A DNA stretch of 64,000 nucleotides from Folioceros fuciformis (GCA_049999805.1 JBNGIO010005951.1:132700-196699); one strand, 5' to 3'. Shown: positions 1-64,000, counted from the first letter of the stretch. Numbers and translations: made by a program. Notes: generated by a model from the letters alone, not told the origin.

Positions 1-2236
1 GAGCCTCACGAGCCTCCAAAGGTAGAGAATCCCTCACTTGCCTAAGAGACACTTGTAAAGGGAAAATGCCCTCCTCAATACCTGAAATAAAACTTTCAAG
101 AACAGGGGAATCTTGTAGCAAAAAACGAGAGGCCAAAATTGGAGCTGAGAGGGCCTAGCTGCCGAGAAAGGCAACTGGGGCAGAGGCCTCCATGACCAAA
201 AGACCAACCCCTCCAAAGGCGGCTGGCAAAGAAGCCTGCTTATGAGCGAAATCACCGACAGCACACTCGAAGGTGCCCGGACCTATGATGTTCCCAAGAG
301 CCTGCATAACTTGAATGTCAAACTTCCTGAGACTTGATAAGAAAAATGGAGAAGGCGCAACAATTTTAGTGAGGTAATTTGGTCGCCGTGCAAAACAAGA
401 AGAAAGGATACCAAACGCAATCTAAGGATTACCGATTTGTGAGAGGTCCATGATATGAGCCAAATCTTCATCCAACGCTTCATCTACAAACATATGAACA
501 AAATCAGGAGGTCCCACAGGCACACCCAAGACTCGTGAGGGGGTGATATCCCCCCCCCCCCCCCCCCCAAATATTGAAGGGGGGGAGTGATGCTTGAAGG
601 GGACCAAACCCTGCATTTCAATAGCTTGACCCTTGAAGAGCTCTAATAAGAAGAAATCAAATGCTTCTTTGACTGTGACTCTTGCCCTAGAATATGAGTG
701 TTATCAGCCACGGAAGCGAAAAGGCATTCCCGAAATGCTAAGGCAGTAGATAGAGGACAACGCACGAAAATGCGCCATTGCAAAAAGAGCACCCCCTAGT
801 GGATCCCCTTGCCTTGTGCCTGTTGCTAAATCAAAAACTAAGACCCGCTCAATAGTCGGGCCGTGTTGGTAGTAGAGCTTGGATGGCGAGCCATAGAAGG
901 AGCAAACAAAAGGGATAAGACTTGCCAATTGACCTCCTGCACTCTTGAGCTCCGAGAAGATGGCGACCCTACAGAGGGTGTTGAAAGCATTCTCAATATC
1001 AACCTGCAAAGCTACGCAATAAGGATGTAACTCAAGGGCCGCCTGGATTCCAAGAGCGGCAGATTCACACCCACCTGGGGTAGCAATCCCAAATTGGTGG
1101 GGTGTAAGATGCGCTTAGAAGTACTCCCGAAGTTGAATTGCGATACTTCGGCTGATAAGGCGCAAAAATACCTCCCCCACAGCAATAGGGCGCACTCTTC
1201 AGGTGGGCTTTTCCAATGCAAGTAGCCTACTAGCTGCCAAAACTCGAGAGATTCGATTGGGAACTTTGCCCTTGGCCACAGTAGCTACTAGTGTATAAAG
1301 CTCTGAAAAACCACTTGAGGGATTCTCAGGAGAAAAATAATCTCAAAAGTGGTCATAAATTGTGCCAGACAAACGCCATGAAGAAAGTCGTGGCGCAAAA
1401 GAGAGTGTATGAAAAAAAAACAACCCTATCCAAGCAAAAAGGCTCCTCGACCGTGTGGTCAAGAAGATCTTGCGGTATAGCTTCATGAGGTTCTGGATGA
1501 AGGGCACGAAGTGCAGAAATGGTGTCCTCAGTTGCAGATGCAGCTGGCTCTAGGCGCAATGCTCTAGTAGCCCGAACATATTCACCATCCCTGCCCAACA
1601 TGAGACACCACTTAAGACGTGCTTTAAATGGGTCATGGCATACCTTGTCAACCTTAGCTGACTCCAATCGAGATTTTGCTGCTGGTAGATCCTCCTCCTG
1701 AAGAGCTTGCCAATCTCCGGATTGAAAACGGCGAAGTCGAGAGGCCATCTCCCTATGACCTGACGGACCACCCCTAGAGCACCGAAGGCACCATCTAGGT
1801 AAGGAAAGGAACAAAATCCAAGCACTCTCATCCCTCGGGTCCCGAGCAAGGTGATCCAAGGGAAGACGATAAGCAAGGCGAATATCATCATGTAGGCGCC
1901 TGGGAGACGTCGGAAAAGGCGAGGACATGGAAAACGAGCATGGAGAAGAGCCAACAAGTGATCAGATTGCCCTGGAAGCCACAACCAAGCCTCCGAGGAT
2001 GACCCTAGAGGATTGGTAGCTGGTTCAGAGGAAGAAGCAAGTCGCACTTGTGCCACCCAAGTGGTCCTATTGAAGTCCTTATGCTTGTGACCAATATGGC
2101 ACTTCACCCCCTTGACCTCGGAGCAAAGTTGAGAACACACTTGGCAAGGGGTGTCCTTGACAGATAAAGGCTGGGTGTCACGCGCCATGTGATAGAGGCA
2201 TGTAGAAAGTCTTGTAAAATGATCAAAACCAAACAA
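1..2236 (-). mobile_element. Decayed non-LTR retrotransposon, CRE-like clade (C2H2 finger + reverse transcriptase), runs off the window edge
   Basis: Collinear broken ORFs on the minus strand: C2H2-like CQVCSQLCSEVKGVKCHIGHKH; AWILFLSLPRWCL..RGG..RLRRFQSGDW; RT motifs VDIENAFNTLCR, FYGSPSKL, TGTRQGDPLGGALFAMA; post-RT VLGVPVGPPDFV. Multiple frameshifts and stops. Confidence 0.85.
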
Positions 2237-2254
2237 TTGTACTCCTCATTGTAA

Positions 2255-2970
2255 CCCATAACCCTATAATGCCCTCCATATGCTCCACTCTAAGCCGTTC
2301 AACCCTAGACCCATTTTGCTCCACAATGTTTATAAAATGCTAAACCTACTTTTCTCCATCGTGTAACTAAACCCTAAACCTATTCAGCTCTGCCATGTGA
2401 CTAAACCCTAAACCCATTTTTGCTCCATAATGCTGATAAAACCCTAATCCATTTTTCTCCACCATGTCGCTACACCCTAAACCCACTGCACTCTGCCATG
2501 CAGCTAAACCCTAAACCTATTCTGCTCCATCATGTCGCTCAATCCTAAACCTATTTTTCTCCGCAATGCCTTTAAACCCTACATCCATTCTCCCCCATCA
2601 TGCCCTAAATCCATTCTGCTGTTGCCATGCTTGTAAACTGTAATCCCTTGTTCCTCTGCCATGCCACTAAACCCTAATCTCATTCTGCTATGCCATTTTA
2701 CCAAACTCATTCCACTTTGCCCTGCCGCTAAACCCTAAACCTTACTTGCTTTCTCCACTATGTCGGTATACCATTTTCATCCAGTATACCNNNNNNNNNN
2801 NNNNNNNNNNNNNNNNNNNNNNNNNNNNNNNNNNNNNNNNNNNNNNNNNNNNNNNNNNNNNNNNNNNNNNNNNNNNNNNNNNNNNNNNNNCGCTTTGCCT
2901 TGCCACTAAACCCTAAACCTTACTTTCTTGCTCCACCATGTCGGTATACCATTTTCATCCAGTATACCAT
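2255..2970 (+). repeat. Degenerate ~40-45 bp minisatellite carrying the plant telomere motif (TAAACCCTAAACC); spans a 100-N gap
   Basis: Recurrent 'ctaaaccctaaacc(c/t)att...ctcc/gccatg' units, for example near 2367, 2401, 2505, 2728 and 2906. Confidence 0.85.
2791..2890. other. Assembly gap (100 N)
   Basis: Run of N. Confidence 1.
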
Positions 2971-3087
2971 TCCTACAAGCAATTCTACACCACTCATATT
3001 GTTTTTATATTGCTCCTCTAATATACCATCACATCGCTCATTCTCCTCTGGATGTCTTGGGCCATGCTCTATAACACTCCTACGTAT

Positions 3088-3541
3088 ATGGCCACACCCT
3101 TCCACCGTAGTGCACCGCACCATACTGCACTGCACCATATTGCTCCACCATTCCACCCTAGGCCACACCGCTCCACCGTAGTGCACCATTCCGCTCTAGG
3201 CCACATTGTTCCATCGTAGTGCACCACACCATACTGCCCCACCGCTCTGCCCTAGGCCATACCGCTCCACCGTTCTGCCCTAGGCCACACCGCTCCACCG
3301 TAGTGCACCATTCCGCCCCAGGCCACATCGCTCCACCTTAGTGCACCACACCATACTGCCCCACCGCTCCACCCTAGGCCACACCTCTCCACCGTAGTGC
3401 ACCATTCTGCCCTAGGCCACACCACTCCACCGTAGTGCACCATTCCGCCCTAGGCCACATCACTTCACCGTAGTGCACCACACCATACTGCCCCACTGCT
3501 CCGCCCTAGGCCACACCGCTCCACCGTCCGCCCTAGGCCAC
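3088..3541 (+). repeat. GC-rich minisatellite, ~38 bp core with longer and shorter variants
   Basis: About 10 copies of 'ccctaggccacaccgctccaccgtagtgcaccattccg', some extended by 'caccatactgccccaccgctc'. Confidence 0.92.
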
Positions 3542-4524
3542 TAGAAAGTAGAGCGTGAACCATTATTAACTAATGAACCATCTATGAGTACGAAGTTTAG
3601 TGCCACAATACGACACCCTTTACTCTCTCATTGAATTCTTGGAACTCTTGGAACACTTGAAGAGATCAGGCCAAAGGGTGAGCTCCCAATTCTTGACAAA
3701 GTAAAATCAGCGTAGTATTAGTGAATCGTTTGGAGATTGTGGAATTTTGAGTTTTTCGTCTTGCTTGTACCAATAACTTGGTCATGTGGCATACGGCAAG
3801 ACTATGACTGGCTACAATGCTCCTCGTCTAAAACCCCCGTGGCTTTGCTTAGACCCTCTAAAACGTCCACGTAGTGAGACAACTTTGTAGGATTGGGTGA
3901 TACATTGCCCAAGAAGTGGGAGACACAGAACGCTTACTCTAGTTTCGGATGAGCTAGATTCTCCTCATAGTATGGATTTCCTTTAGTACCCTCCATCGCA
4001 TAAGCTCTCCAAGTATCATCTACAACCTTAGCTTGTTTCAACCATGCTTTTCAAACCCCCTCGCCCATGCTTGTTTGTAGCCACCTAAAGATGGATCTAA
4101 TGTAATGGAAGGGGATTGCATATTCTTTCCTAACCACCTCAACTTCCTACTTACAAAACTTGGCCATGTCGCACGAGTGCCCAATTTGAGACAACCCTTG
4201 TCTGCTAGTCCTGTTAAGAATTTAGAAGCAAAACATGCGGTGTGTAAGGCTTGGAATCCATATGATTAAATGTGTGCAGAGGGAACCTAGAACATCATTC
4301 ATGTAGATAGGCTTAGCAAGAATTATGAAGGCTTTGAACATCGTTCGAAATATTTTGGGTCTATTTGCTGACCCTTCTTTCCTTGCGTACATTACCCCAC
4401 TTCTCACCCTCAAAGTGCCTATTGTCCTCTAAGACTTGCTACCCCAAGATGAGCGATGAAGACCTTGCCCCATCACCCTTGCAACCTCTTCCCCCACAAC
4501 CATCTTGACCTTCTTGCCATTCAA

Positions 4525-4547
4525 ATATATATATATATATATATATA
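4525..4547. repeat. (AT)n microsatellite
   Basis: Uninterrupted ATATAT run. Confidence 0.9.
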
Positions 4548-5400
4548 TGATAGTTGTTGAGCAATTGCTTGTTATAGACTCGTATGCATTTGAATTATAT
4601 TGTTGGTGAACTAAAAGCTGCATGCTAGATTTTTGAAAGCTTAAGTCACAAAGGATATGGTGGCATGGACAACCCCCCCTTGCTAGGAATGTTCATATAT
4701 ATAAAGGCTCAAGCAAGAAGCTCTTGTTATGACTAGATGAATCCAGCAAGAGAGTCTCATTTTGCAACTAACCTCCCCAAACCAAGCATACTCTAAACAA
4801 ATGAGGAGAAACGTGAAGACCTATAGGATTGATGAATTGCCAAGTAGGTTCTCAAGTTGAAATGTTTTCTTCATAGACCCTATCTCCTAACCCATGTCCT
4901 TATTGGAAATAGATAAGTCATGATCCATATCGTTTTGCCTAATATTAAGCTTAGGCTAAATGGATGCATATTTATAAAAACTCTAGAATTAAGCATCTTG
5001 TACATAGCTATGTCCCTAGAGTTACTCCAAGGAAAAATGTTCTTTGAAGTTAGTAATTAAGTATACTATGATAAAAAATAATAAGTTCTAGTCCTATCCT
5101 AAAATGCTATAATAAAAGTGTGATGCAATTGAATGGCCATACATTGTATGGGACAAAGGGATTTCGGAGACTATTTTTATGTATAAAAAATGAGTTATGC
5201 TATATAGATGGAATAAAAAATCAAGGTATAAAATAGATCATATTTAAGACTCTCATGTCTTCATTTCATCAGACCTATAGCACTTGGCCACTTGCGAAGA
5301 CGCTAATTTACTTCCACTTTATCAGACTTCGTAGCTGAGAACATTTTCATTCCCAACATCTAGCTGCTTCCCAAACTTCACTCATCCGCATAGTAATTAC

Positions 5401-8400
5401 TTACAGAAACCAAAATGCTCCCGCTGCAACCAAAAGGAAGCCCTGGATCCCAGCCCTGCTCCGTGGGCTGCCGCTAACAATCTGAACAAGCAAGACACGT
5501 GACGAAGTTGCATTCCTAGGTACTTGGACGGATATTTGTCCATCGTTGTACCCAGTACCGTAGAATATAGTGGGACTGCTGCCATCTTCTCCGCTAACTC
5601 CAGCAATTGCATATGTGGTGTTCTTCACAGGTGGATGGAGATCCACAAACGAAACAACTGCGGTAACAGCATCATCAACAATACCAGATATAGTAAAATC
5701 ACAGACCTGATGGACGGCCACCAGGGCGTCAAACCAGTCCACTGTTGTCCACTGCAAGACATTCAGGGGAGCAAACATGGGGAAGCAAGCAACGGCGGCC
5801 CCTGCAGTGCCCGTCCCAGACAAGATGGAAATATCAAGTTGGAAATTGGCAACAGAGGAGGTCAAATTGTTGGTGAAGCTTGTTCCCAGATCCACACTGG
5901 CAGCAGCCAGGGAAAAAGATGGGCGAAATACATAGCTTGGCAAGTTGAGAGCAATGTCATTCAAGAGCATGTGAGCCAGGTAGAGGGGCATTCGATATGC
6001 CCGGCGTGCAAGGCTCTCTGCTGTCGGTGTACAGCTGGATTGTACGGCGGACAGGAATCCGTCCACTGCGTCAAAGAAACAGGGATTGTAGGGCTGTCCA
6101 GATGCTGCAGCTGCACTTAGATGGTGACCAGCAACTACCATGAGCTTGTCTTCAAAAATGCTGAAGGATGTATTCAAGCCCTGCGCACCTACGTTGCCAG
6201 GTGCTTTGAATATCTCCCCAAGAGCACATGCAAGCGCAATTGCAATGCTGGGCCCAGTCCCAGGGGTCGTCGTGTCACTCACATAGGGGGAAGGAAACTG
6301 CGAATCGGAGGCGGCAATCATCATCAGCATATCATTTACCAACGGAACTACGGAACTGTCGGCGAAGCATTCCGCTCCCTTGAATACGTATAACGAGCCA
6401 AAAACTTCCATGACTTTGAGGGCTTGGAAGTACTCTCCTTGCCCTTGAAGAGTTTGGAATATGTTATATAAAGTATGTTCATCCTGCAAGGAGGAAAACG
6501 TTGACTCTCCAGAAGAAGATACGGCAATGGGTGGAAGCTCAAACAAAGCTCCTTGTGGAGCATCACCTCCTGATATCAAACCTGAGGTGGGATTTGAAAT
6601 GTAAACTCTAAATGTCACATTCCCTGCTTTCACTGCGACATTTTCCACAGAGTTAGCGAGTGAAAGGGGCTGTACGACTGTTTCCATTCCTCCTTCAAGA
6701 ATGTATCTGAACTCGTACTTGAGCGCTCCTATGCCTTGGCCTGGAGTCCAATCATAAGCAATGAGGTTGTACAATGTCTGGCCAGCAATGTTAGATTCCG
6801 AATTTGCGCTCAAAATGACACTGCCACCGGTAGGGTCATGTACAGTGTCTACTGTTAAGTTAGCGCTTCCGGGGTGACCGAACTTATCAGATGCGTTGCA
6901 GGAAAACGTATAAGAGATTCCTCCTAAAAGAGTATTTGCTGGAATCAGCAGACGGTGGGACACAGCAAACACAGACTGGGAACTAACCAAGTCCCTCTGA
7001 TCCACGGGAGACCAGATTGACCATTTGTAATGATACAGACCGTCTGTGCATGACACCTTCAGCTGCTTTGATCGGTCAATTCCCTGGGCAACAACAGCCG
7101 CATTCTCAATCACCGCAGTGACGGTTGACAGGTGTGATCCCGCAGTCACAAGAACCCACGCCGTTACTCCAGTACGACCTGATATTAAGGGTTCTTTATC
7201 CACACTGACAGAAAAATTGTACGTCCCATCCGCAAGGTATCCACCAGGAATTGTAATTTTTTTACCAAATCCATTCCCAGAAGATGACTCATATAGGGGG
7301 GACGCATTTACGCCCAGGTCTGGATCACAAGACCAAGCATATCTGAACTGCAAACTTTGGCCGTTAAGGTCAACGGAATAATCTGGATCATACGCGTCTA
7401 CTTCCAACGTGGTGTTTTGAGATGAGTCTACCGTGCGGTTGCCACCAATTATCGCGACTGATAACGATGAAGATTCAGCTGCCAGAGCAACACCCGCCTC
7501 GGAAAAAGACATCGGGAAACCTTGCATCGAACATCTCACAGTAAAGTTGTACACATACCCAGCTTCCAAAAGCTCACCCCGAACACTCAGAACCCGTGCT
7601 TTCCACACGATTGAAGAGGAATCCAGTATGGGTCCGCCGGACTGTGACCACTCATATAGAAGAGAAGGCTTTGGAGCTGAAGGTAACGCTGGACCACAGC
7701 TACCGTTTGATGCTAGCACTGCCATGGAAGGGAGAGAAGCCACTGCCTCAATTTCAAAAAGCTGGCCACGAGTACCATAAAGGACGCCATCAGCGACAGG
7801 AATGGTTAGCAGTGGAACAGGCACATGCATCGTGCGTACTGTGATTGATCTCCTGCTGTGCATTCCAATAAAATTCATGACTGTCACAATAAACGTGTAT
7901 TTTTGCCCAGCTTGTAGCATGTTTGCACTCAGAACAGCTGTCATCGTAGATGACGGCACTTCATTGAGCGATTGAGCAATGGCAACAAGGACGTCTTGAT
8001 CTCCTGTTCCTTCAACAGAGTACTTAAATATCAAGGGTCGCCCACCAGAGCCGGATGAATCTGACGCATCCAACACAAGCGTATCACAAGGACTTATTGA
8101 AGTTGGTGCTATCAATCTTGCCTTAGGTGCTAATGGTGCATCAGGTGGCATGAGCACCACAGAGCCTGTCACAGGAAAGGAATTGGCCCCAGCACCAGAG
8201 ACGGAATTGTCCAATAGTCCAATAACATCAGGCGATTCAGCATCTGCTGGCAGGATTGAGGCATCGTGCCCCAGGAAAATAAGCAATGTCCTTGGGTCTT
8301 GGAATGTGCAGGATGGATTTGTCCCTAGCTTTAGCAGCAGTGAAATGTTGAACAATCTGCTGCATCCTGTTGAACTGAATTCCCTACTCTGAGAACCCCC

Positions 8401-11400
8401 ATCCGTGTCACTGTCGAACAAAATAGTAATGTGTGCTAAGTTGTCTGACAACTGGGCTGACAAAAGTTGAGGTGACGGAGCTGGCAGTACATCCACCGAG
8501 GTTTGAAACACCATGTCTCCCCACATCAGTGACATGTTTACCGTTCCTGGCATGGTAGGCAGGACAGACATCGAGAAAGAATGAAGGCCACAAGACTGCT
8601 GGCCAGCAGCGTCCCAAGAACACGCAGACGTCATTTCTACCAAATATGGCGGGCTTGTCATTATCTGTGGAATACTGTAGTTCACATTACCGAAACCGTC
8701 AAAGGCCGTGTATTGCAGCACGACCATTGTACCAGCTGTAATGCTGACTAACGGTAAAGTAGTCACCAACGAGGATGGTTCAATGGGACCTGCCAATACA
8801 GTGATAGTCTCTACCTTCGCCCAATCTGACTTCTGAAGGTTTCCTGTGATTTTCGAGGTGGCATTCGATGCCACAATGGTGTATGAGCCCACTATAGTAA
8901 GCGTGAAAGACACTAGTACGGCCGTGCTATTCACCTGGGGTGAAATTGATGCTCGAATTGAGGCGCTCGCATCAACTGGCTGTAGTTCAACACAGATATC
9001 GTCCCAAACAGCCGCTCCATCAAATGTATTCAAGTACGAGTCCTTCGGAATAAGCTCAAATCCACTTTCCACACCAGCATAGAAAATAGGCAACTTTGAT
9101 GGGAAGATTTCAAAACATGAAAAATCAAAAGCGGCAGGCTTGACGTGGAGAGGAACGGTCCGGGCGAAGGCTCCATTCACGGTGATACTCAACAAATAAT
9201 CACCTGACAAATAAGGGTAGATATGGAGCTCCGTCACGACACCAACACCGTACAGGGAAATGTAGGAATTAAAGAGAGCCTTGCTGGGAAGCAATTGCAA
9301 AGCCGCTGAAAATATGTCAGGAGAATTTAAGATATTGAAAATTTGTTTGTTGCCATAAGCATCGAATGCTTGTAACAGGAGTATTGTCTCCTCACCAGCC
9401 ACAAGTGCAGTACCGGGATCAAATGCATGCAGCCCATCAGAGGTGAGAATCTGTGTGTTCTGGGGGTATGAAGGGCCAGGCAACAGATTCACAACAAATC
9501 CACTGTTTTGAATAAACTGCACCCCATCAGTTACTTCAATAACATATCTCTTGCTTACGGTATCCGTGATTGTAAAACCATAAAGCCCACTGCTGGTAGG
9601 GGCCACAGATACTGGGACTCCAGAAACTGTTGCCTGAAACGTGAGAAGGCTTGGGTCAGGCGCGGGTATGTCCATACCATCCTTATCTCTGACCTGTAAA
9701 TTGATTGTTAAGTTCGAGCCAACTGTAGATCTGATAGGTTTGGAAGTGTGAATTGGTACTCCATACGAGTCCAAAGCTGCACAATTCTTCAGTGACCAGA
9801 ATCCAGGTCGAGCCTTGACTTTGACATACCTCACGGATCCTACTTTCAGCCCACGATAGAGAACTGTGATTGCCAGATCAACCGCTGGCCTCACAGGAAT
9901 GTATGTAAACATAACAGTTCCGTCTGGCAAGAAAAAGGGGGCTGGGCGAACAGGAACAACATTTATGGGGCTGAAGCTCAGGCTCCAACTTCCATGCAGA
10001 TGATTCGATATTAGGTTTCCATCTGAATCCCTCATGTGGATGTAGAAGGTGGCGGGCCAATTCACAATCCCGCCAGCATCAATCCCAGGCCCAAACAAGG
10101 CAAAATTAGGGACAAAAGGAAGTCCAGGCCCTACCACAGCAGAATATGGTGCTGAGCTACTGGAATTCAATAACATTTCATTCGAGATGTTCAACGAGAA
10201 GAGAAGAACACCAGGATGCTGAGTTAAAAAGCGTACTTCATAAAAAGTCCCTGTAAACGATAAGTTTGCTTCAGGGTACCATGCAAATGATGGGAAGGTG
10301 GTTGACATAAGGGTTACTAAAAACAGTGAGGTATCCAACACATCTGCCATAATCGCGTTCGAAAATTTGTCAAAGATCTGGATCTGAACTTTGCCCACTT
10401 CATGTGATACATATCCACCAGAATCAAATGTAACAATAGTTGTGAGAGCATTTGGTGGTCCAGGAAAAACTTCGACGTAGTCACGAAAAAACACTTGTCC
10501 CCCAAAATATGCCTGCACTGTGTAGTTGCCACTCGTCTTGACGGAGTACATGAACAAGTAAGTCCCGTCTTCATTGTCAACAAGTGTGATGGTGGAATTT
10601 ATATCATCGTTACTCACGGACACCAGAAAATTGAGGCCACCAACCCAAAGCTGATTGTCAAAAGAATCTCTGCTCACAACAACAACGTTTCCAACTGATC
10701 CGGCAACGAGGATGCGTTCCTTCAAGACGACTGTGCACTTTGAGATATCAGCAGGCCCAGGTATCACACGAAGCTTGGTGCTGAGTACAATTGACTCACC
10801 AAAGCGTACAGTGATACTCGTACAGTTCATATTCAAGACAGTACCTGCGTGCTGACACATATATACGTATTGGTAGACCCCATTCCCAAGGGGCCCCATT
10901 GTTGCTATGTCAGATTCACCGGGCGCATATTCTACATGTTTACTTATCTCAAACCAGTCTGTCACTGTGGGTCGAATATTTCCATACTTATCAAACGAAA
11001 CTAGTGTTATGCTGTGCATGTCTCCAGCCATACAGCTGCTAAACGAGCTAGGCCGTACGACACAGTGCTCTGCACTTACAGGCCCAGGGTTCACATGGAT
11101 GTGAAAGGGAGAGTTGAGGATACTTCCCATACCTCTCCGGACATGTACAAGTCCATAGCCAGCAAACATCGGAGTGTAGTAAACTTCATACTCAGTTCCT
11201 GTCCATTTGGGATACATGGATGGCGGTTGCAGATGAGAATCACCCTTGTCATTGAACATGTCCAGCACCACAGAGAAAGAATCTCCACCTGTAAAAATTC
11301 GGTTGCCAAACATGTCATATGGTTGTATTGTGAGCTTTACTGGCATCCCCGCATAGATAAGAGCACCCTCCCCAATTCCATCACCAGATGCAGTACAATA

Positions 11401-14400
11401 AGGGGGATACACAGGTGCTGGGGCAACTGTAAGATTTGGAAAGGATTTATACTCTGTTGAGTTAAACGCCACTTTAAGAGAATAAATGCCACTTTCTGCC
11501 ACGGTATAATTACAAGTCAAACCAGACGGTGAATACAGATAGCTGCATTTAACCTGGATGGGAACATTGCTTCTGCTCAAGACGGCTGTCACATTTGAAT
11601 TCAAAACATCCGTCTCTGAACGAATGAGATTTTGATACTCATCATAAAGCTGGACAATAAATGTAGCCTGCAATCCAGCAACTGCAGTTATTGCACCCTG
11701 ACCAATTACTTGTGTGTGATCTAAGAACGGCTCACCAGGGGATGTGGGCAGGGAAATCCTCGTGTTGATGGTCTCCAGCAGATACCCATCACTCCAGAAA
11801 AACTCAAAACTGTAGACACTACCTCCAAACGGTGATTGCAACGGGAAGTAGCTGAGCACCCACTTCTGATAAGGAACTTCCTTGTCAGTGACAGCGGAAA
11901 CCAGTGTTAGAGGAGTGAAGGTGGACATGCCATCTGGTAGAATAATTTGAGCCACGAAGAAGTCAGAAAGCTTGACTACATTATCTTGAAAATTGTCGTA
12001 TCCATCCAGTGGCTGCACTTCAATCACAACAGCATCTTTGCCCGTCCTGTATAAAGGATAGCTGCTAACCAAAGCTGCAGTTGTTTTGGCAATAATTGTT
12101 GGGCCTGACACAACCCTCAGTACATAGCCACCACCATTTCCTCCTAAGGGCATCTTCATTGGCCCCACGAGAATATTGAAGGAATACAACCCAGAACTGA
12201 AAGCTACCAGCTTGAGAGTGTATGTTCCATCGTTGTTGTCCCTCGAGATCAACTCAGCTGCAGTAACTCCGATGGTGCTGTTAACGATTACTAGGTTCAC
12301 ATAATTCGAAGTCCCAGAAGGGCTTTCAAAAATCTCCACCCCATTTGTATCAACAAGCCTAACTGTGATAGTAGCTGCAGCACCTGCAGCTATGATTCCT
12401 CCAAGATCTCCTGAAGCCAGACAATTACGGGGACTTGGATCGCCAACAGTAGGACGTACAGCCACCTGAAATGGACTGGACTGGATGGGGCTCCACATGT
12501 ATTGAATTGCAATAATCTGAGTCGAGACTTTTGAAGCTGTGTACATCAGCAGGCATCGCCCATTATAAGGAACTGCATTACGAAATGACATGCTGGGGCC
12601 CGCGATTACAGTGAAGCTTTCACATATACTCGGTGATAGTTCAGAGCTCACAAAGTTGTTGTAGCTGTCACGAGCTTCAAGAAAAATGGAGCTATTAGGA
12701 CACAAATAGTTGTTGCAAGCCAATGCAGAACGCATGCCTGGTCCGAAAGCTACACAATTGCTGGAAAGAATGGTCCCAGGTTCCACGGTCCCATAGAATG
12801 GACTACCAGACACTTTCTCCACAAGTGACGTGGTGGAATCTCTGTAACCAAGATCTAATATCAGCTGCCCACTTCTCAGAGGTTGGTAGAACAACCATAC
12901 ACGACCTTCTCCATCAACCGAGAAATTTTTACCAGTGACCACCTCCTCATCTGGAAGCTCCAAGAAGCTCGCCCCAGTCCACACATGGACATGAAAGTCC
13001 GCTGTGAGGTTGACCAGTAGATCAGCCGCATCATCCTGCCCCAAGTCTACAGGGTTGCCAAATTTGTCAGCGAATTGTACCAAAATAGAACTCAGCTGAC
13101 CAGCTACTGTTGCATTATACCCAAGTCCCAAACCTGTTGGGTTTAACCGCCGCAAGTCCGCAGGTCCCGGCATCACCTGATAGTTTGTAATAGTGACCCA
13201 TGGACCCCCCACGAGTGCACTGTTTATGAAAATTGACACATTGTAAAAGCCGCTTTTTAGCACACTGAAGTAGATGAAAAAAGTACCGTTGTAATTGTCA
13301 ACTATTAAAGGGGGAGAGGAGTAGTTCACAAATAGACCAGCGTCCTGGAAGAATTGCTCCATCTGAAGGAAATAGTCACAACTAGGAGAATCAAGCCAAC
13401 CTGCCGCGGATCCATTGGACAGAAAATAATCACTGCCCTGAAGATGCGCAGTGACGCTCAAGGTTGGCTCGAACGGGCCAGCATTGCCAAATATGTCCTT
13501 TGGAATCAATGTAATCATCCACATCAAGCTGTGGACATCAGACCAGCTCTCCGTTTGTTTAAGAACAGATTTTGCGACATTCACTGGACCTGGCGAGATC
13601 AGGAATCTGAAAGGGCTCCCAGATATTTCATGTAACAGTCCGTCTTCTCCCAACAGTCTCACTGACAAAAGATACCTTACTGGCCAGAAGGAGTCACTTC
13701 GGAGAAAGTTCGCAATGTTTGCTGAAAATGTTACATTGCATGTTCCATCTGAATTACAATCAGTCTTCATATCCACCGGCTTTACATAAGCACCTGTATT
13801 GATGTAAGGAGGAACTCCAGGAATAGGCGCAAATGAGGCATTGATGGTATCTACAACGGCATTGTCCTGTCTGTTCCCATACATATCCACAATGACAACC
13901 TTGAGAAGTCCCATGGTTCCTGCGGATACCCTAGCTTCTTCCAAACTCGTGTTGAGCTTACCAGTGGTGTTCGGGCCATAAAGAGCAAATGAAAGTGTGC
14001 TTGAAGAAGGAGCTGGAGATGCAGAGACAATGCAGGAGCTCTCAGGTATGTTCAAACCTTGAAACCCGATCTCACTAGTATAATTGCCATACTTGTAGAG
14101 AACATATGTTGCAACAATATGGCTACCGTCAAATGAAACATTTGCATAGACAGGGGGCAAGTCATTCATCCACAAAGAGACCATGAAGAGCCCTGAAAAG
14201 TCGTCAGTGCAGGTATTTCCCCACGAATCTTGGCAATCAATGAGCATGTTGCTTGTTGCCCCTGTTTTCGTTGTGAAGACAGTAGCAACCGGCCTGCAGT
14301 TCAGTCCTGCTGGCCGTCCAGATTTGACTGTAATATTTGCTGTAGAACGAAATCCAGCGCCAGTTGAGTCATACAAGTTAAAACTGATATAATAGATCCC

Positions 14401-17400
14401 TGTCTTGGTCAAGTTGTAACTCACTTCCACAGGGTGAGAAGACGAGTTGCAGTATGGTGGAGGAAATGAGCCACCACCACTACTTGCAACACTTGCAGAG
14501 CAATTAAGACCACTAGTTAATTCATTCCCAAACGCATCAACCGGGAATATGCGTATAATGCCCAAGTCCCCTGCTACCGTCCAATTATTGAAAGAAATGC
14601 GGCTGTTGCTCGTGATAGGAGCACCTGGGTGGAAGAGAACAATTTGATTTGCCCCAGAGATGAGTTCACCATTCAACAGCGCAGAAACATTGTACGTCCC
14701 AGCAAAATAGGAAATTATAGAGACCACAACTGAACCGTTTCCAGCAACAGATACATTGCCACGTATTTGCTCTCCAGTGCTCTTGTTGGCTACAATTTCA
14801 AACTGGTCAAGAGAGTAGGCATATTGTGGTCCATACACCTGCTGATTTGCATATATGTCCAGGGAGATGATAGCACTAGAATAGAGCAGTCCTACTGGAT
14901 ATGACGATGGAAAGGGAACCACCAGAGCACACATAGGAGCATATGTAACACCTGGTGCAATTTGAATCTGCCTGTCAACAACAGTCAATCCGTTACAGGT
15001 GACCGTCAGATTGTAGCTTCCAGCTTTGAAAATGCAATAGCGAACCACATAGTCTCCAGTTCCTGCATCCTCAATTGTGTTATTTGAAGTAGCGACAGGT
15101 GACATGCTAAGCACAAGATGCTCTCCGCCAGAGAACAGAGGAATGCCTTGGTTGTCTGCTGCAATAAGCGTAAAACTCTGTTCTTGGCCAGCATACGCAC
15201 CAAATAGACCAGGGCAGAAATAGGGTGTTGAGAGATCAGAACAAAGAACAAACTCCAAGGGGTCAAGTATCCGGCTAACAGATGCATCCACAACTGGCAC
15301 CACCAAGGGACTTCCATTTATGTCTGCGCCAAGCCAGGAGATATAGATCGTGTAGTTACCACTCACAGGTGCCTGATAGCTTATGACGTATTGTCCCATC
15401 ATGTAGTGTCTATCAGTAATAGAAATATTGCTGGTGCTGCACGCACCATTTTCACTACATATTGCTGCCCGAAAAGGCTCTCCAATGCTTCTCGGATCAC
15501 TCTTCGGATTTCCAAATTCATCACATGCATGTAAGTAGAACATGGCCCATTTATTGGTTGCGGTGCCGTTGAGACCCATACCTGACAAGTATGTGTTATG
15601 AACACTTAGACGCCCAGAACTTTGACTACTTCTAATGATATACACATGGTTCTGGGCGGTTACTGTGAGAATGACATTTCCAGAAACCTCGCTCCTGTAG
15701 CCAAACACGTATGCATCACCAATTAGATCAAGAAACACAGGAGATACCCAAAGGCTCCCTTCAGGCATTCCCGCATCAAAAGGTCTAACTATTCCTGAAA
15801 CTTGGAAAACCGACTTGTCGACATCATTCACATGCAGTCTGTTCCCATACGAATCCCTGGGAGTAATGGTAACGTTCACAGTTCTGTCAACCACACCTCC
15901 GATTGTTCCAGGACCTGAAAAGGAGCATTGCTTCACATCCAAAGGGCCTGGAGAAATCAGTATCTCTTTGCTTAGTTGCTGATGCCCTACAAAGAAGCTT
16001 ACCACATACATCAACGCTTTTGTGGCCCTATAGGTTATGTTGTAAAGTCCCGCTGAAAATTGGGCCACTTGGACATGTGCATGGTCATCACCCCGGGGTG
16101 AAAAGATCCTGAGGTAGTTCTCTACCTGAATGTCTGCATCTATTGTCGGGGCATTGCCATATTCATCTGACAGTTGCAACACAAACGAACTACTAACTCC
16201 CGCTTCAGTGTTTTGCAGACCTACAAATGAACAGTTGTTTGGCGCTGCTTGACCTCCAAACACATGCAGGTGATAGCCACCAAGGAGTAAGGATCCATTG
16301 ACAGAGACATTCACCTGCAAAATTCAAAACTGTTGACAGCATATTTTGCAAACAAACTTTGCAATCACATTCTCAGCCATATCTACCAGGGACTAGCACA
16401 TGCGTTCAACACCTACAATCAGGTGCAAGGCCTAATTGGAGCTGAACAACGTAAAAGTTTTTCACCACATCATACTTGGGAAACGTCTAGATGCATTATG
16501 GGCCACATTACGTTATGGGAGAGAAGGCCTTACTACCTGGTAGTTGTCAGCTTTAAAAATTCCAGTAATGACAGCTTCAAAATGTTCACCACTTGTAGAC
16601 ACAGCAGGATAGGTGAAACTGGACGAATCCTTAGAAACAATGACTTCCACCTGCAGGTTCCTAGATACAGCATTATTGTATGCATCTTTGAGGTAGACCT
16701 TCATCAGTGTGGAGCTACCCACTGTGAAGTTGCTGAAATGGTCCAAAAAAGAAGTATATGCAGAGGGCTCACTGGGGTTCACAACCAACGTGAACCCTGA
16801 ACCCCGAAGAGAGTTAAGAACAGAGGAACCGAAGTAGGCAAAAACTGTAAAGTTACCCGCCAAAGTTGCATTGAACGTGGCTAAGTACTTTCCAGGTACA
16901 GGATAGCCTAAGTTGTCAAGAAAGGCTGAAATATTTCCGAATATGGGTGGCGATAGGCTGTAGACACCCACAACCAGATTAATTGAGTCAGAGCCATCCT
17001 TAAAGGTGCTCGAAGCGGGATTTCCATACTCATCTACAAGGAATGCTTGATATGATATCGATTGCCCGGCAGTAATTCCGGCATACTTCACAGAAAGTGT
17101 TGATTTCAGGCCCACTGCCATCCCAGGAAGAACTTCAACTGCAAAAGGTGAATTTGGCAAAGGCTCGTCCAAAACAGTGACATAAACAGAGTAATTTCCG
17201 GGGACTGTGATGTTCATACTGAAGCTACAACCCACAGTGACTCGAAAATCTGTGCAGGTGAAGACAGATGCATTCACGAGTAAATCCCCCAAAGGGGCAA
17301 CTTGGATTGTAAGATTGTTAATGACTTGATAAATAGGATCTATGCTGACCAGGGAATAGAGATGCTCCCCCACAATCACTTTGCTAGAATTGTCCCAGGC

Positions 17401-18116
17401 ATCAGTTTCAAAAGCAAATTTCTTCACAGCAGTGGCAGCATCAACAGTAGTATTGAACCAGAACTCCCCTGCGTATATTGCTGTCCCAGAGATGGTCACG
17501 GACACGTAGTACAATCGCACTCTGATAGGCACAAACTGCACAGTATATATTCCTTGCCCTTGTGGAATTATTTTATAGGTGAGGGGATCCTCCCCATCCG
17601 TATACGAAGAGATATTGACCTGAAATGGACATGGATCATAGATTACAGTATCCACAATCCCATGTGAATCTTCAGCTGTTATGTTGAAGCTTGCTATCTC
17701 ACCCACGGTGTACGTATCAGAATAACCACTTGCAAAGCTATGGGAAGCAGAAAGAGCTCCTCCAACATTGAACATATACACATCACGACTGATAGGACTG
17801 CAAGTATCATCGGAGACACAGCTCAGTATATTGAATGAGTAAGCTCCAAACAGGCTCACATCCACCGATATAACATAAACCCCGGGCGTGTAGCCACTAG
17901 GCTGTGCCGGAAACGTAACATTCGTCGGGCTCACTCTAGCCACCAACTTCGCTCCAGACAATGGCATGCCATCCGTCAGGTTTACAGCAAAAATCGTCAC
18001 ACTAGCTCCGGATCCTGTGTCCCGTACGTAGACAGCGTACGACGCCCAGGGATCGGCAAATTGAAGCGAGTGCTCCAAGCGGTCTTGTCCTCGTAGATCC
18101 ACGTCGGCAGGAGAGC
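5401..18116 (-). CDS. Giant filamin/Ig-like-repeat + PKD/REJ-like surface protein (at least ~4,160 aa; 5' end unresolved, probably 18.2-18.9 kb)
   Basis: The 598-aa and 3639-aa ORFs are joined by a phase-0 GT-AG intron at 16536-16315 (ADNYQ|VNVSVNG). Repeated filamin motifs (F.I...D.YGN; G.Y.V.Y....G.Y...V; I.GSPF.V.V.PG). REJ-like region (LVLDASDSSGSGGRPL, LLYEWSQ, LEAGYVYNFTV, DAYDPD..FRYAWSC, PTGGSV, YEFRY). Many N-x-S/T sequons. Hydrophobic C-terminus. Confidence 0.9.
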
Positions 18117-19264
18117 CTGTAAAATGCATCGCACTACATCTCAGCTCAAAGCTCTCTCTCTGCATGAAAACAAAATCCGCCACAGCAAGCCATGACAACG
18201 GTGCTACTAACCATTGCTCACTGAAAAGAAGACCATCGCTAGCAACATCGCATAGCTCAGACTCGTGCTGCAAGCTCGCGTCCTTCTCCGGAGCTCCTGC
18301 GCAGTACACAACAGTCCACCAAACTCAATCTGGAGTCCCTCCAAGGGACAAGACCACCACACGGTCAACAGCGGAAGAGGAAAAATCAGGGACGGAAGGC
18401 ACCATTGCAAAAGAAAAGAATCGAAGCTCCTGCGACGAAAATACTTGCTCCCAGCAGTGCGCCCGGGAATCTAGCCCCCCGTATCCACCACAGTGTAGGT
18501 CATCATCCCTGCTGCTTCCGACTGTGTCCAAGAAATTACGAGGCAGTCATAGCCATAATGCGGTAGCAGGCCTATCTCTGGAAGAGGTTCCATGCATGGT
18601 AGCGCCAGCACAGGGCCAAGATCGCGCCTGTGGCTGCGCGCTGGCACCGGAACTGTTCTTGCGCGCTTCCAATGCTGCAACTTGCGAACAAAATTGTACT
18701 TGCAAAACCCGCATTTCTTGCACACCTTCAATGCTGCAACGAGCACAAGTGGAGCACGGAATACACGCTACTGATCCAAAATTTTGCGCTATCTGCAAGC
18801 CTGCTGAGCACAAGTCCGGGCTCATCCTGGCGCCGCGAAGAGGCGCGCCATCCACCGCCCCCCGCATGACGAGCAGATTTCGTATCTCAGTGCGCGGGAC
18901 AAATTTGCCGCGTCTGCTGGTGGCCGCAGCTGCAGAGCTCACGTCCCAAGGATCTCGAGAAGTGCGTCAGGAAGCGCTAGGCCGGCTGCTTGACGGGGCT
19001 TTATGAGCGATTCAGGGTTAAACTCCGCTCACAGGGAAAGAAAACACCTGTTACATGCACCGACGCTGTTGTATGTGAAGGTCTTTATAGGAAGGTCCGT
19101 ATTTGTGAACTCTCAGGACAGTACCTATCTACTGTTGTTACGTGAACACCCGACATCTGTGTACATACATATGTAACCCCAGACAGAGAGGAGTCACGGG
19201 CAAGGACCACAGCAACAACTGCTTCGATGTTGATCTGATCTGACGAGACCAGCACAGCGCGCAA

Positions 19265-20943
19265 ATGTCGGCATCTCCAGCCAAGCCAGAGCCAGCAAAG
19301 CAGCTGCTTCCTTTCCTTCAGCGGGCAGATGAGCTTCACAAGCATGATCTCCTGGTGGCCTACTTCTGTGAGTTGAATCCAGTCTCTGCGGCCCGAGATT
19401 TGTGTCCGTTGGGATCGACTCATCTTTCCCTGCGCTTTGCGTGCGTGTGACATGGTGTTGGGCAGGTCGGCTGTATGCTATGGAGCTCGGGCTGAAGATT
19501 CCGGTGAAAGAACGAACCAAGGCAACTAATAAGTTGCTGGAGTCTTTGATGAACCAGCTGGAGAAGGTGGGAGACATCGGTTGGGAGAGTTGTTGGTGTT
19601 TTTAATGGTGCAAAATGGGAATTGGATATGAGTGTAATTTGAGCGGTTGTGCAGGACAAGAAGGTGGTGAAAGTGAGCCCCGAGGACAACCTGTACATGG
19701 AAGGATTTGCCCTCAGCGTTTTCTCCAAGGCGGACAAGCAAGACAGAGCTGGTCGGGCTGACCTGTAGGTACCGCCGTTTAGAGTGGATTTTTTGGTAAA
19801 GCTGTGAAGCTTGACAAGAGCTTGGGCTTGCTGGGTATGAGGTGTTTGTGGCAGACTGTTACATGGTTGGAGTTGTGTTCAGGAATACAGCGAAGACGTT
19901 CTATGCAGCCAGTATCTTCTTTGACGTCCTGCATCAGTTTGGTGACCTCCAGCCTGATGTAAGTTCTTGGCGGGGCTCTGGCTAGTTTGTGTAGGGCAGT
20001 CTGGCTGTGGCCATTGGGTGTGTGCTTTCGTGACTGGTTTGTTGGAGCCGAGCTGGAATGATTTTTCGCCTGATTGCTCCAGATTGAGCAGAAGGCCAAG
20101 TACTCGGTTTGGAAGGCTGCCGATATCAGAAAGGCAGTGAGTGAGGGGCGGAAACCGACACCAGGTCCTCCAGGGGGAGACTTGGATCAATCCCAGAGTC
20201 CTCAACAAGTGAGTCCTCAACAAGGGCTTTCCTCTGATGACCAATATTCACGGCCTCAAGCCTCCCACGATTTCCAGCAGCACCGGCACCAAGAGAGCCC
20301 AGATTCAGGTTATCCTGCTCCTGGTCAAGGTTATGCATCGTCTCCTACAGCAAGTCCAGCCACTGGGTACGCCCCAGCTGCAGCACCAGCTTATGATGCA
20401 GGAGCAGCAGGGAGTGAATCACTACCGTATCCAAGTCATCATCCATCAGATGGTGCGGGAGGCCAAGGTCACAATCCTAGCCATCTCCATGCGCCTTATG
20501 CTCCATTCGATCAACCTCAAGCTCCTCCGGCACACATGCCCTTCTCTGGTTCAGCACCCCTGGATCCTCCCTACCATCCTAGCCCGGATCCACTACCCAC
20601 CCCCTACTCTCCTAGACCTGATCTTTACCCCAGAAATGATATCCACTCACCCAATGCTCCCATCTTCGGATCTGCTCCCTCGCAGCCTTACAGTGGTGGA
20701 TACCACGAACGTCCTCACCATGAGCGGGCTGCATCTGTACGTTCCTCTGATGAAGTAGCCCCCTACACTGCAGTGCTAGGAACTTCTGATGGCACCTATC
20801 AACCACCACCAGAAAAGGTTGCAGAGGCACACAAGGCCTCAAGGTACGCTGTGAGTGCCCTGGCATTTGATGATGTTCCCACAGCTCTATCTTACCTGAG
20901 GAGATCCCTTGAGTTGCTGACATCTCCATCTGGCACCATTTAG
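19265..20943 (+). CDS. LIP5: LIP5/VTA1, ESCRT regulator of Vps4/SKD1
   Basis: Exons 19265-19367, 19466-19566, 19655-19764, 19883-19958, 20083-20943. MIT-region sequence (LLPFLQRADEL..LVAYFCRLYAMELGL; KYSVWKAADIRKA), Pro-rich linker, VSL motif AHKASRYAVSALAFDDVPTAL. Confidence 0.95.
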
Positions 20944-23900
20944 TAGGTGTAGGAACCATCCTGGCTGTCCTCCTGAGTTTGGATACCGTGCATAGGCGAA
21001 ATCTTGTAGCAAACAGAGGAATGGTGGATGGCAACAGCAGATAGCTTTCAATGGCGTGTTGTTAAGGGAAATCTGCATTGGTGTAATTGTAGCGTCGGCC
21101 AACACCAGACTTGCCAGGTCATTCTGTACAAAGGTGGTGAATGCACCTCAGCAATCAACCTGTTAGTTGATTATCTCGGTCTTTTCATCAGTATGATGAT
21201 GGGAAGAAGTACTGAAGCAGAAAGCAAGCTGGGGACGGGCAAGTCACATTCTACAGACGACGTCTGGTGTGGCCTGAATTCATTGCCCTTCACAGGGATG
21301 AGTGACTTGGTGTAATTGTAGTGGTGGGCCCGTGGTCATGGAGGCTAGCAGGACGGTGTAGGCTTTAGAAGAGGACACTGGTCAATTCATTGCGTCACAG
21401 GCTTTGTGTGCCTACAGGCTACAGGGTCCATTTAAGTTACTAGGTTGTTTGGTTAGGAGAGAAACGATTGTGAATCATGCTTGCTTCTTCCAGTCTAGTG
21501 TCAAGTTTTACTGAATTTCGAGTTTTTATACTTGTAAACGTGGGGATTCCATGAGAAACATCAGCCAGAAACTCTCCCCATTCCGACGGCAGTGAAGGCA
21601 TCGCGGATCGACCGTGGCTGATGGGGTTTTTGCTTCTTACCCTTCCTCCTCTTCCTACGGCGTCGGCGGTAGCCGCCCGTGCCTAAAGAATCAGCTTACA
21701 TCCCGCATTAGATCCCGCAACACCAGTTATAGGCGCGAGTGAGTGCACTACGGAGTGGTCCATACGTGCAAGGAAGGATTTCAAGCTATGGTAAGGAAGG
21801 CGATGATTTCAAACTCCACGCTCAATCGGATGAAAGACGAGGCTGTTGCGCGCTGGAAAAGGGGAAGGTGCGCACCAAGCAGCAAACAGGGAAGATCGGG
21901 TGAACTTCTTGGTGATGAACACATGCTAGGGTTTCAAACAAAGTTCGAGGCAACCAAAAAGTGAAGATGTGGTGAATTCCGAGGTGCTGAGGAGAGGGCA
22001 ACAGATACTGCGGGCTCTGCATGCAGAGCGTGTCCAAGCAACAAGCAGGCAAGATCGGGTTCACATGTAGGTGATGCAGAGACAGAAACAGAGACGTTGG
22101 CACCCCTGACTTGAGACAAAGCCGCATGCATGCACACCGCAGCGGAGGCAGGTAAGATGCACATACGGCGTTTTTTAACTCTTGATCGCATCTTCAGTCC
22201 GTGGCGGTGGTGCAGGCGACCACGCTTCGGTCTGTGCTTGAGTGCTTCACTGACGCTGGCATTGTGGCTGGCAGGCCAGGGAAGGTTCAGGCTACAGAAC
22301 TTGGATGACTTGCGAGGTTGCAAAACTCGGCGGCGGCGGCGGCGCCGACGCTTGTGCTTGTGCTTAACCATGAAGCACTGCCGGAGAGGAGAATTCAGGG
22401 TTGCGAATCTGGTGTCGCTTGTCTTGTACATCGCGCATCATGCTGCACTGGCGGAGCAGAAGGTGCCGCTTCGTGGAAAGCTTTTTGAACGCCATTCAGG
22501 TTCGCGCCGTGTGAAAGAGGGTTTCGTTTTTTCGTCATTTTTCGTTAGCGCATGGAGACACCCCTTTCGCGCAGCCGTTATAAGTAACCGTCTTGTCCCC
22601 TTGGCCTCGACTCGGCTTTCAGGTGCTTTCCAGGGACCCTTTCAGGCGTACTTCTGGACGAATCCTCATACATATATATATGCATATGGCGTGATCGGAT
22701 CTGCAGATCCTCGGAAGGGAGGGAGACAGGCCCCTGGGAGTCTACTAATATCACGCGCGATCTCATATCGTCTACAACACATCGCACCATTTGGCGGAAG
22801 GCCTCACTTTCCTTCAATCATCACAAAGGTGAGTGTATGAGCTTTTATTTCTTCAAGGTTTCAGATCTTCATTCTTATCATGTATTTGAACTGCATGTTT
22901 GCACTAATGTGATGGTTGTCTCAAATATGTACACGTATTTGAAATATTATGATATAATTTTATTTCTATTTTTTTTATGACGAAGAGTTATCTAAACTCA
23001 CCAATTACAGGAACAGTTTAGGCGCTTGATGTATGAAGGTGATTCTCTTTCAACTTTGAAGAGATGCTTCTATCCATTTGGAATTAATGACAAGTGATGT
23101 TTGTGATGTTAACCTTTTACAACAGTAATCTCAATTGAGTATGACAGAGCTTTTAATTCAAAGAATAGCAAGAGTGAATTGTATTGAAGATCTTTGTGTA
23201 TGTGATTATTGATTGCACAATTTGGACCATGGTAGCAACCGGTCCTGGCTATCTGATGTAAGGATCTTGCCCTTATGGGTGCGCTTACGGGGTGGATCCT
23301 ATCATCAATAAAGATGCCTAATTTTTTTGCGGGAGGGAAATTTCCCTCCCTGGTGTGGTGTGGTATGGAATGTTGTCTTGCAAATAGTCCTGCAAATATT
23401 TGCATTTATTAGCTATATCATCCTCACTTACCACATATGTTCTGACTTTTACCATATTTGTTACATGATTCCAAGTAGATATGTTATTTGAATAGAATTT
23501 TTTTTGTTATTTTTTTATAATTTTTGCTTACTAGATGTGATCTGTTTTTTTGTGTTCTTTTTTGCCACAAAGTAGTCATCATATTGTCTTGTGTGTGAGT
23601 CTATCAATTTCTCTTTGTAATTTCAGAAACATCATGTTCTACCCAAGCAATCCTCTAGTAGTTAGATTGCATGTGTAGTGTCTTTTAGATCCAAATCCTT
23701 TGATCCAGGTTGTAATTGTTGGATTGTGTGCTTTTTACAAAAATTCTCTCAAACTCTAGACTAAAGATATGAGGATCAACAAAAGGACAATAGGATGCAA
23801 GATGTTCCAATCTAATTGAAGAGAGGAGGTATAAACAATAGGATAACCAAGGTTTCGCACATCTCTACATAAATATGTTTGCACATCTCTACATAAATAT

Positions 23901-25482
23901 GTCTAATATTTTTAAAAATAATACAAATCTGACACTTTCCCACTCTTTAACCGTAGTAGCCAAAACAAATTAAAGAAAAATACGGACAGAAATTAAGTCT
24001 GAAGTTTCAAAACTCACTCAATTATTTTTAAGATTTTAAAATAAAAGACCTTAAACAAAAAGTTAAATTGAACAAATTTTGCATATTGCATACTATGGAG
24101 TACATTTTCGCAGTTTTATAGGCTTAAAAAGATAAATATCTTTTGTTGTGAAGCTTAATACTGAATGTGTAACCTTATTGTTATTGTATCAATAATAATG
24201 TTGATTAGCTCCTATTTCTCTATTATTGAATATTTTTGCAGCAACATTTGTTAGTAGTGATTTATGATATTTTACTAAACTTCAATAGTAGATGCCTTTT
24301 GTCTTATTCAGAATTAAGAAGATATCAGCATCTATTATGTGAGGTAGAGGAAGAATATTACACCGGACTATTCTTTCACATCGAACTCTTCGTTTGTAAA
24401 TTATTTGAAGTTTATTCAAATGATTTTACTACTGCTAGAGTATATACGATTTCCCTTGTCTTTTTTTTTAATATATTTTTTATGTTACATTTTCAATTAT
24501 CTTTTTAAAGAAATATTAGTTTATAAGAATTAAATATATATATAATTGGCTTTCAATCATATGTGTATTGTAGGTTATTAAGATATAGTCTCAAATATTG
24601 CTTTAGGATTTACTTTTTACTAACCTCCGATTCCCAATTTTTTTAACACATGCTGGGATTCAGACCAAGCTTAAGATGTGGTCAAAATGATACCCTGCTC
24701 CCAAGTATGGAGGAGAAATTTTTCCCAATCAAAATCTAGGCCTTTCTTCTAGAAAAACAAGATATGCAAGTGCAGAGGACTTTTCTTTTAGACTTATTCA
24801 TTCCTAGGTCTTCTTGAAGACATATTCACTATTGTTCAGGAAAGGAACTGGCTCTTAACTTTTAGGCATAGTATCCAACTGCACTAGCAGCTTTTTAACT
24901 GCAATTAATTAAACTTCATTCAATTATTGAGCACGGGTGAACAAAGTCTAAACACCAGCAATTCATCCCCGCTGAAGACGAAAGCAACTCGCTTATGAGA
25001 GAGGGAACGTTAACCTCTCCGGTAATGAATTACAATCCATGTACTCTCAAACTATGAGTGGCCATACCATCGTGCATAAAAGTCTGCAGAAAAGAAAGGG
25101 AACTTCACAAACGAAAGATGCTTTTGGGTGTATTCGATTTCATGCGTGGGTGAATAACAGTCTGTAGTCGGGCGTGTCGTCGTCATCGACTCGTAGTCCT
25201 TTGCGTCTGTCCCAAAAGTGGAAGTGCAGTAGCCTTTGAGTTGTGTGTGCTCAGGGTCGCCGTTTGCGTTAGTCGGCCTCCACCCGAGGCCTTCTGTTCG
25301 CCTCGAGCCTCTCATTCCAGCGGGTTGAAGTTGTGTGATTCGCTGCCCTCGGTTGGAGTGTGTTGGTGGCTATCTTCTGGTTGTGCTAGGCCCTTCCACC
25401 CCTCTTTCTCTTCTTGGTGCCGCTTGTACGTTAGTCTCCCTGCCCATTCTTCTGTAATGAGTGTCTGGTAGGAGCGGCAGGC

Positions 25483-27398
25483 ATGGAAGGCAGTACCCCG
25501 TTACCGAGGTTACAGAAAAACCCGCAGGTGAACCACAAACCCGACAGCTATGCCGACTTGGAAGATTTGGAATACCCGGGTGCTTTGTACAGCGCTATGG
25601 AGCTTTATCTCCCTACCAACATGCTGAATGCTCCAAGAAATAGGAAAATTCTATTCATGGAGAAGATTCTGGCAAAATATCGTCCTAATGCCGATCGGGC
25701 TCGGGTAGGTAGGGGAATGCTTGGTAGGGGGACTGTGGTTTTCAATCCAGTGTGAATTTGGAAGTGGTCCGACAGGTGGATCGCAGAGATGCTTAAAAAT
25801 TGGTGCTTGCTTGATGCTCTTTGACTGTTATCCAGGATGCTGCGGCTGCTGAGCGTCCAGAGAGGATGTGAAGTCACTCATTATGTATGTTATGAACGTG
25901 CAGAGACATCGAGAGTATCGTGAGAGAATCAGCCACTGCTACCAGGTAGGTGTGCATGCAGCAACTTAGGAGGTTTCCATCTTGTAACCAGCACCATAAG
26001 TTTATGCCGTATGCATATATACTGTCTGAGCAGAGCAATGGTTCTGGTGCTGCAGCCTTTGCACGAAGAGCTCTACTCTCTGGATCCAGACCGCTTCTTT
26101 GTCCGATCGTTTCTGGATGCTGTGAAGGAGGGTACTCGGGAGTCCATACAAAGTATACTAACCGAGCATTCACCAGGAATTTTCACTTTTGATATGCTTG
26201 AGCCTACTTTCTGCTCCATGATGTTAGACGAAGTAAGCGCGTGGTCCCTCCTTCTTAGTGCTATGCGACTGGCCATATGTCATCATGCTTGGTTTCCTCA
26301 TTGCTGTCAGCCTTGCAGGTTGAACACTTCGAAAACTGGGCTACTGAGGCCAAGGTTAAAGTCATGAGACCAAATACAATGAATAACTATGGGGCCGTGC
26401 TAGATGACATTGGCATGGAAACCATGTTGGACAAGCTCATGCTTGACTTCATCAGACCCATGGCCCAAGGTAACCTCCTGCAACACCTTTGTGAATCCTT
26501 TCTGTTTTACACTAAGATCTTGCACGTGTTGCTGACTAAGGCGAATCTGATCTGTTCAATGCAGAGCTCTTTCCAGATGTGGGCGGGTCGTCACTTGATG
26601 CTCATCATGGTTTTGTCGTAGAATATAGTATGGACAGAGATCTTGAGCTCGGTAAGTGTTTGATCTTTGCTAGTACCTTGCTGCAAACTGTGTATTCCCT
26701 TTACAAGCACCGCAATTAGCTGTACCTCTGTGTGCCTTGTGTATGCATAGCATTGTGCCATGTAGTTGTAGCATAGATACTGAATCTGTTTGTGGTATGA
26801 TCATGCCATGAATTGGGTTCTTCTGTACCAGGTTTCCACGTCGATGACTCAGAGGTCACCTTGAATGTATGTCTGGGGAAGAATTTTGAAGGTGGCGAGC
26901 TTTTCTTCAGGGGCGTTCGCTGTGAGAAGCATGTAAATGGGGAAGCTCGACCTCAGGTTTCCCAGTCGCACTTACGCCTCCAACCAGCTTGTTGGTGCTA
27001 CTTGTTTTTTGTTGTTATGTACATCACGCTGGGAGGATGGGACGATAGCTGATGCAAGGTAGCTTATGACAGGAGGTGTTGGAGTATTCTCATGTACCAG
27101 GCCGTGCAATTCTTCATGCTGGACGGCACCGTCATGGTGCCAAAGCCATCACATCCGGACATCGCTCAAACTTGATTATCTGGTGTCGGAGGTTTGTGTC
27201 GCTCAGTCATGTGTATTATTCAGGGAAAGTCTCCTCTTACTCACCCTAGTTGTCGATTCATTTTCCACTTGCAGCTCGGAATTTAGGGAGCTAAAGAAGT
27301 ATCAACTCGACTTGTCGACCTGGTGTGGAGAGTGCTTAATGCGGAAAAAAGAAAGACGTCGTCGGTTATCCTTGGCAAAGCGACAGCTTGCTTCCTAA
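25483..27398 (+). CDS. 2-oxoglutarate/Fe(II) dioxygenase, CUPULIFORMIS (ICU11/CP2)-like
   Basis: Multi-exon. Motifs RPNTMNNYGAVLDD, GFHVDDSEVTLNVCLGK..GGELFFRGVRC (HxD), LHAGRHRHGA, RSNLIIWCR, C-terminal WCGEC. Confidence 0.93.
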
Positions 27399-27756
27399 TT
27401 TGTGGGTGGCAGGTGATTGCCCTACTTGTGGGCGATAGGTAGTAGGCTTGTAGTGTACCCTCATTTTTAACATGAACGAAAGGTATTCGTGAATCTGGGG
27501 TCCGATCGATTTACATGTTTCTCGCTGCAAATGGCTGCGATGTCATGCTGACAAAAATCTATTAACAAGTGTGACCCATAACGGATTACGGTAAAGATAT
27601 GCGTCCTATTTATATCGAATTTATCGACTACAATATCTGATTCTGACTACAGACGTTGAAGATCGTGCCGGGTTGAGCTCTACGCTTCGGCAATGCGGTG
27701 ACACAGGAACAATATCAGAGAAACCGTATCATACCCAGAGAGATCTCAATAACATG

Positions 27757-30700
27757 CTAACCGGGAGATGCCTGAGCTCCTTCCCTTAAGATATCTGTTC
27801 CTCCCCCAATAAAATCACCCTCGTTGGGCACTCCAGCACCGTGTGAAACACCAAGCATTCCGTCGTCTAACCTCACATCGCCCAAGCTGGACTTCCCGTG
27901 AAAAGGGCTACTCTCACCTCCGTTGGACTTGCAACTTCTATCCAACGCTGTGGGGTAATCTGGAACAGCTCCACTCCCCTCGTCCCCGCACCTGTCACTA
28001 CTCACTGATGGTAAAACTCCAGTTGGCCGACAGTTGGATCCGTCATCCACATCCGAGAATGAAGCCTCATTGGCATCAGGGCTCTTCCTGCAGGCGTTGT
28101 CAGAGTCGCGATCATCAAAAGCTTCCGACACGCCGTCATCATTCCTGAGAGCCGCCTTCGACTTGCCCACTTCATCTTCCACTTCAAGCTGAGAACCTTC
28201 CGCTTCAGCTGTCCCAGCTTGATCTTGAGCTTCCTCAGATTTCAGCCTTTTCATCCAAGCATCATCACCATCACCATCATCACGGCCACGCTTAGGGCTT
28301 TGCGCACCTCCTCGAGGCCAGGGTATATCCTCAATGGCAGCTGCAATCGAAACTTTGTTCTCTGCCCGCTTCGAAGGATGACCCTTAATGTGATTGCTGT
28401 TTGGCAGCACAGGAATGTCCTCTTCCTCGTCTTCATAATCCACAAGTCCGAAGGAATTTCCCCTGCAGTTCAAAAGGCTGCTCAGTCCATGCTCAACACG
28501 ACCTGTGCTTGCCAAGAAGAGCTACACAAAATCAAATCAGATAACCTGAAAAGCACAGCTGCTAGGGCGTTGCCGTTCACAACCACTGCTGGGGAAGGGA
28601 ATGAAGGAGAAGCTCCTTTTGCAGACACGGACTCTTCCTCATCATCGCTGCACAATATGAAGAAAGTATGGTAAACACACTCGATTCCCCTAGATTCTGT
28701 AAAAATCTACCTTGTTCATCTTGATTGCCTTACCTATCTTCATTGAAATAATCTTCCTCATCCTTGTCAAGTGCTCTCTCATCTTTGCGATGTCTTGCAT
28801 CTACCACAGCATCGCCATCATTGCGAATTCGAGGGTGTGCGGAATCTGTACTGTCTCTCGTCGCTTGTGTATCTCGTGCACCAGGTCTCGATCCTTCCAT
28901 ATTCTGCGAATCCATCCACAAGTGAGTGAGTGCACTTTCGAAGATGTAGCTGGGAAGCAGCTTCCACGACATGACAATGAAAAGTAAATGAACCCGCATT
29001 ACCTGCTCATATTTCAATTTGAGAGATTTATACGTGTGAACATACTCAATTTTCTCAAGCTTGTCGCCAAAAGTTTCAACGAAATGTGCGATCAAATTGC
29101 TCATGTTCTCCTGCAGAGTTCGGAGGCATGAGGAGACCAGGTGATCAAATCAGACCAAAAAAGATAAAAGCTTCAAACGGTACCTTCCGGATGAAGTCTA
29201 TGAGCTCCAACACAGCTGAGTTTAACAGGTTATAGCGCCTCCCATTTGCCAAAAACGCCTGAATTACAGGCTCAAACAAATTGTTCTTTACAAGGTAGCG
29301 GGAATAGAAATCCTCCTGCATCGAGAGAAAGATAAGTAAACCCAAACATTTTAGGCATTTCCAAAACGTTGCACGGGAGGTCTTGACAGAAGGAGGACCT
29401 TCAACCCGACACAGGTCCGAATAAACCGCACTGCAGCCACAACAAGATACTTCTCCTTACAACGGGTGAGCCGCAGAATTTTTTCAACAACATTATTACG
29501 CATTACGTAGTACCTGCAAAAGCACAGCCACAGCAAAATAAGATCGCGAGTAGAACCGACTACACCATAGCCATCAAGAACCAAATAACATTGCAAATCA
29601 TGCGATAACCCCATCGACAGCCAGAAGACCGAGGACTTGAGTAATTACTTGATTTTGAAGCCATGGTGCTGTACACAGAAGCACAGAAGCTCACAAATGT
29701 TAGCTAAGGTCTCTGGCGTGACAGGACCCTGTTTTCCTGCCACAGCAAAGCTTGAAAGTTGCTTGGACTTCTCTCTGTTTCCCTTCTGTAGACATCCTGC
29801 CGTTAGAGCCTCAAGAAGCTGGTCCATGTACTTTTCATAAAACACGTTTTTCACATCAAGGAAGGTGTCTCTTTCTGCATTTTGCTGCAATTTCACAACA
29901 GAAGACCTTTCAGGGAATTGGTCCATGCAACCCACAGAATTGCAAGATAGTTAGAGTCGTCTGCCTAAAATCACGCATCCATAACATCCATCAGCTATCA
30001 AGAGGGCCAAAGAAGGAAACAAAGAAAACGAAAACCCAATGATGCTGTACAAGACAGGGAGCCCATACCGATTCCTTAGTCTCAGAGTCCAACAGCATGC
30101 GCATCACTTCAAGAAGTTGGGCTTGAAGGCCACCTTCACCATGGGTTAGCATACCCTTCACCTGCAAGGCACAGCAATCATCCATCCTGAGGAAGGTTCT
30201 GGAAAAGGTTGCAAACAATCTTCAAGAGAACAGGTCCACTGATGGACACCAGAGGTTGTTTCCTGATGAAACCATGGAAAAGAAGATGCAAAGACAGTAC
30301 CAAAAGACTGAAGAGCTGATTGTCAGGTTGCTCCACCAGGAAAACTCGGAGCAGTATTGGCTCGTGACTCAACACGACAATTAAGATGTCACTTCTGCGC
30401 AAGGTACAAAGGACTACATCGGTTGGCACTGAAAATCTGAACCACAGTTCCCAGCCCACATTTATTGCCACTAATTTAGGTGGACTGAAGAAAACACATA
30501 CCCGATTAGACGGACAGCTTGGTCAGAGCTCTGAAGAGCATTGGTAACCGTGTCAAATAAACCTTTCTGGACTAGAGTACTGAAAAACAATGACAGACGT
30601 CAAGCAGAAGTACAGCCTCTTCTTCAGTCATCGCAGATAGACTACTAAAGAAGAACTCCCAGGGCATCATCTCACACCACATGCTGCACTAGTAAACATG

Positions 30701-33700
30701 GGCATCAGCTCGAAACAGCTCACACCTGAACAGCCTACTTCGATTAGCAGCCTGCACATGTTTACTTAGATTTACAAACTCCTGGACAAACAGCATCTGA
30801 AACACATCACAGTAAACAAGAAAAAGCTCAATCTTTCAAACAAATGAGCAGTTGAGTCCAACATACGCGAGAAAAAGTGTTAACAAGATGGCTACACAAA
30901 AGGAATGCCTGATTGAAATTGAGGAAGAAAACCACACACCAAGTCTTTCTTGACTTCTTCTGATGTTTCATGTGATCCTAGCTTCTCAAATAACTCGTCT
31001 AGAAAAACATTATTCGACTGAAGAGATGATACAACCTACAATCAACAATGAGACCAGTTTTCAGCGAAAAAGAAATGGCAAATGAACACAAAAAACGGGA
31101 GCATTGAGTTACAATAACCGACAAAGCGTACCGCAGCATGGTTAAAGAGAATCATTGAGTTTAGAGTTAAAAAGGTTTGATCATTCAGTACTCTTGGTAG
31201 TATTACATCCTGAAGCAATGGACGAGAACCCAACAAGATGAATCATCATGACGTATAAGGCAAAACTGATTGGAAACCACAACAGTCCAGAGACAAAGTG
31301 GACTGTGTTTCCATTTGACAGACTTTACCTTTGTGTATGTAATGCGGTAAGTCTGGTGAATCTTGGACACGATTGAAGCATCGTGAATAGGGACAGCCTG
31401 AATCAGACATTTCAGAAGTAAGCAATTAGGAGTCAAAACAACTGCAGCTCATAAAGCTTGGAGATCAATGATATCACTGAATCAGCATTCCACCCAATCA
31501 AACAGAGACCACCTCCTTGTAGAGGACAACGTCCTTCAGAAAGTGACGATGTTCTTGGCGTGTTGGAAGATCTGGATCATCTGCATGGACATCCATCTGA
31601 CGTGTGAGGTAGCCTTGACAGTCTTGAGAAGTTTTTTCAACAGAATAAATACAGACAGCCAAAAGGATGCCCTGCTTCAACTGTCACTGCAGAGACAATC
31701 TGGCAAACTTCCAAGCTCAAGAAAATGATATAACTCAATTGTTAGAGGTCTACGAGGAGGAGCGTACATTCTAGTGCTCCAACCACATCCATGACGTATT
31801 CATTGCTGAAGAGAACCTCAAAGAGACGTGGATCATTCAATAAAACTGCACCAAAAAAATGAAAATGATGAGGCTCCTTGAGACGAATTGCTGGCAAGTC
31901 CAATGGTTAAAACTTGCATGGACAACTTACTTAGTCCTTTTACAATCTTGTACAGCATGTGAAGACCCTCGATATTTTCCAGATCTTCACAAAGTCTAAA
32001 TACCTCTGCTAACTTGTGTATGTAATTCCACTGCAATCGGCCCAAACATGAGAAAAAGAAAACGGACAGCAAAATAAACATCGAGACATTCTAAAAATGG
32101 GGGCATGCCATGGCACTGACGGTTCTCAGAGAAAGGTCAGTGCACACATTTGGTTAAGGGAGAGAGGGAGTCCATGCGAAATTTTCCAAAAAGACACAAA
32201 GAGCAACATGACCAGAACAACAACATAACACCACAAGCCATCTGGCTTGAGAGAGAACCAAGAATATAATGCTGGAAGATCCCATCACATACCTCATCAT
32301 CAATGAGATTAGCAACACGAGGCCGCTCAAATGGCATAACCTCCGCCACTACCTAAAACGCCACTCCAAAATAGCAAGCAAAATAAGTATACAAGATAAT
32401 TGGAGGTAAGAAACGAAAACACTGAGGATGGCAACCACATCATCAAACCGCATGTCCAGTAAGCACATTCAGGACAAACTAGGAATACCGATTACTCATC
32501 AGCCAGAGTGCTGGCTGACGAAGGAAGGGGAAGGAGATCTCAGGTTGGGCATGCGATTGCCACATATTTGTTCTTAAAAGTAAAACGGTGAAAACTTCAC
32601 AGCATGAGCAGCAAAGAATTACCTATCATCTCTGCTTTGTTGCTCAGCGAGGTTCAAATGAAGTTGGAACCAAGCCCTAACAATCACAAAAAAAATCCAG
32701 CGAAAGCCAGCAGAGACTGCCTACTTTAGACAAGTTGTCTCTGTCTGCTTTACTCACCAAGAAACAGGCAATCTGCACAGAGCACATACATAGGAGACAT
32801 TTGAGACCATAAATACATAAGGAGAGTGTGACTGACCCACCTTCACAATTTGAGGAAGGTTGGTCAGCTCCGGTACAGGTAATTCAATCATATCACCGCC
32901 AGCACCTGCAAACACGTGCCATCGCCCAGAGGAACCAGAATGTCTTTCTTCAGCCAACATGACTGAAGTACTCCTAAGGAAATCTACAAAGGACAGAATT
33001 GACGTTGATAAGGAGCCAGAATGACAGTGCCATTCCCTCCCATACTACTGATCGACTGTAATCCCTGGTTCAGCCCAAGTCACTTCAAGTATCTCACCTT
33101 CCTCATGTGAGGTGCCTGAGTGCTCAAAATCATTGTACGCGGCGCGTGAACCAGCATCTATGCCTGACAGAACAAAATACCACCAGTGTCGAAGTGTTTC
33201 CTGGGAAAACATTTTAGGAGGAGACCAATCACAAACATGTGACAGAAAACTATGCGATCGCCTACCTCCAACAGACGGGAAGGGGATTGTACCTTGCACA
33301 TGGCGAATCTGATCCCTGCATAACAATGACAATCAGGACTTCAAGCAAAAAAAGATTATCACGCCATTCCTCCAAGTAAACCAGGGACCAAACATTCAAA
33401 TACCAGATAAACGAGCATCCCATTGATTCCTGAAAACTGAGGGCCAGATCTGTTGCCACGTCTGGATCCTTCCAAGAGATGATGGTTTCTACAAGGCCGA
33501 CATCAGGACATAAGCAGAAGATCTCAAAGACTGTGCAAACCAGTACATTTTGATTTACATTCACAAGACTCTCCCACACCAACATCCCACGCATGCAAGC
33601 CTTGCTCCACACACTGAAGAGACATGACTTCATACAATCTAATAACATAGCCGAGGGATCCCCAGGAGTACCTTCCTTCCTGCGGTATACATCCTCAGCG

Positions 33701-34212
33701 GATATTCTATGGATAAGCAAGGTTGTTGCGTTGTCTTCCTCATCAATCACGACAAGCCCAACAGCCTCAGAGCGCTGCGCCGAGAGGACAACGAAACAAC
33801 ATTGTAAGGGACCCCCCCACGTGATTGAATTATCCAACCGCCGCCCACCAAACACGAACAACCACAATGTCATACCTCGAGGTACTCGACGTAAACGTGC
33901 CCTGTACCCTTATCGTCCCATTTCCCTTCTTCGTTCAACCGATACACCTTGACGCGCTGCATGGCCCAGACAGGCGTCAGCGTCATCCTCGTACTCGTCA
34001 TCCCAGCCACGCTGCCTCCAAATCCTAAACAAACCACAACTAGGAACGGCGAGGGAGACGCAGCCCCCAGCCCGAGACCCAATTCGGACCCAGCTCACAT
34101 CCTCGTGCCTCTGACACACACACGAGCAATCAAGCAAACCACAAGGCTAGGCTGATTTCCAGCTCAACGGCGATGTGGAGCAAGAGGAGCTTACTTCTCC
34201 TTGGTGTGCCAT
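27757..34212 (-). CDS. PP4R3: Protein phosphatase 4 regulatory subunit 3 (SMEK/PSY2L)
   Basis: Micro-exon MAHQGE (34212-34195) splices to EVH1-like [21 protein letters not shown]. Also [21 protein letters not shown]-1 region [61 protein letters not shown]. About 20 or more exons. Confidence 0.95.
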
Positions 34213-35713
34213 CCCGCACAGGCATTACGCCAACATGACCCCTGTTTGCAAACAGCTTGGATCCAATAAACCGGTATGGAGCAGAATTTCACTGGAGCCC
34301 CACCTCCCGGAAGAGTAAGGGTGCGGCGTTGGGAGAGACGACTTCACGAGGCCGCATTCTTGCAGTCCAGACCCAGCTCCTGAGACAATGACCGTACGCG
34401 TGCGTTGCCTTTCGCTGAACCTTCCAGCCCGTTCCGGCCTGGCCCGGCCCGGCCTCCGACCTCCCGCCCCCTCGCCTGGCCTGGCCTCGTCCCGGCCCTG
34501 CCGCGCCTACGCCTACCCCTGCACTCGGGCTCGCGGTTCCGCTCCAAACGCTCGAAAATCTTCGCTTGTCCCTTTTGCTTAGGTTGAGAGTCCCCCGCCA
34601 GCTGCGAATCGTCTCATGTGTGTCCGGCCCTCCACGGGCTGGTCTAGGGATCAACTAATGTTTCCATTTTTTATGTCTAAAATCTGAGTCGGGCAGGTCA
34701 GTGATGAACGGCAAGACAGAAACCGACGATTTCTCCTCTCCAATCGTCTCTTACAACCGGCGTGTGAAAGGCATCCTCGTGCAAACCTACTGTACATGCA
34801 TTGGCACTTACTACTGTAGGGCGATATCTAGGGTTTTCGATGCAGGCTTCGCTCGGAGGCCAACACCCGGCATAGCTGATCATGATGATCAGGACGTATC
34901 CACTACCCCGCCGCAATGCAAGGATTCTCTCCATTGCCCTCGATCCTCGACGGCACTGGTTCATGGAGCTTTCTGACAATCTCACTGAAAATGGGCCACA
35001 GGCTCCAACTCCACATGCAGCCCGCGGATGAAGCCCGGCCAGCATATACAGTTATGGTCTTCCGCGCGTGTTCCGGCCGAGCTCCCACATGCTCCAAAAG
35101 CTCCTGAAAAAGATGTGTACACACATGGCTACCTCAATTTGAGCCAAAGCTACCCATGTGACCATTTAAGGGCCATGCGTATGTGGCTGGAGGAGGAGGA
35201 TATGCGTGTGCCTTGATCCAGTCGGACAGCTTTTCCGCTTTCCTGGGAAGTAGAAACCTGGAAACCACCAGGAAGGGGAAGATGGCAAGGCACCTGTTGC
35301 TCGACAGCAGGTGTCGAAAGGAAAGCAGGCCGGTGCTCCAGTCTGGTTCGACTGCGAGGCTTGTTGGCGATCACTGGTCTCTGGTGCAAGAGAGCCTAGG
35401 CCAACACGGACCCAGTGGCTTGGTACCGAAACCCATGGAAACCCAAGGTTCTCTGCTGCTGAGATTCTGCGGTCAGCCAGGTGGCCCTTAGGGCTTACTA
35501 TCATTTCTGTTCTTCTAGACAGTACCCCCGGCTTGGATGTACTTGGGATCTGTGGCCCGTGGCACCACAATGAGTGGAGGGTGACCTGGTCACATCGTCC
35601 AGGGTATGTACGCAGCCGGCGTCTCCCTGTGCCCACACGAGTGCTCTTCCTTCCCTTCATGAGGTATGCCTGCCAGATTGTGGCATGGACTACATCCATA
35701 TTTCGGCCCTGCG

Positions 35714-38700
35714 TCACTCCCTGGACACGTACTTGTACCCAACTGAGAAACTCAGCACCAGCCCGTCCATGTCTGTCCACCAACTCTGGCCTGGTTCCTT
35801 CCGGGCTCCAATTCCTGCTTTCCATGCCTGCACTTCCCGTGCACGCTCCCACATCTGGGCATCAGCATATATGTTTGACATCAACAGGTATGCTCCAGCA
35901 TCATTCTTGTCCACCTTCACAGCTTCATCAAACGCATGGCGACCCACCTCCACATTGCTCCATTTCCGACAAGCACCCAAGAGAGTGTTCCAAACTGCAG
36001 CATCGGGTGGGAATGGCATTGTCGTTAGTAACGACAGCGCCTCGTCCAGGAATCCTGCACGACCCAGGAGATCCACCATGCATGTGTAGTGCTCTGCCGT
36101 GGGAGAGATGCCATACAGTCTGGTCATCTCCTCGAAGAATCTTCGACCTTCGTTCACTAGACCGGTATGACTACATACTGTTAGTACAGAGGAAAAGGTG
36201 ATGCTGTCCGGGGGTATGCCACTCTCTCTCATTCTCAGAACCAAGTGAAAGACCTGTTTGCTGTTTCCTAGATTGGCGTACCCAGAGATCAACGCATTCC
36301 AGGCAGCAACATCCCTTCTCGCCATTGCCTCAAAAACCAACACTGCATCCTCCATGCTACCACACTTTCCATACATGTTTATCAAACTGCCGGCTATGAG
36401 CATATCAGCTTGAAACCCAGCTTCTTTGATTTGTGCATGAAGCTGCCTTCCCAGATGCAAGGCTGCCACATTTGCACATGCCTGCACCAAACACAAAAAC
36501 GTAACGGAATCAGGTGCTTCCATGCCGTCTTCCTGCATAGCCTTGTAAAGCCTGAGGGCCTCTAGCCCCATGCCCTTCTGAGAATATCCTGCAATCATGG
36601 CATTCCACGTAACCACATGCTTCTGGGGAAGTTCGTCAAACGCGTCCTGAGCGCTCTCTAGGTTGCCGCACTTGGCATACATGTTTATCAAACTGCTGGC
36701 TACAAACTCATTCCCCAAAAGCCCTCGTTCTGTCAGTTGTGCATGAAGCTGCTTTCCCGTCTCCAAAGCAGGAATACCCACAACCGCACATGCCTGAAGG
36801 AGGGACACAAAAGTCACAGAGTCGGGCGTTACAGTACATTCGTCTTGCATGGCCCTGTAAAGACGAAAGGCTTCCTGCCCCATGCCATGCTGAGCATAGC
36901 CTGCTATCATGGCATTCCACATCACCACATTCCTTTCACCTAGTCCATCAAAGACAGTGCGAGCATCTTCTAGGCTGCCGCACTTTGCATACATATTTAC
37001 CAAACTGCTGGCTACAAAGGGATCATCCTGAAAGCCGTGCTCTTTCACCTTCGCATGAATCTGCTTCCCCTTCTCTAACGCTGGATTGCCCACACCTGCA
37101 CAAGCTTGCAGTAGGCATACATATGTGACAGAAGTGGGTGCAGCTTTGTCTTCCTCTTGCATAGCCCTGTAAAGATTCAGGGCTTCTTGCCCCATGCCCT
37201 GCTGAGAATATGCTGCTATTAGGGTACTCCATGTCACCGAATCTTTTTGGGAAAGTCTATCAAAAATGTCCCGAGCATCTTCTAGGCTGCCACACTTGGC
37301 ATACATGTTTACCAAGCTGCTGGCTACAAACGGATCAGCCTGAAGTCCACGTTCTCTGATCTGTGCATAGAGTTGCCTACCCTGCTCAAGAGCGGGTGTT
37401 CCCAAACTTGCACATGACTGAAGTAGGCCCGCAAACGTCACACAGTCAGGTGTGACGGAGCCTTCTTCTTGCATACCCCTGTAGAGACCAAGAGCTTCCT
37501 GCGCCATGCCCAGCTGGGAATATCCTGTTATCATGACATTCCACGTCACCACATTCTTTTCACCAAGCCTGACAAACACATCTTGAGCATCCACTAAGCT
37601 GCCACACTTCACATACATATTTACAAGTCTCCCCCCTACGGCCACATCAGCCTGGAGTCCTCTTTCTCTAATTTGTGCGTGAAGCTGCTTCCCTGCATCC
37701 AAGGCCAGGGTGCCAACGCGTGCACATGCCTGCAACAGGCACATGAATGTCACAGAATCAGGTGAAACAATGCCTTCTTCTCGCATGGCCCTGTAGAGTT
37801 GAATGGCTTCCCATCCCATGCCCTGCTGGGAATATGCCCCTATCATAGCACCCCACGTCACCACATCCTTTTGATGAAGTGAATCAAAAAGATTCCGAGC
37901 ATCCTCAAGGCTCCCGCATTTTGCATACATGTTTACCAAACTGCTGGCTACAAACACATCAGCTTGAAGCCCTTCTCCCCTTATCTGTGCATGAAGTTCC
38001 CTTCCATTCTCCAAACCGCAGGAGCCCGCACTTGCACATGCCTGCAGGAGGCACACACATGTTGCCGAGTTGAGTGTCATCATCCCTTCCTCTTGCATAG
38101 CTCTGTACAGCCGAAGGGCCTCCTGGCCCATGCCTTGCTGGGAATATCCTGCTATCATGACATTCCATGTCACCACAGTTTTTCGATCAAGCCCCTCAAA
38201 CACTTGCCGAGCAGCCTCCAAGTTCCCGCACTTGGCATACATGTTCACCAAGCTGTTGGCCACAGACACATCAGTCTGTAGCTCTTGTTCTCTGATTTGT
38301 GCATGAAGTTGCCTTCCCTTGGCCAAAGCTGGAGGGCCCACACATGCGCAAGCCTGCAACAAGCACAGAAATGTCACCGAGTTGGGCGCAACAAGGCCTT
38401 CTTCTAGCATACAACTGTAAAGACGAAGAGCTTCCTGACCCATACCCTGCTGGGAATACCCTGCAATCAGAGCACTCCATGTCACCACATCCTTTCGAGG
38501 AAGCCCGTCAAACAACCTTTGAGCGTCTTCCAAGCTGCCACACTTTGCATACATGTCCACCAAACAGCTGCTGACAAACAAGTCACGCTGAAGGCCACCA
38601 GCCATCACATCAGCATGCACCTTTTGCCCCGATTCCAAGTCCACTCCCTTAGCACAAGCCTGCAGGGCTGCTACAAAGACATGTGCATCTGGTTTTATGC

Positions 38701-39436
38701 CCGACATACGCATCCGGTGATACAGCTGCACAGCCTGCTTATCTTGCCCTTGCTTGACGTGCGCAGAAATGATGGCCGACCACGTAAAGGCATCCGGCTC
38801 CGAAAGGGCAGCAAACACATTCATCGCCTCTTCCAACCTGGCATGGGAAGCATACATCCGCAGAATGTGGTTGCACAAGAACGTGTCCGATTCATACCCC
38901 TTCCTCACACTCAAGGCATGAACACAGCGACCAAGAGCCAAATCCCTCTTAGCCACACACTGTTTTAGTACGGCATACACCAGAGATTTAGCAACACGAC
39001 ATTCTGCTTGCACCATAAGCCCCAGAGCCTCGACCGCCTCACTCACCTGCCCCTGCTGACATAGCTCGATCACTGCCTCAGCGTTAGAGCCCATTTCGCA
39101 TCTAGCAGGCCTGCGAAGCTCAGAAGGCACCAGGTCTCCCCAGCTGGATGCGGGGGCAAGAGGCCCCATATCCAGTCCCAGGGCAGCCAGCTGCTGTCCA
39201 TCTCCCGGTCCTTCCTTGCCGAAGCTGTTCAACCGGAAGGTCTCCTGGTACTCTTTGTGCCGGGATGAGTACGACCTCTCCACAAAAATTTGTCCCCTTA
39301 CAGCCTGCTTCCTGGAAGTCACTTGGGTGGGAGCTTTCCCACTAAACCCACCAATCTGTTGGGTCCACACAAACTGCCCTGCCAACGGATCCTGTTGCCC
39401 TTTAGGTGGCTCAATTACCCCGCTCCACACAGCCAT
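35714..39436 (-). CDS. Intronless PLS-class PPR protein with E domains and a truncated WW-type DYW start; organellar RNA-editing specificity factor
   Basis: Nine MY(A)KCG-type S motifs, most within ~104-aa P-L-S triplets. EHYTCMVDLLGRAG, AVWNTLLGACR, AYLLMSNIY. Ends KEPGQSWWTDMDGLVLSFSVG. Confidence 0.96.
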   Translation of the reverse strand: MAVWSGVIEPPKGQQDPLAGQFVWTQQIGGFSGKAPTQVTSRKQAVRGQIFVERSYSSRHKEYQETFRLNSFGKEGPGDGQQLAALGLDMGPLAPASSWGDLVPSELRRPARCEMGSNAEAVIELCQQGQVSEAVEALGLMVQAECRVAKSLVYAVLKQCVAKRDLALGRCVHALSVRKGYESDTFLCNHILRMYASHARLEEAMNVFAALSEPDAFTWSAIISAHVKQGQDKQAVQLYHRMRMSGIKPDAHVFVAALQACAKGVDLESGQKVHADVMAGGLQRDLFVSSCLVDMYAKCGSLEDAQRLFDGLPRKDVVTWSALIAGYSQQGMGQEALRLYSCMLEEGLVAPNSVTFLCLLQACACVGPPALAKGRQLHAQIREQELQTDVSVANSLVNMYAKCGNLEAARQVFEGLDRKTVVTWNVMIAGYSQQGMGQEALRLYRAMQEEGMMTLNSATCVCLLQACASAGSCGLENGRELHAQIRGEGLQADVFVASSLVNMYAKCGSLEDARNLFDSLHQKDVVTWGAMIGAYSQQGMGWEAIQLYRAMREEGIVSPDSVTFMCLLQACARVGTLALDAGKQLHAQIRERGLQADVAVGGRLVNMYVKCGSLVDAQDVFVRLGEKNVVTWNVMITGYSQLGMAQEALGLYRGMQEEGSVTPDCVTFAGLLQSCASLGTPALEQGRQLYAQIRERGLQADPFVASSLVNMYAKCGSLEDARDIFDRLSQKDSVTWSTLIAAYSQQGMGQEALNLYRAMQEEDKAAPTSVTYVCLLQACAGVGNPALEKGKQIHAKVKEHGFQDDPFVASSLVNMYAKCGSLEDARTVFDGLGERNVVMWNAMIAGYAQHGMGQEAFRLYRAMQDECTVTPDSVTFVSLLQACAVVGIPALETGKQLHAQLTERGLLGNEFVASSLINMYAKCGNLESAQDAFDELPQKHVVTWNAMIAGYSQKGMGLEALRLYKAMQEDGMEAPDSVTFLCLVQACANVAALHLGRQLHAQIKEAGFQADMLIAGSLINMYGKCGSMEDAVLVFEAMARRDVAAWNALISGYANLGNSKQVFHLVLRMRESGIPPDSITFSSVLTVCSHTGLVNEGRRFFEEMTRLYGISPTAEHYTCMVDLLGRAGFLDEALSLLTTMPFPPDAAVWNTLLGACRKWSNVEVGRHAFDEAVKVDKNDAGAYLLMSNIYADAQMWERAREVQAWKAGIGARKEPGQSWWTDMDGLVLSFSVGYKYVSRE

Positions 39437-39845
39437 GGCTCCTAAGAGTCAGTGGCTAGAATGCAATGCGTCTCGTTTCTACGACGAGACGACCATAGCA
39501 CAACCGCAGTTGCAACAGTGCACCCTCATAAACTGCACAGGTGTCCTTTAACTGACACAGGAAACAATGCCGGAGGGACAAGAACGAAGTCCAAATCCCG
39601 GCAACTGCTCTACAGTACCTAGCCCCATGTACGTACCTTACTCCACGTTGGCAAAATGTACAGCGACCCCAGAGGCACAATGTATGTAGTCAGTCCCTCT
39701 AGTCACAATGTTCAGCTGAAACACGAAAACAAAGCGACAGCATCACATCAGGGTGACGTGGAGCAATCGGATAACGGCAGTCGGCTGGCACAGTAACAAG
39801 ACGTGAACTGAAGCCCGAAGTGACTTCAAAGCTGGAGGATGCGAG

Positions 39846-41692
39846 ATGGACGCCAAGGAGGGCCGCACGGGAGCCTACAGCGAAGGACCCCCCTGGATGT
39901 TCACAGGCAGGTCAGGGATTCGTTTCCTCCGTCTCCCCTTTCTCCCCTGCCTTCTTGCAATCGGGCCAGGCGAGAATATTTGTGGGTCGGCTGGCTTGAG
40001 ACCAAGTGGAGCGGCATTGTTTGTCCTTGCAGAGCATTGTATCAGCTGCATCTGGTGAAAGCGGAAGTGGCTCAGCGCTTCGTCCCTTCGGAGCTCAAGC
40101 TGGTGCAAGCCTTCGGGTGAGGGAGGAGCTGCAACTGACTGCCTCAAACCGGACCATGCTGTTGTAAGGATTCTTGGCTTGATTGACTCATGTATGGATG
40201 GATGGATGGATGGCATGTCCTGCAACAGTTACACTCTGGGAGGACTCTACCTTGCACGCTACAACGGCAGCCCCGCTGGTGTTTTTGACGAGGTTGTCAC
40301 AGCTTGGTAACCTCAATCCAGCATACTTGCCTTGCTCTCCATGATGTTGGAACAGACTTACCGAGTGACGTACCACTGTTGCTGCAGCTCGTTGTCATCG
40401 CGGGCATAGTGTGGAATCCTCCAACCTCTTGCGCGTGTGTAGGCTTTGACTATTCCTCTCTGGCTCTGCTCTGGCAGACTGTGTCTTCTGCAATGGTTGG
40501 TGGAAGACTGTGTCTTTTGCAATGGTTAGTGGAATATTGTTGAGTCTGTGTTACTGCTTCTCACAGCTGGGCTGCCAACGTACTTGTCAGCAGTGAAGAA
40601 GCGCGAGATCATGGTAGAAAGGTAGGCATGTCTGGGCCTTCCTGCAGTCGTTATTGAATATGTGAGGTGTTCCAAGTAGGGTCCGATCACGCTCGTCCTT
40701 TCCTTCCTTCCTTCCTTACTTACTTCGTTCATGTTGCATCCCGCAGGACGTAGGACTTCCCAGCCAGTTTGCTCAATTCTCACAGGTGAGTTCCTTGGTC
40801 AGTTTCACCCCTTCACTTTCTTTCCCATCTCGCTTGCTTCTCAAATGTCACTATCCTTCGGTCGTCCCTGCGCAACAGACATGCTCCCGGGTTCGGAACA
40901 GTCGTCCAGTATGGTGGGACCTTCCGGCCAGGTGGAAGCAGAATCGGTCTTCGGAAACCTTTGGATTCAAGGTTGACGCGGAAAGGGAGAATGTATCAAA
41001 CCTTCAATCTTTGTGCCACATCGCACTTCCCCACGACAGTAAGCTTGGCCAAATTACGCATTGTCGTACATGATTCTTTCTTGTTTGCATCATCGCCAGA
41101 TAGCCGATTCCTTGTGATCCTGGCAGCTGTGATAAAAGGCAAGCGGCCAAGACAATGGAGCGGACCAAGCATCAAGATGGCACTGCCAAGTTTCAGGTCA
41201 GGAGTTCCTCACCTGATCCGTCAACATGCGCGGATGTTGCTCGCACTTCAAGCATCCTGAAATCACTCATGGTATATCCGCTTTACCTCTTTTGCCTGCA
41301 GCGGCAAGACAAAGGAGCAGCCTGAACTGCTGAAATACTCGTGTGATCTACGTTGCAGGTGTGACCTCTTATGCAGGAGACCAGCCCTTTCTTCCTTGCG
41401 GTGTGCACGGCAAGCTAAGCCTGACGTGTGGTGTGTGCACATGTGCAGCGTGAGGCTGGTGCCGCCTGCCGTGGTCACCTTGTCGCGGGCGGCCGAAGAT
41501 GAGAGCTCCGAGCTGCCGGCAGGCGTACGAGGGGTTCAAGAAATCCTGCTCTCCAAGCCACTGCTTGCCATGCATTTTGACAACATGATCATGTCCGTAG
41601 AAGCTCCCCTGCTGGTTTCCACCAAGGCAGCAACTTCATCCACCACGAAATCCTCCAGGCTCTCGCAACCAGCTTTTGCTGATCAGAAATAA
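39846..41692 (+). CDS. NXD1: NEOXANTHIN-DEFICIENT 1-like protein
   Basis: Spliced sequence PPWMFTGRALYQLHLVKAE..KLVQAFGYTLGGLYLARYNGSPAGVFDELVVIAGIVWNPPTSCAW; also WSGPSIKMALPSF and ILLSKPLLAMHF. Confidence 0.92.
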
Positions 41693-43521
41693 AATTGACC
41701 TCACCATCACACAGTGGACTGAGGTGACTTACCTTTTCTCATCTTTGTTCCAGATCATACTAGGGCTATAGAAGCGCCGGAGGTTGAGTACCGCGTCTAG
41801 GCCATTACTAGCTGATGGAAATAGGAGGCGTAGGCAAACGACATCGTGCAGGAAGCAGTTGCCGCATGCTTGCTTGCGAACGCTCGGGGCGAAGCCGTGT
41901 AAACTCAAGGGCAGTGCGATGAAGCCAATTCTCCAAGGCAGCCCAGCTCCTGCGTCTTGGCAGCAGCCTTCGTCGATCCCTCGACAAATGAAACGCGCAA
42001 CAAAATGACCTAGCGGCGGTAACCAGTACAAGATGGCAGCGACCGAGCATCCCCTGACGGACCAAGGAGAACGGGGACACGTGCCTGTACGACCTGAAAC
42101 CAGCAGGGAGAAGAAGGCGCGAGCCTTAGCAGCCTGTATCGAGCAGCAGGGTAAGCAGAGCAGCATCCCACAACAAGCTCTTGAGATGCGGCTCGCTTGC
42201 TGACCGTGTTGTGTTGAACCAACTGTGTTGCAGTATCCTATGTCACATGTTTGAGGAAAGGCGTGTTCACTGATTGCTCTGAAAGCAAGAAAGCTCTGTG
42301 GGACTGCTACACGGAACACAGGGTAACATCACCACACCCTTGTGTTCGGGCACAAGATGTACGTGATTACCTTCCTACATGTCTTTCCCAAACAGCCTGT
42401 CGTCTGCTCTCAGGGCGTAAGCAGCACAAAGATGTCGAGATTTTTCTCCGTGTCGTCCAAGCAGGAGTAGTGTTGAATCCTTGCGTCACACGGTGTGGCC
42501 TCTGCTGTGGAGGTGCGAGGGTGTCCATCAGGTTCAGACTGACGCTATCTTCGTGCTTTTCCTTTGAAATATGCTATTCTTGCATCTGCGTTTGCAAGAC
42601 CTTCAGTATGCACTTCAACCAAGACTCCTGTCTTAGGTCCAACTCGCGATTCCAAAACCCAAGCCCCTTCGTCCGGGCAAATCCCCCTGGACCATGCAAT
42701 CCGATAGATCTTGCCTTGAGCTGAGGCAAGGGTTTTGGAAACATCAAAATTAGGGGAATCCTTGATATGTTTGTGGATGGGCAGGTTTTGAGGGAATCAC
42801 TATTCGGGGTGCTACTATTCCATGGAATGCCATTTCTGCTGTGAGTTGCCTCTTGTAGTCCATCTTTTATTTAAACATTGAAAACAAACGTATACTTTAG
42901 TTGCATATATATGATCACCTTTATAGAAAGAAATTGGTTTGGACCTTACTACTCCCTCCAAAAAAAAATAACTGGCCCACCAAATAGCCTTCCTTTAATT
43001 TCTACAACCCCTATTTATCAAAAATAACAAGTTCAAACCAAACATTAATAGTATAAGCTAAGCATTCTATTACTATTATTGTTGTTCTAGTATATAAAAG
43101 CTATGTGACAAATACTGTTCAATTGCTTCTAGAAGACTTAAATTTGTCGTCGACGATAACCTTCTTAAGCTTAAAGGAGCTCGAAGCTCTTACACATGTG
43201 TGGTTTATGATATTGGTTCATTTGATATTTATAATAAAAAAAAACGAATTTAAAATTAATTAATTAAATTGAATTTGGTCTCAATTTTTTGGATTTGTTC
43301 ATACAAGATAATTTCTCCAAAAAAAACTGTCTACATTAAATGGAGGATTCAAAGGTGTGAGTTAAGATGTTTGATAGCTAGATTTACTTGTTTCCATTGT
43401 ATATTAAATGCTTAAAATTATGAGAAACTTTGTTACTTGTTACAGTACTTTGCAATGTTTTAGCTATGTATGCATTAAATTTATTATATATATTTTTAAT
43501 TATTATTATTCATGGTGGTTT

Positions 43522-44469
43522 ATGATGGAACAGTTTCAAAATCTTCAATTGATACAACATGTTATTAATGCACAAAGGGAAAGGAAAGAAGAAAACATGG
43601 ACAAAGGCAATATTGAGTATTGGAAGGCCAAAGGGTTACCAAGTAATGGTGTCCGGTTGAATAAAAAGACGGACCTATGTGATTTAACACCCGATGATAA
43701 GTTATCAAAATATTTTGGTCGTACACAAGGTTATTTGTCGTTGAATCATCATTCGACTTTTCCAAAAGAGATGAAGGAAAGAATGGAAATATTATATGAA
43801 AGAATCTTCGAGAGACCCTTAGATTGGAATGAGGGAAAGCTATATATTAAATTTGGAAGAGCATTCCTTGCTCAAGAGCTTCAAAAGACCCAAATCAATT
43901 GGGCTCACTATGCTGTGTCAGAATATGCTCGCATTCAAAAGAGAAACGAGAAGAAGAGGAAGCGAGTAGTGTATGAGAAAGACAACAAGCACGATGTTGA
44001 AGAGGTCAACAATGACCAACCACACGATGAAGTAGATAGAGATGATGACTCGAAAGTGCAGGAATGGGTGTACGAGAGCTTCAAAATCAATCTCAGCCCT
44101 CCTGCGTATGGAGTTGAATATCTTGAAAGAGCTTCGACAAATAAGTTGCTTCAAATGTTTGACAAGCACTGGCAAACTAATGTGCTTGATAGCTCTGAAG
44201 TGGAGCAGGACAAGGAATTTTTAGAAGAAGCACTCAAACTCGCTGATAAAAAGTTCCAGCATTTCAAAGATGAAATGCGATTTACGAGGCCCATTGAGGT
44301 AGCTAATGACATTTTATTGTGCGAGGAAAGACGCAAACTTAATCGGTATGCAGCTTGGGATAGTTGGAATACAGACGTGCACAAATGGTTTGAGTATTTA
44401 AAATACAAGTATGCACGTAATGTCATTGCTCAAAAACTTTGGGCCATATGTAATATAAATGTAAAATAG
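43522..44469 (+). CDS. Orphan protein, paralog of 55799-56902 (start uncertain; ORF open from 43408)
   Basis: Long open AT-rich ORF. Aligns by eye with the 328-aa minus-strand ORF over both the N- and C-terminal blocks. Confidence 0.8.
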   Translation: MMEQFQNLQLIQHVINAQRERKEENMDKGNIEYWKAKGLPSNGVRLNKKTDLCDLTPDDKLSKYFGRTQGYLSLNHHSTFPKEMKERMEILYERIFERPLDWNEGKLYIKFGRAFLAQELQKTQINWAHYAVSEYARIQKRNEKKRKRVVYEKDNKHDVEEVNNDQPHDEVDRDDDSKVQEWVYESFKINLSPPAYGVEYLERASTNKLLQMFDKHWQTNVLDSSEVEQDKEFLEEALKLADKKFQHFKDEMRFTRPIEVANDILLCEERRKLNRYAAWDSWNTDVHKWFEYLKYKYARNVIAQKLWAICNINVK

Positions 44470-46591
44470 GTACTAGAACAACGTTTGAATTAAATCAAGT
44501 ATATCAACACAAATTGGGTTTCACTCAAAATCCAAACAATAAACGGTTATTTTCACAATCGTCCGCTTGTTTTGCTAGTTTGTGACGGTGGTAATAGGTG
44601 CACACCATGCACTCTTCACAATGCAATCACATCGGGAATGATATGATGAGACCCAAATGTTTTTGATCTTAGATCACTGTCCATTGATACTACTTGTTCT
44701 CAAAAACCCCTGTTTTTTGCATGTATTTGATTCATTTCAAATAGTGGGTCTAGAGGATACAAACCCTATAGGATATCGCAGCGCCCATCACGACACATGG
44801 TGCACCCATGTGTGAGCCATGCAAGATGGACCGTCGTACTATGTTAGTAGCCTCAAGTCGGGGATTAGCCAATGCTAGCCGAGCACACCCTTCTTCTTCC
44901 TCCTCTTCATCGCTTGCTTTGGGTTTTCATTAAACATGTCTGCGAAAGCACCATGCATCGGTTGGTGCCCATGAGTCCTTGCTCTTGTTCTCCTAGCAAT
45001 TGGGCCATAAGTTGATCTTTAAGGGGTGTCTTGGACTACTACTTGGTCTTCTCGTATCTCACCAACAACTTTTGCAGCTTCCTGAAAATCTTGTACAATT
45101 GGTCTCCTTTCGATATCCTTCATGGTCCTTTCCATCTTGAGATTGTCTCCTTGTTCGTATGGAATATTTTGGGATTGATTGTGAATTTCATATAACTTAG
45201 TTTTGATCAGTTCTTGTGTCCGTAGCTGCAGAGTACTATCGTGCGTCAACAAGAATGCATATGGCAATATAAAAGTTTTTGATAGAATCAAGCGATCCAA
45301 ATTCGGGAGTTGACGAAAGCGATGACGTTTCCCACTCGGGCGCGAAGGCAATGGAAGATCGTGTAGGGTACAAAGGAAATATAATTGACAACTATGAGGG
45401 CCGCATAGTGGTTTGCTGCGAGAGCTCAATTTGCATGGTCGTCAACTACAATCACCGAACTAGCACCTTGGTTTCTTGCAATGTTGATAATCATACTCTA
45501 GCACAAGCATGGTAGCAACTAAAGCCTATCACAATGAACTCATATGTACATTCCAAACCCAAGCATCCACACTCTTACTAGTTTTCACGACTGAAGAGGT
45601 ACAACAATGGCTGGATAACGAGCATGGCCACTGCTACAATACCAAGTGCTTGCAAATTATAGTCCAACTCCAAGCTTCGAAACGTTCGCCTGAATAACGC
45701 AAGCAATAAAAGGGCTTGAAGGCTTTGGCATGAGGAACGCGGCAATGAAAGTCTTCAAATGATTGCTGCCGAGTTTGAGATATGTTATTTAATAAATATA
45801 TACTATATATATTAAAGATAAGGTACACAATATAGGACACCTGGCCATGCATAAGGCTGGTGACCGGTGGTCTTGCACGGGCATGTGCGATGGTGAAGTG
45901 CACGCGTAGGCAAGATGAGTGGCCTCATGGCATGCATGGAGCATGACAAGGTGGATGGAAGGTGGCGGGGCACACGAAAGCTATGCCTCATAACTTTGTC
46001 CGAAGGTTTAGCATAAGCCCAACATAACTCCCTCAAAATGGAGTTAAAGAATGTAGATAATTTAAACAAAAATGACTAGGGAATGTGAATTATTTGATTA
46101 ACCCAAATCCTAAAAGAAAATGAGCTTACGAGAGTTGTATATTGGTTTGAGCTAGGTTGTCATTTTGACCATATAGGGAGCTTACTACATAAAGTAGACA
46201 AAATTTGGGGTTTGAAGAATGGTGAAAAGCTAGGTCTTGAGCCTTATTTTTTTTGAGGATTGACGATTCCAAAAAGACTCAATTTATAATCAGTACGTCC
46301 ACATAGTAGGGCATCATTTTGATCATGTATGGAGCTCGGTTCTAGTCCCTATAAGTAGAAAAAAAAAAATTCAAGATCAAGATTGGTGAAAAGCCCGATA
46401 GTCTGGGCCAAAGTGTAGTAAAGGTAGGCAATCTCGATAATTAAAACAATAATCGGTCAAAGTAACACCTTGGTTTAAACCCATACATGAAACTCAAGCT
46501 ACTAATATAAACATAGCTGACATTCTAAACATGGCAGTGGAAGGACAAAAGATCTTTGTATATTAACGTGTTTAGTTTTATCAAAGTTTGT

Positions 46592-47190
46592 ATTTTTTAT
46601 TATTGAAAAAGAGATGGAAAGTCCAATTTATTCCAAAGATTGGAGGAACAAATGAGTAGGGCCAAAGGCCAAAAGGGGTACTAACCCCTTTTGGAATAAC
46701 GAAAGGCTTACCTACCACCAATGCCGAAGAAGCCGCTTGACCTATGCATGTTGCTATTCTAAAAACCATGTTGGTTAATGATTTTTGCTAAGCAATGGAT
46801 ACACATTGTCGAAAAAAGGTCACCATAGAGGAAAGAGGAAGAATACCATTCCTATAACTCTAATAAACCTCGGCACACTCCTTGATAAACCTTGAAGAGT
46901 CCTTGCCCATAACCCCATGAATCTCAAGAGTGAGGGAGATGAAAGTATGCCCGTCTTGCAGGAGAGAATACTTATGGACATTGACGTTTGCACAACCCTC
47001 CGCCGCCCAACCAGAAGGTTTGATGATGATGTGCTCACAGATCGAATCCCTAGTGGAATCTGTAACAACCACACAGATCGAATCCCTAGTGGAATCTGTA
47101 ACAACCACATCAGAGACACAAACATATTCCCCCTAGTGAAAACTAAAACCCCCTTGCACAAAGTATATGAATGCTCCCTATACTAAAGAA
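46592..47190 (-). mobile_element. 3' fragment of a CRE-like non-LTR element (restriction-like endonuclease domain)
   Basis: VVVTDSTR..GWAAEGCANVNVHKY..GHTFISLTLEIHGVMGKDSSRFIKECA then FFRQCVSIA, matching the RLE D..AA..K.KY..F.P...E..G pattern. A-rich 3' end near 46595. Internal 36-bp duplication at 47036-47107. Confidence 0.75.
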
Positions 47191-47569
47191 ACCCACATTC
47201 ATCAAAGTTAACCACTTTCATAGCTGAAATCAAATAATCTTCTTGATTGGTGTTAGTCCACACTCATGCATTTTCATTAAGAGTGTTGAATAATTAAATA
47301 TTATTAATTCTGTTTGAATTTGCCTTTACATCCAAATAGATCGTTTTATCGTAATTGATGAAAATATTAAAGAATAAGATGTTGTTGATTTTATTTGAAT
47401 TTTCTTTCGGATCCGACAAGCTCATTTTACCCTACTGTGTGCAGTGGCCAGATGGGCATGTAGAACGCAGGTTCTTCTTTCGATGGGAGATGACTTGTTT
47501 GGCCGCTAAATTGTTTTAGTTTCGCAACCTTCGAAGCCGTTTATGGATTGTTCCTAAGCAGCTCAAGAC

Positions 47570-48505
47570 ATGGATGGGATCTCGTATGGTAGGATGGTAC
47601 TTCTGGCAATCACGTTGAGAATCGTCGCTGGAGCACAGATCGGGCACCTGGAAAGGCCCGATCCCGGCGATTCTCGTGCTATGGCTCGGTGGATGGTGTC
47701 TGGTTGGTTCATGCAAAGCTGTGTTCGGAAGCTCCAGCCTTGAACGCCGTCCTAAATTCCGTCTTTGTGTGCAGCACAATCTCACTTCACTTGCACGGCT
47801 CTCCGTTCGGGTAGGCCCGTGCACCGACAATGCACACCAGCTGCTTGCTGATCGCTGTAACCTGAAACATTTGTCCACCCTGAGCATCCTCTGCAGAAAC
47901 ATCGCTTCATTCAGCGACGGGCCGGAGGGGAATGCGTCCGGGTCCGGCACGCCCTACTTCTACCTCTCAAGGCTGGATCCTACTCCGCTAGATCTGGAGC
48001 TGGATCCGCGCTCCTCCCTGGCTCTCAGCGAGTCTCCCCTCGGGACGTGCGGAAGCACCGACGTCGAAAACCCTACCTGCGCTCGCCTCACGCTATCCGT
48101 GAAGGTAGGTGTGCCGGTTGATTCGGTCCTCACGTAGGAGAAGATAGACTTCCAAGGAGGCATATGCGTCTCAGTCCGGTTCCTGGTAGGTGGAGGAGGT
48201 GAAGGAAGAGGGAGAGGTGGAGTTCGCCGCACTGGCTCTGTTTTCCAAGCATCCAGAAATGAAAGGTTAGTGAATGGGTAGAGATGTGGATGCAAGCTTG
48301 CATGTCAGGAAATTAATGCCGAATGATGATGTTGCCGGGCGATGTATGTCTGTATGTACTTGTACACACAGAGTGGCCAGAAGGGCATCACTTCTGCTTC
48401 TACAAGCTCTTTATCCAAGACATCTTCCTCATTGACTGGTACAGAGGGGCCAAACCCCTGTCCGTGGAGGAGTACTATGGTCAGCAAGGCAGCAGTGCCG
48501 AGTGA
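47570..48505 (+). CDS. CREG1: CREG-like secreted/vacuolar protein (pyridoxamine-oxidase-like fold); possibly decaying
   Basis: RPDPGDSRAMARWMVS; STISLHLHGSPFG; NIASFSDG..GTPYFYLSRLDPT..SESPLGTC..NPTCARLTL; ALFSKHPEMKEWPEGHHF.FYKL.IQDIFLIDWY.GAKPLSVEEY. Downstream introns are canonical. Confidence 0.85.
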
Positions 48506-48677
48506 AGAGCCAGAAGGCCCAGAAGCCAATGGATTGACGTGGCTGAAACTCATACCCGCGAAGGAGCTCTGTATCCGATCATCCTGTGTGTGCCTCAGTG
48601 TGTATAACTGATGCCGTGGAGTAGCAGCACCGTTGGCTGGAGACCACCCTGCGAAGAAGCATCTTCATGTGCTCCTC

Positions 48678-49564
48678 TCAGAAAGTGGAAAGCTTGGCGA
48701 TCTTGTCCCGCAAGTAGTAAAGCTTTGCACGTCGTACTCTCCTGCTGGAAATGACCTTGATCTCCTTGATGTTAGGAGAGTACCTGCAAGCAAGCCAGGA
48801 GCCGAACAAGGGTGAGCGGCTTTCGCATCACTGCTCTCCAGAACCCTAAGTGAGGGGACGGGAAACAAGGCACGAGCATACTCACAAGGGATACACCACC
48901 TCCACGCCAACACCAGCAAGGACTCTCCGGATCCTGATAGTGGAGCTGATCCCGGCATTTCGTTTGGCGATGACGATACCCTTCAACTGCGAGACCCTTC
49001 TCTTGTTCTCCGGCACTTCCTGGATGTTGCCGGCAGCATCACCTTGTCAGTCCATCCGGTAAACCCTGTCTCGTAACATCACATGTTTCCATGCCGTGAT
49101 ACTCACAACTTTAAGCTGCACGATGTCACCAGGCTTGATGCGGGGAATGCTCCTCTCCTTCACCGCAGTGTCCACGGCCTCTCTGTCCAAGAGCTGCAGA
49201 TACGTACACCGTCTCATCCACCTTCCATCCGTCACCCGTTCCAACCAATGCCTGAATCATTGCTCTCACCTACCTGCATGATGTGCTTGGCTTGCTTGGT
49301 GAGCTTCTTCGTCTTCACATAGGGCCTGGTGGCTGTAGCCATGATGCTGTTGGTGTTCTCGGATCCAATAGCTTCCACTTCTACAGGCATCGCGCTGAGG
49401 CCTCTCATACGTGCAGCGATTGCTGCTAGCCCGGTCATCTTCCCAAAGCCCAACCCTTGCGCGGCGGCAGCAGCTGCTGCCCCACATCCTGAAGACACCG
49501 GGACCGTACTTATTGCAATCCTGCTCAGCAGGTGTCGGATACCCGCCCTCACCGATGTCGCCAT
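48678..49564 (-). CDS. RPL19: Organellar (probably mitochondrial) ribosomal protein L19/bL19
   Basis: Four exons. Arg-rich amphipathic presequence; [62 protein letters not shown]. Confidence 0.95.
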
Positions 49565-49939
49565 GCCCGATTCTCCTCCAGGCCTGTAACAGCTTCCGAG
49601 ATACCGCGAACAAACATCTATTCAAATCCAGTTCGCCTTCAATCTTTCTCCTCTTCGAAAGCCATGGACTACGACGACGAAGGAGCTCTTGCTAATCTCC
49701 GTTGGCTGCCGCATGCACTCCCTGCTACTTGTACAACTGAATCCTCGACCAGGCGCTGGAAGGACTACGGTATTAGGGGACCGCAGGTTGCAGCAGGTGG
49801 CTCGATATAGGGTTTATGTCCTGAGCACCTTTTCACAGGCCTCCTACCTACCCACGCACTTCAACGGGTTTCTAAATGCTTGAAGTTCTGTAAAAGTCTC
49901 AAGGATTGATGTCTTTTGAATGAATGAAAGTCTTCGAAG

Positions 49940-52052
49940 GACCTCAAGCGTCTGGAGTTTTGCTGTGATTCACTGGAGGTTGCCCTCGTCTTGCATCAGC
50001 AACACTTTGGTTTCCAGCGTATCTTCCGTGGCGTCCTTCACCCCCTCCCCGTGCAAGCCAGAGTCCTTGATACCACCGTTGGGCTGGCTGTCGACTCTTA
50101 CGCTTGGAGAATTGTTAAGGCGCACACCTCCCACCTGCACAGAGGGAGGGGTGCAAGTTATGGGCAATCCCTCGAGGAAGGGACCGGAAGGAAGTGAAGA
50201 TTGAGCCGTTTGTAGTGTACCTCTAGGTGTTCGAAAGCGAGGAAGGCTTTGTTGATGTCCGATGGGAACAATCCAGCTTGGAGGCCGTAGTGGGTGTCGT
50301 TGGCTTGAGCGATGGCATCTTTGAAGGCCTTGTAGGAGTTGAGGAGAAGGATGGGGCCGAATATTTCTTCCAGCCTGGCTTCTACTTGCAGAGGGACGTT
50401 CTCCAGCACAGTTGGCTCCATGATGGCCCCTTTGAGCTTGCCGCCCACCAGAAGCTTGCCGCCCTTTCTACTGCTTGTTGGATTTGGTGTTCTACCTGAG
50501 CAGCTGACTCCGAGATTATGGGACCGATGAACGTGTCGTCCTCAAAGGGGTTGTTGCTTTGAGCGTCGTCACGGCATCCACAAGGATTTTCTTCACCTGC
50601 AAAACTACACCGTCGTTCTTTGCAGTTCAATGCGCGTCTCAGTCCAATCGGAGGCAGGACTCAAGTGTGTAAGATGGTCCGACCGTGCTATAGTGGTCAT
50701 TTCGGATGTTGAGGCGTTGCACGTGGATGCAGGATTGGCCACTTTGGTAGAAGCCCCTCCTTTACCAGTCTGGCAACGGTGCCGTCAATGTCTGGAACCA
50801 GGTCCTCGACGAATGCATGGTGCATTGCCCCCTAGCTCCATGAAAACCTGCTCATGATCTTGCCAAGCCATGTAAGGATGGGAAGGGAAGGGAAGGGGAT
50901 CAAGGAACTAAGAGGTAACCATCGGAATTATCTTCCTTCTTCCCTGCTCAAGCCTTCATGCTCCATCCCGCCGTCCCAGATCCAGTGAGTATCAGTAGCT
51001 TAAGGCGGTCAGCTGTCCTGAAGACTTCTGCTTCCTCTCGTGGACATGGCAGAATGGTTCTAGAAGGCTCTCTTCGGGAGTCTCTCACACTGACTCAGAA
51101 TGTCCCTCAGCACGTTACAGACAGGGGAGTTCGGTTGCTGGGCTTGAGCACGAAGGGGCAGCCCACAGATATGGCTGGAGTCATTTTATGCGCAACTAGA
51201 TTCAGAGGGAAGTTCCAGGGTCTCACCATCGAGCCTGGCCCGATGGGAAATCTTCGGACGATGCCCTGTGTGGATACATATCACACAGCTGATTCCCTAC
51301 CAATCTTTCGTGCTACACTACCTATGGGAGGTGGCACACCGGCAAACGCTTGTTGCGAAGAGAGATGTCCAAAGGTAAATGTTCCACATAAATCCATGTT
51401 GATTCCTCAGCTGCAATCTGTCAGACAGAGCTAACCATGTCTAAGGACAAGCACACCAACGAAGTGATGCACCAACGGCCGATCACACACAAGTCATACC
51501 TGGGAGGTGTCGAAGGACCTTTGAACCTTCCCCCTGGCATCTTTAACGGGTTTCTCAGATCCCAGGTGATGAGATATGCAAACTCCTCTGCCCTCGCCCT
51601 TAAGGCAATAGCCACCTGAAACAATACCAACAACCCATCATGATGTCCAAGCTCCAGTGGGTAGGTAGACTCCTTCACTGCCAATCCATACCTTTTCAAG
51701 AATTGCCTTCCTCTCTTGGGACGGCAGATTAGCCATGGCAGAGGCAGCCTGCACTGCTGCTTGGATTGCAAACACAATGTATCTGGGCTAGCCAGAACCA
51801 CCTTCGGCTCGGCCATTGTGCACACAGGCATTAGTGTAACATCACCAGCGCATCCCCACCTTCTGTGCACCAAGGTAGTTCGTCCATCACATTGAGTCCC
51901 TGTTCATACTTACCAACGGCTCTTCTATACTTGCTTGTGACATCCGAGGAGCGTCTGCTTTCATGTTTCTCGTTTTCCACAAATATTTTCATGTTTCTCG
52001 TTTTCCACAAATATGGGGTAGTCGCCCCCGATGTCGAAGATGAAGGAGGCAA
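49940..52052 (-). pseudogene. Aldehyde dehydrogenase family 21 (ALDH21-like) pseudogene
   Basis: Fragments DVTSKY, IVRRFPIGPGSMVRPWNFPLNLVAHK, MELGGNAPCI, EIFGP, ANDTHYGLQAGLF, SVRVDSQPNGGIKDSGLHGEGVK lie in shifting frames. A 28-bp duplication at about 51960-52014 frameshifts the N-terminus. Confidence 0.88.
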
Positions 52053-52092
52053 AAGAAGGAGCTACCACAACATATGTCCGATAACTCCGGCC

Positions 52093-52197
52093 AAACCCTA
52101 AACCCTAAGGCAAGCCTATAGGCAAGGAAACCCTAAACCCTAAGGCAAGCCTATAGGCAAGGAAACCCTAAACCCTAAGGCAAGCCTACAGGCAAGG
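52093..52197 (+). repeat. 3 x 35 bp tandem repeat, each with two telomere/telo-box motifs
   Basis: 'aaaccctaaaccctaaggcaagcctataggcaagg' starts at 52093, 52128 and 52163. Confidence 0.95.
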
Positions 52198-52399
52198 TAC
52201 ATGGGTCAAAGATAGACTTTTTGGCAGGGCCACTAAAACAAGACGGGAGCATGCTCAAAAAGTGGATTTGAAACTCCACTTGCGGTAATGAACCCTATTG
52301 TGATCGACTATTATGATTGTCACGACACTCATAATATCCTATCCATTGTATCACAATCATTCGAATGATGAGGCAAGTGTGAGGATGAGGTAATATTTG

Positions 52400-53400
52400 A
52401 ATTCAGGTTCTTTTACCATAAGGATGCAAATAGCCTTTTGAAGGACTAGGGGTGCAAACAGCCTTTCATAGGTCTATGATGCTTCAATTTGAAACAACAG
52501 TGTAATCTCCTTCATTCCACTTTTAGCACCAATAAGTACAAGTAGTGGAACTTGTACACCTTGTTGGTCTTTGATACTTACTATAGTATAGTCCTTGTTG
52601 CTTAAATTATCATATGAACAATGGCAAACTAGAGGATATGTAGGCATAGTTGTATGTATTTCAAATGCATTTGCATTAACATGGTCCATTGTAGCAGCCC
52701 AGTGCTTCCCTTATGGATGATGTTAGTGCTAAATTAGATGCTCTATAGGCCACATGAGGAGATGTTGTGCAAATCTTGCTATGGTTATGTATGTTAGGAA
52801 CTGTTGGTTGTGTCACCTCTTACTTAAAGGTTAGCCATTGTGGAGAACAAGAGTGGCAATCTTTAGTTGCCTTGGTGACATTATGTATGTTTCTCTTCAT
52901 TGGCACATAGAAGGTGAGGCTAGGAAGATGTTGCAACAATTTTGTGTGGATTATGAAAGAGAAGCTCTTAAGGTCATTAAGTACGTTAAGAATCAATGGG
53001 ATGGAGTGCTATTTATGTGGCTAAAACATTCTAGGACCATGCCACATGTAGGCCAAGACTGCAGTTCTTCAATTGAAGCTTGGTTTGGCTTTCTTAAAAG
53101 TCCATGTTTAGCCATGATTTCATGTGTTTACGAAGTGGGTGTATGAATTCATGGTGGACACATGGATTGGTTGCTACACCCATTGAAATCATTCATATGA
53201 TGTCCATGTATAGGGGAAACTAGACAAAAATATATATGAACAAACGAACACTCAAGGCAAAGATAGTGGACAAATTAAGGGCGTAGGCTAAATGCCCCCA
53301 TCTAAAGTTCTACACAAAGCATTATCTTATTAAAAAGCTTGCAATATGTATAGGCAACAACGACATCCAAGCATGTGCTTCGGGACCACTTGTAGTGATT
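52400..53400 (+). mobile_element. Decayed Mutator-like (MULE) transposase
   Basis: STFSTNKYK*WNLYTLLVFD (DSTF.TN..YPL.TL.VFD-type motif), MDDVSA, IKYVKNQWDGVLFMWLKHSRTMPHVGQDCSSSIEAWFGFLK (YF..QW...W...R...TN..IE..H..LK). Stops and frameshifts present. Confidence 0.8.
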
Positions 53401-54733
53401 GTTAGCAAAGACTTGAAGCAGAGCATCGGCAATTGGACAAGGCTGGAAGGCATGCATTGTGGGTGCATCTCTCTTGCGTTTTCTCAGGTTGGGCCCAAGC
53501 CAACCTTCCACCCACTTCACATAAAGAAGATTTCTCGTCATTGGCTACTTCATTCATTTCGTAGCTACTTTGCATTGGGTATGGCCGCTGCTTTGACATA
53601 ATCATCATGGTTGGTTGGTGCTACTGCTTACCAACCCTCTAGTCTACTTACCAATATGTGGAAGACCACATGTGCAATAGCCCTACCCCGGACGGATTGT
53701 TGGTTTGAATGATTTTTTTTTGTTTGGGTGTGTGTTTTGAGTGATAAAGTGTTTAGGTATTGCCAGACAAGGCTTTTTATACTAAAAACGTCCTTGGACT
53801 ATGGTAGCACCACTCCTTGGCTTTTGTTTTCTTCCTTTTGCAAATAACTAGTCCTTAGCCCTTTGAACTGTGAATGTCCGGTCCAGAAGGTCCTTGGACC
53901 TTAGGATTTTTAGAATAGAAATTGTCCATGGGTCCTTCATTCAGGAATAGTTGTGCAGAGTAGCAGGGGTGGCCCATTCCACAACAGTAGTTGAATATGG
54001 AAAGTACAGACATAGGCCAGGTGGAAATAACAACCCTAGTTGTGGAGTATGGACGAACAGTGAGCAGAGGACCACTATTGGAGACGGAGTGCAACTGGAG
54101 GAAGACCACCATCTAGCATCGTGATCTTGTGTGATGCTAAGGCAAGTGGAGATTTGGCAATTGGGTGTGACCATTGTGGCAGTTGGGAGGAGTAGCGTGC
54201 ACTTTCATGCTAGAGAAGTTCAAGAAGCTGGTGGAGGTGTATAAGCGGGCAAGGGATGAGGCTAAGGCCGGGGTCAAGAGAGAAACATGTAGTCCAAGAG
54301 GGGCAGAGGATCAGTCGTCGCAGTGGTTGAAACAACCATCGTTGTGGAACCAGATACCGGGGTGGTGGAGTCGGCCTCGGTTGCTGAAGGAAGAACCGCA
54401 GTGGCAAAATTAGGCACCATGGTGGAAGGAGGATCGGAAGTGGTGGAACTAGCCGCCGGCGAAAGCACGGTAGAGGCGGGTACAACTTCCTTGGAATTCA
54501 GGAGGCAGCCATCTTAGGACTGTCAATAGGGGAGAGGGTAAGGACCTCTTTAGCAAAAGGGTGTATGGTGCTGTGGCGTGGGGATGAAGGTGGTCGAGAG
54601 CTTTGTGACCCAACTCCGTGACTCGTGTGGCTAGTGGAAGGGGTGCCCTGCATCTAGGAGGAAAAGAAATTTCTGTAGAAGGTCATGGTGGGAACGCAAG
54701 TTTCACAAAACCGCTGGAAAGCCGAGAGGGAGT

Positions 54734-55130
54734 GCGAGTTTCGCGAAACTCTTGTGAAGCCGTCTAGCTGTGATTTTTCCCTTCCTCACTCCATTGCTAT
54801 CTGGATCGTGTTTCATCTCTAGAGGGGTCTGTGTGGCCCGAGGAGAGGCCCGTGTGGCCTCTGAGGGGATTGTGTGTCCCAAGGAGGGGTCTGTGTGGCC
54901 CAAGGAGAGGCTTGTGTGGCCTGTGAGGGGACTGTGTGTCCCAAGGAGGGGAACGCGAGTTTTGCGAAACCCCTAAAAAGCTAAGAAGGAGCGAGACTTC
55001 ACGAAACTCTTGTGGAGCCAATCGGCTGTTATTTTCCCCTTTCTCACCCCACTGCCTAACCGGATCGTGTTTTATCTTAAGGAGGGGTCGTGAGCCCGTG
55101 AGCGAATTATGTGTCCCAAGGAGGAGGATT
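54734..55130. repeat. Diverged ~257-bp tandem duplication with internal ~20-bp subrepeats; probably TE-derived
   Basis: 'gcgag..tc.cgaaactcttgtg.agcc...ggatcgtgttt.atct' occurs at 54734 and 54991; 'tgtgtggccc.aggag.gg' subrepeats lie between. Confidence 0.75.
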
Positions 55131-55798
55131 GAGTGAAGATTTGGTGTTGGTGAAGTGCGAGTGTTTGGAATTGTGAAGTGCTATGGAAGATTGATGACAG
55201 GTTCAGTGGAGAATTAGTGACGAAGTGAAGTGCCATGGCGTGGGTGGCCCTAATATACAGCTACTAGTGAGATTCGGATGTAAAATAACATGAGTATGGC
55301 TTGGTGTGCATAAGAATCAGCCTGCATAGGCCATAGCTCCTTCACAGGCATGGCCAGAAACCCCACGACATCTAAGAGCCCCAACGCTCGTGTATGGCAA
55401 ACAGGTGGGTCTCACCATGGTGATGGAATCCCCTACCGCAGTGGCTGAATCCACTATCGTGGTGGTAGAAGTCACTATGGTGATGAACTTAGGCACGGTT
55501 CCACAAAAATGAATAAGAGGGTTTATGAAGGATATTTGTCTATTCCAACCTTTTGTAGCAATTCGTGTTTTCTTCTATAACATAATGGCAGCTTACCATT
55601 TTTTTTCCTTTTTAAATGCATATTGAATTGAGGCCTCCAAGTTTAAAATAAGTGGTCTTTTTGGATGCTTCACACAAGTATAAAATGTCTTAAGAAATTT
55701 GGAAAAACTAAGTTTAAGACTTCACCTAAAATATATTTCCCGAGGTCAAAGCTAAAGGCCAAGGACGTTCTATTTTGTGTTTGTGGAAAATAATCGTG

Positions 55799-56902
55799 TT
55801 AAGAAGAAGACTCTTCGTCTTTACATTGATTTTGGAGTCTTGTAACTTGGCATGAGCTCTCTAATTTGTTGACCCTTTCGATGAGGGAATCTCGCACACT
55901 CTTATACTGCAAGTATTCAAACCATTTTTTCATATCATAGTTCCATCTATTCCAATCCTTACATCGATCTTTCAAGTTTCTTTCTTGTGGCATGGTGGCA
56001 TTGTCTAGCTTCATGTGCTTTGTCAGTTGCATCTCATCCTCAAAATATTTGCATCTTTTATTAGCACGATCAAGTCCCTCTTTTAGGAACTCCTTATCTT
56101 GCTCCCTTTTGGATTTGTCTAAACCGAATTGACAAGACAAACGGTCTGCTGCTTTCTGGTTCAACCCAAAAATTTCCCAATGCTTATCAAACATTTGACC
56201 CACCCTTTCTATCACAAGAGCTTCCACTTTTTCATCTTTGTCTGAGGATGCTCCCATGCTCTTATCAAAGTCGTCGCGCCCAATTTTTGAGGGCTCAACA
56301 CAATCTTTGACAAGGTTTATGTTACTTTCAAAATCTTCTTTATCACAATCATCATCCATTCGCTGTAGTTGTTTTGTTTGTGTTTGGTTTTTCTTATCAT
56401 TTCTTTTCAGAATCCGAACATACTCGAAGGCAGCAAAGTGAGCCCAATCAACTTCAACCCCTCGGAGCTCATGAGCAAGAAAAGCTCGTCCGAACTTAAT
56501 GCTAATCTTGCTTTCATTCCAAGCTAAAGGCTTTTCAAAAACCTGTTCATATAGTGCTGCCATTCTTTCTTTCATCCTCTCATTGAAATTGTGATGAACA
56601 TCTAGAGCCAAATACCCTTGGGCTCTGCCAAAATATTTTTCTAGCACATAATCAGGTGTTAGATCACACAATTGTGCCTTTCGATTTAAACGTATACCAT
56701 TGCTATGTAATCCTTTCTCCTCCCAATATTTTTTCTTGCTCTTATCCATTCCTTTCTCCTCTTCCACTTGGGTATGTCGACCCATGTCATGCCATTGAAG
56801 ACCTTGTGCCTGTAAAAAGACCTATGCCCATCAATTTTAAAAAGTAAATTTAAAAAACATTGCATACAAATAACAAGACTTGGAACATACACTCATCTCC
56901 AT
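55799..56902 (-). CDS. Orphan protein, paralog of 43522-44469
   Basis: 328-aa ORF. A likely upstream micro-exon MEMS (56902-56891) joins in frame across a GT-AG intron at 56890-56810. Confidence 0.8.
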
Positions 56903-58005
56903 AGTTGCATGTGCTGAACAATTGAGAGCTATGTTGATCACTTCAAAATCAAGATATTAGCAACATAACTATATATTTTAAAGTACACTTAGTTGAAATC
57001 GTAATGTTGAAAGGCTTAATACTTGAGCAATATGTGGGTTTATATACAGAGATATAAATTACCTTCTAATATAATATATTAGCCCAAATATAGCTTCATG
57101 CTTTACAAGTCCACGTTGCTGTATTTGAATAAGAATAATTTCGATGAATATTACATGCCACACATAGATATTAGAATATGGGTAAATATAATTAATTTTA
57201 AATTCTGCTAACTAGAGTTAGAGTAAGTTTTATGTAGATAGATAGGTAGATAAGGTTTCGAATAATCCAAAACAAGTATGCAAATTTTTATCGAATTTAG
57301 ATTTTAATAAATAGAATTAAAATAAGTTTATTTTGAAAATCCAAGAAATTAAAATTAAAATTAAAGGGAGGGAAGAACCCTTTGATATAGGTCTAAGGTA
57401 AAAGGTATATAGGTATAAGTACGGTGAAATACCCAACTATAGCCGAAGCGCCACACCTGGTGATGGAAAAGAAATGAAGAAAAACCAGAAACGGAAGATA
57501 AAGACGAAGAAAACGAAGGTGCCAGTTCCTGCGTGCTGCAGGCGATCTGTCTTGTGTATGCCTGTCTTCGTTCGTCCCAGCCAAGGTATACGCAAAGTTC
57601 TACTACGGAGTCTAGGGCTGTCATCCTAGGTGATGAGCTACCAAGGGAATCACCAATTTTTCTGGGAATGATCATTCTCTTTGGTTCTGCCGACAACAGA
57701 GCAGAAACAAGAGGAAGTGCATGACAACAGCACCGTCTGAACTCACAACAGGGCCTCTCTTTATTCCAAACCAAGTCCGATTCAACGAAGGTTAGTGTCT
57801 GGAGAAGCTGAGTACTGTCCAGCTTGCTACATATTTTGTCCAGGAGCACACAGGAGCAAAGCACGTTAGTCATCGTCGTGTCTTCGCTGTGAACTGACTG
57901 CTGAGCAAGCTGACACCTCCTTGTGCAGGGAAAGAAGTGGCGTTCCACGATCTAGGTTTTTGCACCTGCAGCAGAGGCACAGCAGAGGCGGGGTCATCCA
58001 GCCAT

Positions 58006-59160
58006 TCAAGTGCTGCTTTGGAGTTCAGACTGGTGAGAGGTCGAGGTCGTTGCATCCGCAGCAGAAGTGGGGTCGTCCAGCCAGTCAAATATTGCTTTGG
58101 ACTCCTGACTGGTGATTTCGTGCTCTCCATACGCCCGGTTTAGTTCCTCTTGTATTTGGAACTCGAACTTCAGTCTTCCTTTGGGAGGTACCGTTGGTAA
58201 CACTTTTCGCTTCGTGGCGACAGCCTGCCAGTGTGAGTAGCGACCATCCAGCCTCAGGAAGTTCTTCCCATTCAAGAGCCCGCTATCCTTCAGTGCACGG
58301 AATAACCTTGATGACATCCTAGCACTCAGACCTGGGATGTTCTCAGCGAAAAATGAGGGAGTTAGAGGCAGGGGGAAACATTTCATCTCCTTCGTCAGCA
58401 CACCAGCTTTGGTCAGGAGGCGAATGGAACTGCTAACTTTTCCAGCCATTTTTGCATCCTTAGGCATGTGCACGAACAGAGTGGGAGGGTAGGTTGGCTT
58501 GATGGGATGGAAATGCTGGAAATTTCCTGCTGAAATCATGATGACTAGAGACCTGAACTGAAGCTCCAATGCAAGGCTTGACACAAAGTAACCTCCCGAC
58601 GAGGCCCCCAGAGCTGTGACAGCAAGATGATCTAATCCTTTCCTGTGAATCCAAGACTGCAATACGTCCTTCACATAATGCTTGTCCCGTTCTTTCCAAC
58701 AAATTCCTTGGCTGGAAATGGCTATGACTGCATAATGCCTGCGTAAAGCCTCCAAAACCAGACGCCGCTCTTCAGGAAAGCCAACACACGTTGTGCAATT
58801 CCTATGCTGGTCCCAAAAGTATGTTGCCTTGCAGCGGCATCCATGTGCAAGGAAAAGTACAGCCTTCGCCTTCTGTGGAATTTGCCACACAAGTTCTGTC
58901 TCACCAACTTCTTCTAGAGTTGGATTGAGTGCAACATAATCACGTGGGCGAGAAAAGGATGAAACAAGGCTTTCTTCGAAGACGTCCCATGACCACATTA
59001 TCAGTGATCCGGCCATAAGGCCAAGCACCAGCAATCCAAGAACCTTCGACCTTATCGTGCAGTGCCTGGAAACTCCTCTGCACTTCTGGAGCATTTGGAT
59101 CTGTAGCCTTTGGAGCAAAATGAGTGTTCCCACCCGAGCTCGGTGCATCGATCCCGACAT
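58006..59160 (-). CDS. Membrane-anchored alpha/beta-hydrolase-fold protein of unknown function
   Basis: Single coding exon. TM segment VLGLLVLGLMAGSLIMW, VLFLAHGC, nucleophile elbow GASSGG, FVHMPKD, C-terminal HE. A splice acceptor near 59185 suggests the start is 59160. Confidence 0.85.
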   Translation of the reverse strand: MSGSMHRARVGTLILLQRLQIQMLQKCRGVSRHCTIRSKVLGLLVLGLMAGSLIMWSWDVFEESLVSSFSRPRDYVALNPTLEEVGETELVWQIPQKAKAVLFLAHGCRCKATYFWDQHRNCTTCVGFPEERRLVLEALRRHYAVIAISSQGICWKERDKHYVKDVLQSWIHRKGLDHLAVTALGASSGGYFVSSLALELQFRSLVIMISAGNFQHFHPIKPTYPPTLFVHMPKDAKMAGKVSSSIRLLTKAGVLTKEMKCFPLPLTPSFFAENIPGLSARMSSRLFRALKDSGLLNGKNFLRLDGRYSHWQAVATKRKVLPTVPPKGRLKFEFQIQEELNRAYGEHEITSQESKAIFDWLDDPTSAADATTSTSHQSELQSST

Positions 59161-60089
59161 GACTACACTGCACCTTGTTTCCACCTGCCGAAATTGAGGA
59201 TAGATCATTCGTCAGAGAATACAATCAGTATCCACGAACCAGGCATCTTCGTATGTGTTTTGCAAGCCTTAGCTCAACCACGAAGGACAACAGGAGACAA
59301 AAACTGATTGACATAAAAAATCCATCAACATGCCTTCTCTACAGCTCAGTCTGCACCCTCTCAGATATGACCTAAAGCTGCCGAGCAGCAAGCCGTAGAG
59401 ATCAAACAGACTGAGCGCAATCTGAGATACAGGAGCCTGAAGCAGCGAGAAATCAAGCTGATCTGCTGCTACACCACGAAGGCGAGGCAAGTACGATTGA
59501 GCTCACGAAAACTTCAACAAGATACATGCGCAAAGTCTTGCATCTGCGACACCCAGAGGAAACAAACATGTTCCCACGTCTTACAGTCTCACCTACGCTG
59601 GCAAACACACAGGATTTCCCGAGACCATGATTCCCGGACACAACTGTCGCTGCCCTCCAGTCCAACGTGATGCGCCAGGACTTTCTCCGAAATAGCGGAT
59701 GATTTCACTGGCAGCTGTCACCAATTCCTGATACCATCCTCCAGATAACGATCCCGCTGCAACTTGGACTCTCCGATGAACTTGCAGGGAAGGATCAGGC
59801 ACCCGGGATGCAATCCGTGGGAGCTGCAGATCTCCAAGGTCCAAAGCAGATTTGGCTTAAACTCTCCTCATGCTGCATCCTAGCCGTGGGCGATACCAAG
59901 GAAGTTCGGGACTAGCCGCCTATAGAGGGGCATTTGCATTGAAAACAGGTAATGCTAGACGGTTTCCAGTTGGGTCCTGGGGCTTACGGTCATTCATTTG
60001 CTGCAGCCAGTGCTTGTCTGGCTTGGGGAGGTGGGCGATCCTGTGGCCGGCCATGCGACCCATTGTCAGCAAGCTGTGACCAGGAAAGG

Positions 60090-62226
60090 ATGGCAGCGAT
60101 GTGCGGCATGTGCAGGGAATGCCATGTTCCTGCAATGTTCATCTCTGTCACAGCAGCTCAAGGATCAGCTGTGTCAGCCGTGTCATTGTGGTCAGGACCC
60201 AGCTCCTGGAATTTGAAACGACGGAATGTTCCTAGCTTTGTCACAGGCAGAAGGAGGTTGGCGGGCTCCGTTTTGTCTGTGAGAATCGTGTCGCTGATGC
60301 AGAAGCTGGAGACCTTTCCGCTTTTTCTCCCGACTGATGTGGAGAAGCTCCAGGAAAGAGCTGCTCGGGATATGGCTGCCAGGATTCAGCAGCTTCCAGT
60401 GCAGGTTTTGTGGCGTCTTCGTTTGGTGCTGGATGCTGCGGCTTGAGGTTATTGCTCCCCTGATTTTGGTCCTGACAGACGAGCCTATCCGCTGATCCAA
60501 TTTTGACAAGTTGCGTGGCACCTTCGGGTGCTCACAAGGACTGGCCACCACTCATGCTGCTGCATGGGTTTGATAGGTGATACTTGCTTCGGCGGTTTTT
60601 GCTGGCCTTATGGTGTGCTTCTGTGTGTCCTTTCCCTCTGGAGATCAGTGTTCAGGGGGATTTTATGTACTGCGAGCAACTAAAGCTGCTGTTTTTTTGT
60701 TGCGTCTTTTGGTAATGACCTCATGGTAGCTCGTGTCTAGAATGGCGGAGGACTTTCCCTCTGCTTGAGAAGGCTGGTCTTCGGCCATGGGCTATTGACA
60801 TCCTTGGCTCGGGATTTTCGAACACAGGCAAGGCCACTGCTCCTTCTTATCTCTAGTTGAGCATGGGAACCTGAAGCCCGGAGAATACTTTCATCCACTA
60901 GCTAGCTAGTGTCTGTGATGGCTGATTAATATGCTGTGTGCAGCTAAGGGGATCTCATCCTTTGGAGTGGTTGCCAAGCGAGAGCACCTCTATGAGGTAC
61001 GTCAATGGATTGGTTGTGTGTGACCCTGTGCAGTTATCATGTCATGTTCTCAGGTGAGATACAAGGTAACAAGTAGGAATCTCTTCATTGTAGTTTTGGA
61101 AGACTCACATTGGAGAGCCTGTCATATTGATCGGGGCAAGCCTTGGTGGTGCAACTGCTTTGGACTTCACATTGGCTCACCCAGATGCCGTAAGCTTTCT
61201 GTTTCTACTGCCCTCATCATGCATACCATACGAAAGGAGCTCTGTGGAATAATTTGTAGTGGACTGGCTGATTTGCTCACCTTCAGGTCCACAAGCTGGT
61301 GCTCATAAATGCTCAAGGATATGCAGAAGGTATTGGAGAAAAAGATGCACTGCCGAAGTACTTGGCGTACATTGGAGTACGTTCTCGTCCTTTGTATCGA
61401 TTCGGAAGCATGATGTGCCTGTAGACCTGTTTCTTCGGTCATAATGTCTTGTCATTCCTTGAATCAGGCAGCAGTTCTCAAGAGTGTGCCATTGAGGGCG
61501 TATGCGAATACTTTGGCATTCGGCAAGATTTCTGCAGAAATCCTCTTCGACTCCATGCGTGTACTGCATACCCCATCCTCTTTGTCTGTCTCCCATCTTG
61601 CTTTGTGGTCAGCCAAGGGTGTAACTCTCCTGATCCAGTGCACATTCATGTTCTTTGAGTTTGCCCAACTTCACAGGTTGGGAGATTGCATTGCCTCATG
61701 CCAGGCTGGGCGGACGCGTTGGTTGACTTCATGCGAAGTGGTGGCTACAATGTTAGTTCGCACGTCCAAGAGGTCTGCTTGACTCTTCCTTTCAGATTGC
61801 AGCAACTCTGCAATCTGCACGAGGTTAGGGTAGCTCGTGTTTGAAACGTTTCATTACGAGTGCATCAAGGGGAAGTTCTTGTTTTTTGGGGGTGTGCACT
61901 CGATGCAGGTGCAAAAGGAGACTCTAATACTATGGGGGGAGAAGGACAAGATTCTTCCTAAAGAGTACCCTGAGGTTCTCATTTTGCTGTGCTGATTTCT
62001 TGTCCAAACCTGCTAGCCTAGCGGTCCCACCCTTGCCTGTTGCTGTTGCTGAAGGCAATTCTGGCTGCCTTTGCAGATGTTTAAGGCAGACCTGCAAAAC
62101 TCTGTTCTGCACTATATTCCGGACGGTGGTCACATACCACATGTGCAAAATCCGGAAGTCGTGTCATCTCTGGTATCAGACTTTGTCAAGAATCCGTTCC
62201 TGGAGAGCCGCCAGATTCACCAGTGA
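60090..62226 (+). CDS. Plastid-targeted alpha/beta-hydrolase, VTE7/At5g39220-like
   Basis: Transit-peptide-like N-terminus, LLHGFDSSCLEWR, GASLGGA, GGYNV, TLILWGEKDKIL, GHIPHV. About 9-10 exons. Confidence 0.9.
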
Positions 62227-62701
62227 AGCGGGGACAAGAATGGGCGACGAGAATGGTAGGCCAAAGGAACAAAAGTGGGGAGGCAACGGCCCCGTCTCAA
62301 TCCCTAGTACCTACTCGGAGTCCCTGGGGCATGTAGCTTTCTTTCGCTTCTTCGCATGATAATGGACTACTATCATTAAGGCACGCAGGTTTAGTGGACT
62401 GCATTAGTCTTAATTCTCTCTTGTGCCTTGGTGTGTTCACAACCGGTCCTTCAACTTGAGCACATGCTGACTATCGTGCGTGCCGCAGCACGAGAGCTAT
62501 CTGCAAGGCAGATGAACGTAGAGGAAGTGGGACTGAGGGAACCGGCACATAGCTGCAGTGTCAAGTCCTTAAATTGACCTCGATACAATTCTAACATGTT
62601 CGTTACAGATGATGTGTACAGCGAATGGCAACAATCGAATGTCTCTATCTGGATCGAATGACGCTGCTAGCTGGCAGCTACGTACACATTCTGTTCGAGG
62701 C

Positions 62702-64000
62702 TCAGGTTCGTGTCACCATGCCCAACATCTCCAAAGCTGCCCGAGGTTGATCCGCAGGAAGCTGGACGACACACAGCACAACCAAAACAGCAACGTTACC
62801 AGATGCATCTGATGTTCACGGGCACTGGTTATGGTCGTATGACTTGTGAACACACCAAATGTCCGGCGTTGAGAATCCAATAGAATGCCAGATTCCGGTA
62901 CTGCTTCACAAATCCAACAGTCGACTGTTCTCCGAAGTACAAGGGTTTTCGCCTGGCCGCATTGAAGTGTGCCAGGCCCCGCCACCTGAAGAAAGAATTA
63001 TCACGTACGGTGGGGGCTTGTCAGAAGGTCCCCTTTGTCAACTGCTTTTGGCACCTTTTAAGAACTCCACCTCTGTGCAAGCATCCCAGGAAATCGTCTC
63101 GTCCCTTACTTGAGCTTCTGAACCCAGGCTTCTGTTCCGGGAGTAGCGCAAATGAGGTCCAGCTATCATCCGAGACACCATTTCCCCACACATCAGTCTC
63201 AGGTGCTGACGTTCATGGAGCATCATGTGGACTAGAGTCTTCGAAGGCTTGCAGATAACACTACGTTGTATCTGGATACAAGGTACTGTATTTGGATGGT
63301 GCTAACCTGGCCATTGTAAACGGTGACATTGACGCCGAACTCCAGCAGTGCGGTTACCTGCAGGTTATGTACAAACAGGTTTGAACAGCCGGTGGGATGA
63401 ACGGGCCTCGAAAGTGAGAGGAAATGCTAGCCCTTCCAACGGAGGCGAACGAGATAGAGTTACCTGTGCAATGGTGTCTTGCATGAAGTCTCCGGCAAGG
63501 GCAGCAAAAACCACATCGGAGGATGTCACCCACCTGCTCAGAGACCGGAAATTGTGTGAAGCCACAAGCGCGCACAGGTCTGGCAGCAGACACTCGTGAC
63601 TGTAGCAGGATACAAGAAAAGTCTAGACCATACTCACGTCCAGTTGGCAGGAACGATACCAAGTTTTTGTCTGATTGGCCCATTCATGAGCTCCTCCAAC
63701 AGGCCGTCTACATCAGAATCATGTGTTTGGAACTGCAGTGCCCGATTGCGCAGGTAAGGGGCAGGGGCAGGGGCAGCGGTAGTCCCAGTACCAGTCTGGC
63801 CAACAAACGCCTGTTGACCACCCTGCGGTGATGCGTTTGCCAAATCGGGAGCCAGAATGTTGTAAAAATTCTGCGGCACATGAATCACATCCTCATGAGT
63901 CCGGTTGAGAATTACAAGAGTCCTGGCCCAGTCTCACAAGGTCTCCGAAGCCATGCTACTGCTCTTGTTTCCACCCACCACGCCGTTGGAGACTTGGAGA
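62702..64000 (-). CDS. Serine carboxypeptidase-like (SCPL51/SCPEP1 type), 3' part only
   Basis: LMNGPIRQKLGIVP, GDFMQ, GVNVTVYNGQ|LDLICAT (catalytic Asp), FYWILNAGHL|LPADQP (catalytic His). Stop at 62702. Confidence 0.93.

What the first reader, a model, noticed from the sequence alone, without database searches (positions are those of the whole stretch)
5401..18116. Giant filamin-repeat + REJ cell-surface protein: candidate gamete-recognition or adhesion system in a flagellated-sperm plant
Seen: a spliced ORF of at least ~4,160 aa with roughly 30 tandem ~100-aa filamin/Ig-like repeats (count estimated by eye), a REJ-like block (about 8130-6500), a helical-then-beta segment and a hydrophobic tail. 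N-glycosylation sequons are abundant. Known: the angiosperm sperm attachment factor GEX2 uses extracellular filamin repeats, and REJ modules define polycystin-1 and the sea-urchin sperm receptors for egg jelly. Inference: one very long extracellular rod combining both module types could be an undescribed sperm, flagellar or egg adhesin or mechanosensor. I recognise no characterised land-plant protein with this architecture.
Basis: partly seen in the sequence, partly recalled or inferred. Interest (0 to 1): 0.9.

Follow-up and report, generated by a model that had tools for sequence, protein, structure and literature searches.

The report
Giant filamin-REJ cell-surface protein gene
A land-plant gene encodes a 4,193-residue secreted, probably lipid-anchored rod of about thirty immunoglobulin-like repeats ending in a polycystin-type REJ module; the family is conserved from green algae to land plants but unstudied, and a role in gametes is possible but unproven.

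Summary
On the minus strand lies a four-exon gene (ATG at 18405-18403, stop at 5403-5401) giving a 4,193-aa protein. It has a signal-peptide-like start and about 28 diverged filamin-type Ig repeats. A Pfam REJ domain follows, then a predicted helical bundle, a poorly modelled beta-rich end and a 12-13-residue hydrophobic tail. The tail has no cytosolic extension, so it looks like a GPI-attachment signal rather than a membrane helix. N-glycosylation sequons are twice the shuffled expectation.

Contigs in four public runs cover the gene. They join across two of its introns and end about 200-240 nt past the stop. Relatives differ mostly at third codon positions. A collinear 3,931-aa homologue exists in Klebsormidium. 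The same domain set occurs in Mesotaenium, Symbiochloris and unnamed environmental proteins, and partial orthologues occur in Marchantia paleacea and a metagenomic plant.

It is neither GEX2/FUS1 (7 Ig domains plus a membrane helix) nor a polycystin (no GPS motif, PLAT or membrane helices found). The best reading is a lipid-anchored extracellular adhesion or tether rod. Gamete specificity could not be tested, and homologues in algae without flagellated sperm weaken that reading. I found no paper describing the family.

The parts
18403..18405 (-). Start codon, the last three bases of exon 1 (the 5' UTR lies upstream; its start was not determined)
   Evidence: A contig of run X1 joins 18295/18402, giving a GT..AG intron on the minus strand. 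Loose ends of X3 and X4 at 18275 read, as reverse complement, ATG directly followed by the exon 2 codons (MELRRR). The first in-frame stop lies 48 codons upstream, with no in-frame ATG between.
18297..18402 (-). Intron 1 (106 nt, GT..AG)
   Evidence: Joint in 1 contig of X1; splice ends checked.
18212..18296 (-). Exon 2 (85 nt): signal-peptide-like segment, with an Arg-rich start, a 14-residue hydrophobic core and small residues at -3/-1 before a likely cleavage site
   Evidence: Sequence and translation. Hydropathy 1.68 over residues 9-27. No signal-peptide predictor was available.
18117..18211 (-). Intron 2 (95 nt, GT..AG)
   Evidence: Joint 18115/18211 in one contig each of X3 and X4; ends checked.
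16537..18116 (-). Exon 3 (1,580 nt): the first filamin-type Ig repeats
   Evidence: Open frame. Pfam Filamin 54.1 bits and Ig_GEX2_N 36.5 bits.
16315..16536 (-). Intron 3 (222 nt, GT..AG). It is inferred from the frame; no spliced contig across it was shown.
   Evidence: Read-through gives many stops, whereas removal joins the frames inside a repeat. Against: the X4 contig that crosses it carries 139 other letters there, and the X3 contig runs into unlike sequence, so both are unspliced at this place.
5401..16314 (-). Exon 4 (10,914 nt including stop TAA at 5403-5401): most of the Ig rod, the REJ module, the helical and beta modules, and the hydrophobic tail
   Evidence: Open frame of 3,640 codons. 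An X1 contig covers 5164-11365 with 0 differences and an X4 contig covers 5394-11884, both without gaps that would mark introns.
8848..18021 (-). Array of about 28 diverged filamin-type Ig repeats (residues 62-3045, period about 105 aa; intron 3 lies inside this span)
   Evidence: Self-HMM: 28 hits, 21 at i-E < 0.01. Pfam Filamin in 7 of 8 pieces. By sequence, the PDB hits are Dictyostelium gelation factor and filamins B and C. Mean repeat identity 20.4%.
11092..11355 (-). Best match to Pfam Ig_GEX2_N (GEX2 N-terminal Ig-like domain)
   Evidence: Whole-protein E-value 1.1e-27, 96.6 bits against a cut-off of 27; 46.5 bits in the piece scan.
6517..8076 (-). REJ module: a string of beta-sandwich domains (the Pfam REJ match proper is 7590-6703)
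   Evidence: Pfam REJ 75 bits. AlphaFold2 residues 1-520 of the 891-aa query are beta-rich, mostly pLDDT 80-93. The top Foldseek matches are multi-Ig/FN3 ectodomains. A profile search of the PDB hits titin, IL-23R and KIAA0319L PKD domains.
5956..6498 (-). Predicted helical bundle, conserved in land-plant orthologues
   Evidence: AlphaFold2 helices at residues 527-707, pLDDT about 70-88. phmmer matches to Marchantia paleacea P0005 and the metagenome plant proteins; alignment. No Pfam family at E <= 10.
5476..5955 (-). Beta-rich C-terminal segment of unknown fold, shared with Marchantia and the metagenome plant up to a last strand
   Evidence: AlphaFold2 gives strands but pLDDT < 40. Alignment. 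No similarity to Klebsormidium in this part.
5404..5475 (-). GPI-attachment-like signal: small residues (S-G-S), a short polar spacer, then a 12-13-residue hydrophobic end with no cytosolic tail
   Evidence: Sequence. Hydropathy 2.34 over the last 12 residues. The same stop and a tail with two extra residues are seen in relatives X2 and X4. Inference only: no GPI predictor was run.
5164..5400 (-). 3' UTR (about 237 nt)
   Evidence: The X1 contig runs unspliced through the stop to 5164. The X2 and X4 contigs continue 108 and 196 letters past 5394 in sequence resembling the window's flank.

Best explanation
This is a real, transcribed, four-exon land-plant gene for a 4,193-aa extracellular glycoprotein.

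Shown:
- a signal-peptide-like start;
- about 28 old, diverged filamin-type Ig domains in series;
- a REJ module that models as a further string of beta-sandwich domains;
- a helical bundle and a beta-rich end shared with other land-plant orthologues;
- a short hydrophobic C-terminus.

Inferred:
- The C-terminus is a GPI-attachment signal, so the mature protein is a lipid-anchored rod on the outer face of the plasma membrane. From recall, an Ig domain is about 4 nm long, so the rod would be of the order of 100 nm if extended.
- The rod works as an adhesion or tether molecule. The distal Ig domains would bind a partner on another cell or in the wall or matrix. The REJ, helical and beta modules would form the membrane-proximal base.
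- The protein has no cytoplasmic part, so any signalling would need a co-receptor.

The protein is the land-plant form of an old, uncharacterised filamin-REJ family. The algal members of that family carry a membrane helix and a short basic tail instead of the GPI-like end.
For: - Gene model and open frame.
- Transcription and splicing: in 4 of 4 runs laid, contigs cover the gene. Contigs join across intron 1 (X1) and intron 2 (X3, X4). All four runs join across three GT..AG introns of the neighbouring plus-strand gene, so the contigs come from spliced RNA. X1 is identical to the window and may be its own source sample.
- Constraint: of the 40 differences listed (of 1,374; all lie at 5425-5830), 26 are at third codon positions, 10 at first and 4 at second; binomial p = 4e-5.
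- Domains.
- REJ fold.
- Secreted and glycosylated: 79 sequons against 35.9 +/- 5.3 in shuffles, and no internal membrane-helix-like window.
- Tail and unspliced 3' end in three organisms.
- Family: Klebsormidium nitens P0003 is collinear at 29% identity over 3,373 columns. Filamin + Ig_GEX2_N + REJ are found in Klebsormidium, Mesotaenium and environmental P0031. Filamin + REJ are found in Symbiochloris and P0021.
- Land-plant orthologues: Marchantia paleacea P0005, 33% identity, E = 6e-112; metagenome loci L001-L005 are collinear with residues 2091-4140.
- Algal C-termini with a membrane helix and basic tail.
Against: - No binding partner, localisation or phenotype is known for any member.
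- GPI anchoring rests on sequence features alone.
- The C-termini of the Marchantia model and the metagenome orthologue show no hydrophobic end in the open frames I could read. Their anchors are therefore unresolved, and the GPI-like tail may be lineage-specific.
- Intron 3 was not seen spliced. The two contigs that cross it (X3, X4) keep intron-like sequence, which would truncate the protein if it were the mature form.
- AlphaFold2 confidence for the last 185 residues is below 40.
- A rod on a walled cell has no obvious partner cell, so a passive coat or a wall-sensing role are equally compatible with the anatomy.
Confidence: 0.55

Rival explanations
1. Gamete-recognition or sperm-surface adhesin. 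The protein would sit on spermatozoids or eggs and mediate species-specific attachment, as GEX2/FUS1 do with the same type of Ig domain and as sea-urchin SpREJ1 does with a REJ module.
For: - Ig_GEX2_N and Filamin profile hits.
- GEX2 and FUS1 model on the same templates (gelation factor 1WLH, invasin) that this protein matches (passages of bioRxiv 10.1101/2021.09.03.458930).
- REJ proteins act in gametes in sea urchin and are male-gamete-expressed in Ectocarpus (passages of PMC1934368; PMC4700764).
- The named land-plant homologue is in a liverwort.
- No angiosperm is among the 4 organism-named proteins of the 30 hits looked up.
Against: - No expression data by tissue.
- Homologues with the same architecture occur in Klebsormidium and Mesotaenium. 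From recall, these lack flagellated gametes.
- The architecture differs from GEX2/FUS1: about 28 Ig domains against 7, extra modules, and no membrane helix.
- The absence from seed plants is not established. Only 30 of 99 hits were looked up, and the exhaustive library missed the Klebsormidium protein itself.
Confidence: 0.18
2. Passive surface coat or spacer. The protein would be a heavily glycosylated, mucin-like glycocalyx or wall-associated layer of folded repeats that shields or spaces the membrane rather than binding a specific partner, like Chlamydomonas FMG1.
For: - Sequon enrichment.
- A long chain of structurally similar but sequence-diverged repeats.
- FMG1B is built of 34 Ig-like repeats with low sequence identity and forms the ciliary coat (passages of PMC12021028).
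Against: - FMG1 has no Filamin or REJ annotation in the passages read, and it has a multi-helix membrane domain.
- The REJ, helical and beta modules are conserved across land plants, which suggests more than a spacer.
Confidence: 0.15
3. Polycystin-1-type sensor ectodomain. The post-REJ helical-plus-beta module would be a GAIN domain that autocleaves, giving a shed N-terminal rod held on a stub, and would report mechanical load on the wall or on a contact.
For: - The order of parts (Ig-like repeats, REJ, helices, strands, membrane anchor) matches the polycystin-1 ectodomain (recall, and passages of PMC1934368).
- In Phytophthora homologues a GPS motif lies about 420 residues after REJ. That distance is similar to the distance from REJ to the tail here.
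- The helix-then-strand prediction.
Against: - No Pfam GPS or GAIN hit even at E <= 10 in the last 449 residues.
- Profile-profile comparison with the oomycete post-REJ/GPS region gave probability 0.06%.
- No GAIN chain is among the 49 Foldseek rows shown, though those rows are dominated by the REJ part.
- No membrane helices or PLAT domain.
- The beta part is modelled with pLDDT < 40.
Confidence: 0.08
4. Not a working gene: a decaying pseudogene, an assembly chimera or a contaminant.
For: - Intron 3 was seen only unspliced.
- A retroelement-like ORF, an N gap and repeats lie just downstream.
Against: - A 3,640-codon open frame.
- Spliced contigs in several organisms.
- An excess of differences at third codon positions.
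- Collinear homologues.
Confidence: 0.03

Closest known systems
Klebsormidium nitens 'filamin' (P0003, 3,931 aa) and relatives: Mesotaenium endlicherianum ME000070S09146, Symbiochloris irregularis KAK9787018.1, Marchantia paleacea KAG6557914.1
   Same: Collinear with Klebsormidium at 29% identity over 3,373 columns. Same Pfam set: Filamin, Ig_GEX2_N, REJ. Marchantia shares the REJ, helical and beta modules at 33% identity.
   Different: All are uncharacterised database entries. The algal proteins end in a Pro-rich stalk, a membrane helix and a short basic tail, whereas the window protein ends in a 12-13-residue hydrophobic tail. The last 199 residues have no detectable similarity to Klebsormidium. 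The Marchantia model is partial (1,190 aa).
GEX2 (Arabidopsis sperm) / FUS1 (Chlamydomonas plus gametes)
   Same: Secreted, with filamin/invasin-type Ig-like domains. The Pfam Ig_GEX2_N family matches above its cut-off. Same structural templates.
   Different: GEX2/FUS1 ectodomains consist entirely of 7 Ig-like domains followed by a single membrane helix (passages of PMC12069490; bioRxiv 10.1101/2021.09.03.458930). Here there are about 28 repeats plus REJ, helical and beta modules, and no membrane helix.
Polycystin-1 family (PKD1, PKDREJ, sea-urchin SpREJ1-10; Ectocarpus Esi0130_0068)
   Same: REJ domain after a run of Ig-like repeats, in a large glycosylated ectodomain. SpREJ1 and SpREJ2 also lack the 11-helix block (passages of PMC1934368).
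   Different: No GPS motif, PLAT domain or membrane helices were found. The Ig-like repeats are filamin-type, not PKD-type.
Filamin / Dictyostelium gelation factor (ABP-120)
   Same: The repeat type: these are the best PDB sequence matches, and Pfam Filamin matches.
   Different: [quoted passage not shown] This protein has a signal-peptide-like start, abundant sequons and no such Pfam domain.
Chlamydomonas FMG1A/B ciliary coat glycoprotein
   Same: Works-like comparison only: a giant membrane-held chain of about 34 Ig-like folded repeats with low sequence identity, heavily N-glycosylated (passages of PMC12021028).
   Different: No Filamin or REJ is reported in the passages read. FMG1 has a Cys-rich domain, a disordered linker and a multi-helix membrane domain. 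No sequence relation was tested here.

Membership tests
Filamin-REJ giant surface proteins of green algae and streptophytes (uncharacterised) | Collinear full-length similarity to the Klebsormidium protein | tested here: met
   BLASTP: 29% identity over 3,373 columns, E = 0.
Filamin-REJ giant surface proteins of green algae and streptophytes (uncharacterised) | Filamin repeats, then REJ near the C-terminus | tested here: met
   Pfam on the window protein and on P0003, P0008, P0009, P0021 and P0031.
Filamin-REJ giant surface proteins of green algae and streptophytes (uncharacterised) | C-terminal membrane helix with a short basic cytosolic tail (as in the two algal members whose ends are read) | tested here: not met
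   The window protein ends in 12-13 hydrophobic residues with nothing after them. Klebsormidium and Mesotaenium have a helix plus tail.
FUS1/GEX2 gamete adhesion family | Filamin/invasin-type Ig-like domains in a secreted ectodomain | tested here: met
   Pfam Filamin, Ig_GEX2_N and Invasin_D3; signal-peptide-like start.
FUS1/GEX2 gamete adhesion family | Ectodomain made entirely of 7 Ig-like domains | tested here: not met
   About 28 repeats plus REJ, helical and beta modules. The definition is taken from passages.
FUS1/GEX2 gamete adhesion family | Single-pass membrane helix | tested here: not met
   The only hydrophobic segments are the N-terminal signal and the 12-13-residue end.
FUS1/GEX2 gamete adhesion family | Gamete-specific expression and a role in gamete attachment | not testable with these tools
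   The tissue of runs X1-X4 is not on record. Supplementary expression tables of papers were closed.
Polycystin-1 / REJ (PKD1) family | REJ domain | tested here: met
   PF02010: 75 bits against a cut-off of 25.
Polycystin-1 / REJ (PKD1) family | GPS motif / GAIN domain before the first membrane helix | tested here: inconclusive
   By sequence, not found: no Pfam hit at E <= 10 and hhalign probability 0.06%. By fold, helices then strands are predicted, but the strand part has pLDDT < 40. A second, focused model did not return.
Polycystin-1 / REJ (PKD1) family | PLAT domain and 1-11 membrane helices | tested here: not met
   No such Pfam hits; no internal membrane-helix-like window.
Filamins (actin cross-linkers) | N-terminal actin-binding (calponin-homology) domain, cytosolic location | tested here: not met
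   Pfam lists only Filamin, Ig_GEX2_N, REJ and Invasin_D3. Signal-peptide-like start and sequon excess.
GPI-anchored proteins | N-terminal signal peptide plus a C-terminal signal: small omega-site residues, a polar spacer and a terminal hydrophobic stretch without a cytosolic tail | tested here: inconclusive
   All the features are visible in the sequence, and the tail is kept in relatives X2 and X4. No GPI or signal-peptide predictor and no biochemistry were available.

The most novel reading that the evidence does not exclude
The filamin-REJ giant would be an ancestral streptophyte cell-cell recognition molecule. In land plants with swimming sperm it would have become a GPI-anchored sperm or egg surface receptor, combining the Ig rod of GEX2/FUS1 with the REJ base of the animal and brown-algal sperm receptors. 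It would have been lost when seed plants gave up motile sperm.
Probability: 0.15. Interest if true: 0.8.

Novelty: new variant of a known kind. Interest (0 to 1): 0.55.

Why it matters
REJ modules are known almost only from animal polycystins and sperm receptors. GEX2/FUS1-type Ig rods are the only conserved gamete adhesion proteins of the green lineage. A conserved, expressed plant protein that joins about 28 such Ig domains to a REJ module has no described function in the papers I could search. It is one of the largest secreted proteins a land plant is likely to make. If it proves to be a gamete or cell-adhesion receptor, it would give a handle on cell-surface recognition in non-seed plants. 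It would also show that the Ig-repeat-then-REJ ectodomain plan is far older than animals. If it is a general wall-facing tether, it would be a new class of plant GPI-anchored protein.

Tried and rejected
- Sequencing runs: no RNA holder was listed by the look-up of sequencing runs. That the contigs are RNA-derived rests only on their joints. Contig depth was not used to rank expression. The parts of 1-5163 without cover say nothing.
- Own genome and earlier findings: neither was available.
- Word-indexed homologue search among shorter proteins found nothing, although Marchantia P0005 exists, so that blank is uninformative.
The best identities were only 45-49% (Diphasiastrum), so the lineage remains unresolved.
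- Cluster look-ups of 30 of 99 hits gave organism names for only 4.
- PDB sequence search with the C-terminal 891 aa gave one chance-level hit.
- GAIN/GPS: no Pfam hit at E <= 10 in the last 449 aa. hhalign against the oomycete GPS region gave probability 0.06%. Foldseek of the 891-aa model was dominated by Ig/FN3 chains.
Its fold search was therefore never run.
- I considered a splice at the GTAAGT that overlaps the stop codon. I rejected it because contigs of X1, X2 and X4 run straight through.
- The C-terminus of the metagenome orthologue could not be resolved without RNA. Its record could not be searched further.
- No DNA tandem repeats and no Rfam families were found. The bacterial promoter/terminator scan is irrelevant here.
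- Literature: searches turned up no paper on a filamin-REJ protein of plants. The main text of the Marchantia cell-wall proteome paper has no mention of filamin, REJ or PKD. Supplements were closed.
Full report
WHAT IS THERE

The minus strand carries two very long stop-free frames: 5401-16323 (3,640 codons) and 16513-18324 (603 codons). They are separated by a 222-nt GT..AG interval (16536-16315). Removing it joins the frames inside a repeat; reading through it gives many stops.

Contigs from public runs show two further introns upstream. One is 18402-18297 (one contig of X1). The other is 18211-18117 (one contig each of X3 and X4). Exon 1 therefore ends with an ATG (18405-18403), and exon 2 (18296-18212) follows in frame. 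Loose ends of the X3 and X4 contigs read the same ATG followed by the exon 2 codons, so this junction is kept in relatives.

The full model is 12,582 nt, giving 4,193 aa.

ENDS OF THE PROTEIN

The N-terminus has an Arg-rich start, a 14-residue hydrophobic core and small residues at -3/-1, which are the features of a signal peptide. No predictor was available.

At the 3' end a GTAAGT overlaps the stop codon, and I first suspected a further exon. The X1 contig (0 differences to the window) runs unspliced from 11365 through the stop to 5164. The X2 and X4 contigs continue 108 and 196 letters past 5394 in sequence that resembles the window's flank. So the stop is used and the 3' UTR is about 200-240 nt.

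The protein thus ends in 12-13 hydrophobic residues (mean hydropathy 2.34). They are preceded by a polar spacer and an S-G-S triplet, and nothing follows them. That is too short for a membrane helix and has the layout of a GPI-attachment signal. This is an inference. Relatives X2 and X4 have two extra residues just before the hydrophobic stretch and the same stop. No other window of 19 residues looks like a membrane helix.

DOMAINS

- Pfam on the large exon gives Filamin (8.5e-72), Ig_GEX2_N (1.1e-27), REJ (5.9e-21; 75 bits against a cut-off of 25) and Invasin_D3. On exon 3 it gives Filamin and Ig_GEX2_N.
- With the rod cut into eight pieces, Filamin is reported in 7 of 8 and is above the cut-off in 6 of 8. 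Ig_GEX2_N is above the cut-off in 2 of 8.
- An HMM grown from the protein's own repeats finds 28 hits between residues 62 and 3045, of which 21 have i-E < 0.01, at a period of about 105 aa. The repeats are only 20.4% identical on average and 34% at most.
- No DNA tandem repeat is present. The array is therefore ancient.
- By sequence, the nearest solved structures are Dictyostelium gelation factor and filamins B and C.
- Sequons number 79 against 35.9 +/- 5.3 in shuffles.

C-TERMINAL 891 RESIDUES

AlphaFold2 was run with a 21-sequence alignment and gave mean pLDDT 69.7.

- Residues 1-520 are a confident beta-rich part. This is the REJ region.
- Residues 527-707 are a helical bundle with pLDDT about 70-88.
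- Residues 707-891 fall below 40. Strands are predicted there, and a terminal helix corresponds to the hydrophobic tail.

Foldseek against the PDB returned at least 500 matches. The top ones are multi-domain Ig/FN3 ectodomains: contactins, Robo2, cadherins, titin. A profile search of the PDB hit titin, IL-23 receptor and KIAA0319L PKD domains. The REJ block is therefore a further string of beta-sandwich domains.

Whether this is a GAIN domain stays open:
- no Pfam family matches the last 449 residues even at E <= 10;
- a profile of the plant post-REJ module against the oomycete post-REJ/GPS region gave 0.06% probability;
- a focused second model never returned.

IS IT A WORKING GENE?

In 4 of 4 runs laid (four studies), contigs cover the gene. 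The same runs join across three GT..AG introns of the neighbouring plus-strand gene, so the contigs come from spliced RNA. X1 is identical to the window and may be its own source. X2-X4 differ by roughly 6-10% per piece (table 8) and come from other organisms.

Of the 40 differences listed (of 1,374 in all; every listed one lies between 5425 and 5830), 26 fall on third codon positions, 10 on first and 4 on second (p = 4e-5). That fits purifying selection.

One point runs against a clean model. The only two contigs that cross intron 3 (X3, X4) keep intron-like sequence there. Removal of intron 3 is therefore inferred, not seen.

RELATIVES

A word-indexed search with the REJ end found a Klebsormidium nitens protein named 'filamin' (3,931 aa) and a Phytophthora capsici protein. 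The Klebsormidium protein aligns collinearly at 29% identity over 3,373 columns. It carries Filamin, Ig_GEX2_N and REJ. It ends in a Pro-rich stalk, a membrane helix and a short basic tail.

An exhaustive HMMER search of 1.84 billion representatives with the last 891 residues gave only 99 hits at E <= 1e-3, 37 at <= 1e-10 and 3 at <= 1e-30. I looked up 30 of the 99, and 4 carry an organism name:
- Marchantia paleacea KAG6557914.1 (33% identity, E = 6e-112, a partial model);
- Symbiochloris irregularis;
- Mesotaenium endlicherianum, which has the same Pfam set and a membrane helix plus tail;
- Phytophthora capsici.

Unnamed environmental proteins P0031 (4,586 aa) and P0021 (3,728 aa) also combine Filamin and REJ.

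Metagenome loci L001-L005 carry an orthologue collinear with residues 2091-4140. It has four introns where the window gene has none. Its C-terminus could not be resolved.

Land-plant orthologues share the helical and beta modules up to a last strand. The final 199 residues have no detectable match in Klebsormidium.

Caveat: the exhaustive list did not contain the Klebsormidium protein. Absence from that list is therefore weak evidence, and I cannot claim that the gene is missing from seed plants.

WHICH ORGANISM?

No genome is held for the window. The window also carries an intronless 1,244-aa PLS-class PPR gene with an E motif, which marks a land plant. Its best identities are 45-49% to the lycophyte Diphasiastrum, against 34-43% to ferns, Ginkgo and Cryptomeria. 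That is suggestive but does not resolve the lineage. 'Flagellated-sperm plant' is therefore plausible but unverified.

HOW IT LIKELY WORKS

- Shown: a secreted, heavily glycosylated chain of about 28 Ig domains, followed by the REJ beta-sandwich string and a conserved helical module, with no cytoplasmic part.
- Inferred: the protein is GPI-anchored, so that the REJ, helical and beta base sits at the membrane and the Ig rod projects outward. The rod would act in adhesion or tethering through its distal domains, and signalling would need a partner.
- Rivals, in order of likelihood: a gamete adhesin, a passive coat like Chlamydomonas FMG1, and a polycystin-like cleaved sensor. Each is laid out with its evidence in its own section.

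COMPARISON WITH KNOWN FAMILIES

- GEX2/FUS1: the Ig domain type is shared, but the defining plan (exactly an ectodomain of 7 Ig-like domains plus a membrane helix; passages) is not met.
- Polycystin-1 family: the REJ domain is shared. GPS, PLAT and membrane helices were not found. SpREJ1 and SpREJ2 show that REJ proteins with few membrane helices exist, and that REJ proteins can be sperm receptors (passages). An Ectocarpus male-gamete REJ protein is another precedent (passages).
- Filamin: this protein is not a filamin in the cytoskeletal sense.

NOVELTY

Eight literature searches found no description of a plant filamin-REJ protein. Supplements, where expression or proteome tables might list the Marchantia orthologue, were closed.

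I rate it a new variant of a known kind: known modules in a conserved but unstudied combination, with a probable change of anchor in this lineage. The gamete hypothesis remains a testable minority reading.

Noticed in passing
window 35717-39448 (-): Intronless 1,244-codon open frame for a PLS-class pentatricopeptide repeat protein with a C-terminal E motif (PPR_2 at 1.6e-140, E_motif at 9e-14). The best database identities are 45-49% to Diphasiastrum complanatum proteins.
   Followed up: partly
window 19040-20940 (+): Vta1/LIP5-like gene (Vta1_C domain in the last exon), head to head with the giant gene. Only about 635 bp separate the giant gene's ATG from the first base covered by the neighbour's contig. 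Three introns are confirmed by contigs of all four runs.
   Followed up: partly
window 700-2250 (-) and 2791-2890: ORFs that look by eye like a reverse-transcriptase/retroelement fragment (no Pfam hit at E <= 0.001). They are followed by a 100-N assembly gap and by His/Pro/Trp-rich low-complexity repeats up to about 3550.
   Followed up: partly
window 43408-44466 (+), 55802-56821 (-), 58009-59211 (-), 27760-28521 (-): Four open frames of 254-401 codons with no Pfam family at E <= 0.001. Their nature is unknown.
   Followed up: partly
L002 and L005 (metagenome contigs), positions about 300-11000: The orthologue in an unnamed plant from metagenomes has at least four introns in the REJ and C-terminal part, and its large exon starts later. 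The window gene keeps all of this in one 10.9-kb exon. The intron content of this gene therefore differs strongly between lineages.
   Followed up: partly
window 4514-4556: (AT)n microsatellite downstream of the gene. Read laying skipped it as a repeat.
   Followed up: no
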